Assembly (NCBI GenBank): GCA_964443135.1
Contig: CAYUBQ010000003.1
Location: 62,174-126,173, forward strand
Direction: 5' to 3'
Length of the DNA stretch: 64,000 nt
Source: an uncultured Desulfobacterales bacterium
Lineage (GTDB): Bacteria; Desulfobacterota; DSM-4660; Desulfatiglandales; HGW-15
Shown here: positions 1 through 64,000 of the stretch, piece by piece
How the letters are laid out: every line of letters begins with the position of its first letter
Position numbering within the stretch: position 1 is the first letter of the stretch
The notes under the pieces: generated by a model
What the model saw: the letters and a program-made list of their open reading frames with translations, nothing else
What the model was told of the DNA's origin: nothing
Database searches by the model: none
Made by a program: the position numbers and the translations under genes

Positions 1-101
1 ACGGCGATGATGGTGAGCGCAATCCCGATGGTGAGGTCGCTTGCGATGGTGCGTCTCTGGAGAAATCCGAAGGGTTTGCTTGTCCGGGTGAACTGGTCCA
101 T
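1..101 (-). CDS. 5' end of a membrane-associated protein (partial, runs off the left edge)
   Basis: A minus-strand ATG at 101 gives MDQFTRTSKPFGFLQRRTIASDLTIGIALTIIAV, which includes a hydrophobic stretch. It is truncated by the window edge, so it is absent from the track. Family unknown. Confidence 0.3.
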   Translation of the reverse strand, partial: MDQFTRTSKPFGFLQRRTIASDLTIGIALTIIA

Positions 102-164
102 GGCGTCATCCTTCGCGTCCACAAGGAAAGGCCGGTTCGATGAGCCCCCTCCCTTCCCGCACCT

Positions 165-917
165 TCACGGGACGTCGATACGGTGCTTTCTCCGGATCTC
201 CTCCAGCACGCCTTCCGAGGTCATGCCGGAAAGCGCCCGGTTGAAATCGGCCACCACGGCCCGGCAGCCCGGGACCCGTTTCGACACGCCCAGGTGGAGG
301 GGTTTCACCTGGAGGGGCGGTTGGAGGGGCTCGAGACGGCCCGCTCCCCCGGGAATCCGGTGTTCGAGGAGGTGCCTGGCCGTGTAGAGGTCGATGACCG
401 CGAGGTCGATGCGCCCCCTGAGAAGCTTTCGCAGGTTGCTCTCGTCGTTGTCCGTGGGTTCCTTGGTGAGGTAGTCCGCCCGATCGAAGGCGGGGGAGTT
501 CACGTAGCCCCGTACCACCCCGATCCGGTACCCCTCGAGATCCTGCAGGCGGGTGTAGTCGATCTCCGCCTCCACCCGCTTGTAAAAGACCAGGTAGCTC
601 CAGGCGAACGGATTCGAGAGGGCGAAGGTGCGGGCCCGCTCCGCAGAGTGGTAGGCGGGATACATGGCATCGGAGTCCCCCCGCGCGACCCTGCGAAGGA
701 CCCGCGCCCAGGGCATGAAGGTGATCTCCACGCGGTATCCCGCCCGTTCGAAGGCCCGGCGGACGATCTCGGAGGTGAAGCCGAGATTCGGGAGGTCCCT
801 TCCGACGTAAGGCGCCCAGTCGAGCGTGGCCAGGGACACCCGCTCCTCGGTCCGTCCCGGCGGGGCGGAGGAGAGGAGGGCCAGGAGGAGGACGGTCGTG
901 AAAAGGCGTCTGCGCAT
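165..917 (-). CDS. Periplasmic substrate-binding protein, family 3 (PBPb-like)
   Basis: Has the signal peptide MRRRLFTTVLLLALLSSAPP. Length and motif pattern (LDWAPY, GYRIGVVRGY) are typical of amino-acid-type SBPs. Confidence 0.75.
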   Translation of the reverse strand: MRRRLFTTVLLLALLSSAPPGRTEERVSLATLDWAPYVGRDLPNLGFTSEIVRRAFERAGYRVEITFMPWARVLRRVARGDSDAMYPAYHSAERARTFALSNPFAWSYLVFYKRVEAEIDYTRLQDLEGYRIGVVRGYVNSPAFDRADYLTKEPTDNDESNLRKLLRGRIDLAVIDLYTARHLLEHRIPGGAGRLEPLQPPLQVKPLHLGVSKRVPGCRAVVADFNRALSGMTSEGVLEEIRRKHRIDVP

Positions 918-950
918 GGGGGTCCCGGGGCGGAGCGGTTCGACTTCCAG

Positions 951-2210
951 CTACCGTTCGAGCTCTACCGCCCCTCCCGGACGGTCTTCCGGCAGAGGGG
1001 CGTGTCCCTCGATCCATCTCCGATGGCAGATCCGCACCCCTTCCTCGATCCGTTCGCGGGGGACCAGGAGGGAGATGCGGAAGGAGGTCGTGGTGACGCC
1101 GGCCAGGGGGATCCCGTTCCTGCGGAGGAGATCCAGGGTGGCGGTCAGGGCCAGGTTGTTTCGGTTCAGGCCCTCGCCGATGAGCGAGAGGGCGGCCAGC
1201 TCGTGGTCGAAGGCGATGCCGTCCCCGAACCGGCCGGCCAGCTCGGACTCCAGGTTCTCCCAACCGTAGACGTTCGCCGTGGAGACGACGAACCCGGCCC
1301 GGGAGCGACCGGCGTCCGCAGCGACGTGGGAGACGTTGACCTCCTTGATCTGCACCTGCCTCTCCTCCAGAAGGCGAACGGCCCGGTCGAAATGCTCCAG
1401 GGCGTCTGTTCCGAAAAACCGGACCCGGGTGATCCGCTCCTCGCTCACCACGGCCTGAACCCCCGTGATCGCCTCCGGAGGCATCAAGCGGACGACGGTT
1501 TCTCTCCCCGGCGCAAAGGAGGCGCGGGCGTAGACGGCGATCTGCTTCTCCTTGGCGAACTGTACCGCGTGGGCGTTGAGCACCTTGGCTCCGGCCGTGC
1601 TCATCTCCTGCATCACAGGGTAGCTCAGCTCCGGCAGGTGCCGGGCGTCGGCCACCATCGCGGGATCGGCCGAGTAGACGCCGTCCACGTCGGAGTAGAT
1701 CTCGCATCGATCCGCATCCAGGGCGGCCGCGAGGGCCACGGCGGTGGTGTCGGACCCGCCGCGGCCCAGGGTGGTGATGTCGCGTTTGTAGCTGACGCCC
1801 TGGAACCCGCCCACGATCACCACCTTTCCCGCCGCCATCTCGTCCTGCACCCGAAACGGGCGCACCTCGATCACCTGGGCGTCGTTGTGCCGGTCGTTGG
1901 TGATGATTCCGGCCTGGGACCCGGTCAGGGAGACCGCGTCCAGCCCCTTCTCCTGGAGGGCCATGCTCAGCAGGGCCATGGTGATCCGCTCCCCGGTGGA
2001 AAGCAGCATGTCCATCTCGCGGCGGGGAGGGGACGGTCCCAGCTCCCGGGCCATGCCCACCAGGCGGTCCGTGGTCTTGCCCATGGCCGAGACCACGACG
2101 GCCACGTCCGTCCCCTGCCGCTTCACCTCGGCGATCCGGTCGGCGATCCGCTTGAGCCGGTCCAGGTCCGCCACGCTGCTTCCGCCGTATTTCTGGACGA
2201 TACAGGTCAT
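951..2210 (-). CDS. lysC: Aspartate kinase
   Basis: The N-terminus [13 protein letters not shown] and the GKTTD motif are present, with ACT-like C-terminal repeats. 419 aa. Confidence 0.93.
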
Positions 2211-2348
2211 GAGAAATCGCTCGAGTCAAGTGATGAAATCGTGGATTGCCATACAGGATAGGAGGATCGGGCGGACGTGTCAACGCCGGGGGCCGAACCC
2301 GGCCGGTCGAACGGTCCGGAAGACCCTGGGAAGAGCCCGGCACGCACT

Positions 2349-3596
2349 TTATCGGAGACGGAGGGTCTGCTCGCTGGGGGCGTCGAGGGCGAGCAGCAGC
2401 AGGACGTAGCGCTTGAGGTTCTTGATGATCAGGAACTCGTCCTTGACCCTCTGGTACCCGTTTTCGCCCAGCCTTTTCGCGGCGTCGGGCCGGTGGAGCA
2501 GGGAGCGGATCGCCAGGCCGGCCCCCTCCACCGAGTGGACCAGGAGCCCGGTGTGGCCGTCGATGATCTGGGCCGGAATGCCGCCCACGGCCCCGCCGAT
2601 CACGGGCCGCCTCTTCCAGAGCGCCTCCGAGACGGTGAGCGCGAATCCCTCCCGGAGCGACTTCTGGAGCACCACGTCCGACCCGCGCTGAAAGGCGTTG
2701 ATCTCCGTGGCCACGGACGGGCTGAACAGGAGGATGTGGATGTCCGGATCGTCGCCCGCCTCGGCCCGCACCTGCGCGACGATCTCCTCGGACTCGGGAT
2801 CGTCCGCAGCCTTGTCCCCCACGAGCAGCAGCCGGCAGTCCACGTACTTTCGGGCCATCTTGTAGGCCCGGATCACGCCGATGGGATCCTTCCAGGGGTC
2901 ATAGCGGGAGATCTGGGTGACCACCGGCTTGTCGCGGGGAACGCCGTACTTCGAAAACACCCCCTCCACGTAGTCGTCGTCCAGCGGCCGGTTCTTGTCG
3001 TCCAGGGGGTCGATGGCCGGAAAGAACCGGAACTGGGGAACGGCCAGCCGGGGGGAGAAGAGGGCGGAGGAGAAGATGGCCGCGTCGTAGCGCTCCACGT
3101 AGGGCCTGAGAAAGTCCCATACCTGGGGGTTGGGGTGGGACATGTCGATGTGGCACCGCCAGACCCAGCGGTTGGTCCTTTCCTCGTTCCAGGCGATCAG
3201 GGCTGCGGGCTGCGGGTCGTGGATCACGACGAGGTCCTGGTCGAACGTCATCCGGCTCGCGTTCGCCTCGTTGCATCCCAGGTAGGCCTGGAAGTCCTCG
3301 TCGGACAGTCGGAGCGGGTTCCCCTGGAGGGCGTTGTGAAACGACTTGGTCACCTCGAAGAACCGGTCGTTCCCCTCGATCACGTCCCACTCCACCGGAA
3401 TCCCCAGCTCGGTGAGAAGCGGCACCACGCGGTGGAGCATCTCGGCCACGCCACCGCCCACGGCGGTGGAGTTCACCATCTTGATGGAGCGCGTTCCCGC
3501 GTGGGCGGCCAGGATGGTCAGCTCCTCGATGATGTCCGGGCCCACGACGTCCACGTAGTCCGCGAGGGTGGGATTGTTCGTTCCGGTCTCCTGCAT
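2349..3596 (-). CDS. Family-4 glycosyltransferase, trehalose-synthase (TreT)-like
   Basis: The translation MQETGTNNPTLADYVDVVGPDIIEEL...VNSTAVGGGVAEML resembles TreT-type GT4 enzymes. The start was set at the ATG preceded by GGAG; the track ORF extends to 3782. Confidence 0.8.
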   Translation of the reverse strand: MQETGTNNPTLADYVDVVGPDIIEELTILAAHAGTRSIKMVNSTAVGGGVAEMLHRVVPLLTELGIPVEWDVIEGNDRFFEVTKSFHNALQGNPLRLSDEDFQAYLGCNEANASRMTFDQDLVVIHDPQPAALIAWNEERTNRWVWRCHIDMSHPNPQVWDFLRPYVERYDAAIFSSALFSPRLAVPQFRFFPAIDPLDDKNRPLDDDYVEGVFSKYGVPRDKPVVTQISRYDPWKDPIGVIRAYKMARKYVDCRLLLVGDKAADDPESEEIVAQVRAEAGDDPDIHILLFSPSVATEINAFQRGSDVVLQKSLREGFALTVSEALWKRRPVIGGAVGGIPAQIIDGHTGLLVHSVEGAGLAIRSLLHRPDAAKRLGENGYQRVKDEFLIIKNLKRYVLLLLALDAPSEQTLRLR

Positions 3597-3652
3597 GGGG
3601 TTTTCGCTCCGGGGCTCTCCATGGGCCCGGCCTCTCTTTCGAGACATCGCGC

Positions 3653-4297
3653 TCAGGCGGAGGCGTGCCCGTCGATCAGCTCCAAAATGCGCGACCTGAG
3701 TCCCTCGATGGTGTACACGTTGAGGTCGATTCTCCGGATCCGGTCCGCGAGGTCGGGCATGCGGAGACCTTCCTCGATCCACCTGGAGAAGTCATTGTCC
3801 TCCAGCTTCTGGAGCCGGGATTCGATGAAGTGCAGGTAGAGGGAGTAGATACTGATCTGCTCGATGTTTTCGCGAAACGAAGCGAGGCTGTAGGCGAACT
3901 TGTCCGTGAGATAGACGACGCGGGTGATGTCGTACAGGTAGAACGGGTCCTCCGCTGTTTTCTCGAACGCCGAAGGCCTCTCCGAGCGGTGGATCTCGAT
4001 GATCTCGATCAGTCGGGATCGCAAATCCTCCGTGGTGCTGTACTCGGAGAAGTCCACGGCCATGAGCTTCTCGGCGAGCGCCTTTTCGTTCAGGCTCGTG
4101 GCCGCCCAGATGGCGAAGTCGCTGTTGTAGGGCACCTCGGCTTCCTTCAGCTTCAGGAAAGCGGAAAAGGTGTGGTAGAAGACGGACGAAGACCGGCAGG
4201 TTCTCAGGAGGTGGAGAAGCTCCTCCAGGTTGTACGCCTTCCGCCCGGTCAGCATCTCCAGGGATGCGCTCGAAGAGAACTGAAATACGTCGGCCAT
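3653..4297 (-). CDS. Conserved hypothetical protein co-oriented with the glycosyltransferase (recalls DUF5752-type partners, unverified)
   Basis: 214-aa ORF with a balanced, non-GC-skewed composition (MADVFQFSSSASLEMLTGRKAYNLEELLHLL...). It ends about 56 nt before the GT start. Confidence 0.65.
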   Translation of the reverse strand: MADVFQFSSSASLEMLTGRKAYNLEELLHLLRTCRSSSVFYHTFSAFLKLKEAEVPYNSDFAIWAATSLNEKALAEKLMAVDFSEYSTTEDLRSRLIEIIEIHRSERPSAFEKTAEDPFYLYDITRVVYLTDKFAYSLASFRENIEQISIYSLYLHFIESRLQKLEDNDFSRWIEEGLRMPDLADRIRRIDLNVYTIEGLRSRILELIDGHASA

Positions 4298-4358
4298 GCT
4301 GCGCCTCGCTTGGGTACCCGCCTCCGGGTTTTCGGAACCGGTCTCGTACGGTCGATCC

Positions 4359-4733
4359 TCAGGGCGACGGGGTCCCGGGTCCCTCGACCGGCGGTCGGGA
4401 AAGGAGGACGATGCCCACGAGGGCGAGGAGGAGGAGCGCCAGGATGGACAGGACGTTCCCCTGAAACACCGAGGGCACCATGAGCGCCCCGAAGACCAGG
4501 GATGCGATCCCGAGGATCTTCCGGCCGATGACCTTGATGACCGCGCCCGTGAGCAGCGCCCCGACGGCCCCGATCAACGTCAGGACCATGATCAGGTTCC
4601 GGGTGCCTGAGGAGAGACCGCCTTCGCCCATTCGGATGGGGCCCGGCCCCGCGCCGGAGCCGCTCCACAGGGCCGCCACGATCCCCAGAACACCTGCAAT
4701 GACCAGAAGTACGACCATGTTCCGTATCCTCAT
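4359..4733 (-). CDS. Small integral membrane protein
   Basis: MRIRNMVVLLVIAGVLGIVAAL... contains 3-4 hydrophobic helices. A GGGAGG RBS lies 8 nt upstream of ATG 4733. Confidence 0.55.
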   Translation of the reverse strand: MRIRNMVVLLVIAGVLGIVAALWSGSGAGPGPIRMGEGGLSSGTRNLIMVLTLIGAVGALLTGAVIKVIGRKILGIASLVFGALMVPSVFQGNVLSILALLLLALVGIVLLSRPPVEGPGTPSP

Positions 4734-4870
4734 TTCATAACCTCCCAGTGCGTGATGGGTCAACGATTTCTCGTGCAGGCTACCTCCCCCGGCGTCTCGG
4801 GGGAATGGGGTCGGGACCCGACTTTCCCCGATTCGGGAGGGGTGGCTCTAGGGGGGGCGGTCGAAACTTG

Positions 4871-5236
4871 CTACAAGGTCTTCAGGTGATCGACGATGAG
4901 GTGCATCTCATCGTGATCGAGCTCGTCCGCAAAGGAAGGCATGTTCTCGTAGGGGTCCTCGAGCTGCCGGCGGACGTTCCCCCCGGTCACGGGCCTTCCG
5001 CTCACCGGGAGGCTCTCCCGTCCGAAGAGACCCTCGAGACCGGGTCCGATCTTGGCTTCCCGGCTCTCCGTGTAGTGGCACTGGGTGCAGCCCGCCTCCT
5101 GGAAGAGGGCGGCCCCCTCCCCGTCCGGCCCGTTCGGCGCGCGGACCAGGGCGCGAAATGCGCCGAGCAGGATCACGATGCAGGCGACCGCGACGACGAC
5201 CCCGGTGGTGGTGCGTTTCAGGTCTGTTTTTCGCAT
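4871..5236 (-). CDS. Monohaem c-type cytochrome, membrane-anchored
   Basis: Has an N-terminal TM helix and a single CTQCH haem-binding motif. It starts 10 nt after the stop of the upstream flavocytochrome gene. Confidence 0.8.
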   Translation of the reverse strand: MRKTDLKRTTTGVVVAVACIVILLGAFRALVRAPNGPDGEGAALFQEAGCTQCHYTESREAKIGPGLEGLFGRESLPVSGRPVTGGNVRRQLEDPYENMPSFADELDHDEMHLIVDHLKTL

Positions 5237-5246
5237 GGCTTACCCG

Positions 5247-6563
5247 TCAGTCCAGGAATGAGAAGATTTCGAGACGAACGGCCCGATCGGGCACGCCCAG
5301 GTCCAGGAGGCCCGTGACCGCACTCTCGCGCATGGCCGGCGGTCCGCAGACGTAGAACACCTTGCCCTCCAGCTCCCCGCAGTGATCGACGATCCTGTCC
5401 CGATCGATGTGGCCGGTCTCCCCCTGCCACGCCTCGGCGGGCCGGCTCAGCACGTGCACCACCTTCAGGTCGGGTCGGCCCCCCGCCTCGATCTCGGAGA
5501 GCTCCTTCTGAAAGACGATCCGGTCCTCGGTGCGGTTGCCGTAAAGAAGGAGCACCGAGCGCGTGTCCCCCGTGTCCCGCATGTGTCGGAGCATGCTCAT
5601 GAGCGGGGTGATCCCGATGCCGCCGGCCAGGAAGACCAGGTCTCTCTCCTCCGGGTGGAGGAGATAGGAGAACCGGCCGAAGGGGCCATGCACCGCCGCG
5701 CGGTCCCCGACCTTGGTCATCCAGATGGTGGAGGTGAAGTCCCCCAGGTTCTTGATGGTGGAGCTGACGAACCCCTTTTCCGTGGGAGAGGAGGAGATGG
5801 TCCAGTGGTGCTCCTCCACGGGGAGCCCCCGGCCCCGGTAAAAGGTCACGAAGTGAAACTGTCCCGGAAGGTAGTCCGGAACCTCCTCCCCCTCGGGAGG
5901 GGCCATCTTCACGGTGTGGACGTCCTCGGCTTCGGGTCGCACCTCCACCACGCGATAGGCCCTCTCCTCGAGGCGGAGCGGCCGGAAGACGCGGTGGTAC
6001 GCGAACACCGGGACCGCCACGCAGAGCAGGAGCACCCAGATGGTTTTCAGGGAGGCGGTTTCCAGGTCGTCCCCCGCCGTCCAGCTGTGGGCGAAGCCCA
6101 GGACGATGAGCAGGGGGCCGGTGACCGCGTGTACGGAGCGCCACTGCTCGAACCGGAGCCTCAGCCGCCCCTGGTAGAGGCTCGCGAGCACGTTCAGCGC
6201 CAGCAGGACCAGGGCCGCCTTGCCCGCGTAAATGTACCAGGGCAGGTCCAGCCCGATGAGCAGATGCCAGCTCCCTCCGCTCCATGCCAGAAGCAGGGGG
6301 TGGGCGAGGAGCAGGAGAACGGCGAAGACCGCCATCTGCTTGTGGAAGCGGATGAGGATGTCGAAGCCGAACGCTCGTTCGATCCACTTGATCCTGGCCG
6401 CCAGGAGGACCTGGAGGACCAGGATCGTGAAGCCGGCGAGGGCCATGTTCTTGGCCGCCTCGTGGACGACGCTGCTGGTACTCTCCCCCAGGAAGGAGGC
6501 GACCGCAACCGGCAGGACGACCACGGCGGTGTACAGGATGATGCGCAGCAGGGCTCCACCCAT
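5247..6563 (-). CDS. Ferric-reductase/NOX-like transmembrane flavocytochrome (FRD domain plus FAD/NAD(P)-binding domain)
   Basis: The N-terminal multi-TM region has spaced His residues (HKQMAVF..LLLAHP, VHAVTG..GFAHSW). The C-terminus is FNR-like (GQFHFVTF, GGIGITP). Start chosen at MGGALLRIIL. Confidence 0.8.
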   Translation of the reverse strand: MGGALLRIILYTAVVVLPVAVASFLGESTSSVVHEAAKNMALAGFTILVLQVLLAARIKWIERAFGFDILIRFHKQMAVFAVLLLLAHPLLLAWSGGSWHLLIGLDLPWYIYAGKAALVLLALNVLASLYQGRLRLRFEQWRSVHAVTGPLLIVLGFAHSWTAGDDLETASLKTIWVLLLCVAVPVFAYHRVFRPLRLEERAYRVVEVRPEAEDVHTVKMAPPEGEEVPDYLPGQFHFVTFYRGRGLPVEEHHWTISSSPTEKGFVSSTIKNLGDFTSTIWMTKVGDRAAVHGPFGRFSYLLHPEERDLVFLAGGIGITPLMSMLRHMRDTGDTRSVLLLYGNRTEDRIVFQKELSEIEAGGRPDLKVVHVLSRPAEAWQGETGHIDRDRIVDHCGELEGKVFYVCGPPAMRESAVTGLLDLGVPDRAVRLEIFSFLD

Positions 6564-6612
6564 ACCAACATCCTTTCTTGGTCGAATCGTTGCTCGGGCC
6601 GGGTCCGGGTTC

Positions 6613-7209
6613 CTATCCCCCGGACGCGGGCTTTTCACCGGATCCCGGGCCTCGCTCGAGAGAGGAGACGAGGTCGTCCCACTCCCGGTGAAGGAGGTCG
6701 CTGTCGAAGGCATGGCCTTCCTTCAGCATCCGGTCCTTCTCCTCGTCCGAGAAATACTTCATCACCGGGAGAAAGAAGCCCTTGTCCTCCTTTTCGATGT
6801 GCCTGGGATAGAAGTCCACCAGGCGCTCGACGGCATCGACGATCTCGGAGAGGGCATTCCGGTCGCCCCGGTCGTATCGCTCGTTGGCGGACACCAGCGC
6901 GCGGGTGGTCTCCCGGCCCCACCGGTGCTCCTCCACGAGCTCCTCCATGATTCTCCGGTGCTCTTCGGTCAAGGGCTTCTCCTCGAGATCCCGGAACAGG
7001 ATATCCTCCTCCTTGCCGTGGTGGCACCGGTCGGCGTATTCCCGAATGAAGCGGGTCGCACGCTCGATGAACCGCGGGTCCACCCTCTGCTCCTTTGCGG
7101 CCTCACGGAGGGCCTGCTTCAGCAGGGCGATCATACGTTCGATCAGCCTGTGCTCGATCATCAGCGGTCCGATGGGCATCATGTGGGCGGCTCCTGTCGA
7201 GTTGGCCAT
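6613..7209 (-). CDS. Hemerythrin-like (HHE cation-binding) domain protein
   Basis: Shows a repeated H/E motif pattern (MIEHRLIERM, CHHGKEEDILF, EEHRWGRE, YPRHIEKEDK). An alternative start at 7182 has a better AGGAG RBS. Confidence 0.8.
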   Translation of the reverse strand: MANSTGAAHMMPIGPLMIEHRLIERMIALLKQALREAAKEQRVDPRFIERATRFIREYADRCHHGKEEDILFRDLEEKPLTEEHRRIMEELVEEHRWGRETTRALVSANERYDRGDRNALSEIVDAVERLVDFYPRHIEKEDKGFFLPVMKYFSDEEKDRMLKEGHAFDSDLLHREWDDLVSSLERGPGSGEKPASGG

Positions 7210-7293
7210 GTCCCCAGCGTGCTCCGGTTCGTGCGGAATGGGAATACGCGCAATCCTGTATTTTCTTTAAACGTCCCCCTTCCTGCGGCCGCG

Positions 7294-8638
7294 TCAGAGA
7301 AGGACGTGCCTGATCGCATCGTAGACGAACGAGGGGTAGGCCCACACCACGTCGCTCAGGTCGCGACGGGGGATGCGCTTCCGGATCGCCAGCGCGAAGA
7401 CGTTGACGACCTCCTCGGCATGGGGTCCCAGCACGTGGGCGCCGAGGATGCGCCCGTCGTCGGGCTGGACGAGGATCTTGGCCGCCGCCGTCTCCTCGCC
7501 GAGGCGTTTCACGGAGGCCCACCCGGAAGCGTCCACGAACCGCTTTTCGTACGGGATGCCCAGCTCCTCGCACTCGGCTTCGAGCAGTCCCGTCCGGGCC
7601 AGGACGGGATGGGTGAACAGCACGCTCGGGATCCCGGAGTAGTCGGGCGGTTCCGCGTTTTCCTCCAGGATGTTCCGGGCGACCGTCTCGGCCTCCATCA
7701 GGGCGACGGGCGTGAGCTGGGGGCCGATGGCGTTGACGTCGCCCGCCGCGTACACCCGGGGGTTGGAGACGCTCTGCAGGGATTCGTCGAGGGAGATGCC
7801 GGTGTCCCCGGTCTCCACGTTCCCCGCATCCAGGCCGAGGCCTTCGAGGGCCGGGACGCGGCCCGCGCCGTGCAGCACCAGGTCCGTTTCCACATCCGCC
7901 GAGCCGTTTCCGGCCCGGACCCGGAACGAGGAACCCTCCTGCTCGATCCGATCCATGGGGACGTGGAGGTGGACCCGGATGCCCAGCCCGCCGCTCCTGT
8001 CGACGAGCAGGTCCACCAGCTCCGGGTCGAAATGCTTGAGGCAGCGCCCGCTTCGGACCAGGAGGTCCACGCGCGACCCTGCCCGGGCGGCCAGGTGGGC
8101 GAACTCGAAGGCGATGTATCCCCCCCCGACGACGGCCATGCGCTCCGGAAGCGCATCGAGGTCGAAGAAGGCCTCGCTCCCGGTGACGTGCTCGGCCCCG
8201 GGAAAGGCCAAGGGTCTCGGAACGGCGCCCGTGGCGATGACGAACCGCTCGGCTCCGAGCCGCTCACCGTCCGCCTCCACGGTCTCCGGGTCGATGAATC
8301 GCCCGGGGGCCTGGAACCAGTCGATGCCGCGCTCCACCAGATCCTCACGGACCTGTTCGGGAACGGGATCGGTGAACCGGTTCTTGAACCGCACCAGCTC
8401 GCTCCAGTTCAGGTCCGGGGCGCCGGAGAGCCCCCGGCCCTGGTGTCTGCGGCAGCGCTCCATGGACTCGACCACGTCGAACAGGGTCTTCTTGGGCTCG
8501 CACCCCCGCAGGGGACAGGTCCCCCCCAGGGGACCGGGCTCCAGGAGCGCCACGTCCAGGCCGGCCTCCCTCAGCCGCCTGGCGGCCACGCCGCCGGCTA
8601 CGCCGCTTCCGAACACGATCGCGTCATGGGTCTTCAAC
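7294..8638 (-). CDS. FAD-dependent pyridine nucleotide-disulfide oxidoreductase (glutathione-reductase-like)
   Basis: Contains the GSGVAGG dinucleotide motif, the redox-active GGTCPLRGCEPKK motif, a second GGGYIAFE motif and a dimerisation domain. Start is TTG 8638 after GGAGG; the track ORF runs on to 9177 through the next gene. Confidence 0.85.
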
Positions 8639-8666
8639 GCAGTCCTCCGTTTCGAGCGCCGCCCTC

Positions 8667-9203
8667 TCAGGTGGCGCTCAGCTTTTTCACCTTGACGCCC
8701 AGGTAGATCATGAGCGCACCGAACAGGATCGCGTAGAGGCCGATCGCCCAGACCACGGCCAGTGCGCCGGCCTCCGGGTTGATCAGGATGAACAGCCCGA
8801 TCAGCACGGAGAGGGCGCCGATCAGCGCCAGGACCCACTCGCCCTCGATCTCCCTCCGAAGCCGGAGGGCGGCGGCGATCTCGAGGATGCCCGTGACCAG
8901 GGCCCAGAGGGCGATCAGCACCAGCAGGACCTGGGCGGTGATGAGCGGCCACGCGAAGGTGCAGGCCGCCACGATCACCCCGGCGAGTCCCTCCAGGAGG
9001 AGGATCCACCACCCCGGCTCCTCCCGGTTTCGGAACCCCGAGACCAGGGCGAGGGCGCCCTCCACCAGGACCCAGGCCCCGAAGAGGAGGACCAGCACCC
9101 CCAGGGTGATCCCGGGCCAGAGCAGTGCGGCCGTCCCGAAGAGGACCGCCAGGACGCCCCGAACCAGATGGATCCACCAGTGTCTTGCGATCAGCCGAAT
9201 CAA
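8667..9203 (-). CDS. hdeD: HdeD-family (DUF308) membrane protein
   Basis: Six hydrophobic helices with the repeated WxxxxGIL/LLFG pattern characteristic of HdeD. Confidence 0.8.
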   Translation of the reverse strand: MIRLIARHWWIHLVRGVLAVLFGTAALLWPGITLGVLVLLFGAWVLVEGALALVSGFRNREEPGWWILLLEGLAGVIVAACTFAWPLITAQVLLVLIALWALVTGILEIAAALRLRREIEGEWVLALIGALSVLIGLFILINPEAGALAVVWAIGLYAILFGALMIYLGVKVKKLSAT

Positions 9204-9484
9204 CTCGACCCTCCTTTCCCCCGGACGGGTATCATGGTTTCGATCATCCTAAGCGATCCGGGCAACCCCCGGAATCGGGCCCTTCATGTATTCGCGGCAA
9301 CAGCGGCCTGTAGGCTCCACGGCCGACCTTTCCACGAATACAGGTTCCGCCCCATTGACCGGTCCCCGTGCATTGGCTAGGCTTTACAGGATACCGGGGG
9401 ATCCGAGGTCTCCGGTCCCTGGACCCGAGAACGCTCTGCGACGAGCGGGGCGCAAGCCAACCACAAAGCGAAAGGAGTGGAACC

Positions 9485-9697
9485 ATGGCAGGAAGCACTT
9501 ACAAGATCATCGAGCTGGTGGGAACGAACGACAGTTCTTGGGAGGAGGCCGCGAAAACGGCCATCGAGACGGCGACGGGGAGCCTCAAGGACCTCCGGGT
9601 CGCCGAGGTGACCCGGCTGGACGTCACCTTGACCGAGGGCAAGATCACCTCTTTTCGCACGCGCCTGAATGTCTCTTTCAAGTACCAGGCGTCCTGA
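9485..9697 (+). CDS. Dodecin-family flavin-binding protein
   Basis: MAGSTYKIIELVGTNDSSWEEAAKTAIETATGSLKDLRVAEV... is 70 aa and fits the dodecin pattern. An AAAGGAG RBS is present. Confidence 0.8.
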   Translation: MAGSTYKIIELVGTNDSSWEEAAKTAIETATGSLKDLRVAEVTRLDVTLTEGKITSFRTRLNVSFKYQAS

Positions 9698-9725
9698 TCC
9701 CGCGGGACGATCCGGCAAGTCCAAA

Positions 9726-9760
9726 GACGCCCCGCTGCGGGTGACCGGAGCGGGGCGTCT
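9726..9760. terminator. Hairpin between convergent genes (possible bidirectional terminator)
   Basis: GACGCCCCGCT-loop-AGCGGGGCGTC forms an 11-12 bp GC-rich stem. There is no clear U-tract. Confidence 0.45.
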
Positions 9761-9845
9761 ACCTCTCTTCAGGACCGCAGGGGGCGTTCCGGTGCCCCCC
9801 GCCAGGCGGTCGATTCACGGCCGGGGCATGGTCCCCGGCCCCCGT

Positions 9846-9956
9846 TCACAGGATCAGCATGAGAATCACGGCCACGACCAGGAGGATCAGGCCGAACACC
9901 AGGAACTTGCCGAATATCCTGCTTTCCTTGTCGGGGGGTGGAACCTTCTCTGCCAT
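9846..9956 (-). CDS. Unannotated 36-aa single-pass membrane peptide downstream of the octahaem cytochrome
   Basis: Manual translation gives MAEKVPPPDKESRIFGKFLVFGLILLVVAVILMLIL. A GGAAAGGAG RBS lies upstream, and the gene starts 23 nt after the upstream stop. It is below the track length cutoff. Confidence 0.4.
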   Translation of the reverse strand: MAEKVPPPDKESRIFGKFLVFGLILLVVAVILMLIL

Positions 9957-9979
9957 GGGAATCTCCTTTCCCGGTCAGC

Positions 9980-11236
9980 TCAGCCCTTCTTCTCTCTCAT
10001 CTCAGCGGCCAGACGCCGGATCTCCTGGAGATCCCGGACCATCTCGCTCCAGCCGTACCAGAGGGTGTAGTCCGGGTTCATGTGAAAGGCGCCCTGGAAC
10101 GTCCGCATGCGGTGCTTGAGGAACATCAGGAACAGCTTGTTCTCCACCACCGTGGGGGCGTCGTGGAAGGTCAGGAGATCGGGGTATGCGTAGGCATAAT
10201 GCTCCGGCTTCTCGAGCAGGCCCTCGTCGTACAGGGAGGCCACGATGCGGATCGCCTCCGCCATCAGGTGGTCCGCCTCCCGGATCATGGCGTCCCCCTT
10301 TTGGAGCTCGGTCTTCACCATCTCCTCGGAGTGACACCCGCTGCAGATGTCGATCATCCCGGTCCGCTCCTTCTGCCAGGCCTCTTCGGTCAGCTTGGCC
10401 ACCCGGGCCTGCTTGACCACCTCCAGCCGGTCGGTGGGCTTGCCGTCCGGACCCAGCACGCCGAGCCCCTGGAGGATGGTCGTGCGGTCCTCGGCCCACT
10501 GCTCGTCCTCGGGCATGGGCAGCCGGACCGCCAGGAACCCCCAGGCCGTGTCGTTCTCGTGCGTGCCCTCGGGCAGGTGGCAGGTCTGGCATTTGGGCGC
10601 CGACACCGTGTCGGCGAGCACGCCTTTCTGAGAGAGCAGGTAGCGGACGCCGTGCTTGGAGGACTCGTACATCTCCCACTGGGGGTGATCGATCCCCATG
10701 TGGCAGGTACGGCACGCCTCGGGTTCCGAGGCCTCCTTGACGGAGAAGAGGTGCCGCGTGTGGCAGGAGTCGCAGGAGGCTGACCCGTACTTCACCCCCT
10801 TGTCGCGGAGGTCCTGGATCTCTTTGTCGGACTTGAGGCCGATCTTGTGGCAGCCCGTACAGCCCTTCTGCCCCTCCAGGAGCGCCATGGGCTGCCAGTG
10901 GGTGGTGGGCATGGCGTTGGCCGAGGCCCAGGCCAGGGAGTGCTTGCCGGCCTTGAACTGCTCCACCTGCTCCGCGTGGCAGCCCTCGCAGGTTTTCCAG
11001 GTCGCGAGCCGGGCCTTGTCCGTGTCCTCGGGCGACGTGTGTTCGTCGCCGTGGCAGGCGCTGCAGGTGACGTCGTTGGCGGCGTGCGCGCTCATCTCCC
11101 AGTCGGTGACGATTCCGGGGGTGTGGGATCGGTGGCACGCCTCGCACGGGGTCTCGGCCGCCGCAGCGGGAGCGGCCCACCAGGCCAGCATCGCCGTCAG
11201 GCAAAGAATCGCGGGTCCTCTCACGGCTTCCTCCAT
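9980..11236 (-). CDS. Octahaem c-type cytochrome, hydroxylamine-oxidoreductase (HAO) family
   Basis: Signal peptide plus eight CxxCH motifs (CEACH, CSACH, CEGCH, CTGCH, CDSCH, CRTCH, CQTCH, CSGCH). The 418-aa size is typical of short HAO-like proteins. Confidence 0.85.
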   Translation of the reverse strand: MEEAVRGPAILCLTAMLAWWAAPAAAAETPCEACHRSHTPGIVTDWEMSAHAANDVTCSACHGDEHTSPEDTDKARLATWKTCEGCHAEQVEQFKAGKHSLAWASANAMPTTHWQPMALLEGQKGCTGCHKIGLKSDKEIQDLRDKGVKYGSASCDSCHTRHLFSVKEASEPEACRTCHMGIDHPQWEMYESSKHGVRYLLSQKGVLADTVSAPKCQTCHLPEGTHENDTAWGFLAVRLPMPEDEQWAEDRTTILQGLGVLGPDGKPTDRLEVVKQARVAKLTEEAWQKERTGMIDICSGCHSEEMVKTELQKGDAMIREADHLMAEAIRIVASLYDEGLLEKPEHYAYAYPDLLTFHDAPTVVENKLFLMFLKHRMRTFQGAFHMNPDYTLWYGWSEMVRDLQEIRRLAAEMREKKG

Positions 11237-11267
11237 GGTCTGCGGGCGTTCGCCGTCCGGGGCGGGG

Positions 11268-11591
11268 TCACCTGAGCTCGGCGTACATCTCCCCGCCGGT
11301 GCAGCGGATGTAGAGGTCCGCGTCCCCGAACGGGATGATCTTCTCCGTCACGTCCACGTCGATGGTGCCCTCCCCCAGGACGGTCTCGTTGACCACGGCG
11401 CGGTACTTCGCCTGGCAGTCGTCGTTTTGGATGTGCAGGAACACATCGCCCCTGCGGCTCTGAAAGATGGCGAAGGTGTGGTTTGGGATCCGCTTGGTCT
11501 CTGCGAAAACCGCCGCCGGGGGCAGGACCAGGAGGGACAGGAGCAGGGCGCCCAGGACCAGCACGCAGGACGGTTTTTTCCATCTCTTCAT
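11268..11591 (-). CDS. Small secreted protein of unknown function
   Basis: MKRWKKPSCVLVLGALLLSLLVLPPAAVFA is a signal peptide and is followed by a roughly 80-aa domain. The gene lies immediately upstream of the HAO-like gene. Confidence 0.55.
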   Translation of the reverse strand: MKRWKKPSCVLVLGALLLSLLVLPPAAVFAETKRIPNHTFAIFQSRRGDVFLHIQNDDCQAKYRAVVNETVLGEGTIDVDVTEKIIPFGDADLYIRCTGGEMYAELR

Positions 11592-11723
11592 GGGAATGCC
11601 TCCTTGCCGGGATTGTTGCAGGCCTTTTCCGTACATCTTTTCACGGTTCGGAACGCCGTGCCATGGGGTGAATCGTGTATTCGGTCCGGGCCCGGCCCGT
11701 CAAGGCCCCCGGGTGACGCGTCA

Positions 11724-11972
11724 GGGTTTCACCCGGACCGTGGCCCGGGCCTCGCCGATCTCGACGACCGGCACGGTCCCGATCTCCACGAGATCGGCCA
11801 CGGACTGCGGCAGCTTCCGGTAGTTCAGGGTCGCCTCGATCCTGAGCTCGCCTTCCGGGGCCTTCTCCGGGACGTTCCACTCGTAGATCTCGGTGCGCGC
11901 TTTCAGGGGATCGAGGCGCAGGTTGAACCACGAATGCGGTCCATGGAATGGGGCCGATCCCCCATTCGACCG
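11724..11972 (-). pseudogene. Start-less open frame with protein-like composition (possible 3' gene remnant)
   Basis: The frame reads ...HSWFNLRLDPLKARTEIYEWNVPEKAPEGELRIEATLNYRKLPQSVADLVEIGTVPVVEIGEARATVRVKP-stop. It has no ATG/GTG/TTG near its 5' end and is bounded upstream by TGA. Confidence 0.3.
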
Positions 11973-12136
11973 TCATGCGGGCCGTATTCGGCCGTCTACT
12001 GCCGTTTGCTCCAAGAGGTAGGGATCGAACCCATTCTCAGAGGAGGGGGTGATGGCGTATGGATGGGGGACGCCATCGAGAACGCACAGCCCGCCTCTGC
12101 CGTCCAACCGGGGTAGGGGCTCCCAGGAGGAAAGGC

Positions 12137-12652
12137 ATGCCTCAGCACTCCGTGTTCTCCGCCGCCCAGCTGATGGAGATGGCCGTCCGAATCGAGGAGC
12201 ACGGCCGGGCGTTCTACGAGGCCTGCCTGTCCGAGCCGATCGACGGGAAATCCAGGGAGCTCTTCCGGTACCTCCTGGACCAGGAGCGGGAGCACGCCCG
12301 CCTGTTCTCCCGCATGAAGGAGGAGGCGGACGGCGACGAACCCCTGCCGGAGAGCTACCCCGGGGAGCTCGAGAGCTACATGGAAGCGTTCACCGCCGGA
12401 GCGGTCTTCGACGATCCGGAGCGTGCCTCTCGGCGGGTCCGGGAGCTCCAAGGACCCCTCGGGATCCTGGAGGCTGCGCTCGATTTCGAGAAGAAGTCCA
12501 TCCTGTTCTACTCGGGCATGAAGACCCTGGTGAGGCGGTCCGACGTGGACCGGGTGGATCGGGTCATGGCGGAGGAGCACGACCACGTCCGCCGGCTGCT
12601 GGCCCTCCGCCGGGAGGTCGAAGCGTCGGGGAGAGGAGTGGAACCCTCATGA
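12137..12652 (+). CDS. Ferritin-like diiron (rubrerythrin-N-domain-like) protein
   Basis: Four ExxH/E motifs (IEEHGRAF, QEREHARLF, DFEKKSILFY, AEEHDHVRRL). AGGAGGAAAGG RBS. Its stop overlaps the next start (ATGA). Confidence 0.75.
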   Translation: MPQHSVFSAAQLMEMAVRIEEHGRAFYEACLSEPIDGKSRELFRYLLDQEREHARLFSRMKEEADGDEPLPESYPGELESYMEAFTAGAVFDDPERASRRVRELQGPLGILEAALDFEKKSILFYSGMKTLVRRSDVDRVDRVMAEEHDHVRRLLALRREVEASGRGVEPS

Positions 12653-13719
12653 TGCGCGCCCGGAGCCTGCCGTCCCATCGCGTGATCTCCTCCGCAGGGT
12701 TTCTCGATCTCACCTCGAGGATCATGGAAACCGGCCCGGTCATGGGACCCATGGAGCGGCCGGACCAGCCCGGATTTCACCTGTTCGACATCCTGCGCCG
12801 GCCCGAGGACCTCGTCCTTCGGTACACCACGACCACCATGCCTCCCAAAAAGGCCTTTTTCCCACCCACGGAAACGGTGTTTCGGTTCACCACCGGCGAT
12901 CCCCCCAATCTCGAGCCCGTCCGGGGCGACCCGCCCCGGGTCCTTCTGGGGGTGCATCCCTGCGACCTCTCGGCTGTCGACGCCCTGGATCGGGCGTACA
13001 GCTTCCCGCCCCCGGACCGAAGGTGGCTGCACAACCGCAGCCGGTCGGTCATCGTGGGGGTGGACTGCTTCCCGGACGAGTACTGCTTCTGCGACTCCCT
13101 GGGCGTGTCCCAGGCCCGGAGGCCGTGCGACCTTTTTCTGACGGAGATCGAACGCGGCTACCTGGTGGAGATTTACACCGAGGCGGGCGGGGAGCTGCTG
13201 GCCGATGCGGCAACCTCCGAGGCGCAGGGGCAGGACTTCCTCGAAGCGGAGGACCGGCGGAGACAGAAGAACCTGGGCTTCCGGGGGCGGCTGGAGGCGG
13301 ACCCGGACCGGCTGGCGGATTTCCTGGAGGCAGGGACTTTCCGGGAGATCTGGGAGGAGATCGCATCCCGGTGCTACAGCTGCGGGTCCTGCAACACCAC
13401 CTGCCCGGCCTGCTTCTGCTTCACCATGGACGACGTGTTCGACTGGGACCTCCAGAGCGGCGAGAGGCGCCGTGCGTGGGATGCCTGCCAGCTGCTGGAC
13501 TTCGCCGCCGTGGCCGGCGGCCACCGGTTCCGGGGGGAACGGTGGCAGCGGGTCCGTCACCGGTGGCACCGCAAGTTCCTCTACCTCCACCGAAGGTTCG
13601 GCCGCCCGTTCTGCACGGGCTGCGGGCGGTGCAGCAGGGCGTGCACGGCGGACATCAACATACTGGACGAGACCAATCGGATCATCGCAGCCGCCACGAA
13701 GGGAAGAGCTCATGGGTGA
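12649..13719 (+). CDS. hydB: Hydrogenase-associated Fe-S subunit (sulfhydrogenase beta / AsrA-like)
   Basis: Cys clusters CYSCGSCNTTCPACFC and CTGCGRCSRACTADI. Its position is first in a B-G-D-A gene order. Confidence 0.85.
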   Translation: MMRARSLPSHRVISSAGFLDLTSRIMETGPVMGPMERPDQPGFHLFDILRRPEDLVLRYTTTTMPPKKAFFPPTETVFRFTTGDPPNLEPVRGDPPRVLLGVHPCDLSAVDALDRAYSFPPPDRRWLHNRSRSVIVGVDCFPDEYCFCDSLGVSQARRPCDLFLTEIERGYLVEIYTEAGGELLADAATSEAQGQDFLEAEDRRRQKNLGFRGRLEADPDRLADFLEAGTFREIWEEIASRCYSCGSCNTTCPACFCFTMDDVFDWDLQSGERRRAWDACQLLDFAAVAGGHRFRGERWQRVRHRWHRKFLYLHRRFGRPFCTGCGRCSRACTADINILDETNRIIAAATKGRAHG

Positions 13720-14581
13720 GACGGGAAAACGGGGGGCGCCCACCGCCGACTGGACCTACCTGCCCGAGCCGGCCCGGATCGTTTCGATTCGACGGGAGGC
13801 GGTGGACGCCGTGATCGAGCTGGAGCGGGCCGATCGCCGCTCCCTTGGGCACAAGCCGGGTCAGTTCGTCCAGGTGTCCGTGTTCGGCTACGGGGAGATC
13901 CCCATCTCCATCTGCTCCTCGCCGACCCGCACCGACCGGTTCAAGCTCTGCGTCCGCCCGGTCGGACGCGTGAGCAACGCGCTGTACAACGCCCCGGAGG
14001 GCGGGTGGGTCGGTATCCGGGGGCCCTTCGGCCGGGGGTTTCCCATCCGAACCATGCGGAACCGGGACGTTCTGGCCGTGGCCGGCGGCTTCGGCCTGGC
14101 GCCCCTGCGATCCCTGATCCAGTACGTGCGGGACAACCGGGAGGCCTACGGGCGGCTCATCGTGGTGTACGGGGCCAGGAACCCCTCCCTGATCCTGTTC
14201 CGGAACGACGTCGAGACGTGGGGCCGGGAGGGGGATGTGGAGATGTTTCTCACCGTGGACGAGGCCGACGAGTCCTGGACCGGAAGGACCGGGGTGCTGA
14301 CGGAGCCCCTCGAGAAGGAGATCGAGCTCGCTCCCCGGTCGACCGTGGCCGCCGTGGTCGGTCCCCCGGTCATGTTCCGGTTCGTGGCCGCGGGGCTCCT
14401 GGCCAAGGGCATGAACCGGCGGCGGATCTTCTTCTCCCTGGAACGCCGGTTCGAGTGCGGGATCGGCAAGTGCGGCCACTGCCAGCTCAACGGGGTGTAC
14501 GTCTGCCAGGACGGGCCGGTGTTCCGCTACTCGGACCTGGCGGGGTTCAGCGAGGCGGTCGAGGCCCGGGCCCCGGAGTGA
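13712..14581 (+). CDS. hydG: Hydrogenase FAD/NAD(P)-binding subunit with C-terminal 2Fe-2S motif (sulfhydrogenase gamma / AsrB-like)
   Basis: FNR-like motifs (GQFVQVS, AGGFGLAPL) and a C-terminal CGIGKCGHCQ motif. Overlaps hydB by 8 nt. Confidence 0.88.
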   Translation: MGETGKRGAPTADWTYLPEPARIVSIRREAVDAVIELERADRRSLGHKPGQFVQVSVFGYGEIPISICSSPTRTDRFKLCVRPVGRVSNALYNAPEGGWVGIRGPFGRGFPIRTMRNRDVLAVAGGFGLAPLRSLIQYVRDNREAYGRLIVVYGARNPSLILFRNDVETWGREGDVEMFLTVDEADESWTGRTGVLTEPLEKEIELAPRSTVAAVVGPPVMFRFVAAGLLAKGMNRRRIFFSLERRFECGIGKCGHCQLNGVYVCQDGPVFRYSDLAGFSEAVEARAPE

Positions 14582-14658
14582 GAGACGGGAACCGTTGGAC
14601 GGCCGGCCGCGGGGGCTTACGGCGGTCTTCGGGAACGGAACGGTGGGAAGGGAGGACC

Positions 14659-15468
14659 ATGAAAGGAGACAAACCGCGAATCGCGTTCTTCGACTTCGCC
14701 TGCTGCGAGGGGTGCCAGCTGACCGTCCTCCAGCTGGAGGAGGCCCTGCTGGATCTGCTGGAGCACGTGGAGGTGGTCGCCTGGCGGGAGGCCATGAGCG
14801 GCGGATCGGACGACTACGACATCGCGTTCTGCGAGGGGAGCGTCTCCACCCGGAAGGACGAGGAGCGCATCCGGAGAATCCGGGAGACGGCGGAGACGGT
14901 GGTCGCCCTGGGGACCTGCGCGAGCATCGGCTGTCACAACGCGCTCAAGAACCGGTGGAGCGGGGAGGAGGTGCTGGAGCTGGTCTACGGGGAGGAGGCC
15001 GGTGGCTTCGAGACCCTGCCCGCCCGGCCCGTGGCCGGGGTGGTGCCGGTGGACTACCGGATCCTCGGCTGTCCCGCCAGCCTTCCCGAGATCGAGACCG
15101 TGTTCAAGCGGATCCTCACCGGCCAGCCCCATCCCCTTCCCAACGACCCGGTCTGCGTGGAGTGCAAGCGAAACGACCATCTGTGCGTTCTCGAGAAAGG
15201 CGTCATGTGCCTGGGACCGGTGACCCGCTGCGGCTGCGACGCGATCTGCACGGCCTACGGCGACGCGTGCCAGGGGTGCCGGGGCCTCGTGGACCAGGCC
15301 AACCTGGAGGCGGCGGTCCGGGTGCTCACCTCGGACCACCGCCACGCCATCATGGACGCCGTGGCCCGCCGGCTTCGGGCGGACCCGGAGCGGATCCGCA
15401 CCTGGTTCTCCCTGTACAACGGCCCGGACCTTCGGGTGGAACAGGAGACGACCGAGCATGGTTCGTGA
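14659..15468 (+). CDS. hydD: [NiFe]-hydrogenase small (delta) subunit
   Basis: N-terminal FDFACCEGCQ, a GTCASIGC motif and distal Cys clusters. 269 aa with no Tat signal, consistent with a cytoplasmic enzyme. Confidence 0.88.
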   Translation: MKGDKPRIAFFDFACCEGCQLTVLQLEEALLDLLEHVEVVAWREAMSGGSDDYDIAFCEGSVSTRKDEERIRRIRETAETVVALGTCASIGCHNALKNRWSGEEVLELVYGEEAGGFETLPARPVAGVVPVDYRILGCPASLPEIETVFKRILTGQPHPLPNDPVCVECKRNDHLCVLEKGVMCLGPVTRCGCDAICTAYGDACQGCRGLVDQANLEAAVRVLTSDHRHAIMDAVARRLRADPERIRTWFSLYNGPDLRVEQETTEHGS

Positions 15469-16774
15469 AGCGAACATCCACGTGCATCACCTGACCCGCG
15501 TGGAAGGCCACGGCGACATCACGGCCGTGATCCAGGGCGGCGAGCTGAAGGAGGTGCGGTTCTCGGTGGTGGAGGCCCCTCGCTTTTTCGAGGCCTTCCT
15601 GCGGGGTAGGTCCTACGACGAGGTGGCCCACCTGGCCTCCCGCATCTGCGGCATCTGCGCGGTGAGCCACCGGGCGGCCGCGCTGAAGGCCGTCGAGTCG
15701 GCGTTCGGCGTGCGGATCTCCGACCAGTCCGTGCTGTTGCGGCGGCTCGCCTTCCACGGGGAGGTCCTGAGCAGCCACGTCCTCCACCTCTACTTTCTCG
15801 CGGCCCCTGATTTCATGGGTGTCCCCAGCATCCTCCACCTGGCCGGCACCGACCGGGAGACGGTCCAGCGGGCCATGCGGCTGAAACGGATGGCCTACGA
15901 TCTCTGCAGGGAGGTGGTGGGCCGGCACACCCACCCGGTGGCCATGAACGCGGGTGGGTTCCCCTTTGTCCACGACGAGTCGGGGCTCCTGCGCATGAAG
16001 GAGCGGTTGGTCGAGGCGGTGGAGGACGTGCGGGAGACGGTGTCGCTCTTCCAGGGGCTGTCGCTTCCGTCCTTCGAACGGGAGACGGAGTCCGTGTCGT
16101 TGAAGCACCCGGCCGTCTACCCGTTTTACGAGGGCGACCTCTTCTCGAGCGAGAGCGGTTCCCTGGCCCCGGACTCCTACCGGGAGGCCGTGCGGGAGTA
16201 CGTCCAGCCGCACTCCACGGCCAAGTACGCCCGCTGGAACCGGCCCGAGTACATGGTCGGGGCCCTGTCCAGGGTGAACAACAACCGGGATCTGCTGGGC
16301 CCCCTCGCCCTGGAGGCGGCGGATCGGCTGGGCCTGGAGAGCCCCTGTCACAACCCCTTCATGAACAACGCCGCACAGGTCGTGGAGTGCGCCCACTGCC
16401 TGGAAGAGTCCGTGGTCATCATCGATCAGCTGCTCGAAACCGGGCTCCGTCCCGAGGACGAGGAGGCCGAGGTCCGGCCCTGCGCGGGCCGGGGGGTGGG
16501 CGCGGTGGAGGCCCCCCGGGGGACGCTGTTTCACGAGTACGCCTTCGACGGGGAGGGACGGTGCCTGGAGGCGAACCTGGTGATCCCCACCGCCCAGAAC
16601 CTGGGGAACATCGAGGCGGACCTGAAGGCGTACACGCCGGGACTGGTGGACCGGGAGGAATCGGCCATCGAGCAGGCTCTCGAAATCCTGGTCCGGGCCT
16701 ACGACCCGTGCATCTCCTGCTCGACCCACGTGATTCGACTGGATCGGGAGCCGTCAATCCCTTCAATCCCTTGA
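15458..16774 (+). CDS. hydA: [NiFe]-hydrogenase large (alpha) subunit, cytoplasmic group-3b-like
   Basis: N-terminal RICGICAVSH motif and C-terminal DPCISCSTH, followed by a 14-aa tail (VIRLDREPSIPSIP). Overlaps hydD by 11 nt. Confidence 0.93.
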   Translation: MVREANIHVHHLTRVEGHGDITAVIQGGELKEVRFSVVEAPRFFEAFLRGRSYDEVAHLASRICGICAVSHRAAALKAVESAFGVRISDQSVLLRRLAFHGEVLSSHVLHLYFLAAPDFMGVPSILHLAGTDRETVQRAMRLKRMAYDLCREVVGRHTHPVAMNAGGFPFVHDESGLLRMKERLVEAVEDVRETVSLFQGLSLPSFERETESVSLKHPAVYPFYEGDLFSSESGSLAPDSYREAVREYVQPHSTAKYARWNRPEYMVGALSRVNNNRDLLGPLALEAADRLGLESPCHNPFMNNAAQVVECAHCLEESVVIIDQLLETGLRPEDEEAEVRPCAGRGVGAVEAPRGTLFHEYAFDGEGRCLEANLVIPTAQNLGNIEADLKAYTPGLVDREESAIEQALEILVRAYDPCISCSTHVIRLDREPSIPSIP

Positions 16775-16798
16775 GATCAGGAAGAAAGGAGGCCCACC

Positions 16799-16984
16799 AT
16801 GAAGGAGAGCCAGGAAACCGGCGAGCCCGAGGAGAGAGACGCCCTCTGCCCGGAGTGCGGCCACGCGTTCAAGGCCTACGTGGATCGCATCGTCCCCGAC
16901 GGCAAGGAGAGCGAGATGCGGGAAAAGATCGACTGCCCGGTCTGCGGCTGTGGGGAGTGCAACGTGGTGCAGCCGGGGACCTAG
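16799..16984 (+). CDS. Small zinc-ribbon protein
   Basis: 61 aa with CPEC...CPVCGCGEC. A strong AAAGGAGG RBS is present, 24 nt after the hydA stop. Confidence 0.55.
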   Translation: MKESQETGEPEERDALCPECGHAFKAYVDRIVPDGKESEMREKIDCPVCGCGECNVVQPGT

Positions 16985-17175
16985 CCGGCCGGGTCGGTGG
17001 GGGTGCCGTACCTTCCGTCCGGATCGAAAATACCGTCGCGACCCCATTCTCAGGGAGAGTGGGAAGACGTAGGATGAGGGTCGATATCCGACGAGCGGAT
17101 CCGATCCCTGCGGCGGACGCCGGCTGCAGGCCGCGTCGGAGCTCCCGAAAACCATTGAACGGAAAGGAGGCAGGC

Positions 17176-17397
17176 ATGGCAGGACCGACCACACCCGTAC
17201 ATTGCCCCGGGTTCGACAGCTTCAAGCACCTGAAATCCTTCGTCTGCAAGTGCCCCAACTGCGGAACGGAAAAGGAGATTTTCTCGGACGAGTTCGAGCG
17301 GATCCACACCTGCAGCAACTGCAAGCAGGAGATCGATTTCACCCAGTGCAGCATCGAGGGGGAGGGGGGCTCGCCCGAGAGCTTCGAGAAGAGCTAG
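17176..17397 (+). CDS. Small Cys-rich zinc-ribbon protein
   Basis: MAGPTTPVHCPGFDSFKHLKSFVCKCPNCGTEKEIFSDEFERIHTCSNCKQEIDF... with an AAAGGAGG RBS. Confidence 0.6.
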   Translation: MAGPTTPVHCPGFDSFKHLKSFVCKCPNCGTEKEIFSDEFERIHTCSNCKQEIDFTQCSIEGEGGSPESFEKS

Positions 17398-17465
17398 CTT
17401 CCATCAGGAGGCGGTCCTTTTCGTCCGCGCTTCCCCCGGGACGCCAACCCGCCTCGAACTGAAAA

Positions 17466-17504
17466 CCGGCCGCGGCGGCCCGATTTCCGATCCGCCGCGG
17501 CCGG
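17466..17504. terminator. Hairpin terminator between convergent genes
   Basis: CCGGCCGCGGCGG-loop-CCGCCGCGGCCGG forms a 13-bp stem, followed by TTT on the plus strand and preceded by AAAA. Confidence 0.55.
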
Positions 17505-17539
17505 TTTCGTCTCGTTGCCCTCCCTTCCGGTTCCGAAGG

Positions 17540-18976
17540 CTACAGCTGCCGCATGAAGGCCGTCAGGGCCTCCTTCTCGTCCTCGGTCAGGTTCACGCCG
17601 GTGACGAGGTTGAAGAACTCCACCGTGTCCTCCAGGGTCAGGCAGCGACCGTCGTGGAGGTAAGGCGGCGAGTCCTTGATGCCCCTCAAGGTGAAGGTCT
17701 TGATGGGGCCGTCCGAGATGTTGTACTGGCCGTTGACCATCTCCGGCTCGTAGAAGCGCCCCGCCTTCAGGTCGTGCATCTTGTCGTCCAGGTAAAAGGG
17801 CGCGGGGTGGCACTCGGCGCAGCGACCCTTTCCGAAGAAGATTTCCTGACCCGTCATCTCCAGGTCCGTGGCCTTGGCCGGGTCCAGCTTGCCGAAGGTG
17901 TCCAGCTTGGGCGCCGGGGGGAAGTCGAGCATGTTCTGCATCTGGGCCATCATGGCCACCTGGCTCGCCCGGTCCGGCAGGTTGACCCCTTTCTTGGCGG
18001 CGGTGACGTGGTCCCCGTCGAAGTAGGCGGTTCGCTGCTCGAACTCCGTGAAGTCCTCGATGGATCGCAGGGAGCGCTTGGAGCCGTGGATCTGCTGGTT
18101 GAACATCCCGCGCAGGCTCACGGTGTCCAGGCGGAACCGGGCGATGTGGGGTCGCGTGTCGGGGTTCAGGTGAAACGCGCCGTTGGTGTGGCCGTTCGCG
18201 TGGCAGTCCAGGCAGCTCACACCGAGGCTGGGTTCGTCCACCTTGCGGTCCGTGGTCTGGTTGAACTGCTGCTGGGGAAACGGCGTGAGGAGAAGGCGGA
18301 GCCCCTCCATCTGGACGGGCGTCAGGATCCCCTCCATGATGTCGTAGTAGTTTTTGATGGAGAGGAGCTTCCCCTGCGAGACGTCGCCCAGGTCGGGCCT
18401 GGTGCTGAGAAAGATGGGCGGGGGAAACTCGGGGAGAAAGTGCTCGGGCAGGTCCATGGCCGTGTCGAATCGCTCGAGGGAGCGCTTCTCCAGCTTCAAG
18501 ATCTCCTGGATGTGGTTCTCGGGGAAGACCTGCCCGCCGGTCTCGTGCTTGGCATGGGGCAGGGGGCGGAACCCCATGGGGAAGAGGTCCTTCTCCTTGA
18601 TGGTCTCCGGGGACATGGAGGCCAGCTTCTCCCAGGTCACCCCCTCGGGCAGCCGGACCCGCACCCCTTCCTGGACCGCCCTGCGGCCCGCGGACATCAT
18701 CACGTCCGAGGGTCGGTCGCTCAGGTCGTAGCGCTTCTCGAGCAGCGCTTTCTGGCGTTCCATGTAGTGGGACTTCTTCTTCACGTCCTGGGCCCGGACC
18801 GCTTCGAAGTCGGGCTCCATGACCGGGAGGTAGGTCTTGTGGATGGGGTCCGCTCCGGGCGGAATGCCCATCCGCACGTTGTCCTTGTCCGCGGCGCTCG
18901 CGCCGTGTACCAGCAGCAGGGCGACGGCGGCGAGAAGGACGCTTGCACCGCAAACCCGCGTGGATGCATTCTTCAT
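17540..18976 (-). CDS. Dihaem cytochrome c peroxidase (CCP/MauG family)
   Basis: Signal peptide plus two haem motifs (CLDCH, CAECH). The C-terminal PPYLHDGR motif is typical of the family. Start is ATG 18976 after AAAGGAG. Confidence 0.88.
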   Translation of the reverse strand: MKNASTRVCGASVLLAAVALLLVHGASAADKDNVRMGIPPGADPIHKTYLPVMEPDFEAVRAQDVKKKSHYMERQKALLEKRYDLSDRPSDVMMSAGRRAVQEGVRVRLPEGVTWEKLASMSPETIKEKDLFPMGFRPLPHAKHETGGQVFPENHIQEILKLEKRSLERFDTAMDLPEHFLPEFPPPIFLSTRPDLGDVSQGKLLSIKNYYDIMEGILTPVQMEGLRLLLTPFPQQQFNQTTDRKVDEPSLGVSCLDCHANGHTNGAFHLNPDTRPHIARFRLDTVSLRGMFNQQIHGSKRSLRSIEDFTEFEQRTAYFDGDHVTAAKKGVNLPDRASQVAMMAQMQNMLDFPPAPKLDTFGKLDPAKATDLEMTGQEIFFGKGRCAECHPAPFYLDDKMHDLKAGRFYEPEMVNGQYNISDGPIKTFTLRGIKDSPPYLHDGRCLTLEDTVEFFNLVTGVNLTEDEKEALTAFMRQL

Positions 18977-19335
18977 CAAAGGCTCCTTTCGTTTCGGGTG
19001 AATCGGTTTTCGGGCTTCGCCTTCCACTTTACGCAGGGGGCCCTCCGGTGGGAATCAGGTAGAGACCCCACACCGGGTACGGGATCACGGTATTCGCTGC
19101 CGGGGTTCCGGAAGGTGTCCTGCAGCGAAGTGATGGCCTGTCGGACCACGTCGAGGCTCCGGTTGAGGGCCCTTTCCTCCATCCAGTCCAGCGGGAGGTC
19201 CGGAGTGCCTTCGCCGTGAAGCTTGAAAACGGCGGATACGGCCTTACTGTCTCAGGAAAGCGCGAGAGGTGCCATGGGGGCGGGGCTGTACGCTCCGCCC
19301 CCGAGCGGGGTAACCTGTGAAGAGGGGGAGAAGCG

Positions 19336-20475
19336 ATGCGATCGAGCCGTTGGGGCCGCAACTGGATCGAAGGGGGCCTGATCGCCCTCATTCTGCTGGC
19401 GCCGCTCCCGGCGGGCTGCGTTCCCGCGCTGCCCCGGGGCGGCATCCATTTGGAGGCCGTCTCCCTGCCGGCCGGCTTCCGGATCGGGCTGTTCGCCGAC
19501 CGGGTCGCCGGGGCCCGGAGCCTGGCCCTGGGACCGCAGGGAACCGTCTTTGTGGGGACCCGGGATGAAGGCAAGGTGTATGCACTGGAGGATCGCGACG
19601 GCGACGGCCGGGCGGACCGTGTCCGGACCCTCCTGGAGGGGCTGGACACGCCCAACGGAGTGGCCCTCAGGGACGGCGCGCTCTACGTGGCCGAGGTGAG
19701 CCGGGTGCTGAGGTACGACCTCATCGAGGAGAACCTGGAGAGCCCCCCCGAGCCCGTGGTGGTGAACGACTCCTTCCCGGAGGACGAGCACCACGGGTGG
19801 AAGTACATTGCCTTCGGCCCCGACGGTCTGTTGTACGTGCCGGTGGGCGCACCGTGCAACGTCTGCAACGAAGGAGACCCCTACGCCTCCCTGATGCGCA
19901 TGCAGCCGGACGGCCGGGACCTGGAGATCTTCGCGCGGGGCGTCCGGAACACGGTGGGCTTCGACTGGCACCCGGGGACCGGGCTCCTCTGGTTCACGGA
20001 CAACGGGAGGGACTGGATGGGGGACGACCGTCCCCCGGACGAGCTGAACCGGGCCGCCGAGCCCGGGCTCCACTTCGGGTTCCCGTTCTGCCACGGCCGG
20101 GACGTGAAGGACCCGGAGTACGGCGAGGGCCGCACCTGCGGGGACTACGTGGCGCCGGCCATGGAGCTGGGACCCCACGTGGCCGCCCTGGGCATGAGCT
20201 TCTACCGGGGGCAGGCCTTTCCCGAGGACTACCGGAACCGGGTCTTCATCGCGGAGCACGGATCGTGGAACCGCACCGACCCCATCGGGTACCGGATCAC
20301 CACGGTGACTCTGGAGGGCCCCCGGGCGGTCCGCTACGAGGTGTTTGCCGAGGGTTGGCTCCAGGGGCGGACCGCCTGGGGAAGGCCCGTGGACGTGCTC
20401 GCCGCGCCCGACGGGTCCCTGCTGGTCTCCGACGACCGGGCCGGGGCGGTCTACCGGATCACCTACGATCCCTGA
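19336..20475 (+). CDS. PQQ-dependent sugar (glucose/sorbosone) dehydrogenase family beta-propeller
   Basis: Motifs DGDGRAD, PNGVA, HHGWKYIAFGPDG, RNTVGFDWHP and WFTDNGRD match the soluble aldose dehydrogenase family. Confidence 0.85.
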   Translation: MRSSRWGRNWIEGGLIALILLAPLPAGCVPALPRGGIHLEAVSLPAGFRIGLFADRVAGARSLALGPQGTVFVGTRDEGKVYALEDRDGDGRADRVRTLLEGLDTPNGVALRDGALYVAEVSRVLRYDLIEENLESPPEPVVVNDSFPEDEHHGWKYIAFGPDGLLYVPVGAPCNVCNEGDPYASLMRMQPDGRDLEIFARGVRNTVGFDWHPGTGLLWFTDNGRDWMGDDRPPDELNRAAEPGLHFGFPFCHGRDVKDPEYGEGRTCGDYVAPAMELGPHVAALGMSFYRGQAFPEDYRNRVFIAEHGSWNRTDPIGYRITTVTLEGPRAVRYEVFAEGWLQGRTAWGRPVDVLAAPDGSLLVSDDRAGAVYRITYDP

Positions 20476-20476
20476 C

Positions 20477-20534
20477 CCAATTCGGGGGACACCATACTTA
20501 ATTCCCGAATTAAGTATGGTGTCCCCCGAATTGG
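20477..20534. repeat. Perfect 28-bp inverted repeat (2-nt centre), AT-richer than its surroundings
   Basis: CCAATTCGGGGGACACCATACTTAATTC-CC-GAATTAAGTATGGTGTCCCCCGAATTGG begins 2 nt after the stop of the dehydrogenase gene. Confidence 0.9.
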
Positions 20535-20594
20535 AATTGCCCGAATTGAACCCTTTCGAATCAGATCGAGTCGTGTTTTCCGGCTTCCCACCGG

Positions 20595-21965
20595 TCAGTT
20601 TGTCGTTTTCCGGTCCCGCAGGAACAGGAAGACGATCAGTCGGTACAGGATCAGGAGCACAAATAGAACGAGCAGAAGCGCAAAGGCGCGCCAGAAGAAC
20701 GCATCCATCACGACTTGGCTCTGATCGGCGGCCGTCGCGATACGTCCGTCGACCGACTCGTTGACATGCTGCATCCTGTCTTCCAACTCTGGTGAGTCAA
20801 GCAACTGTTCCGTTCTTGTGAGCAGTTCGTTCATGTGCTCCGTGGCGTGCGTCACTTCCTCGACGGCCTGCTCATATTCGCGGATGTCAAAGGGACGTGG
20901 TCGGATCTCCGTTTTCCATCGGTCCCAGGCATCGAACCGGGCGAACAGCTCCTGGCCCGTGTGAAGTGCTTGTTTCAGCGAGTTGCTCAACGGTATCAGT
21001 GAGTCGGCGAATCCATTCGCCTGGTCGAGTGCGTCCCGCACGTTGGCGATTGTCTTATCCGCGTGTTGCAAACGCTCATCGACCCCGTGGAGGATGGCTT
21101 TCCGTTCAGTGGCGACATTCGCCGGAAGCTGCTCGATCTGATCGGTCAATCGATGTATGTCGTCAAGAGCCGTGTCGAGTTCCGGCGTGGCGACCCACTC
21201 GTCCTTAACGGCAGTGGTCTGCCACCGGAGCAGCGTGGGCGCGCGCTTGAGCCAATGGAACATACGATCGCCGAGGAGGCGCGCCTCGTCGACGGCCTGG
21301 CCCGCCTCCTCGATCCCGGCGAAGAGGCCGCGGGCCTCAAGCACCTCGGCTGCCGCGGATCTGCCCCGCCCGAGGGCAAAGTTCGAGAAGCGAACAAACG
21401 AGGCGCGAACCATTTCCGGGTTCTCCTGCCGCCACTCCCGCAGCAGCGACTTCAGAGTGTCGAGTTGATCGGTGGTAAGCACCCGCGCGGCAAGCGTCCA
21501 AGACTCTTCTCTGGCGCGAGCCAAGGCATCGGCCAGCTTCTGGCCTCGCTTGCCGAACACCGCGACAGCCCTATCATCGTCGTCCCACACCCGACTTACC
21601 AATGCGGTGACCACCACGAGGTCGAGCATACGCGTGAAGGGGTCGGGATTGCTGGCGATGTCGTAGACATTGGTCGCGTTGTCCACGAGAAGCACCTGTG
21701 CCGCTCGGCGCTGCGCTGGATCCGAACTGTTCTCCTTCAGAGCATGGCAGACGGAATAAAGCAGGCCGACGTAGCGATCGGCGAAGGCACGGGTGAGTCC
21801 GTCCAGTTCGTCCGCCGTAATTCGCTCGCCAGCCTCGGCCCCGCCGAACTCACGGTCGGTTTTCTCTTCGAGGCCTCGCTGCGACGCGCTACATCCTCCG
21901 CACAGGAGCACTACGTGAACAATCGCCAACAGTGCGACGATGGGAAGCGAGGATTGAAGGGTCAT
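20595..21965 (-). CDS. Coiled-coil lipoprotein with C-terminal TM anchor, unknown function
   Basis: MTLQSSLPIVALLAIVHVVLLCGGCS is a lipobox-like signal. It is followed by long helical Asp/Glu/Arg-rich repeats and a C-terminal hydrophobic helix. Codon usage is visibly less GC-biased than in neighbouring genes. Confidence 0.6.
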   Translation of the reverse strand: MTLQSSLPIVALLAIVHVVLLCGGCSASQRGLEEKTDREFGGAEAGERITADELDGLTRAFADRYVGLLYSVCHALKENSSDPAQRRAAQVLLVDNATNVYDIASNPDPFTRMLDLVVVTALVSRVWDDDDRAVAVFGKRGQKLADALARAREESWTLAARVLTTDQLDTLKSLLREWRQENPEMVRASFVRFSNFALGRGRSAAAEVLEARGLFAGIEEAGQAVDEARLLGDRMFHWLKRAPTLLRWQTTAVKDEWVATPELDTALDDIHRLTDQIEQLPANVATERKAILHGVDERLQHADKTIANVRDALDQANGFADSLIPLSNSLKQALHTGQELFARFDAWDRWKTEIRPRPFDIREYEQAVEEVTHATEHMNELLTRTEQLLDSPELEDRMQHVNESVDGRIATAADQSQVVMDAFFWRAFALLLVLFVLLILYRLIVFLFLRDRKTTN

Positions 21966-22058
21966 CGAGCCCTCCAGCTGAAATGGTGCCGTGTCATTCT
22001 CCAATTCTCGGGTACAGCCGTCTCGGTTTTGCTCGCGCGGCTCCCGGGGTGAACTGGC

Positions 22059-22193
22059 AACGGCGACCTCCGCCATCTGGAAGGTGGCATACCGAGCATG
22101 CCGTACCACCTTGGCCCTGATCTTGATCAGCTTCTCCCGCAGCGTGCGGTCCACCGGATCACCTGCCACCGCTGAGAAGACCTGCCTCCCGTG
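22059..22193 (-). mobile_element. C-terminal remnant of a DDE transposase (about 44 codons, no catalytic part)
   Basis: The frame reads HGRQVFSAVAGDPVDRTLREKLIKIRAKVVRHARYATFQMAEVAV. From memory, the ...TLREKLxKIGAKVVxHxRYxxFQxAEVAV tail is typical of an IS1380/IS4-superfamily transposase group. It opens directly after the SDR stop codon. Confidence 0.45.
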
Positions 22194-22889
22194 CTACCAG
22201 GGCATGGGCGTGCCGTCGTACTTGACGAACGTCCCCGTGTCCCGGTCCAGGCTGAACCCCTCGACGATGCGGCGCATGCCGCGGACGCTCTCCTCGGGCG
22301 TGATGCCGTGGCGGGGCCCCATGCGGGTGTTCACCCCGCCGGGGTGGAGCAGGAGCACGCCCACCCCGCGGGGCTTCAGCTTGACGGCGAGCCCCTGCAT
22401 GGCCGCGTTGAGCGCGGCCTTGCTGGAGCGGTAGTAGTAGCTCCCCGGGTCCCGAATGTCGGCGATGCTTCCCATGTGGCTGCTCACGGCCACGATGAGC
22501 CGCTTCCCGCTCCGGGCGATGTTCTCGAGGAGCCGCTCGGCCACCCGCACCGTACCCAGGGTGTTGACCTCCAGGGTGCGCAGCCAGTCGTGGTAGCAGA
22601 GGGAGCCGAACTCGGCGACGTTCTTCTCCAAATAGACCCCGGCGTTTCCCATGAGAATGTCCACGGGCTCCTCCTCCAACTCCCAGCAGAGCGCCCGGAT
22701 GTCCTCGGAGGCGGTGACGTCCAGGCGATGGACGCTGAGGCTGTGGTGCTTCTTCTCGAGCCCTCGAAGGGACCGTGCCTCCGCGGGGTGACGGCAGGTG
22801 GCGAACACCCGCCAGCCCTCTTCGGCGTACTGGCGGGCCCACTCGAGGCCCAGCCCCCGGTTGGCGCCTGTGACGAGCATGCTCGGCAT
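22194..22889 (-). CDS. Short-chain dehydrogenase/reductase (SDR)
   Basis: TGANRGLG cofactor motif and YRSSK catalytic motif. 231 aa. GGAGGGAG RBS. Confidence 0.88.
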   Translation of the reverse strand: MPSMLVTGANRGLGLEWARQYAEEGWRVFATCRHPAEARSLRGLEKKHHSLSVHRLDVTASEDIRALCWELEEEPVDILMGNAGVYLEKNVAEFGSLCYHDWLRTLEVNTLGTVRVAERLLENIARSGKRLIVAVSSHMGSIADIRDPGSYYYRSSKAALNAAMQGLAVKLKPRGVGVLLLHPGGVNTRMGPRHGITPEESVRGMRRIVEGFSLDRDTGTFVKYDGTPMPW

Positions 22890-22930
22890 GAGACATCTCC
22901 CTCCGGCCGGTGGCGGCCGGGGCTCGGGTG

Positions 22931-23581
22931 TCAGGTTTTCAGCTTCTCGAGCGCCTCGAAGGTGTCGGCCGGCTCGGGACGCCGGGTGTGGTCCGGGTTG
23001 ATGCGGGCGTAGCGGATGATCCGGTCCCGGTCGACGATATACCTCGCGGGCATGGGCAGCCGCCAGGAGACGTCCCCGTTGTACTTCGCCAGGTCGATGC
23101 CCATGTCCAGATACACCTCCCGCAGGTCGTCCGGCACCGTGTAGACCAGCCCGTAGGCGTCGGCCGTCCGGTTCCCGGGGTCGCTCAGGAGCTCCATGGT
23201 GAAGCCTTTCTCCTCCTTGAATGCCCGGACGTGCTCCTCGGTCTGCGGGGAGATCATCACCAGGGACGCCCCGAGGTTGTCGAAGCGGAACCGGGCTTCC
23301 TCCAGAGCTTCCAGCTCCAGGTTGCAGAAGGGTCACCAGCGTCCCCGGTAGAAGCCCAGGACTACCGGCCTTCGGTCGAGGGCCGTGCGGAGGTTCACCG
23401 GGCGGCCTTCGGCGTTGTTCAGGGTGAAGTCCGGAGCCGTGTCCCCCTCGCCGAGGGCCCGGTCGGCCGCCCCGGACTCGAAGAGGGCCTTGACGGCCCG
23501 TCCCGTGACCTCCTGCTTCTCCTGCGGGGCGGACTCCTGGAACTCCTTCTTCTTGGCCTCGATCTTCTCCTGCAGGCTCAT
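22931..23581 (-). CDS. AhpC/TSA (redoxin)-family peroxiredoxin-like protein with in-frame TGA, probable selenocysteine (W-U-P-F-C)
   Basis: Two track ORFs share one frame and are separated only by TGA 23335..23333. The sequence around it is GFYRGRW-TGA-PFCNLELEAL. The start ATG overlaps the tkt stop (ATGA). Confidence 0.75.
23300..23320 (-). promoter_or_regulatory. Candidate bacterial SECIS hairpin
   Basis: The mRNA sequence CUGGAGCU-GGA-AGCUCUGG begins 11 nt 3' of the UGA, with GG in the apical loop. Confidence 0.45.
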
Positions 23582-25443
23582 ACGCTCTCCTCCGATCCCT
23601 CCTGGTCTCCGGGTCGTGCGACGATCGCCTTCACGGTCTCCACGATCGCCCCCCTGGAGATGTCCTGGTCGTCCAGCAGCTCCTCGGGCCGGCCGCTCCT
23701 GGGGGTCTTGCGGACCGCCAGGATGTGGAGCCTCGCGCCGGGGACGGCTGCGGCCACCGCCTCGCCCAGGCCGCCTTCGGCGTAGTGGTCCTCCACGGTC
23801 ACCAGGGCAGGGGTCTCCTCCGCGGCCCTCCGAAGGGTGTCGCGGTCCACGGGCTTGACGCTGTAGAGGTCGATGACCCGCACGGCGATCCCCTCCTCGG
23901 CGAGGAGATCCGCCGCGGCCAGGGACTCGTGCAGGGTGATCCCGGCGGCCGCTACGGTCGCGGCGTCGTTTCCGCTGCGGCGCAGGACCTTGCTCCCCCC
24001 CACGGGAAACGCCACGTCGGCCCCGTAGATGACCGGGGTCTTGCCCCTGGTGGTCCTGAGGTAGACGATTCCCTCCCAGCGTGCGGCCTCTTCCACCAGC
24101 CGCTCGGTGGCGACCGCGTCCGCCGGGTAGAGGACGGCGGCGCCGGGCAGGGTCCGGAACATGGCCAGATCCTCGAGTCCCATCTGGGACGGCCCGTCCT
24201 CCCCGATGGAGACCCCGGCGTGGGATCCCACGAAGACGATGTGCGCCTCGGAGTACCGGCTCATGCGGATCTGGTCGAAGGCGCGTGTGAAGAAGGCGGC
24301 GAAGGTGGAGACGAAGGGGACCTTGTGCCGGGAGGCCAGGCCGAGGGCCGCGCCCACCATGTTCTGCTCGGCCACGTACATCTCGAAGAACCGCTCGGGG
24401 TGACGATCCTTGAAGGCTGCGGACTTGGTGGAGTTGCTCACCTCCCCGTCGAGGCAGACCATGTCCGGGTAGCGGGGGTACAGGCGCACGAGGGCGTTGC
24501 CGTATGCGGTCCGCGTGGCCACCGGGGTCTCCTGCGCATAGCTCGGCTCCTCCGGGATCCCTCCTTTCAGGGCCTCCGGGGCCAGATCCTCGGGAGGGAG
24601 AAGCGCCCCCCGCACCGACACGTCGACGGGGCCCAGCTCCCCGAGTGCCCGGTCCAAATCCTCCTCCCCGAGGGCCTTGCCGTGCCATCCGTTTTGGTCC
24701 TCCACGAAGGAGACGCCTTTGCCCTTGACGGTCCTGGCGATGATCAGGGTGGGGCGCCCCAGGGTCCCGGCCGCCTTTCGGTACGCCTCCAGGATGTCCG
24801 GGAGGGAGTGGCCGTCCACGAGGACGGTCTCCCACCCGAAGGCGGAGATCCTGCGCTCGTAGGCCTCCAGGTCGTGGCCGTAGAGGGTCTCCCCCCGCTG
24901 CCCCAGCCGGTTCACGTCCAGGACGGCCGTCAGGTTGTCGAGCTCGTAGTGGGCGGCGATCTGGACCGCCTCCCACTGGGAGCCCTCGGCCATCTCGCTG
25001 TCCCCGAGGAGCACGAAGGTGCGGTAGGGGAGCCGGTCCAGGAAGCGGGCGTTCAGGGCGAGCCCCAGCCCCACGGAAAGCCCCTGGCCCAGGGAGCCCG
25101 TGGCCGCGTCCACGTAAGGGAAGCGGGGCGTGGGGTGCCCCTCCAGCGGGCTTCCGAACGACCGGTAGGTGAACAGCTCCTCCCGCCGCACCGCTCCGGC
25201 CGCGGCCCACAGGGCGTAGAGAAGGGGAGAGGCGTGGCCCTTGGAAAAGACCAGGCGGTCGTTGTTCGGGTGCTCGGGCCGGTCCACGTCGTAACGAAAG
25301 GTCCCCCCGAACAGGAGCCCGACCATGAGGTCCGCCGCGGAAAGGCTCGACGTGGGGTGACCGGAGCCGGCGCGGCTGGTGGCCACCAGGATGTCGTGGC
25401 GCACCAGCCGGGCGATCTCCGACAGATGGTCGATCGATCTCAT
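23578..25443 (-). CDS. tkt: Transketolase
   Basis: Contains the GSGHPTSSLS motif, the GDSEMAEG (GDG-type) TPP motif and the pyrimidine-binding and C-terminal domains. 621 aa. Confidence 0.93.
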   Translation of the reverse strand: MRSIDHLSEIARLVRHDILVATSRAGSGHPTSSLSAADLMVGLLFGGTFRYDVDRPEHPNNDRLVFSKGHASPLLYALWAAAGAVRREELFTYRSFGSPLEGHPTPRFPYVDAATGSLGQGLSVGLGLALNARFLDRLPYRTFVLLGDSEMAEGSQWEAVQIAAHYELDNLTAVLDVNRLGQRGETLYGHDLEAYERRISAFGWETVLVDGHSLPDILEAYRKAAGTLGRPTLIIARTVKGKGVSFVEDQNGWHGKALGEEDLDRALGELGPVDVSVRGALLPPEDLAPEALKGGIPEEPSYAQETPVATRTAYGNALVRLYPRYPDMVCLDGEVSNSTKSAAFKDRHPERFFEMYVAEQNMVGAALGLASRHKVPFVSTFAAFFTRAFDQIRMSRYSEAHIVFVGSHAGVSIGEDGPSQMGLEDLAMFRTLPGAAVLYPADAVATERLVEEAARWEGIVYLRTTRGKTPVIYGADVAFPVGGSKVLRRSGNDAATVAAAGITLHESLAAADLLAEEGIAVRVIDLYSVKPVDRDTLRRAAEETPALVTVEDHYAEGGLGEAVAAAVPGARLHILAVRKTPRSGRPEELLDDQDISRGAIVETVKAIVARPGDQEGSEESV

Positions 25444-26735
25444 GGCGCGCCTTCCCCGAGCCCCCTGGCGAGGGCCAGGGTCCGCTCCCCGAGCATGTGG
25501 GTGAACGAGCCCAGCTCGTTGTCGTACCAGCCGTACACCACCACCTGGTTCACCGGCGCCTCCACCGTGCACCCCTCCCCCTCAAACGAGCCTTCCGGGG
25601 AGATGCGGCAGCCGGGCGTGACCGAGACCCGCACCTTGCCGCGCTGGACGCGCGTCTCCCGCCCCTCGACCACGGCCGCGGCCGCGGTCCCGATGATGTC
25701 GGAGCTGACGTTCTGGGAGTCGGAGTAGGAGAGGTAAGGGCTCAGGTAGCCGTTGGCCGCGTTTCGGTACATCTCGTTGACGCCCTCGCGGGAGACCGGC
25801 CGCTCCGGGTCGTCCTGGAAATTCACCATCAGGATCACGATGGAGCCCGTGGTGTTGGGGACCCTCACGGCCTCGGCCACGAAGTCGATCTGCTCCATCT
25901 CGGGGATCACCAGGGCGGCGGCCTTGGCCGCGCCGGTACTGGTCAGGATGATGTTGTCCAGAACGGCCCGATTCTTCCGGAGATCGCTCTTCCCCGCCTT
26001 GGGGAGGCTGTCCAGCACCCCCTGGGTGGAGGTGGCCGCGTGGACGGTCACCATGGAAGCCCCCAGGACGGGCTTGATGCCGAAGCGGTCCAGGATCGTC
26101 TTCATCAGGAAGGCCAGACAGGTGGTCGTGCAGGAGGCCGTGGAGACGATGTCGTGCCGCGCCGGGTCGTAGGCCTCGTCGTTGATCCCCTGGATGGTGG
26201 TGACGGCGTCCTCGGGCATTCCCCCGGACTCGTCCTTGATCTTGAAGGGGGCCGAGAGCACCACCTTCCGGGCCCCCGCCTCCAGGTGCCCCCGCAGCGC
26301 ACCCTTGGGGGCGTCGGCCGGTACGGTGGGATCCCGGAAGACCCCGGTGCAGTCCACCACCAGGGAGACGCCCTGCCCGGACCAGTCGATCTCCCTGGGG
26401 TTCCGGTCCTTTCTGAGGACGGTCACCGGGGTGCCGTTGACCCGCATGGTCCCGGCCGACTCGTCCAGCTCCTCGATGACCGGTCCGCCCCGGAAGCCGT
26501 GGATGTAGCGGCCCAGGGGGCCGTAGGTGCTGTCGCGGGCCAGGTAGTCGGCGATGTCCTCGAGACCCTGTCCCGCCTCGCGGCCGATGTTCACCACGAT
26601 GCGCTCGAAAGAGCCCCGCGCCGCGTGATGCCAGAGCAGGAGCTTCCCGATCCGGCCCATGCCGTTGATTCCGAGAGGCATGGCAAGGGGGGGCTGGATT
26701 TGGGAGAACACGGGATGATCCTTGGCGTCGAGCAT
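25440..26735 (-). CDS. gap: Glyceraldehyde-3-phosphate dehydrogenase, divergent long form
   Basis: INGMGRIGK Rossmann motif, STASCTTTCL active-site Cys and WYDNELG near the C-terminus. 431 aa with insertions. AAGGAGG RBS. Confidence 0.88.
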   Translation of the reverse strand: MLDAKDHPVFSQIQPPLAMPLGINGMGRIGKLLLWHHAARGSFERIVVNIGREAGQGLEDIADYLARDSTYGPLGRYIHGFRGGPVIEELDESAGTMRVNGTPVTVLRKDRNPREIDWSGQGVSLVVDCTGVFRDPTVPADAPKGALRGHLEAGARKVVLSAPFKIKDESGGMPEDAVTTIQGINDEAYDPARHDIVSTASCTTTCLAFLMKTILDRFGIKPVLGASMVTVHAATSTQGVLDSLPKAGKSDLRKNRAVLDNIILTSTGAAKAAALVIPEMEQIDFVAEAVRVPNTTGSIVILMVNFQDDPERPVSREGVNEMYRNAANGYLSPYLSYSDSQNVSSDIIGTAAAAVVEGRETRVQRGKVRVSVTPGCRISPEGSFEGEGCTVEAPVNQVVVYGWYDNELGSFTHMLGERTLALARGLGEGAP

Positions 26736-26868
26736 CTCAACCTCCTTGTCGGGGCGCGGCGTCGTCGTCCGGACCGACTGGAACCGATGCGCTGCGCCGC
26801 AGTTCACGGAAAAAGCCCGGCCCGTCGCCGGTGCCGGGCTTTTCCGCCTCGTTCGAACTGGGACCGGT

Positions 26869-27072
26869 TTACGAGGTGCTTTCCGATTTGGAGAAGTGGA
26901 GCTTCCCTTCCCCAGGAACGCTCTTGGGATCCAACAGCCGGGACGCGTCGTCCACACAGTTGGACTTCTCCTCCTCGCTCACGGAGTTGGGGTCCCGGAG
27001 CGCTCCCATGTCGCACAGAAAGCGGTTTCCTGCGTTGTCCTTCACCCAGACCATCGGTTCGTCGCTTGCCAT
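26869..27072 (-). CDS. Small hypothetical protein (67 aa)
   Basis: MASDEPMVWVKDNAGNRFLCDMGALRDPNSVSEEEKSNCVDDASR... with an AAGGAG RBS. Confidence 0.5.
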   Translation of the reverse strand: MASDEPMVWVKDNAGNRFLCDMGALRDPNSVSEEEKSNCVDDASRLLDPKSVPGEGKLHFSKSESTS

Positions 27073-27190
27073 GACATGCTCCTTTCTTTTGTCTTCGGGG
27101 TTTTCGCAGTTACCCGTCCCCGCCGTGAAAGCGTCTCCGGCGGGGGGTTCTCTTGTTTTGATTGCCTCGTCAAACGGACATGACCGGAGT

Positions 27191-27319
27191 CCGGTCACCC
27201 CGCTGATGAAAACCGGGTGTTTTCGTAGGGCGGGGTTTTACACCACGCCGTGCTTGTCGCAAGCCTTGCGGCGGCATGTGAGGCCCACCGCGGGGCATTT
27301 TCACGGTGAACAGTACCCG
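27191..27319 (+). repeat. REP-like dispersed repeat, family 2, copy A
   Basis: About 130 bp clearly alignable with 61520..61660. Shared blocks are CCGGTCACCCCGCTGATGAAAAC, CGTAGGGCGGGGTTTTACACC, GTGCTTGTCGCAAGCCTTGCGGCGGC and TTTTCACGGT. Confidence 0.75.
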
Positions 27320-27381
27320 TTCACCGGGCTCGGCGCCCATGGGGTCCGGGCCGTATTCGCGCCTCGAGGCCCATGTAACCC

Positions 27382-27699
27382 TTACGATGGAAAGGGGTGC
27401 TCCGACTTGAACATAAAGATGTACGCTCCGTGGTTCACGTTCACCGTGAGGTTGCCCCCGTGGGACTTGGCATAGTTCACCCACCCCGGGTCGCCGCCCT
27501 CCTCCTCGCAGCTCTCCTCCGGCGAGGCCTTGCCGCTGCTCCGGTCGTACCAGGCCAAAAGCATGGGGTCGCTGTCGTATTTCCTCACCCTGTGGAGGGC
27601 GGCCTCGCGAGCGGTTTCGAAGTCCAGGTTCTTTTCGTCGATGTTCTCGAAGGTTTCCCCGGGAAAATCGACCTGCTCGACGGGCTTGCTGGTGGCCAT
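27382..27699 (-). CDS. Small conserved hypothetical protein (recalls the AF1514/DUF5619-type family, unverified)
   Basis: 105 aa, MATSKPVEQVDFPGETFENIDEKNLDFETAREAALHRVRKYDSDPMLLAWYD.... AAGGAGG RBS. Confidence 0.6.
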   Translation of the reverse strand: MATSKPVEQVDFPGETFENIDEKNLDFETAREAALHRVRKYDSDPMLLAWYDRSSGKASPEESCEEEGGDPGWVNYAKSHGGNLTVNVNHGAYIFMFKSEHPFPS

Positions 27700-27744
27700 G
27701 ACGGTGATCCTCCTTTTCGGTTTGCTCTCGGCCCGCCCCGGGCT

Positions 27745-28233
27745 CTACCTGGGCTGGCTGAAGATGTAGTCCTGGTTCTTCTTCACGCTGTGACACTCGA
27801 TGCAGCCGTCGACCTTGCCCTCGGCCATGATCTTTCCGTCCGGTCCGTACTTGGCCCAGAACCAGTCGCCCGCCTCGGGATTGTACCCTTCGACCTTGTA
27901 CATGGGGGTCACGGCGGCGAGCGTCTCGCGATCCTCGGCATAGTTCTCCTTCACCAGGATCGCCCGGTCCGGCAAGGGTTTTCCCTCCTTCGCGGCCCGC
28001 ACGGCGACGTCGTTGGCATAGAGCCTGAGGTAGGCCCCGTGGGGGCTTTTCCCCTCGTACATGCCCTCCCAGCCCGGGAACGGTTCCCAGTCCTTGTAGT
28101 CATGCGTCTCGGCGATGTAGCTCCAGAGCTCCTTCCCGTCGGGCGCCGGCATCTTGCCGTGCATGCCCGCCCAGGCGATCTGGATGGCAAGCATCGACGC
28201 CAGGGCTGCTCCCACCATCCAAAAACGTTTCAT
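27745..28233 (-). CDS. Cytochrome P460-family protein
   Basis: Signal peptide, a family-like core (DWEPFPGW, YANDVA, LVKENY, WFWAKY) and a single C-terminal haem motif CIECH. Confidence 0.8.
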   Translation of the reverse strand: MKRFWMVGAALASMLAIQIAWAGMHGKMPAPDGKELWSYIAETHDYKDWEPFPGWEGMYEGKSPHGAYLRLYANDVAVRAAKEGKPLPDRAILVKENYAEDRETLAAVTPMYKVEGYNPEAGDWFWAKYGPDGKIMAEGKVDGCIECHSVKKNQDYIFSQPR

Positions 28234-28289
28234 GTCGGTCTCCTTTCGTCTGTGATCGGTCCTTCGGTGCCGGTGAACCCGCCGGATCC

Positions 28290-28511
28290 TCAGCTCAGGC
28301 CGAAGCCCATGGACGCGTACTCGTCGATCTTTTCCTTGGCCTCCGGAAGGGTCTTCCCCAGAGACCAGGGCTCCATGAACCCGCCCATCATCAGCTTCCA
28401 GCCCTCGGCCTCGTCGTAGAAGATCTCCGCATCTTCCTTGCAGGAAACCCCGCACGACTCCCTTCCCACGGCGTTGACCAGGTGCTCCATGAGCTCGTTT
28501 TTCCCCTCCAT
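28290..28511 (-). CDS. Small hypothetical protein (73 aa)
   Basis: MEGKNELMEHLVNAVGRESCGVSCKEDAEIFYDEAEGWKLMMGG.... It starts 9 nt after the rubrerythrin stop. Confidence 0.45.
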   Translation of the reverse strand: MEGKNELMEHLVNAVGRESCGVSCKEDAEIFYDEAEGWKLMMGGFMEPWSLGKTLPEAKEKIDEYASMGFGLS

Positions 28512-28520
28512 GGCCCCCCC

Positions 28521-29015
28521 TCAGATCACCTTGTGGAACGCCTTGCGTACGGCACCGCAGACCTGGCAGTACTCGGGCGGTTCCCGCGTGACCACGTGAC
28601 CGCAGGCGTTGCAGACAAAGTACTCCTCCACGAGGAACTTATCCTGCTCCACGAGGGCCTTGCCCAGGAGCCGGTGATGGCCCTTTTCCACCTCCGATGC
28701 ATGGGAGAAGCTGATCTCCGGTCCCTCCTCGCCCTCCTCGCGGGCCTCGGAGATCATCCGGGGATACAGGCTTTCGAACTCCTTGGCCTCGCTCTCCACG
28801 GCGTCCTGGACGTTGTCCCACGTCCCCCGAATCTTCTTCAGGTAGCTCAGGTGGCGGCGGGCGTGAACGGCCTCGGAGGCCGCCAGCGCCATGAACAGCT
28901 TGTACACGCCGTCCTGGTAGTCGTCCGCAGCCTTCTGGGCATAGATCAGGTACTTCTGGTAGGCGCGGCTCTCGCCGGTGAACGCCTCTTCCAGGTTCTT
29001 TTCCGTCTTCGACAT
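28521..29015 (-). CDS. rbr: Rubrerythrin
   Basis: Diiron ExxH motifs (ESRAYQKY, SEAVHARRH, EVEKGHHRL) plus a C-terminal rubredoxin-like CNACG...CQVCG. Confidence 0.92.
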   Translation of the reverse strand: MSKTEKNLEEAFTGESRAYQKYLIYAQKAADDYQDGVYKLFMALAASEAVHARRHLSYLKKIRGTWDNVQDAVESEAKEFESLYPRMISEAREEGEEGPEISFSHASEVEKGHHRLLGKALVEQDKFLVEEYFVCNACGHVVTREPPEYCQVCGAVRKAFHKVI

Positions 29016-29267
29016 GGTTGCCCTCCTCGCTCGAGCGTTCGTCTTTCTTTTCTATCCTCCGAAAAGCGGCCTCGATCCACAATGGGGTTGAACCCCCATT
29101 CGCGAAGGTCCCCGTGTGTAGACGGGATGAGGGTCCGAAGAATCGATGAGGCAAAAGGGGTCGGGACCATATACAGGATGGCGTGTATTGATCTGGAGGA
29201 TTCCGGTTTGCGATCCTGATGAAACCGGGAAGGGTCCCGGTGCATTCCAGTAAAAAAGGAGGTTCAA

Positions 29268-29483
29268 ATGCCGCATCACGACAAGCCGATGAAAGACAAG
29301 GACTACGATCTGGTGAGCACGCTCTATCACGCGCTGCAGGGGGTCGAGAAGAGCGACGTCTATCTCCTGGACGCGGAAAAGGCCGGAGACGAGGCCGTGA
29401 CGTCGTTCATGCAGGAAGCGCGGAAGAGGTACAGCGAGATCTCCGAGAAGGCCAAATCCCTGCTCGGAGAGCGGCTCGGCTGA
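29268..29483 (+). CDS. Small hypothetical protein (71 aa)
   Basis: MPHHDKPMKDKDYDLVSTLYHALQGVEKSDVYLLDAEKAGDEAVTSFMQEARKRY.... Strong AAAAAGGAGG RBS. Confidence 0.55.
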   Translation: MPHHDKPMKDKDYDLVSTLYHALQGVEKSDVYLLDAEKAGDEAVTSFMQEARKRYSEISEKAKSLLGERLG

Positions 29484-29604
29484 CAATCCTCCGCGGACCC
29501 TCGACGAACGGGGTCCGGGGAACCCCGTGCCGCCCGTTTGCGCAGGGGTTCCGCCGGACCCGTCCGTTCAACCTGTTTCCACGCCGTGGAAGGGAGGAAA
29601 AGGG

Positions 29605-29820
29605 ATGGCCATTTCGGGCAAGTATGGGAAAATTGACATTCCCGGCATCGGTCCGGACGAGCCGGTGTTCGTTCTGCGGGCCAAGGACAAGCTCGCCGCC
29701 CCGACCCTGCGGATCTACCGGGAGCTTGCAGAGAGCCACCTGTCGCCGGTGATCGGGGGACTGGACGACGAGATCCAGCGTTTCCAGGAGTGGGAAGGGC
29801 TCAAGGAGCTCCCGGATTGA
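29605..29820 (+). CDS. Small hypothetical protein (71 aa)
   Basis: MAISGKYGKIDIPGIGPDEPVFVLRAKDKLAAPTLRIYRELAESH.... GGGAGGAAAAGGG RBS. Confidence 0.5.
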   Translation: MAISGKYGKIDIPGIGPDEPVFVLRAKDKLAAPTLRIYRELAESHLSPVIGGLDDEIQRFQEWEGLKELPD

Positions 29821-30049
29821 GGCGGCCGCGCATCGATCCCCCCGTCTTGTATCCTACCAATCTAGTCCTATATTGGTTCACGGGCGGGGCCTGGATCCTC
29901 GCCCGCAGACCGGGTAAGGACGGTGCAGGATGGAGGACAGGAGAAGAGCCGGATTCGACCGCCGAAGCGGTCGGGATCGGCGGCAGGTCTTCTGCCTGGA
30001 CTACCTCATCCATGGCGGTGTCGAGCCAAGGAGCTGGACGGGTCGCACC

Positions 30050-30568
30050 TCAGGCCTGCTCGCGGGCCGCGCGGAGTGCGGCGTCGTAGTCGGGCGGGTC
30101 GGAGATCTCGCCCACCAGCTGGCGGTAGGCGATCTTTCCGCCCGAATCGATCACGAACACGGCCCGGGCCAGCAGCCTCAGCTCCTTGATGAGGACGCCG
30201 AAGGACTCGCCGAAGGCGGCGTCCCGGTGGTCCGAGAGCAGGGTCACGTTGGAGGCCCCGTGCTCGTCGGCCCACCGCTTCTGGGCGAAGGGCAGGTCCA
30301 TGCTCACCACCACCATCCGGACCTTCCCGGGCAGGGACTCGGCCTCCCGGTTGAACCGCTTGGTCTCCTCGGAGCAGACCGAGGTGTCGAGGGAGGGTAC
30401 GGAGGCTGCGATGAGGACCCCTCCGGCCCGCAGCTCCTCCAGGGTCGCGTCGCTCAGGTCGTTGGCGAGCAGGCTGACGCCGGGCGCCGGGTCTCCCGGA
30501 CCCACCTCCTTGCCCACGAGGGTCAAGGGGTTTCCCTGGAAGGTCACTTCATCCTTTCGTTCGCTCAT
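30050..30568 (-). CDS. tpx: Thiol peroxidase (atypical 2-Cys peroxiredoxin)
   Basis: The SVPSLDTSVCSEET peroxidatic Cys context and a length of 172 aa match Tpx. Confidence 0.92.
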   Translation of the reverse strand: MSERKDEVTFQGNPLTLVGKEVGPGDPAPGVSLLANDLSDATLEELRAGGVLIAASVPSLDTSVCSEETKRFNREAESLPGKVRMVVVSMDLPFAQKRWADEHGASNVTLLSDHRDAAFGESFGVLIKELRLLARAVFVIDSGGKIAYRQLVGEISDPPDYDAALRAAREQA

Positions 30569-30942
30569 GTCGCTCTCCTTTTCTGCGTCTCCATCCGATT
30601 TTCGATGAAATCCTCGAGGGCCTCGGCGTTGTTGTGCTCCTCGTCGCGCGCGGCGAAGAGCAGGGTCACGTTTTCCCTCCCGGCCCGGGCGGCGAGGCGG
30701 TCCAGGATCTTCTCCTTGGGGGCCGCCCTGAGCTCGGCCCGGTATCGCTGCCTGAACTTGCCCCACCTGCGGGGGTCGTGGTCGAACCAGTTCCGGAGCC
30801 GGCTGCTCGGCGCCAGCTCCTCGAGCCAGTCGGTCAGCGACGCCTCCTCCTTGGAGACGCCTCGGGGCCACAGGGCGTCCACCAGGTAGCGGTCCCCGTC
30901 CTCCGGATCGGGGGGCTCGTAGATCCGTTTCGTCTTCACCAT
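30565..30942 (-). CDS. DUF488-family protein
   Basis: MVKTKRIYEPPDPEDGDRYLVDALWPRGVSKEEASLTDWLEELAPSSRLRNWF... is the canonical DUF488 pattern. Its stop abuts the tpx start. Confidence 0.8.
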   Translation of the reverse strand: MVKTKRIYEPPDPEDGDRYLVDALWPRGVSKEEASLTDWLEELAPSSRLRNWFDHDPRRWGKFRQRYRAELRAAPKEKILDRLAARAGRENVTLLFAARDEEHNNAEALEDFIENRMETQKRRAT

Positions 30943-31202
30943 GCCTGCCTCCGCAGCCTGTTGCGACCCTTTGTCGCTTCTCGGCACAAGAATGGTCCCG
31001 GATCGGGCGGCCGTCAATGGGGTGAATCCCCCAAATTGTGTGGTCCCCCCGTTCCGCCTCCCCGGGAGAAGGGGCTTGTGTTCGGCAGGATGCTGCATTA
31101 GGGTGGAGATCGAAGGCTCGCTGGACGCTTACGACCTTGGCGGCGTGTGGCGGGCCCTTTCTCACAAGCCGGGTCGGCCGGGAAGGCCGGGAAGGACAAA
31201 GC

Positions 31203-31361
31203 GTGGGCAGGCCCAACTACAAGTTTCAAAAGCGACAGAAGGAGCTGGCGAAACAGAAAAAAAAGGAAGAAAAGCGAAAGCGCAAGCAGGAGAAGCGAGA
31301 GGAGACCTCGGAAGACCGTCCGGACGAGACCGAAGAGGCGGGTCCCGAGGAAACGGCCTGA
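31203..31361 (+). CDS. Small highly charged protein (52 aa, GTG start)
   Basis: (M)GRPNYKFQKRQKELAKQKKKEEKRKRKQEKREETSEDRPDETEEAGPEETA. Lys/Glu-rich composition is atypical for a GC-artefact ORF. Confidence 0.45.
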   Translation: MGRPNYKFQKRQKELAKQKKKEEKRKRKQEKREETSEDRPDETEEAGPEETA

Positions 31362-31424
31362 GGCGCACCCGGGGTGATCGACTCCTTCGTCCCGACGGCG
31401 GAAAGGTCTGCGGACGGCCCTGGT

Positions 31425-32849
31425 CTACCGGGGCTCGAACTGCCGCTTGGCCGCCAGGAAGGCGGGAAGGTGGCGGGCCAGGTGCCACAGGCTGTGGCGG
31501 TGCTGCCAGAGTCGCCTGCGGAACCTTTTCCGCCAAGCCGGGCTCGTGTAGAAACGCTTCACGTGGCGGTTGTAGAGCGCTTCCAGGATCTCCCGGGAGG
31601 AGATCCCCCCGGGGAGGAACACGAAGTTCAGGCAGTTCATCTTCCGCCAGTCCTCCTCCAGCTCGCCCTGCTCGTGGATGGAGGACCAGACGGGCGCGCC
31701 GGGAAAGGGCGTGAACTTGCTCATGTTCATGTCGTCCAGGTCCAGGGAGAGCACGAAGTCGCCGGTCCTTCGAATCGAGGCCTCGGTCTCGCCCGGGAGG
31801 CCCATCATGAAGAGGCCCTTGACCCGGAGCCCGGCCGACTGAATCCGCCGCACCGTCTCCCGGGCCTCCTCCATTCGGACCCCCGGCTTGTGCAGCTCCA
31901 TCAGGTCCGGGTCCCCCGTTTCGATCCCCACCGAGATCATGAGACAACCCGCCCGTTTCAGCATGCGGAGGAGGTCGTCGTCCGCGTGTCCCACACGGAG
32001 AGCGCAGTTGAAGCGGAGGCCGAGGGGCTTGGACTCGAGCAGCCTGCAGAGCCGGGCGATCCGCCGGCGGTCCATGGTGAACAGATCGTCGTAGAAGTTG
32101 ATGTGGCGGATGCCGAAGCGGGTTCGGAGGTAGCTCATGTGCTCGTAGACGTAGTCGGCGGAGTGGGACCGGAAACCCTGCCGGAACACGGATCGGTCGC
32201 AGTAGGAGCAGCGGTAGACGCAACCCCGGCTGGTGACCATGGTGGCGCCGGGACGGTCGATGTAGCTGAAGAGGGGAAGATGGTACGCCGAAGGAAAGCC
32301 GGCCAGCTTCTCGTAGGCGGGGAAGGGCAGCGCGTCCAGGTCGGGGATGGGTTTCCGGGGCGGGTTGGTGACGGGCCGTCCCCCGTCCCTCCACACCAGG
32401 CCGGGGATGGTGGAGGGGGCGTTTCCGGCGGCCAGCTCGGAGAGGGTGATCTCGCCCTCCCCCAGGCAGAGGCAGTCGATCGCCTGGAACTCACGCAGCA
32501 GCCGCTCCCCCAGGGAGGAGACGTGGACCCCGCCGAAGACCACGCGGGTTCCGGGTGCGGCCCGCTTGATGCGGCAAGCCAGATCGTAACCCTCCAGGAA
32601 TCCCGAGGTGGTGGCCGAGAGCCCCACCAGGTCCGGGGCATGAGACAGGATCGCGCTCGCGTGGCCGTCCGGGATCCGGGGGGCCTCCGGTCCGAGCCCG
32701 TCGTGGACGCGCACGTCGTGGCCGTCGCGCTCGAGGCAGGCGGCCATGGACAGAATTCCCAACGGGGCCATGCGGTTGGCGGTCGGGGTGACGTCTTTTT
32801 TCCCCGGCATCCAGTTGGAACCGGCGGGGTGGACGAGGACGATCCTCAT
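31425..32849 (-). CDS. B12-binding-domain radical SAM protein
   Basis: N-terminal cobalamin-binding-like domain (MRIVLVHPA...LGILSMAA) and the radical SAM motif SRGCVYRCSYCD. Confidence 0.88.
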   Translation of the reverse strand: MRIVLVHPAGSNWMPGKKDVTPTANRMAPLGILSMAACLERDGHDVRVHDGLGPEAPRIPDGHASAILSHAPDLVGLSATTSGFLEGYDLACRIKRAAPGTRVVFGGVHVSSLGERLLREFQAIDCLCLGEGEITLSELAAGNAPSTIPGLVWRDGGRPVTNPPRKPIPDLDALPFPAYEKLAGFPSAYHLPLFSYIDRPGATMVTSRGCVYRCSYCDRSVFRQGFRSHSADYVYEHMSYLRTRFGIRHINFYDDLFTMDRRRIARLCRLLESKPLGLRFNCALRVGHADDDLLRMLKRAGCLMISVGIETGDPDLMELHKPGVRMEEARETVRRIQSAGLRVKGLFMMGLPGETEASIRRTGDFVLSLDLDDMNMSKFTPFPGAPVWSSIHEQGELEEDWRKMNCLNFVFLPGGISSREILEALYNRHVKRFYTSPAWRKRFRRRLWQHRHSLWHLARHLPAFLAAKRQFEPR

Positions 32850-33072
32850 GACGGGCTCCGCTTCCGGGACCTCCGCCGTCCTCGACGGCGGATGAATGGT
32901 CACTGTACCACGATCGAGCACGGGTCGCACGTCCTGATCGGGCGCCCGTGAATGCCGGCCGGGGAACCCGGTTCGGGCGTGGTCGGGGCGCAGGGTGCCC
33001 CTGCGGCAATGGGATGGACATTCGGGCGTGATTTGGGTAGATTCGGAATCGATTGTGCGTCCCTGCCCGGGC

Positions 33073-33393
33073 GATTGACGCATTCGCAGAAACCCGCTCA
33101 CGCGCCGCTGGGGAGGGTATCACCTGTTGAAATCTCGTGGGCAGATCTCGAGGATTCGGGTTTTTTGCGACTCCATCAGGATTGACGCATTCGCAGAAAC
33201 CCGCTCACGCGCCGCTGGGGAGGGTATCACCTGTTGAAATCTCGTGGGCAGATCTCGAGGATTCGGGTTTTTTGCGACTCCATCAGGATTGACGCATTCG
33301 CAGAAACCCGCTCACGCGCCGCTGGGGACGATATCACCTGTTGAAATTCCAGGGGCAGATCTCGAGGATTCGGGTTTTTGCGACGCCATCACG
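33073..33393 (+). repeat. Tandem array of three 107-bp units (family 1): copies 1 and 2 identical, copy 3 diverged
   Basis: Units start at 33073, 33180 and 33287. Each carries TTGAAA-N17-GAGGAT and the core GCAGATCTCGAGGATTCGGGT(5-6)GCGAC. Confidence 0.95.
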
Positions 33394-33418
33394 ATTCTAC
33401 TCAACGGAGGTTGTGGTC

Positions 33419-34591
33419 ATGCCGATAGCGGAACGAATGGTGGGTATGGTGGAAGGCTCTTCCATGATTCGAAAGATGTTCGAGGAGGGGGCCCGGCTCA
33501 AGGCGGAGCACGGAGCCGACAAGGTGTTCGACTTCTCCCTCGGCAACCCGGACCTCCCCCCGCCCCAGGCATTCAAGCGGGCGCTGGTGGAGCTGATCGA
33601 GGATCCTTCCACGAGCCACGGCTACATGCCGAACCAGGGGTACCCGCAGGTGCGGCAGACGGTGTCCGGCTACATCCGGGAGGAGTACGGGGTGGAGATC
33701 CCCCCCGAGCTGATCGTCATGACCGTGGGCGCGGCCGGCGCGCTCAACGACTCCCTGACCGCCCTGATCAACCCGGGGGAGGAGGTCCTCGTGCCGTCCC
33801 CCTACTTCGTGGGATACAACCAGTACGCCTTCCAGGCGGGCGCCGTGGTCAAGACGGCGGAGACGGACCAGGCGTTCCGGCCGGACTTCGAGGCCCTGGA
33901 GCGGGCCGTCACCGAGAGGACGCGGGTCGTGCTCATCAACTCGCCCAACAACCCCACGGGCGTGGTCTACACGGCGGACGAGCTGAAGGGGTTCGGCGAC
34001 CTGCTGGAGCAGGCCAGCCGCAGGTACGGGAAACGCATCTACCTCATCTCCGACGAACCGTACCGGAAGATCGCCTACGACGTGGAGGTGCCGTCCGTGT
34101 TTCAGGCCTACCCCCACTCCATCCTGGTCACCTCCTACTCCAAGGAGCTGTCCCTGGCCGGGGAGCGCATCGGCTACCTGGCCGTCAACCCGGCGGCCGA
34201 GGACGCGGCCCAGGTGGCGGCCGCAGCGGCGGTCTCGAACACCATGCTCTACGTCAACGCCCCCAGCCTGTTCCAGCTGGCCATCGCAAAGGTCATGGGA
34301 ATCTCCGTGGACGTCTCCATCTACCGAAGGCGGCGCGACCTTCTCTGTGAGGGGCTCCGAAAGGCGGGGTACGTGTTCGTGGAGCCGAAGGGGGCGTTCT
34401 ACCTGTTCCCCGAGACGCCCATCGAGGACGACGTGGAGTTCTGCCGAATCCTGATGGAGGAGCTCATCCTGGCGGTGCCGGGAAGCGGCTTCGGCAGGGG
34501 CGGCCATTTCCGGCTCTCCTACGCCGTGCCGGATCAGGCCATATCCGGCGCCATGGAGGGGTTTGTGCGGGCCGTGGACAGGGCGTCCTGA
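33419..34591 (+). CDS. Class I/II pyridoxal-phosphate-dependent aminotransferase (aspartate-aminotransferase-like)
   Basis: DFSLGNPD, NSPNNPTG and SYSKELSLAGERIGY (PLP Lys) motifs. GGAGG RBS. Confidence 0.9.
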   Translation: MPIAERMVGMVEGSSMIRKMFEEGARLKAEHGADKVFDFSLGNPDLPPPQAFKRALVELIEDPSTSHGYMPNQGYPQVRQTVSGYIREEYGVEIPPELIVMTVGAAGALNDSLTALINPGEEVLVPSPYFVGYNQYAFQAGAVVKTAETDQAFRPDFEALERAVTERTRVVLINSPNNPTGVVYTADELKGFGDLLEQASRRYGKRIYLISDEPYRKIAYDVEVPSVFQAYPHSILVTSYSKELSLAGERIGYLAVNPAAEDAAQVAAAAAVSNTMLYVNAPSLFQLAIAKVMGISVDVSIYRRRRDLLCEGLRKAGYVFVEPKGAFYLFPETPIEDDVEFCRILMEELILAVPGSGFGRGGHFRLSYAVPDQAISGAMEGFVRAVDRAS

Positions 34592-34623
34592 TCGAAGACG
34601 ATCGCATCGGAGCGGTGAGTGGA

Positions 34624-34848
34624 ATGGACGCCGATCTCCTGCTGTCGGAGGCCGTCGAAGGCGTTCGGCGGAGGCACGGGCTCGGCCGACGGATCTGCCT
34701 GGGGTACGAGCGGCCTCCGGAGCGTTCGGTGGACGGGACCATGACCTGCCCGAGGTGCGGCGGTCTTCTGGACTACACCGTTTCCTCCTACGACGGCGCC
34801 ACCCGCGGTCGGTGCCGGACGAGCGGTTGCCTCCGCTGGACCGAGTGA
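34624..34848 (+). CDS. Small zinc-ribbon protein
   Basis: MDADLLLSEAVEGVRRRHG...CPRCGG...CRTSGC. A GGAG lies 11 nt upstream. An alternative GTG start is at 34615. Confidence 0.4.
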   Translation: MDADLLLSEAVEGVRRRHGLGRRICLGYERPPERSVDGTMTCPRCGGLLDYTVSSYDGATRGRCRTSGCLRWTE

Positions 34849-35011
34849 GATGCTACACCCGGACGGCGAGGGTAGGTCTCGAGATCTTCTCATGGTTCCC
34901 ATGGCTGCCTCCCTGCGTTCTTCCCGGTCCGTTCCGACCCTCACAGGCTGGTCTCGACGGGGCGCCGGGTCGAGATCGGGGCACTACCTCGAAAATCCCG
35001 CACGCTTTTCC

Positions 35012-35039
35012 TTGACAACGGGTCAAACAGGATTAAAAT
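35012..35039 (+). promoter_or_regulatory. Near-consensus sigma-70-type promoter
   Basis: TTGACA (35012..35017), a 16-nt spacer, then TAAAAT (35034..35039). Confidence 0.55.
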
Positions 35040-35224
35040 CCCCTCGGTCTTCGAGCGGTGAGTTCCGCGAACCCCGCGCCGGACGGTCGGATGGAGCCCT
35101 CCGACCCTTCCGCCGCCGGATCCGCGGAGACCGTTTCGAGCAACAGGTGCTCCCTTGGAGCCCGTGCACCCCGAACGTGACGGGGCGCATTCTCTATTTC
35201 GATGGAACTGAGGAGGAAAGAGCC

Positions 35225-35422
35225 GTGCTTTACTACACCAACCATCACCTGAATTTCGTCCGGTCTGCGTCGCAGGTCGGGCTCCCGGCCTCGGGCCGCT
35301 GCCCGTTCTGCCAGGACGAGCTGCCCGACTGCGACTGCGGCTGCGGCACCGCGGGCGGGCGGAAACGCGCCGCCGGAAACAGGGTCTCCAGGCGGCGGAC
35401 GGGGAGAAAGCGGCTGTTCTGA
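35225..35422 (+). CDS. 65-codon Cys-rich ORF with a basic tail (GTG start)
   Basis: (M)LYYTNHHLNFVRSASQVGLPASGRCPFCQDELPDCDCGCGTAGGRKRAAGNRVSRRRTGRKRLF. A GAGGAGG RBS lies 8 nt upstream, and a terminator follows. Confidence 0.45.
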   Translation: MLYYTNHHLNFVRSASQVGLPASGRCPFCQDELPDCDCGCGTAGGRKRAAGNRVSRRRTGRKRLF

Positions 35423-35460
35423 ACCGCACGGACGCGACGCGGGACATCGAGAGGACCCGA

Positions 35461-35487
35461 GGGCGGGATCAAGATCCCGCCCTTTTT
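35461..35487 (+). terminator. Rho-independent terminator
   Basis: GGGCGGGAT-CAAG-ATCCCGCCC followed by TTTTT. Confidence 0.8.
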
Positions 35488-35542
35488 CGTGGCAAGCGGG
35501 CACGGCCGAGCCGCCGCCGAAAGGATGCCGCGTGTTGCCGCG

Positions 35543-35571
35543 TTGACACGGGTCCGGGGGGCGGCTATCCT
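35543..35571 (+). promoter_or_regulatory. Sigma-70-type promoter candidate for the PLD gene
   Basis: TTGACA (35543..35548), a 17-nt spacer, then TATCCT (35566..35571). Confidence 0.45.
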
Positions 35572-35709
35572 TTCGGCAAGCCGTTGGTATCGGAGCGGTC
35601 CCGGGGGACGGAACGGAGCTGCAGTGCTTCTCGTCGCCTCACCGGGAGCGGAGGCGCCTCGGACGGCTTTCTCCGGGATGCCTTTCAAGAGACGGGTTCG
35701 AGGGGATCG

Positions 35710-37833
35710 GTGGACAGGGAAACCGAAAGCGGAAACGGCCGCATTGTCGAGCCGGGGCGAAACTGCTGGCGCACGGAGCGCGCGGAGCGGCTGGCGTTCA
35801 TCGTGGACGCGGCCGGCTACTTCGAGGCCTTCAGACAGGCGGCGAGCCGGGCCGAGAGGAGCCTCTACATCGCCGCCTGGGACATCAACAGCCGCACTCT
35901 TCTGGGGAAAGACGACGACAACCGGGAAGAGCTGGGCGACTTTCTGAACCGCCTGGCCGCCGGAAACCCGGACCTGGAGATTTCCATCCTGTCCTGGGAT
36001 TTTTCCGTGATCTACGTCTTGGAACGGGAGATCCTCCCGCTGTTCAACCTGGGGTGGAAGACCCACCCGAGCATCCGGTTCCGGATGGACGCGGAACACC
36101 CGGTGGGGGCCTCCCAGCACCAGAAGATCGTGGTGGTGGACGATGCGCTGGCCTTCTGCGGGGGCATCGACATCACCAAGAACCGCTGGGACACGCCGGA
36201 GCACCGGGCAAGGGATCCCAGGAGGGTGAACCCGGAAGGCAAGCCCTACCGGCCTTTTCACGACGTGCAGGCGGCCGTGGCGGGGCCGGCCGCCGCCGCT
36301 CTGGGAGACCTGTTTCGCGAGCGATGGCATCGCGCGACCGGGGAGGAGCTGAAGCCGCCGGCCGGCGGAGGAACCTCCCCCTGGCCGCAGGGGCTGCCAT
36401 CCGATCTCGACGACGTGAAGGTGGGCATCGCCAGGACCTACCCCGCCTACAAGGGAAACCCGGAGGTGCGGGAGGTGAAGGCGCTCCACGAGGATGCCAT
36501 CGCCTCGGCCCGCAGGACCATCTACATGGAAAACCAGTACCTGACCTCCCGCGCCGTGACCCGCGCCCTGTCCGAGAGCCTCTCGGCCCCGGATGGGCCC
36601 GAGGTCGTCCTGGTGCTGCCCGGGAGGAGCGACGGGTGGCTCGAGCAGAGCACCATGGACCACCTGCGGCGCCGGATCCTCCAGCACCTCCGCCGGGTGG
36701 ATCGAGGCGGGCGCCTGAGGGTCTACCAGCCGGTCCTCGACCGGTCCGGCACGTCTCCGGTGGTTCACGCCAAGGTCACGATCGTGGACGACCGGTTGAT
36801 CCGGGTGGGCTCCTCCAACCTCAGCAACCGCTCCATGGGGCTGGACTCGGAGTGCGACCTGGTCATAGACGCGGCGGGGGACCCCCGCGTCGAGGAGGCC
36901 GCGGTCGCGTTCCGGGATCGCCTGCTGGCGGAGCATTTGGGAAGGGAGCCCCGGGAGGTCCGGGAAGCCCGGCGGGAGAGCGGTTCCCTGATCCGGACCG
37001 TCGAGGACCTCCGGGGCGGTGAGCGAACCCTGGAACCTTTGAACATCGAGGAAGGCGGCTCCGTGGACGAGCCGGAGTTTCTGTCGGACATCCCGTTCGT
37101 GGACCCGGAGCGCCCGGCCGCGATCGAGGAGCTGACGGACCGGTTCCTGGCCGAAGAAGAGGAGGAGCCTTCCCGCTACCCGATCCTGGTCTACCTGTCC
37201 GTTCTCGGGGGGCTGCTGTTGCTCGCGGCGCTGTGGCGGTTCACCCCCATGGGGGACTGGTTGACGCGGGAGCGGATCCTCGCGCTGGGCGCCCTGCTCG
37301 AGGGCACCCTGGGCATGCCCCTGGGGGTGCTCGCCGCCTACGTAGTCGGCGGCTTGATCGTGCTGCCCGTCACCCTGCTCCACGCCGTAACCGGGGTGGC
37401 CTTCTCCTTCCCCCTGGGGTTTCTGTACGCCCTGTCCGGGTCCCTCCTGAGTGCGGCGGCCACCTACTGGATCGGGCGCCTTCTGGGCAAGGACGCCGTC
37501 CGGCGATTGGGCGGAAAGCGGCTCAACCGGATCAGCCGGCGGCTGGCGCGCCAGGGATGGCTCACCGTGGTGGTGGTCCGGAATCTTCCGGTGGCGCCCT
37601 TTTCCGTGGTCAACCTGATCGTGGGAGCGTCCAGGATCGGTTTCAAGGACTACCTCGTGGGCACCGCCCTCGGAATGGCGCCGAGCATCCTGGCGATCAC
37701 CATCTTTGCGGACCGGCTCTTCCGCCTGATCCGAGAGCCGTCCTGGGGGAACCTCGCCTGGGCCGGCCTCGTGATGGTCTTCCTGGGCGGCGCCGCCTGG
37801 TGGTTGAAGTGGCGTCTCAGGCGCAGCAGCTGA
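35710..37833 (+). CDS. Phospholipase D-family protein (two HKD motifs) fused to a DedA/VTT-type membrane domain
   Basis: HQKIVVVDD and HAKVTIVDD..GSSNLSNRS HKD motifs, then a multi-TM C-terminus (VRNLPVAPFSVVNLIVGAS). Start set at GTG 35710 after GAGGGGA. The longest ORF starts at TTG 35584, but that lies only a few nt after the predicted TSS. Confidence 0.85.
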   Translation: MDRETESGNGRIVEPGRNCWRTERAERLAFIVDAAGYFEAFRQAASRAERSLYIAAWDINSRTLLGKDDDNREELGDFLNRLAAGNPDLEISILSWDFSVIYVLEREILPLFNLGWKTHPSIRFRMDAEHPVGASQHQKIVVVDDALAFCGGIDITKNRWDTPEHRARDPRRVNPEGKPYRPFHDVQAAVAGPAAAALGDLFRERWHRATGEELKPPAGGGTSPWPQGLPSDLDDVKVGIARTYPAYKGNPEVREVKALHEDAIASARRTIYMENQYLTSRAVTRALSESLSAPDGPEVVLVLPGRSDGWLEQSTMDHLRRRILQHLRRVDRGGRLRVYQPVLDRSGTSPVVHAKVTIVDDRLIRVGSSNLSNRSMGLDSECDLVIDAAGDPRVEEAAVAFRDRLLAEHLGREPREVREARRESGSLIRTVEDLRGGERTLEPLNIEEGGSVDEPEFLSDIPFVDPERPAAIEELTDRFLAEEEEEPSRYPILVYLSVLGGLLLLAALWRFTPMGDWLTRERILALGALLEGTLGMPLGVLAAYVVGGLIVLPVTLLHAVTGVAFSFPLGFLYALSGSLLSAAATYWIGRLLGKDAVRRLGGKRLNRISRRLARQGWLTVVVVRNLPVAPFSVVNLIVGASRIGFKDYLVGTALGMAPSILAITIFADRLFRLIREPSWGNLAWAGLVMVFLGGAAWWLKWRLRRSS

Positions 37834-37850
37834 CCGGGGGGGGGAATCGG

Positions 37851-38558
37851 ATGCCCGGGGCGGAGAAGGACCTCAACACGACCTGCCTGAGGCTGGCGAC
37901 CTACAACATTCACCAGTGGGTCGGAGGGGACGGGCGGGCGGACATCGAGCGGGTCCTCTCGGTCATCCGGTCCCTCGACGCGGACCTGATCGCCCTCCAG
38001 GAACTGCTGCTCCCCTGGGAGGGGTTCACCCAGGAGGATCTGGCCCGTGCGACCTGCATGCAGGTCATTCCCGGCCGAACGCTCTATCGGGGTGACGCGG
38101 ATTACGGGAACGCCGTCCTGACCCGTCTGCCGGTGCGGACCACGTGCTCTCTGGAGCTCACGGTCCCGCCGTTCGAGCCCAGGGGCGCCCTCTGCGTGTC
38201 TCTGCTCGCCGGGGACGTCCCGGTCAAGGTCGTCGCCACCCATCTGGGGATGCGGCAACGGGAGCGCCTCCGCCAGCTGGAGGCCCTGATGCCGGAGCTG
38301 GAGACGCCCGAGCAGGTCGTGGTCATGCTGGGCGACATCAACGAGTGGATCCCGCGAAGCCCCGTGCTCGGAAGGCTGCGGGCCGCTTTCGGGCCTCATC
38401 CGGCCCCCAGGACCTTTCCTTCCCGCTTCCCCCTGCTGGCCCTGGACAGGATCCTGGCCAGGCCGCCGGCGTTCGACCGGTTTCCGTGTGCGGTCAGGAC
38501 CGCTCCGGCGAGGGCCGCCTCGGATCACCTGCCCCTGGAGGCGATCCTGCGGGTTTGA
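37851..38558 (+). CDS. Endonuclease/exonuclease/phosphatase (EEP) family protein
   Basis: LRLATYNIH, DLIALQE, GDINEW and SDHLPL motifs. Confidence 0.85.
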   Translation: MPGAEKDLNTTCLRLATYNIHQWVGGDGRADIERVLSVIRSLDADLIALQELLLPWEGFTQEDLARATCMQVIPGRTLYRGDADYGNAVLTRLPVRTTCSLELTVPPFEPRGALCVSLLAGDVPVKVVATHLGMRQRERLRQLEALMPELETPEQVVVMLGDINEWIPRSPVLGRLRAAFGPHPAPRTFPSRFPLLALDRILARPPAFDRFPCAVRTAPARAASDHLPLEAILRV

Positions 38559-38632
38559 ACCCGGGCCCGGAACGGCTGCAAGGGCGGGGCGCATTCGTCA
38601 GGAGCGGCCGTGGAGATGAAAGGAGAGATCCC

Positions 38633-39880
38633 TTGGGCAAAAGGAACGGCGACCAGAACAATGGACCGGGCCCGTCCGGGGAAACGGGGAGGACCGAACC
38701 CTCCGGGGCGTTCCAGGCCCACGACGGGCTGGGCCGGGTGTTGCCGCCGATCCTCTTTCTCACCCTGATCTTCTTCGTCCATTTCCTGGCCCGGCAGCTC
38801 CTCGGTCCCATGCTCCCGGCCATGGAGCGCGATCTCCGGATCAGTCACGCGGTGAGCGGGCTGTTCATCCTCGTGATGGGGGTGGGGTTCTTCCTGAGCC
38901 AGCTCACCGCGGCCTTTCTGACGGCCCGGTTCGGTTACCGCGCCTGCATCGTGGTCTCCCTGTGGGGGGCCGCCGCGGCCATGGCCGGGGTCGGGCTCGT
39001 GGGCTCGGTCTGGGCCCTGTTCGTCGGGTTTTTCCTCCTGGGCGGTACGGGGGGTTTCTACGTGCCTTCGGGCATCGCGCTGATCAGCGTTCTGGTCCAC
39101 CCACGGGACTGGGGAAAGGCCATGGGCATCCACGAGCTCGCCCCGAACCTGGCCCTCATCGTGGCTCCCTTCTTCGCCACCATGGTGATGGGGCTGGCGT
39201 CGTGGCGCTGGGGGTACCTCTCCCTCGCCGGGTTCCTGGCGGTCACCGGGGCGGTCTACGCGAGACGCGGCGTCGACGCCGCGGCCCGGGGCTCGACCCC
39301 CGACGTCCAGCGGATCCTGGAGATTGCGAAAAACCCGGCCTTCTGGGGGCTGGCCGGGCTCCTCAGCCTGGCGGTCGGCGTGGAAACCGGGGTGTACGCG
39401 GTGCTCCCCCTGTTCCTCGTGAACGAGCGGGGCTTCGATCTCGCCGAGGCCAACCGGATCCTGGGCCTGTCCCGCATCCCGGGTCTGGCGGTGGTCCTTC
39501 TCTCGGGCTGGATCACCGACCGCTTGAGCCCGAGGATCACCCTGCGCCTGGCGCTGGGGGTGACCGGGGTGACCATCGTGGCCTTGGGGCTCGGACCTCG
39601 CGACATCGCCGTCCCCGCGGTGTTCGCCCAGGCCGCGGCCGCGGCCTGCCTGTTCCCCCCGATCCTGTCGGCGGCCTCGGGCATTTCGACGCCGGAAAAC
39701 AGGGCCCTCACCATCTCCCTGAGCCTGGCGGTGGCCCCCGTTCTCGGGGGCGGGCTCGTTCCGGCCGGGATCGCCCTGGCCGGCGACCTGGGCTCGTTCG
39801 GGCTGGGGCTGGCGGGGGCGGGCGTTCTGGTCCTGGCGGGCACGGCCCTGGTTCGCTCGCTGAATCGCGGAGCGGGTTGA
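38633..39880 (+). CDS. MFS transporter (12-TM type)
   Basis: Repeated TM helices throughout. TTG start after AAAGGAGAG. The track ORF extends upstream through GC-rich non-protein-like sequence. Confidence 0.8.
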   Translation: MGKRNGDQNNGPGPSGETGRTEPSGAFQAHDGLGRVLPPILFLTLIFFVHFLARQLLGPMLPAMERDLRISHAVSGLFILVMGVGFFLSQLTAAFLTARFGYRACIVVSLWGAAAAMAGVGLVGSVWALFVGFFLLGGTGGFYVPSGIALISVLVHPRDWGKAMGIHELAPNLALIVAPFFATMVMGLASWRWGYLSLAGFLAVTGAVYARRGVDAAARGSTPDVQRILEIAKNPAFWGLAGLLSLAVGVETGVYAVLPLFLVNERGFDLAEANRILGLSRIPGLAVVLLSGWITDRLSPRITLRLALGVTGVTIVALGLGPRDIAVPAVFAQAAAAACLFPPILSAASGISTPENRALTISLSLAVAPVLGGGLVPAGIALAGDLGSFGLGLAGAGVLVLAGTALVRSLNRGAG

Positions 39881-39883
39881 GGC

Positions 39884-41362
39884 CTATCGATTCGTGCGGC
39901 GTCTCGTGCGGCGGCGATCCAGGTAGAGTGCAACCACGGCCAGCAGGGTCGCCGCGGCGATGATCAGGGCGGCGGTCCGGTAGACCCCGGAGAGACCCGC
40001 CACGAGCGCAGGGGCGGGGGCCTCGGCCACATCGGTCAGGCCCGGGATCCCGGCTGAGCCCACCACCCAGGCCGTGAAGGCGGCGCCGGCGAGGGGGATG
40101 CCGGTGGTGTGCCCCAGCGTTCGGGAGAGGGTCATCAGGCCGGACGCCAGGCCGAGGCGGCGCTGCGGCACCGCCCCCATGATGGCGCTGTTGTTGGGAG
40201 ACTGGAACAACCCCATCCCCGCACCGAGCGGAACCAGCCGCAGGGCCGTGCCGAGCATCCCCACGTCCTGGTTCAGACCGCCGATGCCGAGACAGCCCCA
40301 GACGCATACGATCAATCCCGCCACGGAAACCCCGCGTGACCCGAACCGGTCGGAGAGCGATCCGGCGAGCGGGGCCACCAGTCCCATGCTGAGCGGGATG
40401 ATCATCATCAGGAGACCCACGACCTCGGGACTGAACGCCTTGACCTTCTCCAGGTAGAACGGCAAGGTGAACGAGGCGCCCACGACGATGAAGACGAGCC
40501 ATCCCATCAGCAGGTTGATGCTGAAGAGCCGGTTCCGGAAGACCTCCAGGTCCACCATGGGCGCGGTCAACCGTCTCTCTACAGAGACAAAGGCGACGAG
40601 AAGCAGGGCGGCCGTCGAAAGGAGGCCCAGACTTCCCGCGTGACCGAAACCCAGGCGTTGTCCCAGGGTCATGCCCAGCGCGTACGTCCCCATGAGGAAG
40701 AGGACCAGCACGGCGCCGGTGAAATCGAACCCCTGGCCTTTTCCTTCCCCGGGGGTCGAGGGAACGAAGCGGAGGGTGGCCCACACGGCCAGGACCCCCA
40801 CGGGGATGTTGACCAGGAAGACGCTCCGCCAGCCGAGGGTTCCGATCAGGACGCCCCCGAGGGCCGGTCCCGCGGCCAGGCCGACGGAGACGGTGCCGCC
40901 GATGAGCCCCATGGCCTTGCCCCGCTCCGAGGAGGGAAAGGACTCGGTCACGATGGCCGCTCCCAGGGCCTGGGTCACGGCCGCACCCAGCCCCTGGAGC
41001 ATGCGGAACCCGATCAGCCAGTACACCCCGGGGGAGAGGCCGCACAGGAGGGACCCCAGGGTGAAGAGGGACAGGCCCCCGGCGAAAAGGGTCCGCTTTC
41101 CCCACATGTCGCCGAGCCGGGCCACGCTCAGGGTCATGGACGTGACCACGAGGACATAGCCGAGGATCACCCACTGGATGGTGGCGAAGTCGGTCCGAAG
41201 CTCGGTCACCAGGGTGGGCAGGGACACGTTGACGATGTTGACGTCCAGGGTGGCCATCAAGATGCTCAACCCGACCGCGGTCATGACGCCCCACTTGCCG
41301 GAGGCGGCGGTCCTTGTCGGATCGCCTTCTCGAGCCGGGCGGTTTTGCGCCGGTTTTTCCAT
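39884..41362 (-). CDS. MFS transporter, DHA2 (EmrB/QacA-like, 14-TM) family
   Basis: LDVNIVNVSLPTL, GRLGDMWGKR-like motif A, and a length of about 492 aa with 14 hydrophobic segments. Confidence 0.88.
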   Translation of the reverse strand: MEKPAQNRPAREGDPTRTAASGKWGVMTAVGLSILMATLDVNIVNVSLPTLVTELRTDFATIQWVILGYVLVVTSMTLSVARLGDMWGKRTLFAGGLSLFTLGSLLCGLSPGVYWLIGFRMLQGLGAAVTQALGAAIVTESFPSSERGKAMGLIGGTVSVGLAAGPALGGVLIGTLGWRSVFLVNIPVGVLAVWATLRFVPSTPGEGKGQGFDFTGAVLVLFLMGTYALGMTLGQRLGFGHAGSLGLLSTAALLLVAFVSVERRLTAPMVDLEVFRNRLFSINLLMGWLVFIVVGASFTLPFYLEKVKAFSPEVVGLLMMIIPLSMGLVAPLAGSLSDRFGSRGVSVAGLIVCVWGCLGIGGLNQDVGMLGTALRLVPLGAGMGLFQSPNNSAIMGAVPQRRLGLASGLMTLSRTLGHTTGIPLAGAAFTAWVVGSAGIPGLTDVAEAPAPALVAGLSGVYRTAALIIAAATLLAVVALYLDRRRTRRRTNR

Positions 41363-41586
41363 TCCAGCTGTCCCTGCGTTCCATTGTACTTCGACGTCGA
41401 GAGAGATCGTTCCGTGCCCGAGCCTTCGGCCGGCGGGCACGGCCCGCAGAGGACGGTGGGCTTTCTTCACGGGTTAGGTGCCTTATATCCGGGACCACTT
41501 CGTTCGGCCAGGGTTTTTCGAATCGGGCGTTCCTCGAGGGGAACTTGGGCGGCGCGGACCCGCAGCCCGCGTGCGGCCGGGATCGC

Positions 41587-41615
41587 TTGACCTCTGCAGC
41601 CCTTCGTTCTATCAT
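41587..41615 (+). promoter_or_regulatory. Sigma-70-type promoter candidate
   Basis: TTGACC (41587..41592), a 17-nt spacer, then TATCAT (41610..41615). About 80 nt upstream of the cNMP-binding gene. Confidence 0.4.
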
Positions 41616-41695
41616 CCACCGGTAGACCGAATCGCGGTATCCTCACGGCCGACGACGGAGGTCGTCCCCGTGAGTGGCGCCGGGAAAGGACCGAT

Positions 41696-42274
41696 ATGAA
41701 TCGGGTGAGTTTTCTCAGCCGCGTTCCGCTCTTCGCCCTTCTCCAGGAGGAGGAGCTGGAACGGCTTGCCGAGCAGACCGAGGAGCACCACGTGAAGGCC
41801 GGGACAATCGTCATCCGCGAGGGCGACCTCGACCGCCGGATGTTCATGATCGTCAGCGGCCGGGCCTCCGTGGTCATCGGGCTGGGTACCTCGAAGGAAC
41901 GCACCCTGGTGGAGCTGTGGCCGTACAGCTACTTCGGGGAAATGGCCCTGATCGACGACCTGGTGAGATCCGCCAGCGTGCTGACGCTGGAGGAAACCTT
42001 CCTCCTGAGCCTTCAGGCCGACACCCTGCTGGATTCCATCGGGAGCCATCCAAGCCTCGCCATGGAGCTTCTCCAGACCATGAGCCGCCGGGTCCGGGCG
42101 CTGGAGAAGAGCCTGATGAACAACCTGGGCGGCCTCCTCCCCATCTGCGCCAACTGCAAGAAGATCCGTGACGAGAGCGGTGCGTGGGTGCCCATCGAGA
42201 CGTTCATTCGCGACCGCTCGGACGCCGAGTTCAGCCACGGCATCTGCCCCGGGTGCCGGGAGATCCTCTACTGA
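41696..42274 (+). CDS. Cyclic-nucleotide-binding domain protein with C-terminal CxxC...CxxC module
   Basis: cNMP-binding pattern (FGEMALID...RSASV), then PICANCKKIRDESGAWVPIETFIRDRSDAEFSHGICPGC. Confidence 0.85.
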   Translation: MNRVSFLSRVPLFALLQEEELERLAEQTEEHHVKAGTIVIREGDLDRRMFMIVSGRASVVIGLGTSKERTLVELWPYSYFGEMALIDDLVRSASVLTLEETFLLSLQADTLLDSIGSHPSLAMELLQTMSRRVRALEKSLMNNLGGLLPICANCKKIRDESGAWVPIETFIRDRSDAEFSHGICPGCREILY

Positions 42275-42355
42275 TCCTGTCGTTCAGGTTCCGGCAATCG
42301 TGAGGGAAAAACCCTTCTCGTAGAATCCCCCCGACTCGAGCAAAGGAGACCGCAA

Positions 42356-42940
42356 ATGAGGAGGAGCCGGAGTGAGGTGACGGATCCGCTCGAGATCGAG
42401 CGCATTCTGGGATCCACGAACATCGGCCGGTTGGCCACCCTGGGAGAGGACGGGTATCCCTACATCACGCCCGTCAACTTCGTGTTCCACCAGGGGGGCG
42501 TCTACTTTCACTGCGCGCCCCGGGGGGAGAAGCTGGACAACATCCGCCGGGTTCCCCGGGTCTGCTTCCAGGTGGACGTGCCGCTCGCCTACCTGGACGT
42601 CGGCTTCGATCCGGATCGACCCACCTGCCACCTGCACCAGTTCTACCACTGCGTCATCATCCGGGGCACCGCCTCGGTGGTGGAGGACCTCCCCCTGAAG
42701 GTGGCCGCCTTGAACGCCCTGATTCGCAAGCACGAGCCGGAAACGTCCTTCGAGCCGGTGACCGGGGACACCCCCCAGCTGAAGGCCTGCGAGGTGGTGG
42801 AGGTCCGGCCCGGGACGACCACGGCCAAGAGCGACCTGGCCCAGGGGAAGGACGAGGCGTTGCGGATGCGGATGGTCCGGTACTTCGCCGGCCGCGGCCG
42901 GCCCGGTGACGCGGAGACCGTGAAGGCCATGGGCGGGTAG
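42356..42940 (+). CDS. Pyridoxamine 5'-phosphate oxidase-family (FMN-binding split-barrel) protein
   Basis: IGRLATLGEDGYPYITPVNFVFHQGGVYFHCAPRGEKLDNI is typical of the family. Confidence 0.85.
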   Translation: MRRSRSEVTDPLEIERILGSTNIGRLATLGEDGYPYITPVNFVFHQGGVYFHCAPRGEKLDNIRRVPRVCFQVDVPLAYLDVGFDPDRPTCHLHQFYHCVIIRGTASVVEDLPLKVAALNALIRKHEPETSFEPVTGDTPQLKACEVVEVRPGTTTAKSDLAQGKDEALRMRMVRYFAGRGRPGDAETVKAMGG

Positions 42941-42971
42941 CCCCCGCCCCGTTTTGGACAGGTAGACGCTC

Positions 42972-43655
42972 TCAGCGGTCTTCCCGATTTCGTCCCGGGG
43001 GGCGCCTCTCCAGCTCCCGGCCGCGGCGTCGGAGCTCCTCCTCGGCCATGCGAAGCGCCGTCGGTGTGAGAAACCACTCCCCGCGCCGCAGGCCGAGACG
43101 CCGGTGGAAGGCGCGGGGGGAGATCTGCTGCCGCTCGATCTCTTTCCAGAACCCCTCTTGGGAGTACCGCCAGAGCTTGTCCGCGTCCTTCACCAACCGC
43201 TCCTCGAGGCTCGAGGACTCCAGGGTGGAGTCGTGACGTTCGATGATTCGAACGATCCGGTGTGTCAGCGCCCGGTCGTAATCCAGGGATTGGAGGATTC
43301 GGCGGGCGATGGAGGCCCCCTCGATCTCATGGATCCGGTTCACCTCCCTCGCCTCGGCCCTGCCCTCGGCACGTACGCCGAACGCAGCCGGGATCTTGCC
43401 CGGTTCCACGGCGGACCATCCCACGTCGTGGAGGATGACGGCGGGCTCCACGACCTCCCGTGCACCTCCCTCCCGTTCCATGAGGGCGAGGGCGCACCGG
43501 TGGGCGACGCGCGTGTGGAGGCGGTCTCCGCGGACCTCCAGGCAGGGATCGGCCGCCTCGAAGAGGCGGGCCGTGAACTCCGGCCAGGCCGTGGGGTTCA
43601 CGGACGCATCCGCATCGTTGCCTGTGTTTCGCTTGCTTGCGTCATCTCTTGACAT
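42972..43655 (-). CDS. HD-domain phosphohydrolase-family protein
   Basis: H...HD pattern (VAHRCALAL, VILHDVGW) and a downstream DADKL motif. Confidence 0.8.
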   Translation of the reverse strand: MSRDDASKRNTGNDADASVNPTAWPEFTARLFEAADPCLEVRGDRLHTRVAHRCALALMEREGGAREVVEPAVILHDVGWSAVEPGKIPAAFGVRAEGRAEAREVNRIHEIEGASIARRILQSLDYDRALTHRIVRIIERHDSTLESSSLEERLVKDADKLWRYSQEGFWKEIERQQISPRAFHRRLGLRRGEWFLTPTALRMAEEELRRRGRELERRPPGRNREDR

Positions 43656-43776
43656 CTTCGGACTTCTTTCCCATACTTGACGGAATACTGCGATCCGGGT
43701 CCGCCCGGCGCACGCCGAGAAACGAGCTCCCTCCCTGGATCGGGTCCGGGGCGGGGATCGAATCGACGCATCGCCC

Positions 43777-45531
43777 GTGCGGGCGGTGCGACCTCCGAAA
43801 GGCGGCCCAGCCTTGACTCACGAAGGCCGGCACCATAAGACCGTGGCGTACCTCGTACCCGTTCCGGCGGAGAGCTTCACCCATCCGGTGCGGCTGGAGC
43901 ACGACGAAACCACCATCGGCCGGGACACCTCCAACCGGATTCGCCTGGCCCACGGCACGGTCTCCCGCTCTCACGCCAGGATCTCCAAGATCGGCGACCA
44001 GTACGTCCTGACCGATCTCCAGTCCCGAAACGGCACCTTTGTCAACCGGACGCGCACCCAGCGAGCCACCCTCCACTCGGGCGACACGATCTACTTCGGC
44101 AACCGGGCTTTCCTCTTCAAGCTGGAACACACCGAAGCCTCTGCACCTGAACTGGAGACGCCTCTCTCCCTGCCGGCGACGGTGACCATCACCGAGGACG
44201 CGGACATCGATCCCGCCGATCTCCTGGCCCGGGAGGCGGACCAGGCTGTCCACACCTTTCTCCACCTCTCGGAGGCCGGCGGGGATCGGACCGATCCCGC
44301 CGGCGTGGCCCATCAACGACTCTACCTCCTCTACCAGCTGACCGAGCAGGTTCGCTCGGGCGGAGAGCCGGACGAGGTGCTGGGCCGGGGCCTCGACCTG
44401 ATCTTCCAGGCCGTGCCGACCGCGGAGCATGCCGTGGCCCTCCTCAGGGAGGAGGGGACCGCGGGACCCCTGGAGGTCCGGGCGGTCCGGTTCCGGAACC
44501 CGGCGAAGGACGGCGGTCCGATCCCGATCAGCCGTACGGTGCTCGACTGGGTCGTGAGCGAACGGGTGGCTCTGGTCAGCCGCGACGCCCCGGACGACTC
44601 CCGGTTCGAGACGTCCGAGTCCATCAGGGTGCACAGCCTCGAGTCCATCATCTGCGTTCCCATGATGAGCGGCCGCCAGGTCATCGGCGCCATCCACCTG
44701 GACACCCGCGACTACCTGAACCCGCTGACCGGACCCGACATGGAGTTCGTGGCGGCGGCGGGCAACGAGATCGCCGTCTGGATCGAAAACCACCGCCTGC
44801 AGCGCAACGCCATCCGGAACGAACGTATGGCGGCCATCGGCATGACCGTCACCAATGTGGCCCACAACCTCAAGAACATGCTTCACATGAGCATGAACGC
44901 CGTCGCCATGATGAACCAGCGTCTGGAGGAGGTCGAGGACGACAAGATCCACACCCGGTGGCATCTCGTTCGGCGGTCTCTCGAGCGGATGAACCGCCTG
45001 GCGGCCGACATGCTCGAGTTTTCCCGGATCGAACCGCCGCCGCAAACCTGGATCGACGTGAACGATGCGCTCTACGACAACAAAGAGCTTTTCGAAAAGC
45101 AGCTGAAAGGGGCCGGCATCGATCTGGTGTGGGATCTGGCCCCCGACCTCCCCGAAGGCCTTCTGGATCCCGTACAGCTTCAGCGGGCCGTTCTCAACCT
45201 GGTGGTCAACGCCGAGGACGCGCTGAAAGGCGTCCCGAACGCCCGGATCGTGATCTCCACCTCCGTGGACGATCGCCGGCGTCTGACCGTCGGCGTCTCG
45301 GACAACGGCTGCGGGATCCCGCCCGACGAGCTCGACAAGGTGTTCCAGCTGTTCTACACGACCAAGGGGTCCGACGGAAGCGGCCTGGGCCTGCCCATGG
45401 TCCAGAAGTTCGTGAAGGCGGCGAACGGCAGGGCCGAGGTGGAGTCCGAGCCTGGCGAGGGCACCACCTTCCGGCTGGTGTTCCCCCGGGCCTTCGAAGA
45501 GGCCCCCCTGCGGGCTGCTCATCAAGGGTGA
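43777..45531 (+). CDS. Sensor histidine kinase with N-terminal FHA and central GAF domains
   Basis: FHA (TIGRDTSNRIRL..VSRSHARI..LTDLQSRNGTFVN), a GAF-like middle region, the H-box TNVAHNLKN and the ATPase G-boxes DNGCGI and GSGLGLP. The start is uncertain; an alternative GTG is at 43843. Confidence 0.85.
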   Translation: MRAVRPPKGGPALTHEGRHHKTVAYLVPVPAESFTHPVRLEHDETTIGRDTSNRIRLAHGTVSRSHARISKIGDQYVLTDLQSRNGTFVNRTRTQRATLHSGDTIYFGNRAFLFKLEHTEASAPELETPLSLPATVTITEDADIDPADLLAREADQAVHTFLHLSEAGGDRTDPAGVAHQRLYLLYQLTEQVRSGGEPDEVLGRGLDLIFQAVPTAEHAVALLREEGTAGPLEVRAVRFRNPAKDGGPIPISRTVLDWVVSERVALVSRDAPDDSRFETSESIRVHSLESIICVPMMSGRQVIGAIHLDTRDYLNPLTGPDMEFVAAAGNEIAVWIENHRLQRNAIRNERMAAIGMTVTNVAHNLKNMLHMSMNAVAMMNQRLEEVEDDKIHTRWHLVRRSLERMNRLAADMLEFSRIEPPPQTWIDVNDALYDNKELFEKQLKGAGIDLVWDLAPDLPEGLLDPVQLQRAVLNLVVNAEDALKGVPNARIVISTSVDDRRRLTVGVSDNGCGIPPDELDKVFQLFYTTKGSDGSGLGLPMVQKFVKAANGRAEVESEPGEGTTFRLVFPRAFEEAPLRAAHQG

Positions 45532-46400
45532 GCGTCTCCCCGCGGGACGCTCTCCCCCGAGGCCGCCGTCCGCCGCATCCACTCCTGAACCGCCTCCCGA
45601 ACCATCCGCTCGTATCCCCGAAGGCCTCCGAGCCCTTTCCGCCCGAACTGGAAGTTGATCTCCACGACCAGGGGGGGGGCGCCTCCCACGGGGAACATGA
45701 CGTCGAAGGCCGCCAGGTCGATGCCGGTTCTCCGGCCCAGTTCCCGGGTCAGGTTCCTTCCCTCCTCCTGCAGGCCCGGCAGGAGGTCGTGGTCGATTCG
45801 GGCCCCCTTGCTCACGTTGTTGTAAAAGGAGTCCCCGCCCACCCGGAAGTAGCTCACGACCCGGCTTCCCATGAGCACCACCCGCAGGTCCCTTCCGGCG
45901 TTGTCGATCCACTCCTGGGCCAGGACGGGTTCCTCCGGCGGGAGCCGATCGAGGCGTCGCAGATACTCGGTGCGGGAGGCAACGGGAAAGACCGCGGAGC
46001 CTCCTCCCCCGGTGTCGCCCTTGAGCACGAAGGGGAAGGGCAGGGGCGGCGGCCCGGCTCCAGCGGCCCTTGCAGCCGCTGCGGGTGAGGGGTAGAGCAC
46101 GGTGTGGGGATGGGGTACCCCGAGGCGCCGGAAGAGACGGATCTGCCCGGCCTTTCCACGGTAGGCGTACCGGGGTGCCAGGTGAGGGAAATGGGATCTG
46201 GCCAGGGGGACGACCTCGCGGTAGCGACCGGGCGGGCAGTACTTGGGCATGAGCACGCCCGTCGCGCCGGCGATCAGACGGGCGGCCGCCTCGTCCAGGG
46301 GACCGATGGGCGGCAGGTTCTCGTCCAGCCGGATTCGGTGATGGAGCGAGACGAAGTAGCTGTCGCCGCGCGGACTGCTCTCCGATGCAGGGCTCTCCAC
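45522..46400 (-). CDS. ATP-grasp (RimK/glutathione-synthetase-like) protein
   Basis: FPFVLKGDTGGGGSAV, LAQEWID and EINFQFGRKG motifs fit the ATP-grasp fold. The GTG start abuts the upstream stop. Confidence 0.8.
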   Translation of the reverse strand: MESPASESSPRGDSYFVSLHHRIRLDENLPPIGPLDEAAARLIAGATGVLMPKYCPPGRYREVVPLARSHFPHLAPRYAYRGKAGQIRLFRRLGVPHPHTVLYPSPAAAARAAGAGPPPLPFPFVLKGDTGGGGSAVFPVASRTEYLRRLDRLPPEEPVLAQEWIDNAGRDLRVVLMGSRVVSYFRVGGDSFYNNVSKGARIDHDLLPGLQEEGRNLTRELGRRTGIDLAAFDVMFPVGGAPPLVVEINFQFGRKGLGGLRGYERMVREAVQEWMRRTAASGESVPRGDAHP

Positions 46401-46841
46401 CTACTCGCCCACGAGGTGCCAGGTCTGGGTCCGGAACAGAAAGGCGATGTACCCCCTGACCTTCAGGGTGTCTCCTTCGCGCCAGATCTTGCACCGGTAG
46501 ACCTTGCCGTTGTCGGGATCCAGGATCTTGCCGTCGGCGTACTCCTCCCCGCCCGCCTGCCTTTGCAGGTCCCACATGATCTCCATGCCCAGGACGGGTT
46601 GGCCCTTTTTCCCGCCCGGACACTCCTCGCAGCGCTTGCCCGGGTCGCTCTGCAGCAGCTTCACCACCTCTCCGCAGAGCACCCCGTCTCTCTCGAAGAT
46701 CCGGACGTGGGACTTGGCCGTCTCTCCGTCGTCGTCGATGGTCTTCCAGAGACCGACCGGAGAGCTCTCGGCACAAACGGGTCCCGCAAGGAGAAGGGCC
46801 AGGACCAACAAGGGCAGGGTTCTTGCGATGCGACTCGTCAC
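46401..46841 (-). CDS. DUF2147-domain secreted protein
   Basis: Signal peptide, then GLWKTIDDDGETAKSHVRIFERDGVLCGEVVKLL...GKILDPDNGKVYRCKIW, the canonical DUF2147 pattern. Confidence 0.8.
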   Translation of the reverse strand: MTSRIARTLPLLVLALLLAGPVCAESSPVGLWKTIDDDGETAKSHVRIFERDGVLCGEVVKLLQSDPGKRCEECPGGKKGQPVLGMEIMWDLQRQAGGEEYADGKILDPDNGKVYRCKIWREGDTLKVRGYIAFLFRTQTWHLVGE

Positions 46842-46901
46842 GGTGACCTCCGTTTCATGAGAAGTGCGGGAGGCCCATTATAGGAATGCCGCCAGGGGGT
46901 G

Positions 46902-47690
46902 TCAACGAGCCGGCCGGGCCGAGATCTCCTCGAGGAGGTCCGGGCTCGAGGCCGCGGTGAGGCGGAACCGGGTGTCGCGCTGCAGGGGGAAGTCGCGGAA
47001 AGCCTCCCCGTCCACGGCCCACACGCCTCCGGCCTGCTTCAGGATGAACAGGCCGGCCGAGACGTCCACGGCCCGGATGGACCCCCGTTCGTCCACGTGG
47101 GCGTCGAGCGAGCCTTCGGCCACCCGGCACAGGCTCGAGGCCGCGCACCCGGCGGCCCGGATGTGCCTTGCCCGGGTGATCAGGGGAACCATCCTGGAGA
47201 GGTCGTTCATCTTGCTCACGTCCATGGAGATGAGACCGTCGCGGTAGGCAACGGGCCGCGACACCATGACGGGCCGACCGTCGCGCATCGCCCCCCGGAC
47301 CGGGTCGGCCGCGTACGTGGATCCGGACGGCAGATCCGAGACCAGGGCGGCGACGACCTCCGACTGAAACCGGCCGCGCGCGGCGCTGAGGCTCACCACG
47401 CTCGGCGGCAGGCCGCGGGCCAGGTTCGTCGTCCCGTCCACCGGGTCCGCCGTGACGGTGACCTCGCCTCCCCCGAAGGTCTCCTCTCCCTCCTCGCTCA
47501 CGAGCCTGGCGGAGACGCCCCGGCCCCGAAGCGTCTCCACGACGGCCTCGTGGGCCTGGAGGTCCAACCGCTCCTTGAAGGAGGGGATGGACACGGTTCC
47601 CCGTTCGGGGAGCAGATGCCGAATGCGTCCCCGCACGGCGCTCGCCGCCTCTCGGAGGATTTCATGCCAGAAAAGGGAGATCGAATCCAT
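46902..47690 (-). CDS. Inositol-monophosphatase-family phosphatase (IMPase/CysQ-like)
   Basis: SEEGEE, DPVDGTTN and the downstream D..AG motifs of the Li-sensitive phosphatase family. Confidence 0.85.
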   Translation of the reverse strand: MDSISLFWHEILREAASAVRGRIRHLLPERGTVSIPSFKERLDLQAHEAVVETLRGRGVSARLVSEEGEETFGGGEVTVTADPVDGTTNLARGLPPSVVSLSAARGRFQSEVVAALVSDLPSGSTYAADPVRGAMRDGRPVMVSRPVAYRDGLISMDVSKMNDLSRMVPLITRARHIRAAGCAASSLCRVAEGSLDAHVDERGSIRAVDVSAGLFILKQAGGVWAVDGEAFRDFPLQRDTRFRLTAASSPDLLEEISARPAR

Positions 47691-48198
47691 GGGCCCTCAT
47701 GGCATCCAGAACGGCGTTCACGGACCGTTCCGGAGGCGACGCCCCGTCCACGCGAACCTCGGGCGACTCGGGCGCTTCGTAGGCGAGCTGCTTCCCGGGG
47801 ACGGTCTTCGCCTTCCCCTCTTCCGCTCTCCGGTAGATACCCTTGGGGTCCCGTTCCACGCACAGCTCCAGCGGGGTGTCCACGAACACCTCCAGGAACC
47901 GGGGGAAGGTCTCGCGGGCCCTCCGGCGCCACCGGCGCCGGTGGGCCGTGGCGTCGAAGACCACGTTCACCCCGTTGGAGGCGAGCAGGAACCCGATGTG
48001 GATCATGGCGTTGTAGAAGGCCTCGCGCTCCTCGGCGGTGTAGCTCGGTCGGGGGGTGAGGACCTTTCTGAGGGCGTCCGACTCGAGGATCTGGACGGCG
48101 ATCCCCATGGCCTCGACCTCTGCGGTCAGCCTGTGGGCGACGGTGCTCTTGCCCGAGGCGGGAAGCCCCGTGATCCAGACGGCCCAGCCCGGTGTCAT
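47662..48198 (-). CDS. cysC: Adenylyl-sulfate (APS) kinase-like P-loop kinase
   Basis: WITGLPASGKST P-loop, a LESDALR-type motif and FVDTPLELCVERDPKGIY. Confidence 0.85.
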   Translation of the reverse strand: MTPGWAVWITGLPASGKSTVAHRLTAEVEAMGIAVQILESDALRKVLTPRPSYTAEEREAFYNAMIHIGFLLASNGVNVVFDATAHRRRWRRRARETFPRFLEVFVDTPLELCVERDPKGIYRRAEEGKAKTVPGKQLAYEAPESPEVRVDGASPPERSVNAVLDAMRAHGFDLPFLA

Positions 48199-49289
48199 GG
48201 CGTTTTCCCCAAGAGGCGATCGACGGTGGTTGGATCGAACATATCGTCCTCGAGCACGCTTCGCGCGAGCTGGAGAAGAGCCCTGCGAACCGCGGGCTCG
48301 TAGTCCGGGTACCAGACCGGGCTGGCCAGCACCAGCAGGCGCCAGGTGAGGTGCGGGGGCAGAACGGAGAGGATCTCCTGGTCCCCGGAGACCTCCAGAT
48401 AGGTCCGGAAAAAGGTCTCCCACAAGGTCCGGAACGGCGGGGTGAAGGCCTTCTCGTGCAGCAGGCCCCAGAACAGGTAGTTGACGGAGAGTGCGGCCAG
48501 GTCGTCGGCGGGCTCGCCCCAGGAGCCCCGGCTCCGGTCCAGCACAGTGAAGTCCGTGCCGTCCCGGAACAGGAGGTTGAAGGGGTGAAAGTCGCCGTGG
48601 ACCCGGCTGAGGCGGTGGGTGAACCGCTTCAGCCGCCATCGCCAGTCGATGCAGCGCTTCTCGATGTCGATGAGCATTTCGGGAGAGACGTCCGGGTGAT
48701 CCTCGGGATAGCTGTCCGTCAGCCCCATGAGACATTCGTTGTGGCCGACCAGCTCCCGGGTGCGGCGTTTGTACATGCCGGGATCATCCTGCTTGTCTGC
48801 GTGGATCTCGGCCAGGTAGCGGGCCAGAGCGCCGCTGCGCTCCAGGTCGAGAGCATCGGGCCTTCCCGCCCGCTTGATCCGGTTCAGGTCCTCGGCGTAC
48901 ACGGTGCCCTCCACGAACTCCGTGACGAGAAAGAGCTCCTCCACCGGGGCCAGCGAGGTGGGGCCTTCCGGGGTAAAGCCTCCCACGTCCAGGGCCCGGA
49001 CGTGCCGGGGCAGGCTGTTGAACCCCCGGTACTGCCACAGGAGGAGGGCCGCCCTGTCGCTCATTCTCTGGTGGCCGAAGCCGCCCGGGTTCACCGTGCT
49101 CAGCACGACGGAAACCTGCCTCCCGTCCGCTTCGAGGTCGATCTTGAGGGGGGTGCCGTACCCGTAGCCTTTGAGGGCGCCGGGGCCGGGTTTGGTCTCC
49201 CCCAGGGGGGTGATCTCCAGGACCCGCACGGGGGCGCCGTACCGGCCGGCCAGGTATCGCTCGAGCTGCTTGCGGTCGATCGTCGGCAT
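48195..49289 (-). CDS. Phosphotransferase-family kinase (APH/ChoK-like fold)
   Basis: HGDFHPFNLLF catalytic-loop motif followed by VLDRSRG. 364 aa. Its stop overlaps the cysC-like start (ATGA). Confidence 0.8.
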   Translation of the reverse strand: MPTIDRKQLERYLAGRYGAPVRVLEITPLGETKPGPGALKGYGYGTPLKIDLEADGRQVSVVLSTVNPGGFGHQRMSDRAALLLWQYRGFNSLPRHVRALDVGGFTPEGPTSLAPVEELFLVTEFVEGTVYAEDLNRIKRAGRPDALDLERSGALARYLAEIHADKQDDPGMYKRRTRELVGHNECLMGLTDSYPEDHPDVSPEMLIDIEKRCIDWRWRLKRFTHRLSRVHGDFHPFNLLFRDGTDFTVLDRSRGSWGEPADDLAALSVNYLFWGLLHEKAFTPPFRTLWETFFRTYLEVSGDQEILSVLPPHLTWRLLVLASPVWYPDYEPAVRRALLQLARSVLEDDMFDPTTVDRLLGKTP

Positions 49290-49493
49290 GGCTGCACGGG
49301 GTGGGCGCAAGGGGGGGAGCCGGCAAGGTGCGCCCGTTTCAGAGCCGGATCCGTGTCGAGGGAATCCATCGATCCCTGTATACGAACCATAAGGCCTGTC
49401 CGGGCACAGGTCAAGCAGGCTCCGGCCGCCGTCTTCCGTGGAAGGCACGCACCGTGCGGCTGGGTGATGGGTGTGGTCATGAGACCCCTTGGG

Positions 49494-49548
49494 ATATGAC
49501 TTTGTTTATAAAATATTTAAATTGAATAAAATTTATATATAATTAAGA
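49494..49548. promoter_or_regulatory. Extreme AT-rich tract in a divergent intergenic region
   Basis: ATATGACTTTGTTTATAAAATATTTAAATTGAATAAAATTTATATATAATTAAGAG. It contains TTTAAA-N16-TATAAT on the plus strand. Confidence 0.5.
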
Positions 49549-49709
49549 GCACCGCTGCTGGGAAGGCAAGGGGTGCGGCAGAGGCAGATCAGTGGCTTCC
49601 GTGCTGTTTGCGACGCCACTAAGGTTTGACACCTCGGGGAGGATTGGCTACCTTCTCCGGCACCATATCCCGTGCCGAAGCTCCGGACGGGAGCGTTCAA
49701 GGAGCATCC

Positions 49710-50954
49710 ATGATCTCGAGCGCATTCAGATCCGGCTTGAAGAAGACCCTGTTCAGCCTCGTCGCCATCCTCCTGGGGCTTCTCCTCGCACTGGCGATCG
49801 CTGAAGGGGCCCTTCGGCTCACCCGGACCGCGCCCTACCACAGGAACGCACTGAACTCCTTTCACGAGCCGGACCCGGACCTGGGCTGGCGCGGCCTGCC
49901 CGGGTTCACCGGGGTGTTCGTGCGGGAGGACTTCAAGGCCCGCATCGCCATCGACGAGCAGGGGTACCGCGAGAAGGGGGCCCGAACCCGGCCCCTGCCG
50001 GATGCCGAGAAGGTGGTCTTTCTGGGGGACTCCTTTGCCTGGGGATGGGGCGTGAGCCAGGGCGAGCTGTTCAGCGACGTGCTCCAGGACCTGCTGGGGC
50101 CCCGGTACGACGTCGTCAACCTGGGCATCAACACCTTCGGCACGGTCCAGGAGTGGATCCAGATGGAGAAGGAGGTGGTTCCCATGGGGCCGGGCCGGGT
50201 CGGCCTCCTGTTCTATGGGAACGACCTCGAGGACAACCTGAACGGCCGGGGGGAATCGAGGCCCTACTGCGAGGTGGAGGCGGGCCGGGTCGTGCTCAGG
50301 AACCTCCCCGTTGCCAACCCCATCGGCGGCGGCCTGCGCTCCGTCATGCGCCACTCCTACGCGCTCACCCACCTGCGCTACTACCACAACGTGTTCCGGG
50401 AGTACGTGGACCTGGCCGAGGCCCGCCTGAAGCAGTGGCTCCGGGAGCGCCGGGAAAGCGGGAAAGTACCGCGGGACCCGGGGAAACGGGAGAGAGCGGA
50501 GGAGGAAGAGCCCGCCATGGGAGAACAGGTGGCGGTATTCGAGCACGCCCTCTCGCGGATCGCCCTCCTCTGCCGGGAGAACGGGATCGACCTCTTCGTG
50601 GTCTACGTGCCCACGGGGGACAACATCGCCTCCGGGAGGCCCGAGTACGAGCAGATCCGGATCGTCCGGGGCGTCTGCCGCCGCCATGGCATCCCGCTCG
50701 TGGACCTGATGCCGGACTTCATCGCCGGGATCACCGGGACCGAGGGGGAGCCCTACTACTTTCCCCTCGACCTCCACTGGACGCCGGAGGGGCACCGGCT
50801 CGCCGCGGAGATCATTTACAGGCGGGTGTTCGGAGGGAGGCCGCTGCCTCCTCCGCGCCGCCCGGCCTCACCTTCACGCCCTGCGCCTTCAGGATGCACT
50901 CCAGGGCGGCGAGAAAGAGGACGACGTTCCTCCTGCACGAGGCGTGTCCCATGA
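49710..50954 (+). CDS. SGNH/GDSL-type hydrolase-family protein with N-terminal membrane anchor
   Basis: TM helix, then VVFLGDSFAWGWGV (block I), GINTFGT, and a DLHWTPEGH-like block V. The 3' end overlaps the convergent gene by 143 nt. Confidence 0.7.
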   Translation: MISSAFRSGLKKTLFSLVAILLGLLLALAIAEGALRLTRTAPYHRNALNSFHEPDPDLGWRGLPGFTGVFVREDFKARIAIDEQGYREKGARTRPLPDAEKVVFLGDSFAWGWGVSQGELFSDVLQDLLGPRYDVVNLGINTFGTVQEWIQMEKEVVPMGPGRVGLLFYGNDLEDNLNGRGESRPYCEVEAGRVVLRNLPVANPIGGGLRSVMRHSYALTHLRYYHNVFREYVDLAEARLKQWLRERRESGKVPRDPGKRERAEEEEPAMGEQVAVFEHALSRIALLCRENGIDLFVVYVPTGDNIASGRPEYEQIRIVRGVCRRHGIPLVDLMPDFIAGITGTEGEPYYFPLDLHWTPEGHRLAAEIIYRRVFGGRPLPPPRRPASPSRPAPSGCTPGRRERGRRSSCTRRVP

Positions 50955-52008
50955 TTCCCACGCGCCAGACCTTGCCCGCCAGGTCCCCCAAGCCGCCCCC
51001 GATCTCGATGCCGAAGTCGTTCAGCAGACTCTTTCGAACCTTCCCGTCGTCGGCACCCTCCGGTATGCGCACGGCGTTGAGCATGGGAAGGCGCTCGCTC
51101 TCGGGCACCAGCATGGAAAGCCCCATGGCCTCCAGCCCGGCCACCAGGGCCCGGTGGTTCCGGCGATGACGCTCGAAGCGGGCCTCGAGCCCCTCCTCCG
51201 CGATGAGGCGCAGGGCTTCGCGCAGGGCGTAGATCATGTTGATCGGAGCCGTGTGGTGGTACTTGCGCTCCGAGCCCCAGTAGCTGCTCACCATGCTCAT
51301 GTCCAGGTACCAGCTGGCCACCGGGCCTTTCCGGTTGTTCAGGGCCTCCATGGCCGCAGCGCTGAACGAGACGGGCGAGAGACCCGGAGGGCAGGAGATG
51401 CACTTCTGGGTGCCGCTGTATGCCGCGTCGATCCCCATCCGGTCCAGGGCGACCTCCATGCCGGCCAGGGAGGTGACCATGTCCACCAGGAAGAGCGCCC
51501 CGCAGTCCTTTGCGATTCGGGAAAGGTCCTCGAGGGGCGTGCAGGCCCCGGTGGAGGTCTCGGCGTGGACCATGGCGAGGGCCTTGGGGCTCCGGCCCTG
51601 AACGGCCTTCCGGACCGCATCCGCGTCGACGGCCCTTCCCCACTCGCCGTCCACGCGGATGAGCTTGCCTCCCAGCCGGTTCACGATGTCCGCCATCCTT
51701 GTCCCGAACACGCCGTTCACGCAGACCACCACCTCGTCCCCGGGCTCCACCAGGTTCACGAAGCAGGTCTCCATGCCCGCGCTCCCGGTGCCCGAGACCG
51801 GCATGGTCAGGGGGTTCTGCGTCTGGAAGAGAAACCGCAGGAGCTGCTGGGTCTCGTCCATGATGGAGAGGAAGCGGGGATCGAGGTGACCGATGCAGGG
51901 GGCGGAAAGGGCCTGGAGGACCCTGGGGTGCACGTCGCTGGGGCCTGGGCCCATGAGGATCCTCTGGCCCGGATCCAGATCCCGAAACGCGTTCCTGTCG
52001 AAGGTCAT
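50812..52008 (-). CDS. Class V aminotransferase (serine-pyruvate / alanine-glyoxylate type)
   Basis: LMGPGPSDVHPRVLQA N-terminus, SGTGSAGME and SGTQKCISCPPG (PLP Lys). Confidence 0.9.
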   Translation of the reverse strand: MTFDRNAFRDLDPGQRILMGPGPSDVHPRVLQALSAPCIGHLDPRFLSIMDETQQLLRFLFQTQNPLTMPVSGTGSAGMETCFVNLVEPGDEVVVCVNGVFGTRMADIVNRLGGKLIRVDGEWGRAVDADAVRKAVQGRSPKALAMVHAETSTGACTPLEDLSRIAKDCGALFLVDMVTSLAGMEVALDRMGIDAAYSGTQKCISCPPGLSPVSFSAAAMEALNNRKGPVASWYLDMSMVSSYWGSERKYHHTAPINMIYALREALRLIAEEGLEARFERHRRNHRALVAGLEAMGLSMLVPESERLPMLNAVRIPEGADDGKVRKSLLNDFGIEIGGGLGDLAGKVWRVGIMGHASCRRNVVLFLAALECILKAQGVKVRPGGAEEAAASLRTPACK

Positions 52009-52237
52009 GACGTCCTCCTTCCGTTATGGGGGGTTCGGTTCGAGCGGGGACCGGGGCGGACCCCGGTCCGATCCTCGGGGCTTCGCTCGCGCCGCTCCGC
52101 CGCATTCTTCGAATAGCAAATGAAAACCGCAGGTACCAGAACATTTTCGGATTCGTCGCTCCGGCTTTCGAAACCCCGCAGAGGGGTCCACGCTGCGCAG
52201 GGTGGACCCTCGCGCCTGCGATCCCCGGGTTTCCGCT

Positions 52238-52266
52238 TTGTCATTTCTCGATTTTCTCTGTATGTT
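52238..52266 (+). promoter_or_regulatory. Sigma-70-type promoter candidate
   Basis: TTGTCA (52238..52243), a 17-nt spacer, then TATGTT (52261..52266). About 105 nt upstream of the NlpC/P60 gene. Confidence 0.45.
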
Positions 52267-52373
52267 GCGGTGTCCGGACGAACGCATGTCCTCCGGCATT
52301 CGAGAGCGCCTTTGGCGGTCCTTCATCCGGAAGGTTCCGCGGCACGGCGCCGGTTTCGAGGCGCGGGCCCCCC

Positions 52374-53150
52374 ATGAAGCCGAACAGTCCGATGAACCGA
52401 TTCCTGTTTCAGCTGATCGCTCTGTCGTTTTGTCTCGTCGCGGGGGGATGCGGCTCGAAGCCCGCCACGGCGCCTTCTCCCGGGAGGCCCTCCACGCCGG
52501 GGGTCACGGAAGCCGGCTACGCCGTGCAGCTCGGGGCCTTTTCGGTGCTCGGGAACGCCGTCCGCCTCACCGACCGGCTCGAGGCCCGGGGGGAGGCCGC
52601 CTACTACTTCCGTCACGCCTCCGGCCTCTACAAGGTCCGCCTAGGCGACTACCCCACGCGGGCGGAGGCCCTCTCCAAGGCCCGCGAGCTCGTGGCGGAG
52701 GGGCTCGTGGACACCTACTGGGTCGTCGGCCCCGAGGACTATGCCCTGGCGAGGGCCGGGATCCACGGCGACCGCCTGCTGAGAGACGAGATCGTTCGGA
52801 CGGCGAAAGGGTTCATCGGTCTGCCTTACCAGTGGGGGGGTGACAGCCCGGAGAGGGGGTTCGACTGCAGCGGGCTGGTCATGGCCTCCTACCAGATGAA
52901 CGGGCTCAACATCCCCCGCTCGTCCCGGGAGCAGTTCCGCCGGGGCCGCGTCGTGTCGGGGAAAGACCTCGAAAAGGCCGACCTGGTCTTCTTCTCCATC
53001 CGGTCGGGGAAAAAGGTGAGCCACGTGGGGCTCTATGTGGGAGAGGGGGCCTTCATCCACGCCCCGGGAGCGGGAAAGGGCATTCGCGTGGACTCCCTCT
53101 CGAACCCCTACTTCCGCAGGCACTACGTCGGGGCCAGAGCCTACCTCTGA
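52374..53150 (+). CDS. Lipoprotein with SPOR domain and NlpC/P60 (C40) peptidase domain
   Basis: Lipobox LVAGGC, a SPOR-like region (YAVQLGAFSVLGNA...YKVRLGDY), then GLPYQWGGDSPERGFDCSGLV...HVGLYVG. Confidence 0.85.
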   Translation: MKPNSPMNRFLFQLIALSFCLVAGGCGSKPATAPSPGRPSTPGVTEAGYAVQLGAFSVLGNAVRLTDRLEARGEAAYYFRHASGLYKVRLGDYPTRAEALSKARELVAEGLVDTYWVVGPEDYALARAGIHGDRLLRDEIVRTAKGFIGLPYQWGGDSPERGFDCSGLVMASYQMNGLNIPRSSREQFRRGRVVSGKDLEKADLVFFSIRSGKKVSHVGLYVGEGAFIHAPGAGKGIRVDSLSNPYFRRHYVGARAYL

Positions 53151-53195
53151 ATCGCAGCACCCGGGCTCGTCCTCCGGCTTCGTTCGAGCCGGCTG

Positions 53196-53696
53196 TCAGT
53201 CCACCCTGCGAAACCTTCCCGGGACCGCCCCGCAGACCGGGCAGCGGTCCGGGATGTCGGCCGGGTGAACGTGCCCGCAGATCCCGCAGACGAAGTAGTC
53301 GAGGTCCTCGGCCGGGTCGTCGCCCTCGAGGGCCCCGGCCGCAAGCTCCACCACCTCCTCCCGGGCGCGTTTGGACTGGATGAAACCCTTGCGCACGGCG
53401 CCGCTGGTCTCGGCCGCTTTGACGTCCGGGATCATCGCTTCGTAGGTTTCTATTCCCTGCCTCGCCGTCTCCCGGGCCTCCCGGAGGTTCGCGTCCGTGG
53501 GACCGATCTTGCCCCGCATGAGGTGGCCGAAGCGGCCCGCCCGGACCTTCTCGGCCTGGGCCAGGGCCCGGAAGAGACGCCCGAGCCCGCCGCGGCCCTC
53601 CTTCTCCGCCAGCATGGCGAAGGCCTCGTAACGAGAGGCGGCGCGGGACGCCTCGGCAAAGCCGCGGGCGATGTGCTCCTGAATCTTGTTCGTCAT
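53196..53696 (-). CDS. Rubrerythrin-family protein (ferritin-like domain plus C-terminal rubredoxin-like CxxC pair)
   Basis: C-terminal CGICGH...CPVCG. The helical N-domain is more divergent than in the rbr at 28521. Confidence 0.8.
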   Translation of the reverse strand: MTNKIQEHIARGFAEASRAASRYEAFAMLAEKEGRGGLGRLFRALAQAEKVRAGRFGHLMRGKIGPTDANLREARETARQGIETYEAMIPDVKAAETSGAVRKGFIQSKRAREEVVELAAGALEGDDPAEDLDYFVCGICGHVHPADIPDRCPVCGAVPGRFRRVD

Positions 53697-53876
53697 GTCT
53701 CATTCATCCCCGGTGCGCTGTCCGCGCTCAGAATGGCCGTGAGGTGACGCTTGATGTTCTGTTCATTCATGGAGCGGGGTTTCCCCTCCGGAGCTCCGGC
53801 CTGCCCGTCTCACGGGCCGATCACAGACGGGTCTCCCGGCCGGCCCTGTCAGCTGCCCCGCGGGGGTCCCGCCGAC

Positions 53877-55100
53877 TCACCGGCGGCGCGAGAGCAGCTG
53901 GAGCAGCCCGTCGATGTCCTGCTCCGTGTGGTCGGCGTTGACCTGGAAGCGGATGGTCTCGTCCCCCCTGGGGACCACCGGAAAGGTCAGGCCCACGGCG
54001 AGGACGCCGTCTTCGAAGAGGTCTCCGACCATGCGCCGGGTGGCGCCGGTGTCCCGTACGAGGAGGGGCACCACGGGATGGGGGCCGGGGATGGACTCCA
54101 GACCCAGGGCCGACAAGCCCTCCCGAAACTGCTCCGTTCTTTGCCTCAGCCGGACCAGGCGGTCCCGGCCCTCCGGGCCGTCGGCGATCTCCAGGGCCGC
54201 CAGGGCGGCGGCGCAGTCCCCCACGCTGAGGGGATTCGTGTAGATGTAGGTGTCCGCCTTCTGCCGGACGGCCTCCATGACCGTGGGACTGGAGGCCACG
54301 AACCCGCCGTTGACACCGAAGGCCTTGCCGAACGTCCCGACGATCACGTCCGGAGAGGCTCCGGTGTGCTCGGCCGTCCCCCGGCCGGTCGCCCCGTAGG
54401 CGCCGATCCCATGGGAGTCGTCCATCACGGTGATCACCCCGTCCCGGAACCGGCCGCTGTAGCTTCCCGCGAGGTCCGCGATCCGATCCGCCGGGGCGAA
54501 GTCGCCCCGCATGCTGAAGATGCCGTCGAAGACGACCACCACGCGCTCCACGCCTTCCGGGACGTTGTCCAGGCACTGCTCCAGGCCCGCCATGTCGTTG
54601 TGGGGGTAGATGGCCTTGTTCTCGCTCGGCACGTTGGCGATGCGCATGGAGCGGATGATGCAGTTGTGATTCAGCTCGTCCCCGATCCAGTAGGTTCTCT
54701 TGTGGGCGATCGCCAGGGCCGCGCCCAGCACGGTGGTGTAGGCCGAGTTGAAGATCTTGGCGGCGGGCTTTCCCATGAAACGCGCGGTCCGCGCCTCCAG
54801 CGCCGCGTGCTGGGCGAAGGTCCCGTCGATGAACCGGACCGCGCCCGGGCCCGCGCCCAGGGCCTTGGTGGCCTCGTGGGCCGCATCGACGAGCCTCGGG
54901 TGGTTGGACAGGGAGAGGTAGCTGTTGGAGTTCATCCGCAGGAAGGGCCGGTCCAGGCCTCGAAGCCGGTAGCGGGGTCCGCGCTTTCCCTTCGGGGGGA
55001 GGTACTCGACGATGACCCGTTCCGGGGGCTTGGCCCTGCCTTCGGACTCGAGGGCCTCCAGGTCCTGCTTCAGCGCTTCATCCAGTCGATCCAGTGCCAT
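53877..55100 (-). CDS. kbl: Glycine C-acetyltransferase (2-amino-3-ketobutyrate CoA ligase)
   Basis: alpha-Oxoamine synthase motifs ([24 protein letters not shown]). Lies immediately downstream of tdh. Confidence 0.9.
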
Positions 55101-56166
55101 GGCGCATGCTCCTTTCGAGAGGGGCTTCTCCTTCCGTCCAGTTCAGGATCACCTTTCCCGAACGGCCGGATTTCATCGCCTCGAACCCCTTCTCGAACTC
55201 GGTGTAGTGAAAACGGTGGGTGATGACCGGCTCGATGTCGAGCCCCATGCGGACCATGACGCCCATCTTGTGCCAGGTCTCGAACATCCGCCGGCCGTAG
55301 ATCCCTTTGAGGGTGAGCCCCTTGAACACGAGCCGGGCCCAGTCGATGGCGGTTTCCCCGGAGAGGATCCCGAGGAGGGCGATGTTGGCCCCGCTGCGCA
55401 CGTTGTCCAGGATGGCCCTGAGCCCGTCCGGGGTGCCGGACATCTCCAGGCCGGCGTCGAAACCCTCCTTCATGCCCAGGGCGTTCTGGACCTCCTTCAG
55501 GTCCGTGCTCCTCGCGTCCACCGCAAGGGTGGCGCCCAGCCTCCGGGCCAGCTCGAGGCGATAGGGGATCACGTCCGTGACCACCACGTGGCGCGCGCCG
55601 GCGAAGCGGGCCACGGCCGCCGACATGCAGCCGATGGGGCCGGCCCCGGTGACCAGGACGTCCTCCCCCAGCAGGTCGAATGACAGGGCCGAGTGGACCG
55701 CATTGCCCAGCGGATCGAAGCAGGCGAGGACGTCCAGGGGGGCGTCCTCGTCGCAACGCCACACGTTGGTCATGGGAACGGCCAGGTACTCGGCGAAAGC
55801 GCCCGGTCGGTTCACGCCCACCCCGACGGTGTTGATGCAGAGGTGTCGCTGCCCGGCGCGGCAGTTCCGGCAGTGCCCGCAGACGATGTGGCCCTCGGCC
55901 GACACCAGCTCGCCGGGCTCGAACTCGGAGGCGTCCTCGCCGGTCGCCTCGACGCGGCCGACGAACTCGTGACCGACGTGCATGGGGACCGGGATGGTGC
56001 TACGGGCCCATTCGTCCCAGTTGTAGATGTGGAGGTCCGTGCCGCAGATGGCGGTCTTGTGAACGCGAATGAGCACCTCGTTCGCTCGGAGCGAGGGTAC
56101 GGGCACGTCCTCCAGCCGGAGGCCCGGGCCGGGCTCCACCTTGACCAGCGCTTTCATGGTGTCCAC
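55078..56166 (-). CDS. tdh: L-threonine 3-dehydrogenase
   Basis: MKALVK..., [33 protein letters not shown] and GAGPIG. The likely true start is ATG 56157. Overlaps kbl by 23 nt. Confidence 0.92.
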
Positions 56167-56235
56167 AAGAGCCTTCCTTTCCCGGCGGTTCGGCGGACGA
56201 AGACACCCCCCGGCCGGCGCCGCGGCGGGATCCGG

Positions 56236-56598
56236 TCAAGCACCCGCGGGCTCGGACGGGGGCAGGGGAGACATCGCATCCAGGATGGAGAGCCCGACGA
56301 GGGTGTGATTGCGAAATCGACCCTCGACGGCCGGTGAAACGTGCTGGATTTTCGCACGCAGGATCCTGGGTGGTTCCGGGCTGACCGGACCGTAGAACTT
56401 CATTTCGAGGGTCGAACCCACGTGCAGGAAATCCAGCACGGGAGAATCCATGCGGACCAGAAAGCACAGCCCCTGGGCCGACAGGTTCCACAGGTTGAAC
56501 TGGTAGACATAGTCGAGCTCGGGCAGGGAAAGCTCCACGCTGTGGAAATCCCCTCCGGGGACGCGTTGCTCGCTCCGCCTGTCTGTTGGATCGATCAT
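56236..56598 (-). CDS. PilZ-domain protein
   Basis: RRSEQR (RxxxR) and NLSAQG (D/NxSxxG) c-di-GMP-binding motifs. 120 aa. Confidence 0.8.
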   Translation of the reverse strand: MIDPTDRRSEQRVPGGDFHSVELSLPELDYVYQFNLWNLSAQGLCFLVRMDSPVLDFLHVGSTLEMKFYGPVSPEPPRILRAKIQHVSPAVEGRFRNHTLVGLSILDAMSPLPPSEPAGA

Positions 56599-56613
56599 TT
56601 CCCGCTGTCTCCT

Positions 56614-56722
56614 GATTGACGGATTCGCAACAACCCGCTCACCCGCCGCTGGAAACGCTATAACCCGTTGACATTACCTGGGCAGATCTCGAGGTTGAGG
56701 CCTTTTTACGACTCCTTCCTGA
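56614..56722 (+). repeat. Dispersed copy of the 107-bp family-1 unit
   Basis: GATTGACGGATTCGCAACAACCCGCTCACCCGCCGCTGG...GTTGACATTACCTGGGCAGATCTCGAGGTTGAGGCCTTTTTACGACTCC. Carries TTGACA-N17-GAGGTT. Confidence 0.85.
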
Positions 56723-57248
56723 TTCGAGCGGGGGCGTCCTCCCGGAGCGGAGGTGCGGCCGGGTGTCGGGTCGTCGGCCCGGTCGCCTCACCCGTTCTCT
56801 CCCGGTCGAAGGCCCGCCGGGATCGGACCGGGATGTATCCCGCTTCCGAAACCGGAAGGAGGGTCCGGTGCCCGGACCCGCTGGAGATCCGTTCCAACGG
56901 TCCACGGCCGGATCGAGCAGGGAACCGGGGAACGGGAGAGAGCCTTCTCGAGGACTGCTGCGGGACCGGTTACGATGCAACCGGCGGGAAAAGACGGGGC
57001 CATGGACGCACGATGGCTTCGTTTTCGAAAGGCGGATGTCTCCGAGCTGTTCATGCTGTTCTCCAGGCGCGCTGCCGCAGCGGCCATGAGAATCGTGCCC
57101 CGTTCCTGTATAGGGCATCGACGGCGAATTTGCAACCGGCTTCGCATCCCGAGAAAGGAGATGCATCAACCATCGAAATGGGATAGGATCTCTCTACCCC
57201 CCCTGCAAAGAGCTTCCACAGGACGAAATCGGAAAGAGGAGGAAAGGG

Positions 57249-57722
57249 ATGCGTGGAATTCGGAAGGTCCTGGCAGCGATCGATCTATCCGACTACTCGA
57301 GAGAGACCGTGGGACTGGCGCTGGAGATCGCCCATGCCACCGGTGCCGAGCTCATCGTCGTCAACGTGATCAATCAACGGGACATCGAGGCCATGGAGAA
57401 GATCGCCGAGCAGATCAGCCATCTCTCGACGGAGGAGTACTTCAGGCACCGGGAGCAGGACCGGGAGCGTCGGCTGGGGGAGCTCCTCGACCGGTTCGGG
57501 GGGGCGAACAGCGGACTGGATATGCGGACCATTGTCCTCCGCGGCGTTCCCTTCTCGCGGATCATGGAGGTGATGCAGGACTTCGAGGTGGATCTGGTCG
57601 TCATGGGGGCGAAAGGCCGGACCAACCTGGCGGACGTGTTGTTCGGGTCCACGGCTGAAAAGGTCTTCCGGCACTCCCCGGTCCCCGTCCTGAGCGTTCG
57701 CCGCCGAGGCGAGGAGGATTGA
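57249..57722 (+). CDS. usp: Universal stress protein (UspA family)
   Basis: [12 protein letters not shown], the VVMGAKGRT.. pattern and a length of 157 aa. GAGGAGG RBS. Confidence 0.88.
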
Positions 57723-57726
57723 ACTC

Positions 57727-59160
57727 TCACTCGTGAAACGGCCGGCCTGCGGCCTTTCCCGCGACCTCCAGCAGGATCTCGGCCAGTGTGGGGTGGGCGT
57801 GGATGGTGTCGGCCACGTCCTGGACCGTGCACTGCCGCCGTATGGCCAGGGCCGCCTCGGCCACGAGGTCGGTGGCGCCGGCCCCCACCAGGTGAACCCC
57901 GAGGATGCGCCCGGTCCTCTCTTCGAGGACCAGCTTCGCCTCGCCCGCGATCCTTCCCAGGACCTGGGCCTTCCCCGAGGTCCGAAAGAGAACCGATTCC
58001 GAGCGCACCCCCAGCCCGGCCTCCCTGGCCTCGTCCTCGGTCCGGCCCACCACGCCGATCTCGGGAGCCGTGAAGATGGCCCCGGGTACCACGTCGTACC
58101 GCATCGGCCGATCCATGCCCATTGCGTTCTCGGCGGCCAGCCTTCCCTCGGCCGTGGCCACGTGGGCGAGCATGATCCGGCCGGGACCCAACGCGTCGCC
58201 CACGGCGTAGACGCCCGCGGCGCCGGTGCCTAGGCGATCGTCCGCCGGAATCCATCCTGCGGGATCCGGCTCCAGCCCGAGGTTTTCCAGGCCCAGCCCG
58301 GACGTGTCGGGCCGGCGTCCCACGCACACCAGGACGCAGTCCGCCTCCACGATCTCCGCGGGGCGTTCCCGCTGTTCCGATCCTGCGAAAGGGGACCCCC
58401 CGATGCGCACGCCGCAGCGTCCCCCGCGCTCCTCCACGCCTTCCACCCCGGCGTCCGCCAGGACCCGGATCTTTCGCTTCTTCATCTCCCGGAGCAGGGT
58501 CTTGACGCAGTCCCGGTCCACGCCGGGGATGGGGAGCAGCCGGTCCATCGCCTCCACCAGGGTCACCTGCGAGCCGAGCCCGGAAAAGATGGAGGCGAAC
58601 TCACAGCCGATGACGCCGCCCCCGACGATCACCATGGCGTCGGGCACGGCCTCCAGGGAGAGGGCGTGATCGCTGGAGAGGACCGTGGTGCCGTTGAACG
58701 GGAGGTGGGGCAGGGGCGCGGGGACCGAGCCGGTGGCGAGGATCAGCCGGTCCCATTCGACCGTTTCCAGGCCGCCTGCGGCTGGGGTGACGGAGAGCCG
58801 GCCGGGGCCCTCGACGCGGCCCTGCCCCTGGAGGTGCCGGATCCCCCGCTGCTTGAACAGGCGGAGGAGGCCCTGAATCTGGCCCTGGATCACCCGCTCC
58901 TTTCGCCGCATGAGCGCCGCCATGTCCGGAGAGGCGCCCCCTTCGACCGCGACGCCGAACTCCCCGGCCCGGCGCACCTGCTCCAGGACGTCGGCGGCCG
59001 TCTTCATCACCTTGGAGGGGATGCAGCCCCAGTTCAGGCAGGTTCCCCCGACGTTTCCCCGTTCGACGAGGGTGACCTCGGCCCCGAGCTGCGAGGCCCG
59101 GACCGCCGCGGCGTATCCTCCGGGACCCGCCCCGACCACGGCGACTCTGGTCCCGGTCAT
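57727..59160 (-). CDS. lpd: Dihydrolipoyl dehydrogenase
   Basis: GAGPGGY, redox-active GGTCLNWGCIPSK, GGGVIGCE and a C-terminal HAHPT motif. Confidence 0.92.
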   Translation of the reverse strand: MTGTRVAVVGAGPGGYAAAVRASQLGAEVTLVERGNVGGTCLNWGCIPSKVMKTAADVLEQVRRAGEFGVAVEGGASPDMAALMRRKERVIQGQIQGLLRLFKQRGIRHLQGQGRVEGPGRLSVTPAAGGLETVEWDRLILATGSVPAPLPHLPFNGTTVLSSDHALSLEAVPDAMVIVGGGVIGCEFASIFSGLGSQVTLVEAMDRLLPIPGVDRDCVKTLLREMKKRKIRVLADAGVEGVEERGGRCGVRIGGSPFAGSEQRERPAEIVEADCVLVCVGRRPDTSGLGLENLGLEPDPAGWIPADDRLGTGAAGVYAVGDALGPGRIMLAHVATAEGRLAAENAMGMDRPMRYDVVPGAIFTAPEIGVVGRTEDEAREAGLGVRSESVLFRTSGKAQVLGRIAGEAKLVLEERTGRILGVHLVGAGATDLVAEAALAIRRQCTVQDVADTIHAHPTLAEILLEVAGKAAGRPFHE

Positions 59161-60425
59161 GTTCCGCTCCTCTCGGGTCCGGCGGGCCCGCTCTCCCTGG
59201 ACTCCCGGTACCGCGCGATGTCCGACTCGGTGATGCCGAGGCAGTAGAGAATGTTGATCATCTGGTCGCCGCTGAATATGCCGTCCGCGGGCGGGATGCT
59301 TTCGGACGGCTTGCAGGCGATGGAAAGGCCCACGTCCTTCATGAAGCGGGACCCGGCCGATCCCCCTCCCACCGCCACCACCTGGTCCCGGCTGATCTCC
59401 TCCACGTTCATGATGAACTCCAGGATCTCGTTCTTGGTGGCCGCGGTCAGCACCGGCTCCTCGAGGCTCCCGGTGGCGTTTCCCGCTTCGTCTTTCTGGA
59501 GGGTGTTGCAGAACGCGTAGTCCACGCCTTCGGCCTCGTAGATGCCCCTCAAAAAGCAGTCCAGCCCCGTGGAGAGGAGGGCCACCTTGTACCCCATGGA
59601 CTTGAGGATGCGGAGCAGCTCCAGGGCCCCCGGGTGGAGCTCCAGCGAGCGGCCCGCCGTCTCGAGCTCCTGCACCGGGACGCCCCGAAGGGCCTCGACC
59701 CGATCGACCAGGGACTGGGTCCAGCCGCCCGGATCCGCCTGGAGCGGCGGCGCGATCCGCTTTCCCGCCGGGGCGATGCGCTCGTTGACCGCATCCAGAA
59801 AGCGGCGGACGGAGGTCTCCTCGATCAGGCAGGACTCCACGTCGAACACCACGATCTTCTTGGCCTGCCGGTAGGCGCTTTCGCTCTGGATGACCACGCT
59901 CTGGTTCAGGCGGCTGCAGAGCTCCTTCAGCTGCTCCTTCATGCCCTCCAGGGCCCCGGCCCGGGAGGGAAAAGGCTCCCGGCGGACGTCCCGGACGTCG
60001 ACGGTCGTCTCCATGGAGAAAAAGGTGCCCCGCGCGATCATGCGGCAGCTCTCGATGTTCGCGTTGAACCGGTGGAGAAGAGACGAGATCCCGGCGATGA
60101 TCCCGGGCCGATCCATGCCGAGAACGGTCACCAGAAGGTGCTCGCCGGGCCCCTCGCCCCGGTCTTCGTCGCACGCCCGGAGGATCACCTTGAGGCCGGT
60201 CTCCTCCTCGATGCGTTTCAGCGACCCTCGAATCTCCTCGGGGTCCCGGCGAGAGCCGGTGAAGTCGATGACGAGGAAAATGGAAAAGAGACCCCTGCGG
60301 CAGTTCTCCTCCACGTCCAGGATGTTTCCGCCCAGCCCCAGGACCCGTCCGGTGATCTTGGAGACGAGCCCGGGCGAGTCCAGCCCGATGGCCGAAAGGC
60401 TCATGATCTGCTTGAGCTCGGACAT
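59157..60425 (-). CDS. serB: Phosphoserine-phosphatase-like HAD hydrolase with two N-terminal ACT domains (SerB2-type architecture)
   Basis: Two ACT-like repeats (GLDSPGLVSKITG, GMDRPGIIAGISS), then a HAD motif I (VVFDVES) and downstream HAD blocks. Its stop overlaps the lpd start (ATGA). Confidence 0.8.
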   Translation of the reverse strand: MSELKQIMSLSAIGLDSPGLVSKITGRVLGLGGNILDVEENCRRGLFSIFLVIDFTGSRRDPEEIRGSLKRIEEETGLKVILRACDEDRGEGPGEHLLVTVLGMDRPGIIAGISSLLHRFNANIESCRMIARGTFFSMETTVDVRDVRREPFPSRAGALEGMKEQLKELCSRLNQSVVIQSESAYRQAKKIVVFDVESCLIEETSVRRFLDAVNERIAPAGKRIAPPLQADPGGWTQSLVDRVEALRGVPVQELETAGRSLELHPGALELLRILKSMGYKVALLSTGLDCFLRGIYEAEGVDYAFCNTLQKDEAGNATGSLEEPVLTAATKNEILEFIMNVEEISRDQVVAVGGGSAGSRFMKDVGLSIACKPSESIPPADGIFSGDQMINILYCLGITESDIARYRESRESGPAGPERSGT

Positions 60426-60439
60426 TCCTCCCCTCCCTC

Positions 60440-61339
60440 TCACGGTCGATCCGGTCCGGAGGACCGGCGGTCGTAGAACACGAAGACCTCTTCGCCGTAG
60501 TAGCGGCCGTTGATCACCTGCCCCGGTCCGAAACGCCGGATCTGCTTGCCCCGGAGGAAGCTCTCGAACCGTTCGTTCATCTCCTCCAGCGCAACGTCCT
60601 CCCGGAACCATCGGACCGGCACGTTCACGTTGATGGGGCGCGCCGACACCAGGTGTCGGGTCGCCTTGGGCGCGAACACCTGGCCGCGGCTCGCCGCGTC
60701 CACCACCATAGCTTTTGTGATGTGCGGTGTCCAGATGGCGAGTGCGTTTCGGCCGGGCACTCGGCAGGAGGCGTCGCCGGCCAGGTCCTGGCACGGGACG
60801 TACTCCAGCTCCGCCCCCTCCCGCACCAGCCGCCCCTGGATCCGCTCCAGGACCTCGTAGGCCTCGACCCCGCCGCAGACCCGGTCCGGGGGGAAGCGGA
60901 GCACCCCCCTGGCCTCCCCGCACTCCGCGCCCATGAGGAGGGGGTCCTGCTCGAGCCGGGCGGCGAGGGCCCGCCGGCCGGCCACAGGCTCCAGGCTTCC
61001 CCCCATCTCCTCGACGATCCCGCAGAGCCCTTCCAGGCTGCACACCCTCTTCAGCAGCCGGAACCAGTAGCGCAGCCCCACGTGATCGCTGTGGTAGTCG
61101 ATCCTGCAGACCGGGATGGTGCGGAACCCCAGACGCTTGAACACGAAGGTGCGGTGGTTGCCGTCCAGGACGATGTGGTTCCGCTCGACGATGATCGGGT
61201 TCTGGAGGCGGGCCCAGTCCTTGAGCTCGAGGGCGAGGCTGTCGGCCACGTGGGGAAGGGTCTCCTCGTGCTCTCGAAGCGTCTCGACCCGGACGACTTC
61301 CAGGTGCATGGTCAGGTCACCGGCCTCGATGACGAACAT
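60440..61339 (-). CDS. ParB/Srx-fold (ParB-like nuclease domain) protein of unknown function
   Basis: The N-terminal NPIIVERNHIVLDGNHRTFVFKRLG is the ParB/sulfiredoxin-type DGxHR motif. 299 aa. GGGAGG RBS. The track ORF extends upstream across a repeat. Confidence 0.7.
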   Translation of the reverse strand: MFVIEAGDLTMHLEVVRVETLREHEETLPHVADSLALELKDWARLQNPIIVERNHIVLDGNHRTFVFKRLGFRTIPVCRIDYHSDHVGLRYWFRLLKRVCSLEGLCGIVEEMGGSLEPVAGRRALAARLEQDPLLMGAECGEARGVLRFPPDRVCGGVEAYEVLERIQGRLVREGAELEYVPCQDLAGDASCRVPGRNALAIWTPHITKAMVVDAASRGQVFAPKATRHLVSARPINVNVPVRWFREDVALEEMNERFESFLRGKQIRRFGPGQVINGRYYGEEVFVFYDRRSSGPDRP

Positions 61340-61385
61340 CGTTTCGGTCCTCCCAACGTGCCCGAAGCTCGAAATGACGCGGATA

Positions 61386-61497
61386 CCGGTGGAGTCCCAA
61401 AAAGCCCGAAGCTTCGAGATCGTCCCTGGAATATCAACAGCTCCAGCGTTTCCGGAGGCGGGTGAGCGGGCTTTTGCGAATCCGTCGGTACCCAAAC
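61386..61497 (-). repeat. Dispersed copy of the 107-bp family-1 unit (reverse orientation)
   Basis: The reverse complement reads ACGGATTCGCAAAAGCCCGCTCACCCGCCTCCGGAAACGCTGGAGCTGTTGATATTCCAGGGACGATCTCGAAGCTTCGGGCTTTTTGGGACTCC. Confidence 0.85.
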
Positions 61498-61519
61498 GTC
61501 CATGGCCGGCGTCCGGCTT

Positions 61520-61660
61520 CCGGTCACCCCCGCTGATGAAAACGGGTGTCGTAGGGCGGGGTTTTACACCCCGTCGTGCTTGTCGCAAGCCTTGCGGCGG
61601 CGTGTGAAATGCCGCCCTACGCCCGGACCACCGAGGGGCTTTTTCACGGTAAAGGGTGCT
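61520..61660 (+). repeat. REP-like dispersed repeat, family 2, copy B
   Basis: Aligns with 27191..27319. Contains the 10-bp inverted repeat CGTAGGGCGG (61550..61559) / CCGCCCTACG (61612..61621). Confidence 0.75.
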
Positions 61661-64000
61661 ACCCGGATCGGACCAGGCCGTGCAGGTTCTCCATCAAGGA
61701 ATCCAACTCGTCTTCCCGGAAGCAGTACAGCAGGGTGGTGTGCGGCTGCCTCATGGCGCGCACCCCGTCGCGGACGTCCGCGCCGTCCACCAGCACGTCA
61801 CGGATCATCTGGGCCAGCTCCTGGAAGTCCGGCTCGCCCATGCCGAAGCGGGTCATCTCGGCCGCGCCCATGCGAAGGGCCCCCGAGGCCGTGAAGCCCT
61901 CCTCCTCAGGGGTCGCCTGGTAGTTGCAGATGATGTTGTTGTCCTCCAGTGCGGATGCGGCCTCGGGCCCTTTTCCGTAGCCCACGCGGACCACGACCTG
62001 GTGGGTCTCGGTGAACCCCTCGTCCGGATCGCCGGCCACGTCCAGGCCGCAGTCGTTCAGGGCCCGCGCAAAGGCCCGGGCGTTGGCGATCACACGGGGC
62101 TGGTACTCGTCCTTGAACCGGTTCATCTCGTAGGCGGCCATGAGAAGCCCCAGCATGGTGCCCAGGTGATGGTTGGAGACCGAACCGGGGAAGGTCCGCG
62201 CGGCCACCGACTCCCAGAGGGCGTAGCGCTCCTCCTCTTCCTGAAGTCGGGTCGCCGCGATGCCCCGCTGGGTGCCGAAAAAGGTCTTGTGGGTGGAGCC
62301 GGTGACCAGGTCGGCCCCTTCCCGGAAGGGTTCCTGGAAGTGGGGTCCCGCCAGGCCGAGAACGTGGGCCATGTCGTACATCACCACCGCGTCGATGCCG
62401 CTCTCGTCGAGGAATCGGCGAACGGCCTCCACGGGCTCCCGGCAGAGGACCATGCTCTTCCCGAAGATGATGAGCCGGGGGCGCACCTCGTCGATGCGCT
62501 CGAGGGTCGCCTGCACGTCCACGCGGTACGGGTTGTGGGGGAGGACGGGGAAGGGGACCACGGCGGGCCGTTCGGTCCGGGGGTCCCGTGCCACGAAGTC
62601 CCGGAGCGCGCCCATGGGCTGGGAGCTCAGGTGGCCCCCCTTGGCGATGTGGTGGTTCATGACCGGTGCGATGCGCCGGGGCTCCCGCCTCGGGTCGTCC
62701 CGGTTCAGGTACTGCATCATGGCGCTGAAGACGGCGGTGTTGGCCATCTGCCCGCTGATCAGCCGGGTCTCCAGCTCGGTGCAGCCGAGAAAGAGGGCCA
62801 GCTCCCGCTCGAGGAGCCGTTCGACGCGGGCGATGAACTCCGTACCCTGGTAGTAGAACACCTCCGTGTCGTAAAAGGCGCGGACCTTGCGGTGCTCGGC
62901 GTAGCGGAACGAGGGATCCATGATGGAGAGGAGCCGGACCATGGGCGATGGGGTCATCTCGGAGGGGATCAGGTTGATGCATTCCCTCTGACGCCAGACC
63001 GTGTTCTCGACGGCCTCCTCGAGGAGCTTCCGGGCCGAGGTCGCGGCCGGCTCGGGCTCGGCAGGTTCGGCGCCCGCCACGATGGGCCGGGCATAGGGCG
63101 GGGCGTCGTTCCTGAGGTGGTAGGGGACGACCTTCGCCTCGACGGTGCGGCCCCGGACCTCGACGGTCACCTCGTCGTCCTCCAGGAGGTCCGCATCGAT
63201 GTAGGCCAGGCCCAGCCCCCGAAGCCCGTGCTCTTCGAGCTGGACCGAGGCGAGCCCTTCTCCTCCCACCTTCCAGTAGGGAACCATGGTGCCGCTGGTC
63301 ACCCAGCCCACGTGCCCGCCGTGCCGAAAGACCCGGGAGCCCTCCCGGGCCACGCCCCTCCCGGTCACGGCCAGGGGGCGGACGATGCGGGGGAGATCGG
63401 CGATCCCGGAGTAGTCCCGGACCAGGATGCGGCCGCGCGCCTCGAACTGGCGGAGGAGGATCTCCCTTCCCACGAACGCCCCCTTGAGGGGACTGAAGCT
63501 CACGGCGAAGCGGGCCAGGGGGCAGGCCATGATGGGGATCTCCCGGCCTTCCGGGTCCGTTCCCAGCTCGTGCCCGTAGAGTGGAAGCCCCGCCTCGAGG
63601 CGCAGGGTGTCCCGGGCGCCCAGTCCCACGGGGGAGGCGCCGTGCTCCAGCAGGAGGTCCCAGACGAGGGGGGCCGCCTCGGAGGGCAGGAACAGCTCGA
63701 AGCAGACGGGCTCCCCGGTGTACCCGGTCCGGGCCGTCTGAACCTCGTGACCCTGGATCGTCACCGTGCCCACGGCGTTCCGCATGGGCTCGGGGAGGTC
63801 GCCTGCTTCGACCAGCGGCACCAGGATGTCGCGGGAGAGGGGGCCCTGCAGGGCCAGCATGGCGATCTCGGCGGTCCGGTCCTCGAGCTCGACCCCGTCG
63901 AATGCGGCGGCGGCGGACCGGAGATGGGCCCAGTCCTTGTCCTTGTTGGACGCGTTCACCACCAGGAGAAAGGCGTCCTCCTCGAACCGGTAGAGGTAGG
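61659..64000 (-). CDS. Fusion protein: aminomethyltransferase (GcvT) N-terminal part plus serine-hydroxymethyltransferase-like C-terminal part (5' end outside the window)
   Basis: GcvT motifs (LALQGP, ARTGYTGE, ARDTLRLEAGL), a linker AGAEPAEPEPAATS, then SHMT-like INLIPSEMTPSP, GGHLSS and GSTHKTFFGTQRG. The frame is still open at 64000. Confidence 0.85.
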   Translation of the reverse strand, partial: YLYRFEEDAFLLVVNASNKDKDWAHLRSAAAAFDGVELEDRTAEIAMLALQGPLSRDILVPLVEAGDLPEPMRNAVGTVTIQGHEVQTARTGYTGEPVCFELFLPSEAAPLVWDLLLEHGASPVGLGARDTLRLEAGLPLYGHELGTDPEGREIPIMACPLARFAVSFSPLKGAFVGREILLRQFEARGRILVRDYSGIADLPRIVRPLAVTGRGVAREGSRVFRHGGHVGWVTSGTMVPYWKVGGEGLASVQLEEHGLRGLGLAYIDADLLEDDEVTVEVRGRTVEAKVVPYHLRNDAPPYARPIVAGAEPAEPEPAATSARKLLEEAVENTVWRQRECINLIPSEMTPSPMVRLLSIMDPSFRYAEHRKVRAFYDTEVFYYQGTEFIARVERLLERELALFLGCTELETRLISGQMANTAVFSAMMQYLNRDDPRREPRRIAPVMNHHIAKGGHLSSQPMGALRDFVARDPRTERPAVVPFPVLPHNPYRVDVQATLERIDEVRPRLIIFGKSMVLCREPVEAVRRFLDESGIDAVVMYDMAHVLGLAGPHFQEPFREGADLVTGSTHKTFFGTQRGIAATRLQEEEERYALWESVAARTFPGSVSNHHLGTMLGLLMAAYEMNRFKDEYQPRVIANARAFARALNDCGLDVAGDPDEGFTETHQVVVRVGYGKGPEAASALEDNNIICNYQATPEEEGFTASGALRMGAAEMTRFGMGEPDFQELAQMIRDVLVDGADVRDGVRAMRQPHTTLLYCFREDELDSLMENLHGLVRSG

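Follow-up and report, generated by a model that had tools for sequence, protein, structure and literature searches.

The gene at 22931..23581 on the minus strand of the 64-kb window (the whole stretch of DNA analysed here) raises the question of whether the TGA that interrupts it ends translation or is read as selenocysteine (Sec). Two pieces in one frame, the tail of the 23333..25210 frame and 22931..23260, were present in the list of open reading frames, and the earlier note had regarded them as a single gene split at this TGA. Minus-strand translation from the ATG at 23581 to the stop at 22931 agreed with that view, yielding one 216-codon frame whose only interruption is the TGA at 23335..23333 (codon 83), located between VVLGFYRGRW and PFCNLELEALEEA. 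Written with codon 83 as U, the context of the site is F-Y-R-G-R-W-U-P-F-C. We assign a probability of about 0.9 to the reading that 22931..23581 is one functional gene, encoding a thioredoxin-fold, peroxiredoxin (Prx)-like selenoprotein of ~24 kDa in which the UGA is read as Sec. On comparative grounds, the in-frame TGA almost certainly encodes selenocysteine. The locus comprises the following features:

22931..23581, minus strand: predicted complete Prx-like selenoprotein gene, 216 codons including Sec83, with the stop TGA at 22933..22931
23333..23335, minus strand: UGA codon 83, almost certainly read as selenocysteine, first position of U-P-F-C (homologue alignment)
23324..23326, minus strand: TGC codon 86, partner Cys of the UxxC motif (invariant in both homologue alignments)
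23302..23320, minus strand: SECIS-type hairpin CUGGAGCU-GGA-AGCUCUGG (19 nt, 8 bp, GGA apical loop)
23587..23593, minus strand: GGAGGAG, Shine-Dalgarno-like, 5 nt upstream of the selenoprotein ATG (direct reading of the sequence)
23578..25572, minus strand: transketolase gene, upstream neighbour, 5' limit without an assigned start codon (Pfam Transketolase_N, Transket_pyr and Transketolase_C)
22194..22889, minus strand: short-chain dehydrogenase (SDR) gene, downstream neighbour (Pfam adh_short, E 7e-32)

The ATG of the putative selenoprotein (23581..23579) and the TGA that ends the transketolase gene overlap as ATGA, and the SDR gene starts 42 nt past the selenoprotein stop. This transketolase, selenoprotein and SDR gene order was found only in the close relatives L001 and L128, and was rejected as a functional clue because it is confined to these two closest relatives. 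The G+C signature of coding sequence was seen both before and after the codon-83 TGA. Every other TGA of the window that is flanked by coding signal marks a boundary between two genes. Other candidates were discarded: the in-frame TGAs at 56236 and 42272 separate neighbouring genes that are unrelated, the TGA at 28523 is the rubrerythrin stop with another gene behind it, and the NiFe hydrogenase large subunit carries Cys, not Sec, in its motif (DPCISC).

With Cys in place of U, the protein matched Pfam AhpC-TSA (PF00578; E 4.1e-29, 101.5 bits vs a cut-off of 26) and Redoxin (E 1.6e-18). The full-length homologues are single proteins of 216-225 aa, encoded by single genes rather than by two independent ones, and the nearest named relative in the homologue search comes from a Thermodesulfobacteriota metagenome-assembled genome (MAG). 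NCBI applies the name ‘peroxiredoxin-like family protein’ to the Cys-type homologues as well as to the L001 C-terminal fragment. The TGA had been placed at the first Cys of a W-C-P-x-C motif, and the alignment confirmed it: U aligns with the redox Cys, which in the Cys-type homologues is the invariant first Cys of W-C-P-[YF]-C and is never replaced by Trp. A contig search with the back-translated motif, with [W/C] at the Sec position, recovered Cys-type loci only, mostly from aerobic Proteobacteria.

Inspection of the active site qualified the peroxiredoxin-like label, which holds for the AhpC-TSA match and not for the catalytic motif. Cys86 aligns with the peroxidatic Cys of the BCP/PrxQ structures 2cx3 and 2ywn. 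When F-Y-R-G-R-W-U-P-F-C is compared with F-F-P-A-A-F-S-P-V-C of 2cx3, the Pro is replaced by Arg79 and the Ser/Thr by Sec83, and only the Cys is kept, so that the canonical Prx motif P-x-x-x-T/S-x-x-C was not found in the window protein in this alignment. The catalytic Arg of peroxiredoxins aligns with Pro178 in the 2ywn alignment, with the nearly invariant Arg180 two residues further on. Since Sec takes the place of the Prx Thr/Ser and Cys86 that of the peroxidatic Cys, the site is thioredoxin-like: U-P-F-C corresponds to UxxC, not to the TxxU of Sec-containing peroxiredoxins. Sec83 is thus, as far as the alignments indicate, the N-terminal residue of a thioredoxin-like CxxC on a Prx scaffold. 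In NCBIfam, the score for PrxU, the Sec-containing peroxiredoxin (NF040737), was 18.4 bits against a cut-off of 270, and even the best match, the SelL-related redox protein (NF040769), stayed at 51.4 bits against a cut-off of 120. In the predicted structure of the Cys homologue P0020 (pLDDT 95.6), helix 85-103 begins at the CxxC, and a ~45-residue N-terminal two-helix extension that belongs to the subfamily is seen. The nearest solved folds to this type of protein are BCP/PrxQ and ResA.

A TGA at exactly the same codon was found in five relatives (L001-L005) and in at least 120 further metagenome loci, a lower bound counted among the matches listed. These loci represent 97 distinct proteins, with a median pairwise identity of 54% and gene G+C contents of 41-69%, and nearly all complete copies contain 131-136 (about 133) open codons past the TGA. 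A scan for further in-frame TGAs in the Sec-type loci returned 687 candidates and was too noisy for use.

The hairpin that the earlier note had described downstream of the TGA, CUGGAGCU-GGA-AGCUCUGG, is present, with corrected limits: it occupies 23320..23302 (19 nt) instead of 23300..23320, and its first stem base is separated from the UGA by a 12-nt spacer (CCCUUCUGCAAC), not by 11 nt. The conserved core is GGAGCU-GGA-AGCUCU (23304..23318). According to the published bacterial SECIS (bSECIS) model, the apical loop has 3-9 nt with a G in its first two positions, the upper stem has 4-16 bp, the UGA-loop distance is 16-37 nt and the minimum free energy is -7.5 kcal/mol or lower (PMC13188914). 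The window hairpin falls within these four limits, with a 3-nt GGA loop, an 8-bp stem, an apical loop that begins 20 nt past the UGA and a folding energy of -8.0 kcal/mol. The position and loop type are therefore those of a bacterial SECIS, as had been proposed. Taken alone, the window hairpin stands out only marginally: a SECIS-type hairpin of the same quality arose in 6.4% of synonymous recodings drawn from the window's own codon usage (p = 0.064), and the 76-nt region showed no extra stability over dinucleotide shuffles (z = +1.0). Two of the hairpin codons are rare in the window, where 4.4% of Ala residues are encoded by GCT and 17.7% of Glu residues by GAA. Rfam gave no match in the whole window at gathering thresholds, and nothing SECIS-like in 23150..23450 at E <= 10.

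Constraint at the nucleotide level was found across the family. In 109 distinct Sec-type genes, codon +6 after the TGA is GAG (109/109), codon +7 is CTG (107/108) and codon +9 is GCT (95/102); between codons -25 and +45, the entropy of synonymous codon choice is almost maximal and drops to 0-0.36 bits only at +6, +7 and +9, which together form the hairpin core. In 13 variant sequences, with an altered peptide or Ala codon, the hairpin is rebuilt in other registers, with G-G or G-U in every apical loop, and most of the variants tested reached p <= 0.03 under synonymous recoding. Compensatory change was also observed, from C-G to U-A in the stem between L131 and L168, and at positions 16 and 36 of the GCG class (C-G in three sequences, U-A in four). 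Hairpins compliant with the model at -5 kcal/mol or better occur in 98 of 106 Sec-type sequences, compared with 22 of 78 Cys-type sequences, where they lie at scattered positions. Cys-type genes with the identical peptide use varied codons and never GCT; L210, for example, encodes the same NLELEAL peptide with GCC, and its hairpin is lost.

In a fixed-register test of 62 sequences, 81% of cells were paired vs 36-54% for slid controls. Because the core pairs are invariant, covariation in this register did not exceed that of shuffles in these 62 sequences, and the case for a structure is carried by the constraint on synonymous sites and by the variants with shifted registers. Conservation across the family does not extend to the three outermost pairs of the window stem, two of which are paired in 53-58% of cases. 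To judge from these comparisons, the hairpin and TGA evidence lies far beyond chance, and the hairpin is evidently under selection as RNA, beyond the protein code.

Four other explanations were weighed. The gene and its SECIS could be intact in an organism that has lost Sec decoding, as a recently dead relic. Losses of the Sec trait and of selenoproteins are documented in Deltaproteobacteria and Clostridia (PMC1794560), and in the relative L206 the Sec codon position is occupied by TTA while the hairpin is still intact. The window copy, however, retains the TGA, the rare GCT and GAA hairpin codons and an undamaged frame. Compared with L128 (95% identical), synonymous and nonsynonymous codon differences number 16:9 and 26:9 in the two halves; being mostly synonymous, they point to ongoing selection, and purifying selection is indicated on both halves of the gene. 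We consider a relic very improbable.

An even smaller chance is given to the decoding of UGA as an amino acid other than Sec, either as Trp through an altered code, in line with the JGI translations, or as Cys or Trp through near-cognate read-through without SelB. The public proteins P0001-P0015 do carry W at the site, and no Sec machinery was seen within the window: selA, selB, selD and tRNA-Sec were not found there (ARAGORN detected no tRNA, and Pfam searches of 30 genes detected no SelA, SelB or SelD). ARAGORN likewise found no tRNA-Sec in the 207 collected locus sequences. Against a reassigned code, TGA ends 31 of the 41 strong gene calls in the window; as the usual stop, it speaks for a UGA that is not reassigned genome-wide. 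Homologues have an invariant redox Cys at this residue, never Trp, and the SECIS-type hairpin, which plain read-through would not need, is kept in TGA forms and absent from Cys forms.

That the TGA is a true stop, leaving a pseudogene or two small genes (82 aa and about 109-133 aa), is hardly credible. Gene callers give exactly such a split, and the missing Sec machinery in the 64-kb window would also fit; but the TGA recurs with an intact downstream frame in at least 120 contigs of diverse lineages, both halves show the signs of purifying selection described above, the Cys-type homologues are single proteins, and neither half on its own makes a complete thioredoxin fold. There is next to no chance of a sequencing or assembly error that turned TGC or TGT into TGA: one base would suffice, but the same TGA occurs in independent assemblies, including those of the 95%-identical L128 and the syntenic L001, and is accompanied by hairpin codons specific to TGA forms.

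With the UGA taken as a Sec codon, a decoding and catalytic scheme can be proposed. The ribosome would reach the UGA at codon 83 while the downstream mRNA folds into the short hairpin, with its G-G apical loop 20 nt past the UGA. Acting as a bacterial SECIS, the hairpin would recruit SelB-GTP-Sec-tRNA(Sec), and Sec would be inserted instead of termination. This UGA-decoding scheme follows established SelB biology; we infer that decoding depends on SelB, that selenium is in fact inserted, and what the substrate is. The redox centre W-U-P-F-C would lie at the N-terminus of helix alpha-1, with Sec83 as the exposed nucleophile of a thioredoxin-type CxxC and Cys86 at the Prx peroxidatic-Cys position. 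Attack of the selenolate on a disulfide or hydroperoxide would lead to a selenenylsulfide with Cys86, which could then be reduced by a thioredoxin-type reductant. Such selenolate/selenenylsulfide chemistry is the most likely one for this protein. No biochemically characterised member of the subfamily was found in the literature.

Selenoproteins named ‘Prx-like protein’, ‘Prx-like 1’ or ‘Prx-like thiol:disulfide oxidoreductase’, with pfam00578 and a UxxC motif, have been described from the Sargasso Sea and GOS selenoproteomes and from deltaproteobacterial genomes (PMC1088965, PMC2398784, PMC1794560, PMC1976440), and were defined by UxxC rather than the TxxU of Sec-containing Prx (PMC1088965). 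As the earlier note had stated, then, the class is not new. A 2026 review lists the Prx-like UxxC class with the representative WP_010940744.1 (PMC13188914). The window protein shares with the class the PF00578 domain, the pairing of Sec and Cys forms with many more Cys homologues, the SECIS directly after the UGA, and the occurrence in anaerobic delta-type bacteria and sediment metagenomes. It differs in its subfamily's N-terminal extension and in a near-invariant mini-hairpin core, GAGCU-GGA-AGCUC. The protein is most likely a new member of the Prx-like UxxC selenoprotein class; among the best 120 homologue matches there was no protein named as WP_010940744.1. The same review gives a cd02970-type family with a UxxS motif only (PMC13188914). 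The name ‘peroxiredoxin-like family protein’ is shared with this family, but the window motif is U-P-[FY]-C, not UxxS.

Among solved structures, the BCP/PrxQ peroxiredoxins (2cx3, 2ywn, 3hjp and 5epf) are the closest folds (Foldseek E 1e-11 to 4e-13, TM to target 0.8-0.88) and the best PDB sequence matches, with Cys86 at the peroxidatic Cys. They differ by an identity of just 19-25%, by the absence of the helical hairpin that the window subfamily has at its N-terminus, and by the motif Pro and Thr/Ser found where the window protein has Arg79 and Sec83. ResA/TlpA-type thiol-disulfide oxidoreductases (1st9 and 4nmu), found among both sequence and fold matches, share the thioredoxin fold with W-C-x-x-C starting helix alpha-1. 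In contrast to these, the window protein has Sec for the first Cys and no evident membrane anchor or signal sequence, and it scores 35.7 bits against the NCBIfam ResA cut-off of 170. The hairpin resembles the E. coli fdhF-type SECIS and the bSECISearch consensus in lying inside the coding sequence right after the UGA and in its small apical loop with G, then G or U, in the first positions. It differs from the fdhF type in that the part conserved in the window family is only 5-6 bp with a 3-5 nt loop, a bulged U is not evident and there is no Rfam match.

It is doubtful that the 216-residue subfamily, with its two-helix extension, its W-U-P-[FY]-C-N-L-E-L-E-A-L motif and its NCBI name, is an uncatalogued Sec subfamily. 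If it were, it would be a Sec subfamily abundant in sediment metagenomes, with an unusually minimal SECIS that is near-invariant over gene G+C contents of 41-69%, which could reflect sequence-specific recognition by SelB or a Sec form that has spread horizontally more than once. The class has been known since 2004-2005; the locus adds to it a well-supported member for which the comparative SECIS data are clean, and opens no new question.

For annotation, the locus should be treated as one selenoprotein gene, not as fragments of 82 aa and 109-133 aa. The expectation that gene callers would mis-annotate it proved right, and the error is widespread among public records: the gene is split in NCBI MAG entries (L001 into 82 and 129 aa), and JGI and Logan translations give Trp at the TGA, so that protein databases have been seeded with false ‘WWPYC’ sequences. 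The gene would also imply Sec decoding by the source organism, which bears on its physiology. As a separate observation, the window encodes a NiFe hydrogenase, a multihaem cytochrome and a rubrerythrin, consistent with an anaerobe.

The comparative sequence evidence supports a mis-annotated predicted selenoprotein gene of a Prx-like class with a well-supported SECIS, laid out as follows:

23581..22931, minus strand: Prx-like selenoprotein gene, one frame of 216 sense codons and a stop
23335..23333, minus strand: internal TGA at codon 83, the sole internal stop in the frame
23320..23302, minus strand: SECIS-type hairpin CUGGAGCU-GGA-AGCUCUGG, read from the sequence

The codon context of the TGA in minus-strand translation is ...RRPVVLGFYRGRW-TGA-PFCNLELEALEEARFRF... 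The earlier note had described two ORF pieces in one frame, interrupted only by this TGA; both pieces are in the mechanical ORF list with a common frame, and translation of 23581..22931 bore out the single interruption. The TGA stop of the upstream transketolase gene overlaps the ATG of the selenoprotein gene (ATGA), with GGAGGAG located 5 nt 5' of the ATG, and a short-chain dehydrogenase gene begins 42 nt past the stop. This tkt-prx-SDR order was rejected as a functional clue, since it is common only to the two closest relatives.

TGA is the stop of 31 of the 41 confidently called window genes and is not a reassigned stop in the window. A six-frame window scan for TGAs with a coding signature on both sides yielded only the codon 83 TGA and the stop (28523..28521) of a rubrerythrin gene (28521-29051, minus strand). 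Directly after the latter, a coding region (MEGKNELMEHL..., about 27400-28520, minus strand), classed among the picked genes solely as an antisense shadow, follows in the rubrerythrin frame; this TGA was rejected as a second Sec site because the next gene begins behind it. Two other same-frame junctions were rejected as boundaries between unrelated genes.

When the TGA was read as Cys, the Pfam domains AhpC-TSA (E 4.1e-29) and Redoxin (E 1.6e-18) both spanned the junction. A search of 5.8 billion proteins returned 822 homologues, the full-length ones being single proteins of 216-225 residues with an invariant W-C-x-x-C exactly at the TGA site, in agreement with the proposed redox-Cys position. 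Two short matches are C-terminal fragments (123 and 129 aa); the in-frame TGA is present on their contigs too, with an 82-aa gene called just upstream. The closest relative among the matches listed is the metagenome contig locus L128, with a core 95% identical to the window; the ratio of synonymous to nonsynonymous codon differences between them is 16:9 upstream of the TGA and 26:9 downstream, so that both gene halves are translated and under purifying selection. Neither a sequencing error at the TGA nor a pseudogene or a pair of independent genes can account for these findings.

The TGA form is widespread. A degenerate DNA pattern encoding F-Y-R-G-[RK]-W-TGA-P-[YF]-C-N-L-E was run against metagenome contigs and matched at least 120 loci; nearly every copy uncut by a contig end has 131-136 open codons after the TGA (133 in the window copy). 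The TGA-form matches listed include 97 distinct proteins with a median pairwise identity of 54%, and their gene G+C ranges from 41% to 69%. In the protein homologue search the nearest named relative was a Thermodesulfobacteriota MAG.

Public pipelines mishandle this gene in two ways, by splitting it or by translating the TGA as Trp, as seen from split fragments and W-W-P-Y-C translations. The fragmentation anticipated by the earlier note was found in an NCBI MAG record, where the gene is split into 82 aa and 129 aa and the 129-aa piece is given CTG as its start codon. The best 'full-length' JGI and Logan matches read W-W-P-Y-C, their DNA having TGA at that W, and the table 11 translation of these loci differs from the database protein. 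Such calls seed databases with false 'W-W-P-Y-C' proteins. Mis-annotated copies include the proteins P0001-P0015 and the loci:

L001:2194-2844, the syntenic relative from the NCBI MAG record
L002:2075-2722
L004:475-1125
L005:869-1531

The hairpin reported in the earlier note is present, although its range of 23300..23320 was two bases too long and the spacer after the UGA measured 12 nt, not 11. Published constraints for bacterial SECIS elements are an apical loop of 3-9 nt on an upper stem of 4-16 bp, G within the first two positions of the loop, with G or U usually next, a UGA-to-loop distance of 16-37 nt, and an MFE <= -7.5 kcal/mol (2026 review, PMC13188914). In the window hairpin the loop is GGA, the stem has 8 bp, the loop lies 20 nt from the UGA and the MFE is -8.0 kcal/mol, in agreement with all four constraints; its position and loop type are as had been proposed. 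No Rfam model matches it. Taken alone, it is weak evidence for a SECIS: the stability of the 76-nt hairpin region did not exceed that of dinucleotide shuffles (z = +1.0), and 6.4% of synonymous recodings with window codon usage gave an equally good SECIS-type hairpin.

The comparative case for a conserved hairpin is strong. Among 109 distinct Sec-type genes (TGA at the position of codon 83), the use of synonymous codons for conserved residues is near saturation from -25 to +45 codons around the TGA, with three unsaturated codons, +6 GAG (109/109), +7 CTG (107/108) and +9 GCT (95/102). These form the core stem GAGCU/AGCUC, and the choices were not imposed by the degenerate search pattern. GCT accounts for 4.4% of Ala codons in the window, and the loop-closing GAA for 17.7% of Glu codons. 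Cys-type homologues (Cys at that codon) with the N-L-E-L-x-A-L peptide use many codons, but never GCT. When hairpins satisfying the published model at -5 kcal/mol or better were counted, they were found in 98/106 Sec-type sequences, with the distance from the UGA being 19-20 nt in nearly all cases, but in just 22/78 Cys-type sequences, at scattered positions and despite the higher G+C of the latter. In L210 (93-776), which with L209 is the closest Cys-type homologue, the NLELEAL peptide is identical, but the hairpin is destroyed because Ala is encoded by GCC (local folding weakened from -9.5 to -4.1 kcal/mol); in L209 (313-921) the peptide itself is altered to C-N-R-A-L-K-A-M. Both changes fit a relaxed RNA constraint once Cys replaces Sec. 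In a close homologue, L206 (P0011, ENA scaffold_75012), the Sec codon (852-854) is replaced by TTA (Leu), one base from TGA, with the hairpin CTGGAGCTGGAAGCTCTGG wholly intact beside it; this is either an error in sequencing or a Sec-type gene that was inactivated very recently.

In the main class (89 sequences, reader's fixed register), four core pairs are invariant, one further pair is 91% paired and the closing U-A or U-G pair 87%, while the two outermost pairs are only 53-58% paired. In 62 sequences, 81% of cells in the fixed register were paired, compared with 36-54% in slid controls, and covariation was no better than in shuffles. Classical covariation is thus absent in the fixed register, and the structural case comes instead from 13 variant sequences. 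In seven variants Ala is encoded by GCG, so that the main register is broken; these fold into the 7-bp stem YUGGAGC/GCUYCAR around the loop UGGANGC, the outer pair being C-G in three and U-A in four. Five variants encode E-L-R-S-L and form GAGCUGC-GGUCWUU-GCAGCUC, and a compensatory C-G to U-A change separates one of them, L168, from L131. Two further variants have yet other peptides and GUC or GGU loops. Under synonymous recoding, most tested variants each have a low probability of arising (p 0.00-0.03), and all hairpin versions carry G-G or G-U in the apical loop, in line with the published loop-G rule.

Among PDB sequences, BCP/PrxQ peroxiredoxins match best, and ResA-type thiol-disulfide oxidoreductases come next. 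In the 2cx3 alignment, F-Y-R-G-R-W-U-P-F-C pairs with F-F-P-A-A-F-S-P-V-C and Cys86 aligns with the peroxidatic Cys; compared with the Prx motif of BCP/PrxQ, Thr/Ser is replaced by Sec83 and Pro by Arg79. Pro178 lies opposite the catalytic Arg of Prx, and a nearly invariant Arg180 follows two residues on. The ResA motif is W-C-E-P-C, and by this motif and the W-C-x-x-C spacing Sec83 would match the first, nucleophilic Cys. In a confident model of the Cys homologue P0020 (pLDDT 95.6), helix 85-103 begins at the CxxC and the N-terminus is extended by two helices; of the solved folds, BCP/PrxQ and ResA are the closest (15-25% identity). Together, the active-site alignment and this model indicate a thioredoxin-like site on a peroxiredoxin scaffold. 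The selenolate of Sec83 would act as nucleophile and form a selenenylsulfide with Cys86, the putative substrate being either a disulfide or a hydroperoxide.

As the earlier note had stated, Prx-like selenoproteins are known. GOS data contain 225 selenoproteins of the 'Prx-like 1' family (pfam00578, UxxC) beside 2,740 Cys homologues (PMC2398784), and a 'Prx-like thiol:disulfide oxidoreductase' is described in Geobacter, Syntrophus, Desulfotalea and Olavius symbionts (PMC1794560; PMC1976440) and tabulated in the 2026 review (PMC13188914). The window gene has the defining features of the Prx-like UxxC class and by these features is a predicted member. It differs from the review's 'peroxiredoxin-like family protein (cd02970)', which is UxxS (PMC13188914), and its protein scores below the NCBIfam thresholds for PrxU (18 vs 270 bits) and SelL-related redox protein (51 vs 120 bits). 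No tRNA was found in the 64-kb window, no SelA, SelB or SelD among its 30 larger genes, and no tRNA-Sec on any of the relatives' loci retrieved. Deltaproteobacteria are reported to be the bacterial group richest in selenoproteins (PMC1794560), which is a prior only and not a test. The locus is of value mainly for annotation quality and for the clean comparison that it affords of a minimal SECIS within a conserved peptide.

Other window genes include a soluble NiFe hydrogenase-like operon (12053-16774, plus strand; NAD-binding/FeS, small and large subunits), followed by a 61-aa Cys-rich ORF (16799-16984). The large subunit was rejected as a selenoprotein, as it ends D-P-C-I-S-C-S-T-H and is thus of the Cys type, not NiFeSe. 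In a 928-codon stop-to-stop frame (57727-60513, minus strand), the domains of a pyridine nucleotide-disulphide oxidoreductase are confined to residues 456-916 and the codon-position G+C is atypical (0.81/0.57/0.68); the frame may include a long N-terminal extension or be an overlap artefact. An apparent GcvT-SHMT fusion (61659-63998, minus strand) runs past the window end in a single frame that is open throughout, in which a GcvT-type aminomethyltransferase, present by its C-terminal part (GCV_T, GCV_T_C), is joined through an Ala/Pro/Glu-rich linker to an SHMT-like domain.

Follow-up and report, generated by a model that had tools for sequence, protein, structure and literature searches.

A head-to-tail array of probable MITE copies upstream of an aminotransferase gene in an uncultured Desulfobacterales bacterium

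Three 107-bp units that precede an aminotransferase gene in an uncultured Desulfobacterales bacterium are very probably copies of a non-autonomous DNA transposon (MITE), arrayed head-to-tail in the leader of that gene, and thus ordinary selfish DNA. They were found in a window of 64,000 nucleotides, by which we mean the whole stretch of DNA analysed; positions refer to this window unless a locus outside it (L numbers) is named. MITEs are defined as small elements with terminal inverted repeats (TIRs) and a target duplication, lacking a transposase gene and occurring in many dispersed copies (PMC3184786). The element described here was small, had no transposase ORF, ended in TIRs, was flanked by a target-site duplication and was represented by dispersed copies and by both filled and empty sites. 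Its size, 99-103 bp for the core, lies below the 200-400 bp under which MITEs usually fall. It is a new, array-prone MITE family in uncultured high-GC Desulfobacterales.

Anatomy of the array and its locus

Tandem Repeats Finder, run on the whole window, detected a repeat at 33073-33396 with a period of 107, 3.0 copies, 95% matches and a score of 585; the next-best tandem repeat in the window scored 49. A 26-mer from the unit occurred three times in the window, compared with 0.00 expected in shuffles. The first-pass annotation had described three head-to-tail units of 107 bp, the first two the same base for base and the third differing in short patches, including T5 instead of T6, and the assembled sequence agreed with this in full. 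Copies 1 and 2 were identical at 107 of 107 positions, and copy 3 was 92.5% identical to them, with 8 differences. The very recent duplication that the annotation had read from the identity of copies 1 and 2 stands as an implication of that identity. It was also right to exclude a coding sequence and a CRISPR array. The 107-bp period is not divisible by 3, and the units abut with a 6-bp junction only, leaving no unique spacers. Stops occur in two of the three forward frames, and a transposase gene would need to be far longer than the element.

The natural phase of the repeat is a 6-mer followed by a core. Each unit consists of a 101-bp core (GACGCATTCGC...GCGACTCCATC) and a 6-bp target-site duplication, so that one core and one 6-mer add up to the 107-bp period exactly. 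The four 6-mers of the array were related and approximately alike (Table 1).

Table 1. Positions of the array, of its neighbouring features and of selected family members
Feature	Position	Strand	Basis or remark
Divergent B12-binding radical SAM gene	31425-32849	-	Pfam
Site A, empty in the window (single GAACCC)	32964-32969	+	Filled in L002: AAATCC, reversed element, AAATCC
Sigma-70-like promoter TGGACA-17-TAGATT, upstream of array	33015-33043	+	Sole site passing the promoter scan
Site B, filled in the window (array with four related 6-mers)			Empty in L002: single AGGATC
Left flanking 6-mer GCGATT, duplicated-target copy	33071-33076	+	Sequence; single AGGATC at the empty site of L002
MITE core copy 1, 101 bp, TIRs GACGCATTCGCAGAAA / (reverse complement) GATGGAGTCGCAAAAA	33077-33177	+	
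Weak terminator-like hairpin and T-run in unit 1, again at 33254 and 33361	33147-33170	+	5-bp stem, consensus match only
Junction 6-mer AGGATT	33178-33183	+	Sequence
MITE core copy 2, same sequence as copy 1	33184-33284	+	
Junction 6-mer AGGATT	33285-33290	+	Sequence
MITE core copy 3, 100 bp, nearer the family consensus than copies 1 and 2	33291-33390	+	
Right flanking 6-mer ACGATT	33391-33396	+	Sequence
GGAGG ribosome-binding site of the aminotransferase gene	33406-33410	+	Sequence
Class I/II aminotransferase gene, leader most likely bearing the array	33419-34591	+	Pfam PF00155, E=1.6e-55
Solo family copy, core 56618-56718, perfect CTGATT/CTGATT flanks, 13 nt upstream of a minus-strand gene start	56612-56724	+	Self-comparison match at 56614-56718, 80% identity
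Solo family copy, core 61388-61486, flanks GGTACC/GGTATC	61382-61492	-	Self-comparison match at 61390-61486, ~77% identity
Two-unit array, outer 6-mers match, inner junction differs	L103:6215-6432		AGGAGT / ACTGTT / AGGAGT
Two-unit array, outer 6-mers match, inner junction differs	L090:314-531		AGGTTT / AAGCTT / AGGTTT
Two-unit array, outer 6-mers match, inner junction differs	L119:542-757		TGTTTT / TTGATT / TGTCTT

The array is situated inside a divergent intergenic region of 570 bp. An aminotransferase gene had been placed directly downstream, and Pfam confirmed this and assigned it to class I/II. Pfam identified no transposase domain among the 42 genes of the window, and the functions encoded in this region are those of ordinary metabolism. 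Apart from the window, exactly this aminotransferase was encoded in only one public record, a 1647-bp contig (L001) from Logan SRR15425355, which represents the same locus in an independent data set and starts inside copy 3 (window 33345). This break, together with the many family copies at contig ends, is the usual sign of an assembly interrupted by repeats. A search of other assemblies for an exact match to the radical SAM protein retrieved no record.

The best orthologous locus was L002 (MAG CAYVVQ01), with an aminotransferase 93% identical to that of the window. The TGGACA-17-TAGATT site is conserved there (2917-2945) and is recognisable in L005 and L007, all of them relatives without the array. 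Judging from its sequence and conservation, it is probably the native promoter of the aminotransferase gene. Since this conserved promoter is located upstream of the array, the array most likely lies between the native promoter and the ribosome-binding site. The whole of it would then be transcribed as additional 5′ leader, most likely lengthening the leader by 321 nt (327 nt if one duplicated 6-mer is included).

Two other observations concern the genes of the window. About 400 bp directly 3′ of the aminotransferase gene (34601-35001) are missing from L002, and this segment holds a small ORF (~34742-34849) for a zinc-ribbon-like peptide (CPRC...C-x5-C). A long minus-strand ORF (61659-63962) combined GCV_T (glycine-cleavage T-protein) with a full serine hydroxymethyltransferase domain and is either an unusual fusion or an ORF-call artefact.

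Termini, target sites and dispersal of the family

Family members were retrieved with a 20-base degenerate pattern common to the known copies, followed by a profile search (nhmmer). The pattern matched 73 metagenome stretches, nearly all from a single sample (Ga0207797), and none of the viral contigs. With nhmmer, about 120 copies were recovered in 70 loci, in both orientations, and about 115 unit copies lay outside this window. Mean identity within the family was 78%, and copies were frequently found at contig ends. The element had no similarity in Rfam, plasmid or phage collections. A synteny comparison of the window with the metagenome contigs, looking for presence or absence at the two solo sites of the window (Table 1), found nothing.

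We aligned 72 full-length copies with their flanks. Core length was 99-103 nt (mode 101), with the core starting in GACGCATTCGCAAAAACCCG and ending in CGGGCTTTTTGCGACTCCATC; this start and end constitute imperfect TIRs of about 20 nt, of the form GAYGSAKTCGCAAAAA(G)CCCG. The degenerate terminus GAYGSAKTCGCAAAAA matched both ends of all five copies in the window, and these ends made up 10 of its 11 matches there, compared with 0.12 expected by chance. Conservation in the left half of the element (alignment columns 13-36) was partly forced by the retrieval pattern. An internal box, GGCAGATCTC (columns 72-81; window 33141-33150 in copy 1), which the pattern did not impose, showed at least 90% conservation. 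It contains a GATC/AGATCT palindrome and may be a protein-binding or methylation site.

The 6-mers flanking the 72 copies were identical at 4.58 of 6 positions, compared with 3.22 in permuted controls (maximum 3.47), and 25 of the 72 pairs were perfect. The duplication signal was lost when the register was shifted. An unbiased scan of the alignment found the strongest mutual information in identities between columns 1-4 and 112-115. A preference for the target is indicated by the asymmetric consensus common to the 6-mers, A-N-G-W-T-T.

Comparison with L002 was informative on mobility. There, a single copy in inverted orientation lies within the same intergenic region, some 100 bp farther upstream, and the position of the window array holds no unit. 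Without the elements, the intergenic regions of the window and L002 align throughout. The two loci are therefore reciprocally filled and empty at two sites with a duplicated target (sites A and B, Table 1), which shows mobility directly.

No autonomous IS with matching ends was detected among the window genes or, by a blastn-short end search, in 1.1 Mb of sequence. The orphan left and right ends encountered in this 1.1 Mb were truncated or internally deleted copies, and its all-against-all comparison yielded no other multi-copy segment of at least 350 bp. We suggest that a transposase encoded elsewhere, probably of the DDE type, would mobilise the 101-bp core in trans by its ~20-bp TIRs, and that staggered cuts at the asymmetric 6-bp target would lead to duplication of the target. 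The element ends also contain a TTCGCAAAAA motif, on account of which an ISL3-like origin was considered. ISL3 makes 8-bp duplications as opposed to the 6 bp seen here, and such an origin is not claimed.

Several fragments and a further repeat were noted alongside the family. An orphan right-end-like fragment (TTTCTGCGTCTCCATC followed by CGATTT) at window 30577-30601, beside a minus-strand gene start, may be what remains of an old insertion or may match by chance. L125 (~780-850, minus strand) holds a derivative of about 60 nt that has an internal deletion and has kept both termini; with its near-perfect hairpin and the T-run behind it (GCAAAAGCCCGCTC...GAGCGGGCCTTTTGC), it is terminator-like. 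Window 61543-61588 and 27223-27262 hold a second dispersed repeat, about 45 nt long and unrelated to the MITE (GTTTTACACCCCGYCGTGCTTGTCGCAA...), which is also present at L141:1718-1760, L090:271-313, L112:2135-2177 and 1109-1139, and L119:2270-2309. This repeat often has a MITE copy no more than about 100 bp away, and at its ends it is similar to a CRISPR repeat or a REP-like palindrome.

Regulatory and assembly-based alternatives

The first-pass annotation had taken the unit to be a promoter/operator module of the aminotransferase gene and its triplication to be a dial of expression by copy number. The features on which this was built are all present: TTGAAA-N17-GAGGAT in each unit, its -10 hexamer having the key A2 and T6, the near-palindromic core AGATCTCGAGGAT, the GGAGG ribosome-binding site and the ATG at 33419, with the array directly upstream of the gene. 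Nevertheless, the hexamer pair agrees with the sigma-70 consensus at only 8 of 12 positions and was not reported by the promoter scan, which instead passed the site upstream of the array, and the -10-like hexamer varies over the family (GAGGCT, AAGGCT, AAAGCT). The unit is also dispersed and mobile, with TIRs and a 6-bp target-site duplication, and lacks any orientation bias. L002 and four other relatives are without the unit at this position, yet they have kept the TGGACA-17-TAGATT block. A locus-specific promoter or operator, tripled to tune the aminotransferase, is thus very unlikely, and the promoter part of the proposed dial found no support. Its other part, variability in copy number, is plausible: copy number clearly shifts over short time scales, with 14 arrays of two to three units in the family and several neighbouring units 96-100% identical.

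Orientation and folding bear on an RNA-based alternative, in which the leader would carry three copies of a small RNA gene or of a structured element acting in cis as a tandem riboswitch or attenuator. Upstream of genes, 42 copies were sense and 46 antisense, and downstream of genes 26 were sense and 17 antisense; by type, 17 intergenic regions were divergent, 2 convergent and 29 co-directional, so that promoter-side regions were favoured. These counts come from a rough GC-frame gene caller in which genes were barred from overlapping elements, which makes distances to gene starts unreliable. An RNA acting on downstream genes sits poorly with equal sense and antisense frequencies there and with copies at 3′ ends, and a target-site duplication is foreign to RNA motifs. 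Its termini can pair into a long hairpin, and every unit has a weak hairpin with a U-run. In single-sequence folds of both strands, only copy 3 on the plus strand was notable (z = -3.0), and its substitutions preserve the inner stem, but copy 1 had z = -0.2. Rfam returned nothing at the gathering threshold over the window, nor any relevant match over 32800-33500 at E <= 10, and RNAalifold, applied to 71 copies, gave essentially no consensus fold (-3.75 kcal/mol). A hand-drawn structure with a terminal helix and an inner stem was 87% paired and the sequences were compatible with it. Columns 43-65 do covary (GC 27, AU 16, CG 6, UG 6), whereas a second covarying pair, columns 11-33, is two-state and may simply track subfamilies. 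In each helix a single pair truly covaries, and the counts of G-U against C-A favour neither strand. The terminal helix was 88.9% complementary over 71 copies with its mismatches uncompensated, and so resembles an inverted repeat that a protein would recognise at the level of DNA. With real covariation confined to columns 43-65, the hand-drawn helix was rejected as an RNA motif, and we regard the RNA explanation as extremely unlikely. It is equally hard to credit that the assembler expanded a single MITE insertion. Short-read graphs cannot count identical 107-bp units such as copies 1 and 2, and the break of the Logan contig inside copy 3 and the family copies at contig ends would suit such an artefact. 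However, copy 3 differs at 8 positions, which requires at least two distinct adjacent units, and 13 other arrays, another triplet among them, were present in independently assembled contigs.

The interpretation as a MITE is not free of conflicting evidence. Neither the conservation of the GGCAGATCTC box nor the covariation of columns 43-65 is needed by a purely selfish element. Recent amplification from a few master copies, together with subfamily structure, could explain both. The hairpin and U-run in each unit could cause attenuation and in this way set expression.

Array formation and comparison with known systems

The family occupied 104 insertion sites, 90 of them solo and 14 with arrays (12 doublets and 2 triplets), and a quarter of the copies lie in arrays. 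All 14 arrays were head-to-tail. Identity between array neighbours was bimodal. Near-identical neighbours were seen in the window (copies 1 and 2, 100%), L147 (99%), L132 (97%) and L103 (96%), and diverged ones in L119 (76%), L090 (74%) and L091 (63%), the latter as far apart as random members of the family. The same 6-mer was present throughout the array in L132, L126, L118, L094, L109, L147a and L153, and approximately so in the window. In three two-unit arrays (L103, L090 and L119) the outer 6-mers matched and the inner junction differed (Table 1), a pattern of 6-mers that suggests transposition of these arrays as composites.

Near-identical neighbours point to local duplication, and diverged neighbours, or a dimer with a single outer duplication, to independent insertion or to a dimer moving as a unit. 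Arrays might therefore arise by three routes. The duplicated target beside a resident copy would again be a preferred and oriented target, so that a second insertion would come to lie head-to-tail with the first. Unequal exchange or slippage could then add to or reduce the number of adjacent copies. Finally, the outer left and outer right ends could be used together, in which case a dimer would move as one unit. In the window, a near-consensus copy 3 would have come to stand beside a derived copy, and the derived copy would then have been duplicated very recently to give copies 1 and 2.

A stronger proposal is that the transposition chemistry itself forms the arrays: the target would be regenerated on both sides, copies would stack and dimers would move as composites, and the number of units could set expression of the aminotransferase. 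We consider this doubtful. If true, a bacterial MITE would be seeding MIRU-like variable-number minisatellites in 5′ leaders, which would link transposition to the birth of VNTRs. The origin of minisatellites from MITEs has been described in eukaryotes and for MIRUs; with bacterial MITEs, to our knowledge, it has received little discussion. The head-to-tail arrays and the dimers with a single outer duplication provide a clean natural data set on this process.

Recognising the unit as selfish DNA averts its mis-annotation as a promoter or RNA element. This abundant and previously unannotated repeat family fragments metagenome assemblies of uncultured high-GC Desulfobacterales. Its consensus can be used for masking and scaffolding genomes and as a strain-typing (VNTR) marker.

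Known bacterial MITEs such as the Correia elements (CREE) of Neisseria, RUP of Streptococcus pneumoniae and MITEAba12 resemble the element in their size of about 100 bp, TIRs, target-site duplication and lack of coding capacity. Like it, they are represented by numerous intergenic copies, in either orientation and often near gene starts, and would form a long hairpin if transcribed. Correia and RUP duplicate TA, unlike the asymmetric 6-bp A-N-G-W-T-T duplicated here. Head-to-tail arrays are not discussed in a 2024 review of prokaryotic MITEs, in which the word "tandem" occurs 0 times.

REP and REPIN sequences, which are associated with RAYT transposases (IS200/IS605-like), are also abundant intergenic repeats of about 100 bp with two inverted arms, and are clustered. 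REPINs are doublets of short palindromic REPs inserted without target-site duplication. In contrast, the element duplicates 6 bp of target, its termini are not palindromic, its interior is unique and conserved, and the units of its clusters all point the same way instead of alternating, which separates it from this class. Tandem IS dimers, as in (IS30)2 and the IS21 and IS911 junctions, offer an analogy to the arrays, in that ends abut head-to-tail a few bp apart and the outer ends transpose composites. In those autonomous IS elements the junctions are short-lived intermediates of high reactivity, whereas in the arrays described here the junctions persist, their spacer has the length of the target duplication and the units are non-autonomous.

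MIRUs are units of 40-100 bp that occur both dispersed between genes and in head-to-tail arrays of variable number, with filled and empty sites; they are flanked by short direct repeats, end in imperfect TIRs and are transcribed within neighbouring mRNAs (PMC3184786). They differ from the element in host phylum, in their unrelated sequence and in direct repeats of 4 bp instead of 6 bp. They are also oriented with operons and contain small ORFs that overlap neighbouring genes, whereas the element showed unbiased orientation and a period that does not preserve a reading frame. Dispersed as single units and also arranged head-to-tail in arrays of two to three, the element finds in MIRUs its functionally closest likeness, since these are MITE-like, both dispersed and tandem, and the basis of MIRU-VNTR typing.

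Follow-up and report, generated by a model that had tools for sequence, protein, structure and literature searches.

Between positions 35012 and 35487 of the window, the 64,000-nt stretch of DNA from an uncultured Desulfobacterales bacterium that was analyzed here, lies a short gene for a Cys-rich basic protein, preceded by a predicted promoter, a structured leader and a ribosome-binding site (RBS), and followed by an intrinsic terminator (Table 1). All of these parts were found where an earlier note on this DNA had placed them. The module order of promoter, leader, (G)AGGAGG, ORF and, in 9 of 10 cases, terminator is common to the window and nine further distinct loci recovered by protein and pattern searches (L002, L003, L004, L005, L007, L008, L009, L010, and L011; L003 is the same contig as L006 and was counted once), so that leader and ORF are both kept in relatives, a comparison that the note had proposed. 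These loci derive from genome bins of uncultured Desulfobacterales, Desulfobacteraceae or "Deltaproteobacteria," or from metagenomes. The joint recurrence of promoter, RBS, ORF, and terminator at nine other loci puts the unit far beyond chance; judged from these sequence elements, a single gene here forms an autonomous transcription unit, complete with promoter and terminator, and the predicted mRNA is ~440 nt long.

Table 1. Features of the small-protein transcription unit, in window coordinates
Feature	Position	Strand	Description
Sigma-70-type promoter (predicted)	35012..35039	+	TTGACA 35012-17, 16-nt spacer, TAAAAT 35034-39; 11/12 match
Discriminator	35040..35047	+	CCCCTC (pyrimidine-only), then GG; predicted start G35046/35047
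P1 closing stem, 5′ strand	35050..35059	+	UUCGAG-CGGU; minimum free energy (MFE) and alignment consensus
P1 interior	35060..35129	+	Long irregular GC-rich hairpin; apex GGTCGGA/TCCGACC at 35085-35106
P1 closing stem, 3′ strand	35130..35140	+	ACCG-U-UUCGAG; MFE, alignment, duplex-energy test
P2	35149..35161	+	Small hairpin GCUCC-CUU-GGAGC; predicted in MFE and alignment folds
P3	35164..35190	+	GC-rich hairpin, core CCCCG/CGGGG; candidate leaky terminator (attenuator)
Pyrimidine/U tract	35191..35200	+	UCUCUAUUUC; U 5/8; ~20 nt before RBS
Shine-Dalgarno sequence	35210..35216	+	GAGGAGG, 8 nt before start; AGGAGG core invariant in 10/10 loci
CDS	35225..35422	+	65-aa Cys-rich basic protein; GTG start, TGA stop 35420-22
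3′ UTR	35423..35460	+	31-35 of 37-38 positions kept in close relatives; not kept in distant ones
Intrinsic terminator	35461..35487	+	GGGCGGGAT-CAAG-ATCCCGCCC-TTTTT; 9-10-bp GC stem, then UUUUU

The promoter scan returned three promoter-like sites in 10 kb, compared to 0.6 expected. The same hexamers and 16-nt spacer are present at all 10 loci with conserved flanks (TTGACAACG...GGATTAAAAT), and the consensus over the loci consists of TTGACA(A/T)CG, the 16-nt spacer, and a (G)GATTAAAAT-like −10 element; −35 and −10 hexamers separated by 16-18 nt are what defines a sigma-70 promoter. The site had been described as the best promoter match in the window, a rank that belongs instead to a 12/12 site at 46905 on the minus strand. 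Downstream of the −10 element, all 10 loci have 5-7 mostly or wholly pyrimidine bases followed by GG or GA, and the inferred transcription start was placed at the conserved G because the usual distance is ~7 nt past the −10. Besides the consensus hexamers and the 16-nt spacer, the discriminator is rich in C, and T-tracts precede the −35; such traits resemble those of stringently controlled rRNA and ribosomal-protein promoters.

At the opposite end of the unit, the claimed terminator, a stem followed by UUUUU, is present (segment 35450-35495 folds with −21.7 kcal/mol), and a canonical equivalent is found in 9 of the 10 loci (dG −16 to −26 kcal/mol, at least 4 U), the exception being L010. The terminator scan flags the 3′ site in L007, L008, and L011. 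It misses the site at 35461, probably because the extended stem leaves a 2-nt loop, which is below the minimum of the tool; the missing call thus probably reflects a limit of the tool, not absence of a terminator.

Flanking genes differ among the 10 loci, so that the unit travels as a self-contained module. Upstream, the window and L005 share an aminotransferase gene, whereas L002 has one for a methyltransferase, L004 one for a HEAT-repeat protein, and L011 one for a flavodoxin-like protein. The −35 hexamer follows the aminotransferase stop codon by ~27 nt in L005, compared to ~420 nt between the two in the window. Downstream, 7 of the 10 loci have a gene for a PLD-VTT fusion protein with its own conserved promoter (35543-71 in the window), preceded by one additional gene in L005 and L009. 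Distant members of the protein family are likewise encoded by stand-alone small genes, which neighbor betaine/MttB, Tad pilus, or leucine-synthesis genes, and a comparison of their genomic contexts revealed no shared neighbor. A link between the unit and a 107-bp tandem repeat (family-1) had also been suggested. The 10-mer AGATCTCGAG on which it was based is present at 34878-87 on the minus strand, but the match of its region to the repeat is a partial, inverted one of 15-18 nt, and this match is not kept at homologous loci.

The small protein and its family

The ORF is 65 codons long in all 10 homologs, with protein identity to the window sequence down to 45%, and starts with GTG or ATG located 8 nt past the RBS. 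Upstream AUG codons are in frame in L007, L008, and L011 and out of frame in the window, which argues for GTG 35225 as the start. The pN/pS ratio ranges from 0 to 0.61, remaining below 1 in all 45 pairs, and the nine differences between L005 and L009 are distributed 0/0/9 by codon position. On the basis of pN/pS and fixed length, the claimed ORF, whose translation is as previously quoted, is protein-coding and under purifying selection. The exact window protein has also been gene-called in public assemblies.

The earlier count of six Cys in 17 residues is corrected here to five in 15 (C26, C29, C36, C38, and C40). The first four are invariant in 21 sequences and form the pattern CPxC-x6-CxC, and C40 is usually replaced by Y or F elsewhere. 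The window protein also has an Arg/Lys tail. Exhaustive profile searches delineated a family of ~21 clusters among 5.8 billion, spanning 62-86 residues and sharing the core CP[FY]C-x3-LPxCDCG[YF]G; its CPxC...CDCG[YF]G motif occurs also in unrelated, AT-rich genomes. The subfamily that carries the leader is further distinguished by an N-terminal MLYYTNHxLNF and a C-terminal GRKR(L/F/P)F tail (GRARSM in L011), and distant homologs without a match to the leader are also without the basic GRKR tail.

The best Pfam match of the window protein scores 14.6 bits compared to a cut-off of 27, with all matches below the curated cut-offs; no significant match to the protein was obtained in NCBIfam, PHROGs, or PADLOC, and a literature search on the family motif strings retrieved no papers. 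Judged from these searches, the family is undescribed and rare, with its members in a few uncultured relatives of sulfate reducers. The AlphaFold2 model (pLDDT 55) is unreliable and uninformative, so that the Cys pattern is the sole basis for proposing a metal-binding fold. This pattern suggests that the protein is probably metal-binding (zinc-knuckle-like, Cys4) or redox-active, and the basic tail would suit nucleic-acid binding.

Among characterized folds, the protein is most readily compared to Cys4 zinc-ribbon and knuckle proteins (rubredoxin-like knuckles, zinc_ribbon_16, DUF7501, and Zf_IFT144_1st), with which it shares CPxC and CxC pairs and a length of 60-85 residues. The four invariant Cys in two pairs that characterize such proteins are present, and metal binding is putative. 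In contrast, the Pfam matches score 13-20 bits compared to cut-offs of 22-27.5, and no family described so far has the C-x2-C-x6-C-x-C spacing and the LPxCDCG[YF]G motif. Glutaredoxins likewise have CP[FY]C as their active-site motif, but the thioredoxin fold is absent here, and matches in a sequence search of the PDB were no better than E = 0.3-1.2.

Structure and conservation of the leader

The leader, ~180 nt in the window and 143-197 nt over the 10 loci, folds with −89.4 kcal/mol compared to −75.1 kcal/mol for shuffles (z = −2.9), in agreement with its previous description as structured. All of the complementary segments listed for it earlier, including GGTCGGA/TCCGACC, are present in the window; the register of the closing stem, however, is revised. 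The proposed CGGTCT/AGACCG stem is possible in the window, but full-length folds and comparison among loci favor pairing of UUCGAGCGGU (35050-59) with ACCG-U-UUCGAG (35130-40), designated P1. By eye, the CGGTCT/AGACCG register is mismatched in L003, L007, and L009 and has no equivalent in L011. Another candidate, an outer helix in which the extreme 5′ end would pair with the segment preceding P3, has 7-8 bp in L003, L004, and L011 and was rejected because it is absent in the window group and needs a transcription start too close to the −10.

P1 forms the outer helix of an isolated 5′ domain in 9 of 10 MFE folds, as well as in alignment folds. The covariance model of the 5′ domain (R2) was too specific for divergent homologs and was replaced by a duplex-energy test, in which cognate P1 strands pair with −16.0 kcal/mol compared to −10.8 kcal/mol for noncognate strands (permutation p = 0.00015). 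The pairing is kept with other sequences in L008 (UUUCGG/CCGAAA), L010 (CUUUUGA/UCAAAAG), L011 (CUCAGGGG/CCCCUGAG), and L004 (UUUUC-GGCCG/CGGCC-A-GAAAA). The base of P1 is also kept in sequence beyond what pairing needs, and the helix starts 2-5 nt from the inferred transcription start. The interior of P1 folds as a single hairpin and is the fastest-evolving part of the leader (52/73 identity between L005 and L009, a divergence of 29% compared to a pS of 0.18, that is, at or above the synonymous rate), and the whole 5′ domain varies ~two-fold, from 62 to 117 nt, between homologs.

In the 3′ half of the leader, P2 has a mostly invariant sequence, so that its covariation is weak, and other hairpins take its place in L007 and L011. 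The CCCCG-AACGTGA-CGGGG element with its U-rich stretch, as previously noted, proved to be the core of a conserved and covarying hairpin, P3, in which six of nine pairs are changed on both sides in the alignment built with a covariance model of the 3′ half; because this alignment was fitted to the structure under test, the numbers lean favorable. Over P2 and P3 combined, paired cells amount to 80.8%, compared to 43-51% with partners slid, and of 500 shuffles 0-12 match or exceed the observed measures. These covariation statistics are modest, since the 10 sequences include several that are closely related. Covariation among homologous leaders, which the earlier note had proposed to test, is seen for both P1 and P3 over the 10 loci. 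Searched against the window and the homologous loci, the 3′-half model found no convincing further copy of the leader (next-best match E = 0.007), and it had no match at distant homologs.

P3 is predicted in all 10 loci (dG −8 to −20 kcal/mol), and a pyrimidine/U tract follows it in each, with U at 1-7 of 8 positions and pyrimidines at 4-7 of 8 in the homologs. The same rule that detects the 3′ terminators flags P3 as terminator-like in L007 (tail AUUUUUUU, 7/8 U) and L011 (tail AUUUUUUA, 6/8 U), and on this account the term attenuator-like is reasonable. The tails in the other eight loci, including the window with 5/8, have 1-5 U of 8; with a U-poor tail in most loci, P3 may not terminate at all.

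Two mutually exclusive pairings had been proposed within the leader. Both are present in the window; among the homologs, as judged by eye, GAGCA/TGCTC is kept in close relatives alone and GGTGC/GCACC is kept partly. The latter belongs to a 4-5-bp complementarity around P2 that overlaps the P3 5′ arm and can be seen by eye in 5-6 of 10 loci; the window, L002, and L005 have GGUGC/GCACC, and L003 and L004 have GCGC/GCGC, with C-G in place of U-A. In L007-L011 the alternative pairing is short, absent, or mismatched, and such complementarity is unremarkable in RNA of ~65-70% G+C. Nascent-transcript folds of the homologs yielded no common partner or antiterminator for the P3 5′ arm.

With regard to known RNA classes, no Rfam 15 family reached its gathering threshold anywhere in the window, a search of 34600-35750 with E up to 10 gave nothing but chance matches far below threshold, and the leaders of eight homologous loci had no match. 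The cmscan comparison suggested earlier thus places the leader in no family, including any known class of unrelated function. In alignments of the homologs inspected by eye, no conserved aptamer core of junction, loop, or unpaired nucleotides is evident; the invariant leader positions are helix bases, the RBS, and P3. Leader-peptide attenuation was rejected, as the leaders share no conserved upstream ORF and their ATG-started ORFs differ in frame, stop position, and sequence. Thermometer-like sequestration of the RBS was rejected as well, with RBS pairing probabilities of 0.25-0.94 compared to shuffle means of 0.63-0.82 and significance in no locus, and masking of the RBS by the tract after P3 likewise does not exceed that in shuffled leaders. 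The alignment fold pairs the 5′ CCCCUC with the RBS, a pairing that was discounted because CCCCUC is probably an untranscribed discriminator and RBS pairing is not above that of shuffles.

Proposed mode of control and alternative readings

The best reading of these data, about as likely as not, is a monocistronic gene for a small protein, preceded by a 5′ hairpin leader and a leaky attenuator. A near-consensus sigma-70 promoter would drive the ~440-nt mRNA, whose 5′ UTR would open almost at once with the long P1-closed hairpin, followed by P2 and then by P3 with its tract. The 5′-terminal P1 hairpin may stabilize the transcript or act as a binding platform, and P3 would serve as a leaky intrinsic terminator, or attenuator, limiting read-through into the ORF. 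Termination at P3 could not be complete, because the ORF begins ~35 nt downstream with no promoter between. Any effector would be a protein, perhaps the unit's own basic product, and not a small molecule; the case for a protein acting on the leader is circumstantial, and it is more plausible than one for a metabolite because the closed domain is a hairpin that varies in length and has no conserved core, the P1 base is conserved in sequence, and the leader is confined to the basic-tail subfamily. The leader is plausible as an attenuator and unlikely as a metabolite riboswitch. An extended form of the attenuator reading, speculative and rather unlikely, would define a new class of cis-regulatory RNA in which the P1 base and P2 are bound by the unit's own CPxC-CxC mini-protein, tuning termination at P3 in an autoregulatory loop, and in which the product, as the likeness of the promoter to stringently controlled ones would imply, would be abundant, growth-rate-regulated, nucleic-acid- or ribosome-associated, and unique to a narrow Desulfobacterales lineage.

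The alternative that survives best, although unlikely, is a non-regulatory leader, in which P1 would guard against 5′-end-dependent decay, P2 and P3 would be stabilizing or incidental, and the promoter alone would set expression. The position of P1 close to the inferred start, the rapid evolution of its interior, RBS sequestration not above that of shuffled leaders, and the U-poor P3 tail in most loci are all consistent with such a leader. It accounts less readily for the position, hairpin, and pyrimidine tract of P3 being kept in 10 of 10 loci with compensatory changes, for P3 being a textbook terminator in L007 and L011, and for the conservation of P1-base sequence beyond the needs of pairing.

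A small-molecule or metal riboswitch (the earlier note had likened the layout to a riboswitch or attenuator platform) would have the ligand state of a P1 aptamer select either P3 or an antiterminator such as GGUGC/GCACC. In its P1-closed 5′ domain, GC hairpin, U/pyrimidine tract, and RBS, the leader does resemble riboswitches with terminator platforms, and both this order of a closed domain, a terminator-like hairpin, and the RBS and the complementarity around P2, which overlaps the P3 5′ arm and carries the U-A to C-G change, would fit such a switch. However, riboswitches of that kind differ from what was found here, where neither a conserved multi-helix junction, nor an unpaired core, nor a consistent antiterminator is evident and the domain varies ~two-fold in length: the putative aptamer is one irregular hairpin, Rfam gives no match even at E up to 10, the alternative pairing is short, absent, or mismatched in L007-L011, and the P3 5′ arm is without a common partner in nascent-transcript folds. 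This part of the earlier interpretation is thus not upheld, and a riboswitch is considered improbable.

Less probable again is a locus with two outputs, namely, a stable RNA of ~150 nt stopped at P3 and having its own function, in addition to a read-through mRNA for the protein. The strong promoter, stable 5′ hairpin, and terminator-like 3′ end, together with the conservation of the leader as a unit, would suit this arrangement, but no known small RNA family in Rfam matches, no conserved single-stranded seed region is evident, and the leader lies directly upstream of the ORF in 10 of 10 loci, with no convincing copy elsewhere. Finally, a chance ORF in GC-rich DNA, with the unit a non-coding RNA, would be in keeping with the many spurious ORFs that overlap on both strands and with a protein matching no family, but is effectively refuted by the fixed length, the third-position excess, the pN/pS values, the invariant RBS and start position, and the wider family with its motif in unrelated, AT-rich genomes.

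Comparable leaders and significance

Transcription attenuators and autoregulatory leaders of genes for small nucleic-acid-binding proteins include those of the ribosomal proteins L10 and L20 in Firmicutes, and the cspA 5′ UTR of E. coli is a further example. As in these systems, the unit has both a strong promoter and a strong 3′ terminator, its 5′ UTR of 150-200 nt contains a conserved hairpin domain and, ahead of the RBS, a terminator-like hairpin, and its product is small and basic. It differs from them in that its product is not a recognized ribosomal or cold-shock protein and its leader matches no Rfam leader, and binding of the protein to the leader is hypothetical. A 5′-terminal stabilizer hairpin is found in the E. 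coli ompA 5′ UTR, to which the present leader is similar in that a stem starts only a few nucleotides past the inferred 5′ end; unlike in ompA, the sequence of the stem base is conserved here and further conserved hairpins follow, and a stabilizing effect is putative.

The small protein family, which is well supported, and the candidate leader RNA are described in no current database and are new additions from uncultured sulfate-reducer relatives, in which regulation is almost unknown. Their general importance is limited by a very narrow distribution, with ~10 leader loci and ~21 protein clusters among 5.8 billion. If the leader is merely a stabilizing UTR, the unit would be an ordinary small gene. 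If, instead, the protein encoded by the unit operates the leader as an attenuator, this would provide a compact new case of protein-RNA feedback outside the ribosomal-protein paradigm, and the CP[FY]C...CDCG[YF]G mini-domain would thereby gain a function.

Transcription and translation signals of the small gene and its PLD neighbor

The 3′ UTR of the small gene is conserved among close relatives at about the level of the coding region, with 31-35 of 37-38 positions kept and a core of GGGACAUCGAGAGGA, and the terminator stem, GGGCGGGAUC/GAUCCCGCCC, is nearly unaltered even in loci where protein identity falls to ~65%. About 55 nt past this terminator lies a second conserved promoter, with equivalents at the homologous loci L002, L004, L005, L007, L008, and L009, which in most of these loci drives a gene for a PLD-VTT (phospholipase D/DedA-type) fusion. 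The PLD-VTT gene call begins near 35710, for an implied 5′ UTR length of ~130 nt. The small gene adjoins the PLD gene in 7 of 10 loci; at L005 and L009, an additional gene is inserted between them, and the N terminus of its product (MQLHCQHCGH...RCPKCKG) resembles a double CxxC zinc ribbon.

The GTG start of the small gene is preceded in the window, at a distance of 23 nt, by an AUG opening a 16-codon, out-of-frame ORF that overlaps this start. The corresponding AUG at L007, L008, and L011 is in frame, 7 codons before the small-gene start.

The earlier note had ranked the small-gene promoter as the best match in the window, a ranking now superseded by a minus-strand sigma-70 site with a 12/12 consensus match. 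About 40 nt downstream of that site are a GGAGG and a GTG-started ORF, whose product has what looks like a signal peptide at its N terminus.

Features mapped in the window and at homologous loci
Feature	Sequence	Position	Strand	Details
Tandem repeat	Window	33073-33396		3 copies of 107-bp unit, 95% matches; upstream of aminotransferase gene
Partial inverted repeat-core copies	Window	34878-34895; 34970-34984		Short
77-codon ORF	Window	34615-34848		Cysteines CPRCGG...C...GC
Upstream ORF	Window	35202-35252		
Small-gene 3′ UTR	Window	35423-35460		
Second conserved promoter	Window	35543-35571	+	TTGACAC, 17-18 nt, TATCCT/TATGCT/TATGAT, across this site and its equivalents at homologous loci
Sigma-70 promoter	Window	46877-46905	−	TTGACA, 17 nt, TATAAT
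Exact repeat-core 10-mer	Window	56684		
Group II intron domain	L004	687-763		RF00029
ISL3 transposase	L004	1532-2768		
Additional gene	L005	~4265-5191		274-308 aa
Additional gene	L009	4369-5193		274-308 aa

Repeats, an insertion or deletion, and mobile elements upstream

The aminotransferase stop and the small-gene promoter are separated in the window by ~400 nt (34592-34990), a stretch that includes a 77-codon ORF with only sub-threshold zinc-finger matches. This stretch is missing from the close relative L005, where the same distance is only ~27 nt, indicating an insertion or deletion relative to L005. Each copy of the 107-bp tandem repeat carries a terminator-like CTCGAGGATTCGGG-TTTTTT site, and the repeat core, TGGGCAGATCTCGAG, recurs elsewhere in the window, twice in partial, inverted form and once more as an exact 10-mer. 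An ISL3 transposase lies upstream of the homologous unit at L004, as does a group II intron domain that scores 64 bits against its Rfam model.

Genomic neighborhoods of distant family members

Among the distant members of the small-protein family, P0012 and P0016 are located after Tad pilus genes, unlike P0010, P0006, and P0008 (loci L015, L016, and L017, respectively), which adjoin glycine-betaine and methylamine genes encoding OpuAC and an ABC transporter, MttB-family methyltransferases, and a corrinoid-binding protein. Each of these three loci has its own TTGACA promoter-like site, followed by a shorter leader.

Follow-up and report, generated by a model that had tools for sequence, protein, structure and literature searches.

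A dispersed 107-bp repeat of uncultured Desulfobacterales-type bacteria is very probably a non-autonomous DNA transposon (MITE)

Introduction

The Correia (or NEMIS) elements of Neisseria are MITEs of about 107 and 155 bp that carry inverted repeats of about 24 bp, duplicate their target and occur in many copies; these copies are mostly intergenic, often just upstream of genes, and some contain sigma-70-like hexamers and are co-transcribed (PMC2229807, PMC10969869). In the pneumococcus, the 107-bp RUP is a non-coding intergenic repeat with approximately 100 copies, which is thought to be mobilised in trans by the transposase of an insertion sequence (IS) and has no other known function (PMC2229807). 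TIMEs, which are likewise non-coding and are predicted to fold when transcribed, have imperfect inverted repeats of about 38 bp and, on insertion into relatively A/T-rich targets, duplicate 5 or 6 bp (PMC4133298). The occurrence of promoter hexamers inside MITEs is a known phenomenon (PMC10969869).

Here we analyze a repeat of comparable size in a stretch of 64,000 nt (the window; 67% G+C) from an uncultured Desulfobacterales bacterium. An earlier note on this DNA had described the repeat as a candidate portable promoter/operator module, always oriented towards a start codon downstream of it; we conclude that it is very probably a non-autonomous DNA transposon (MITE), a well-known class of mobile DNA in bacteria. 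The family resembles the Correia elements in its size, inverted repeats, target duplication, intergenic position near gene starts and many copies, but whereas the latter duplicate TA and are A+T-rich, the present element has a 5-6 bp duplication of the form N-S-W-T-T, a G+C content of about 60%, no shared sequence and hosts of the uncultured Desulfobacterales type. For RUP, the insertion site is TA and the ends correspond to those of IS630-Spn1; here, in contrast, the duplication is 5-6 bp long, and a matching IS was not found in the window, the loci of relatives, the plasmids or the viral contigs searched. The long imperfect inverted repeats and the 5-6 bp duplication at A/T-rich targets are shared with TIMEs, although TIMEs measure 262 bp, usually occur once per genome (which is attributed to transposition immunity) and have ends homologous to those of the Tn3 family, whereas the present family has dozens of copies, some of them in tandem. 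Finally, the element is similar to “mobile promoter” MITEs and IS ends in being transposable, in its -35-like hexamer and in its frequent position upstream of genes (PMC10969869), but it departs from that idea in showing no orientation bias, no consensus -10 and a probable native promoter that is kept upstream. A full-text search of the literature turned up no MITE described for organisms of the Desulfobacterales type, and the family therefore appears to be undescribed.

Results

Tandem Repeats Finder (TRF) reported a single array in the window (33073-33396, period 107, 3.0 copies, 95% matches), and nhmmer with a profile of the unit recovered exactly five strong copies (E 1e-23 to 1e-35) at 33073, 33180 and 33287 (all +), at 56614-56720 (+) and at 61492-61386 (-). 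The single dispersed unit of about 107 bp is thus real, and the copies that the earlier note had placed near 56614..56722 (+) and 61497..61386 (-) are both strong matches. Its remaining candidates did not survive the profile search or a count of chance occurrences: a “3' partial copy” at 29190-29222 (E=16) and a “degenerate copy” at about 27100-27185 (E=14) scored at chance level, and for the isolated 10-mer AGATCTCGAG at 34878, a single additional occurrence compares with a chance expectation of 0.32. The coordinates of the copies, their flanking repeats and two associated features are given in Table 1. About 30 bp before the probable decayed half copy listed there, which the earlier note had overlooked, a very A/T-rich island of about 60 bp (ctttgtttataaaatatttaaattgaataaaatttatatataattaag) occupies positions 49490-49550.

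Table 1. Copies of the element, their flanking duplications and associated features in the window (E values from nhmmer with the unit profile).
Feature	Position	Strand	Remarks
Candidate native sigma-70-like promoter, TGGACA-17-TAGATT	33015..33043	+	Outside the element; kept in L035 and L039
Left target-site duplication of the tandem array, CGATT	33072..33076	+	CGATT again at 33392-33396, straight after copy 3
Element copy 1 of the array, core GACGC...CCATCA	33077..33178	+	E 2e-30; TRF period 107; identical to copy 2
Junction of copies 1 and 2, GGATT	33179..33183	+	Shared; resembles a target-site duplication (one mismatch to CGATT)
Element copy 2 of the array	33184..33285	+	E 2e-30
Junction of copies 2 and 3, GGATT	33286..33290	+	
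Element copy 3 of the array	33291..33391	+	E 3e-30; about 6 positions unlike copies 1 and 2
Right target-site duplication of the array, CGATT	33392..33396	+	
Probable remnant of another copy (decayed 3' half), GGCAGATC...TTTGCGACGCCAC	49579..49621	+	E=0.15, marginal; right-end repeat with 4 mismatches in 22
Left target-site duplication, TGATT	56613..56617	+	CTGATT if counted as 6 bp; a single ...ggtctcCTGATTcaaacg in L040
Element copy, core GACGG...CTCCTTCC	56618..56719	+	E 5e-29; absent from orthologous L040
Right target-site duplication, TGATT	56720..56724	+	
Right target-site duplication, GTATC	61382..61386	-	Single CGGTAT at the site in relatives
Element copy	61387..61486	-	E 3e-23; absent from the orthologous 57-bp spacer of L089, L090 and L091
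Left target-site duplication, GTACC (element orientation)	61487..61491	-	4/5 bases shared with GTATC; 6-mers GGTACC/GGTATC

To find related copies, each species was represented by a single genome and searched with 25 nt of the 5' arm as the pattern, which gave at least 33 loci. Because the loci were gathered with a 5'-arm pattern, conservation of this arm is inflated and divergent subfamilies are under-sampled. Among the matches listed, nhmmer found about 45 further copies in the 33 loci; the metagenome-assembled genome (MAG) CAYVVQ01 alone has at least 25, and almost all of the loci belong to the uncultured “Desulfobacterales” MAGs CAYVVQ01, CAYYVD01 and CAYVDE01 and to the “Deltaproteobacteria bacterium” MAG JAIPEI01. 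The loci from Hahella and Acetobacteraceae contained no copy and represent chance matches to the pattern. No match to the element was found in a collection of 72,556 plasmids; a single 22-nt partial match in the viral contigs, on a contig with 46% G+C, was judged irrelevant. Single copies, full or cut, were also seen on contigs binned to unrelated phyla (L005, Brocadiaceae; L008, Chloroflexaceae; L029, Synergistaceae; G+C 52-61%), which reflects either mis-binned contigs or movement of the element between lineages.

The element has sharp boundaries: in all of the 41 full-length copies with flanks it starts with GACG and ends with CCATC(A). The core (GACGG/C...CCATC(A)) is 100-102 bp long in the 40 aligned copies; it is non-coding and was judged too short for an ORF of even 20 aa. 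The first four bases of the unit as originally delimited vary by copy (GATT, CATT, CTTT, AATT, GTCT and others), and these bases, with one or two more of the flank, recur directly past the 3' end of each copy. An exact 5/5 flanking repeat at zero offset was present in 19 of the 41 copies, compared with 3.4% of mismatched left/right pairings; identity at the three variable flank positions was found in 20/41 (4.3% in mismatched pairings) and an exact 6/6 repeat in 17/41 (1.8%), and the mean longest flank match was 4.17 against 2.61 (maximum 3.05) over 200 re-pairings. In the two window copies that do not end in A, the sixth base agrees too (CTGATT/CTGATT and GGTACC/GGTATC). The duplicated site thus spans 5-6 bp and has the consensus N-S-W-T-T, usually with an A before it. 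About one third of the copies are without a clean flanking repeat, and these may be old or decayed. Tandem copies joined by one shared pentamer, as in the array of the window, also occur in L009, L020 and L027; the layout in L009 is TGATT-copy-TGATT-copy-TGATT, and its two copies come from different subfamilies.

For all three insertions in the window, an empty orthologous site was found in close relatives. In L040 (Usp 90% identical, DNA 84-85% identical on both sides), the sequence runs without interruption through a single CTGATT (...ggtctcCTGATTcaaacg), whereas the window reads ...gtctcCTGATT[GACGG...CTTC]CTGATTcgagcg at the same site, and the copy is precisely absent from L040. The three-copy array is absent from L035 and L036, which have the same divergent radical-SAM neighbour and an aminotransferase 93% identical to that of the window; in L035 the site is uninterrupted, with ...GTAGGATC leading directly into CTATTCAATGGAGG. 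Some 120 bp from that site, each of these two loci has a single copy on the opposite strand with GATTT on either side, and the window sequence is uninterrupted there; L039 (85% identical) has no element in the region upstream of the aminotransferase. The spacer between the gene for a fused GcvT-SHMT protein and that for a 299-aa protein is 57 bp long in L089 (95% identical) and in L090 and L091 (89%), where it reads ...CCCTTTCGGTATTTGCG...; the corresponding spacer in the window measures 319 bp, its extra sequence consisting of the element, with its GGTACC/GGTATC flanks, and a second, unrelated repeat. The target-site duplications and the empty orthologous sites together show that the copies are transposon insertions, and since the unit is in all probability a transposon, the portability claimed for it by the earlier note holds in the literal sense.

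Several further features were observed around these sites. Between the copy at 56618-56719 and usp lies a G+C-rich non-coding stretch of about 520 bp (56725-57248) that is about 84% conserved in L040 and in which no RNA family was detected. The second dispersed repeat is about 125-165 nt long, starts with ACCGTGAAAA and has a palindromic core (GGGCGTAGGGCGG...CCGCCCTACGA); it was found at 61492-61655 (-) and 27184-27310 (-) of the window, at 7093-7222 of L014 and at 4648-4754 of L033, so that one window copy stands directly 5' of the element at 61486 and the other beside the “degenerate copy” at about 27100. This repeat matched no Rfam family, is lacking in the orthologous spacer of L089 and L090, and is probably another small mobile element. 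The spacer itself belongs to a serine/glycine cluster at 57727-63998 (-), which encodes the fused GcvT-SHMT protein (882 aa in L090) as well as ACT-HAD phosphatase-like and dihydrolipoamide-dehydrogenase-like proteins. The 299-aa protein of this cluster has no Pfam hit, and JGI alone names its homologues “L-serine kinase (ADP)”; no support was found for the label “ParB-like” given to it in the earlier note.

The outer ~20 nt of both ends form imperfect terminal inverted repeats (GAYGGnnTCGCAAAAA(G)CCCG), and a looser symmetry reaches about 40 nt inward, around a centre of about 19 nt that bears TTGAAA; in nhmmer, the 5' arm of the profile also gave a weak match to a copy read in reverse. The two ends of the unit can thus pair, as had been suggested, and the paired ends are its terminal inverted repeats. 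In the outer helix of 18 pairs, 82.8% of the cells are complementary, a share that drops to 32-58% if the partner arm is shifted by 1-3 columns. The inner arms (columns 28-37/57-66) are paired in 88.9% of the cells and occur in three co-varying states (GGAAA/TTTCC, GGGGA/TCCC and GGTA/TGCC), with double-sided changes in 39 cells against 15.6 in shuffles, an excess that kinship among the copies alone may produce without structure.

Such pairing could also be expected of a structured RNA (a cis-regulatory leader, a small RNA or a terminator) that was copied round the genome and had the end-to-end helix as its functional core. The complementary ends, the double changes in the inner helix (pair 36-58: AU 13, GC 12, UG 5), where G-U exceeds A-C by 34 to 8, and a hairpin of 5 pairs with a T-run that was flagged as terminator-like in four of the five window copies are all in keeping with it, but the following observations count against it. 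The outer helix shows no covariation across the 40 copies and its wobble bias is reversed (A-C 39, G-U 19); at the two end columns where the earlier note had seen a compensatory difference, 29 of the 40 copies have the unpaired state A/C, five have A/T and two have G/C. The terminator-like hairpin (CTCGAGGATTCGGG followed by the T-run; columns 71-84) is broken in about half of the copies and has no double changes. The folding energy is no better than that of shuffled sequences in six of seven strands (z -2.4 to +0.5, the exception being one copy with z=-2.4), the RNAalifold consensus of the 40 copies reaches only -7.6 kcal/mol, and Rfam, in agreement with the earlier note's failure to recognise the unit, gives no family at the gathering or E-value threshold. 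Moreover, orthologous loci differ in the presence or absence of the unit. Taken with the kinship caveat, a wobble bias that favours one strand in the outer helix and the other strand in the inner helix led us to read the covariation of the inner arms as matching end sites that diverged together in subfamilies, not as an RNA fold, and we consider a structured RNA highly improbable, although the inner-arm covariation could reflect selection on a hairpin (in single-stranded DNA or RNA) instead of two transposase-binding sites. One further “covarying” pair (5-26; GC 20, CG 18) was set aside because it probably represents a single subfamily split.

Recognition of hairpins would also suit a REP/BIME-type repeat or a palindrome derived from IS200/IS605 and moved by a tyrosine (HUH) transposase, and the element is indeed largely palindromic, intergenic and G+C-rich, with copies that can stand head to tail and with the covariation of the inner arms that recognition of this kind might leave. 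IS200/IS605 and REP/RAYT systems, however, insert beside a fixed tetra- or pentanucleotide without duplicating the target. As such systems do not duplicate variable target bases, they do not fit a family in which 3-4 variable bases are duplicated on both sides and in which the empty sites do contain the flanking pentamer; in addition, no gene for RAYT or TnpA was seen nearby. An origin of this kind is extremely unlikely.

We then return to the MITE reading and to the relation of its copies to genes. Of the 53 matches, 49 overlap predicted coding sequence by no more than 6 nt, the gene positions in the loci having been taken from a codon-bias model and not from curated annotation (the model agrees with Pfam on nine window proteins and with the called genes in the fetched loci). 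At all three loci of the window, the 3' side of the element faces a start codon on the same strand, at 28 nt from the end of array copy 3 (aminotransferase, 33419), at 49 nt (299-aa gene, 61339) and at 531 nt (usp, from the copy at 56614). This is what the earlier note had observed, but it carries little weight, because at two of the three loci the flanking genes diverge, so that a copy would face a start whichever way it was inserted. Outside the window, the copies at 18 co-directional intergenic sites divide into 10 that face the start and 8 that face away from it (binomial p=0.81), and five others lie in divergent regions and three in convergent regions, i.e., between gene ends; the claim that the unit always points at a start codon is thus not supported. 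In about 10 copies, including the one at 56618-56719 (whose 5' end is 16-20 nt from the start codon, at 56598, of a divergent minus-strand ORF), the 5' end adjoins a Shine-Dalgarno sequence, with the start codon, which is on the opposite strand, 11-39 nt away; an asymmetric, A/T-leaning target motif fits these copies better than a gene-facing promoter does. The copy in L090 stands downstream of lpd, and no gene start was seen in the roughly 280 bp of sequence covered there.

These observations bear on the proposal that the unit supplies the downstream gene with a -35/-10 pair and a protein-binding core (AGATCTCGAGGAT). Its -35-like hexamer is TTGAAA, TTGATA or TTGACA in 31 of the 40 copies (19, 11 and 1, respectively; the consensus TTGACA reported at 56668 is present, but the family hexamer mostly differs from it), and 17 nt downstream of it stands a second hexamer with A at its second and T at its sixth position. 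For other MITEs, such as Correia, MITEAba12 and BrickBuilt, sigma-70-like promoters have been demonstrated or proposed (PMC10969869). Nevertheless, none of the five window copies passed a sigma-70 consensus scan (-35 and -10 hexamers with at least 4/6 consensus positions each, spaced by 16-18 nt), since the second hexamer (GAGGAT, AAGGCT, GAAGCT or similar) retains only A2 and T6 and fits the consensus in only 2-3 of 6 positions. The orthologous genes of relatives do without the unit, and upstream of the array there is a conserved promoter-like box, the candidate in Table 1, which is the only promoter-like match in the gap between the radical-SAM and aminotransferase genes (32850-33420) and, judged by its sequence, is likely to be the native promoter of the aminotransferase gene. 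This would place the array downstream of a probable native promoter and ahead of the ribosome-binding site. A directed promoter or operator role is thus not supported by the consensus scan, the orientation of the copies, the empty orthologous sites or the native promoter, and we regard this part of the original proposal as quite unlikely; even if some copies fire, the principle would not be new, because promoter hexamers in MITEs are already known.

Discussion

Five of the six features by which MITEs are recognised were found in this family, i.e., a small non-coding unit, inverted repeats, target duplication, many copies, and filled and empty sites. A fuzzy search for the end repeats in the window and the loci returned only relics and one nested copy, but no autonomous element and no transposase with matching ends, and the plasmid collection and the viral contigs likewise yielded neither. 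The terminal GGGG is characteristic of Tn3-family ends, which sets them apart from the GACGG/GATGG termini of the present element, and the element showed no similarity to the plasmid records, in which the Tn3 family is abundant. We considered a likeness between the 5' arm (TTCGCAAAAA...ACGC) and the inverted repeats of the Tn3 family but did not adopt it, because the termini differ and the family does not show the single-copy behaviour expected from immunity. In L004 (1193-1430), a copy of the element is split by an insert of about 118 bp that is flanked by an 8-bp direct repeat (CTTAGGGC), which looks, from its sequence, like a third small element nested in the first.

The following mechanism may account for the distribution of the copies. 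A transposase encoded elsewhere, presumably a DDE-type enzyme acting in trans, would bind both ends (GAYGG...CCCG) and excise or copy the element, which would then insert at staggered cuts 5-6 bp apart, with a preference for the relatively A/T-rich N-S-W-T-T; repair of the gaps would leave the flanking direct repeat of 5-6 bp. In a genome with 67% G+C, sites of this kind would be mostly intergenic and near gene starts, and the target preference might thus explain the proximity of the copies to genes. A new insertion into the duplicated pentamer beside an existing copy, or unequal recombination between pentamers, might give rise to tandem arrays, in which units would then be duplicated. The different subfamilies of the two copies in L009 point to repeated insertion into a duplicated target, whereas the identity of copies 1 and 2 of the window array points to a later duplication of the unit. 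Any effects on neighbouring genes would be a by-product, either by co-transcription inside 5' leaders or by a weak outward promoter from the internal TTGAAA.

A more far-reaching proposal is that the family belongs to an undescribed IS or transposon lineage of the Desulfobacterota, with GAYGG termini, a 5-6 bp N-S-W-T-T duplication and tolerance of tandem self-insertion, and that TTGAAA-17-nAnnnT acts as a weak outward promoter. As a whole, we consider this rather unlikely. If true, insertions between native promoters and ribosome-binding sites would rewire expression and the number of copies would tune it, for which the three-copy array upstream of the aminotransferase gene would be the example.

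Recognition of the unit as a MITE is of value for annotation, as it avoids mistaking such units for regulatory motifs or RNA genes, and the copies can serve as presence/absence markers in strain-level comparisons within this uncultured lineage of Desulfobacterales and sulfate-reducer type. Those that stand between a promoter and a ribosome-binding site, of which there are several, offer natural experiments on insertions into leaders; if some copies initiate transcription, they would add one more case of a promoter-bearing MITE. The element is also encountered at the ends of assembled sequences: among the Logan short-read contigs of the same organism, L001 (1-47) ends inside a copy, and L088, with a copy at 50-149, ends within 50 nt of it, beside an adjacent repeat. 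The units and their tandem arrays seem to fragment short-read assemblies.
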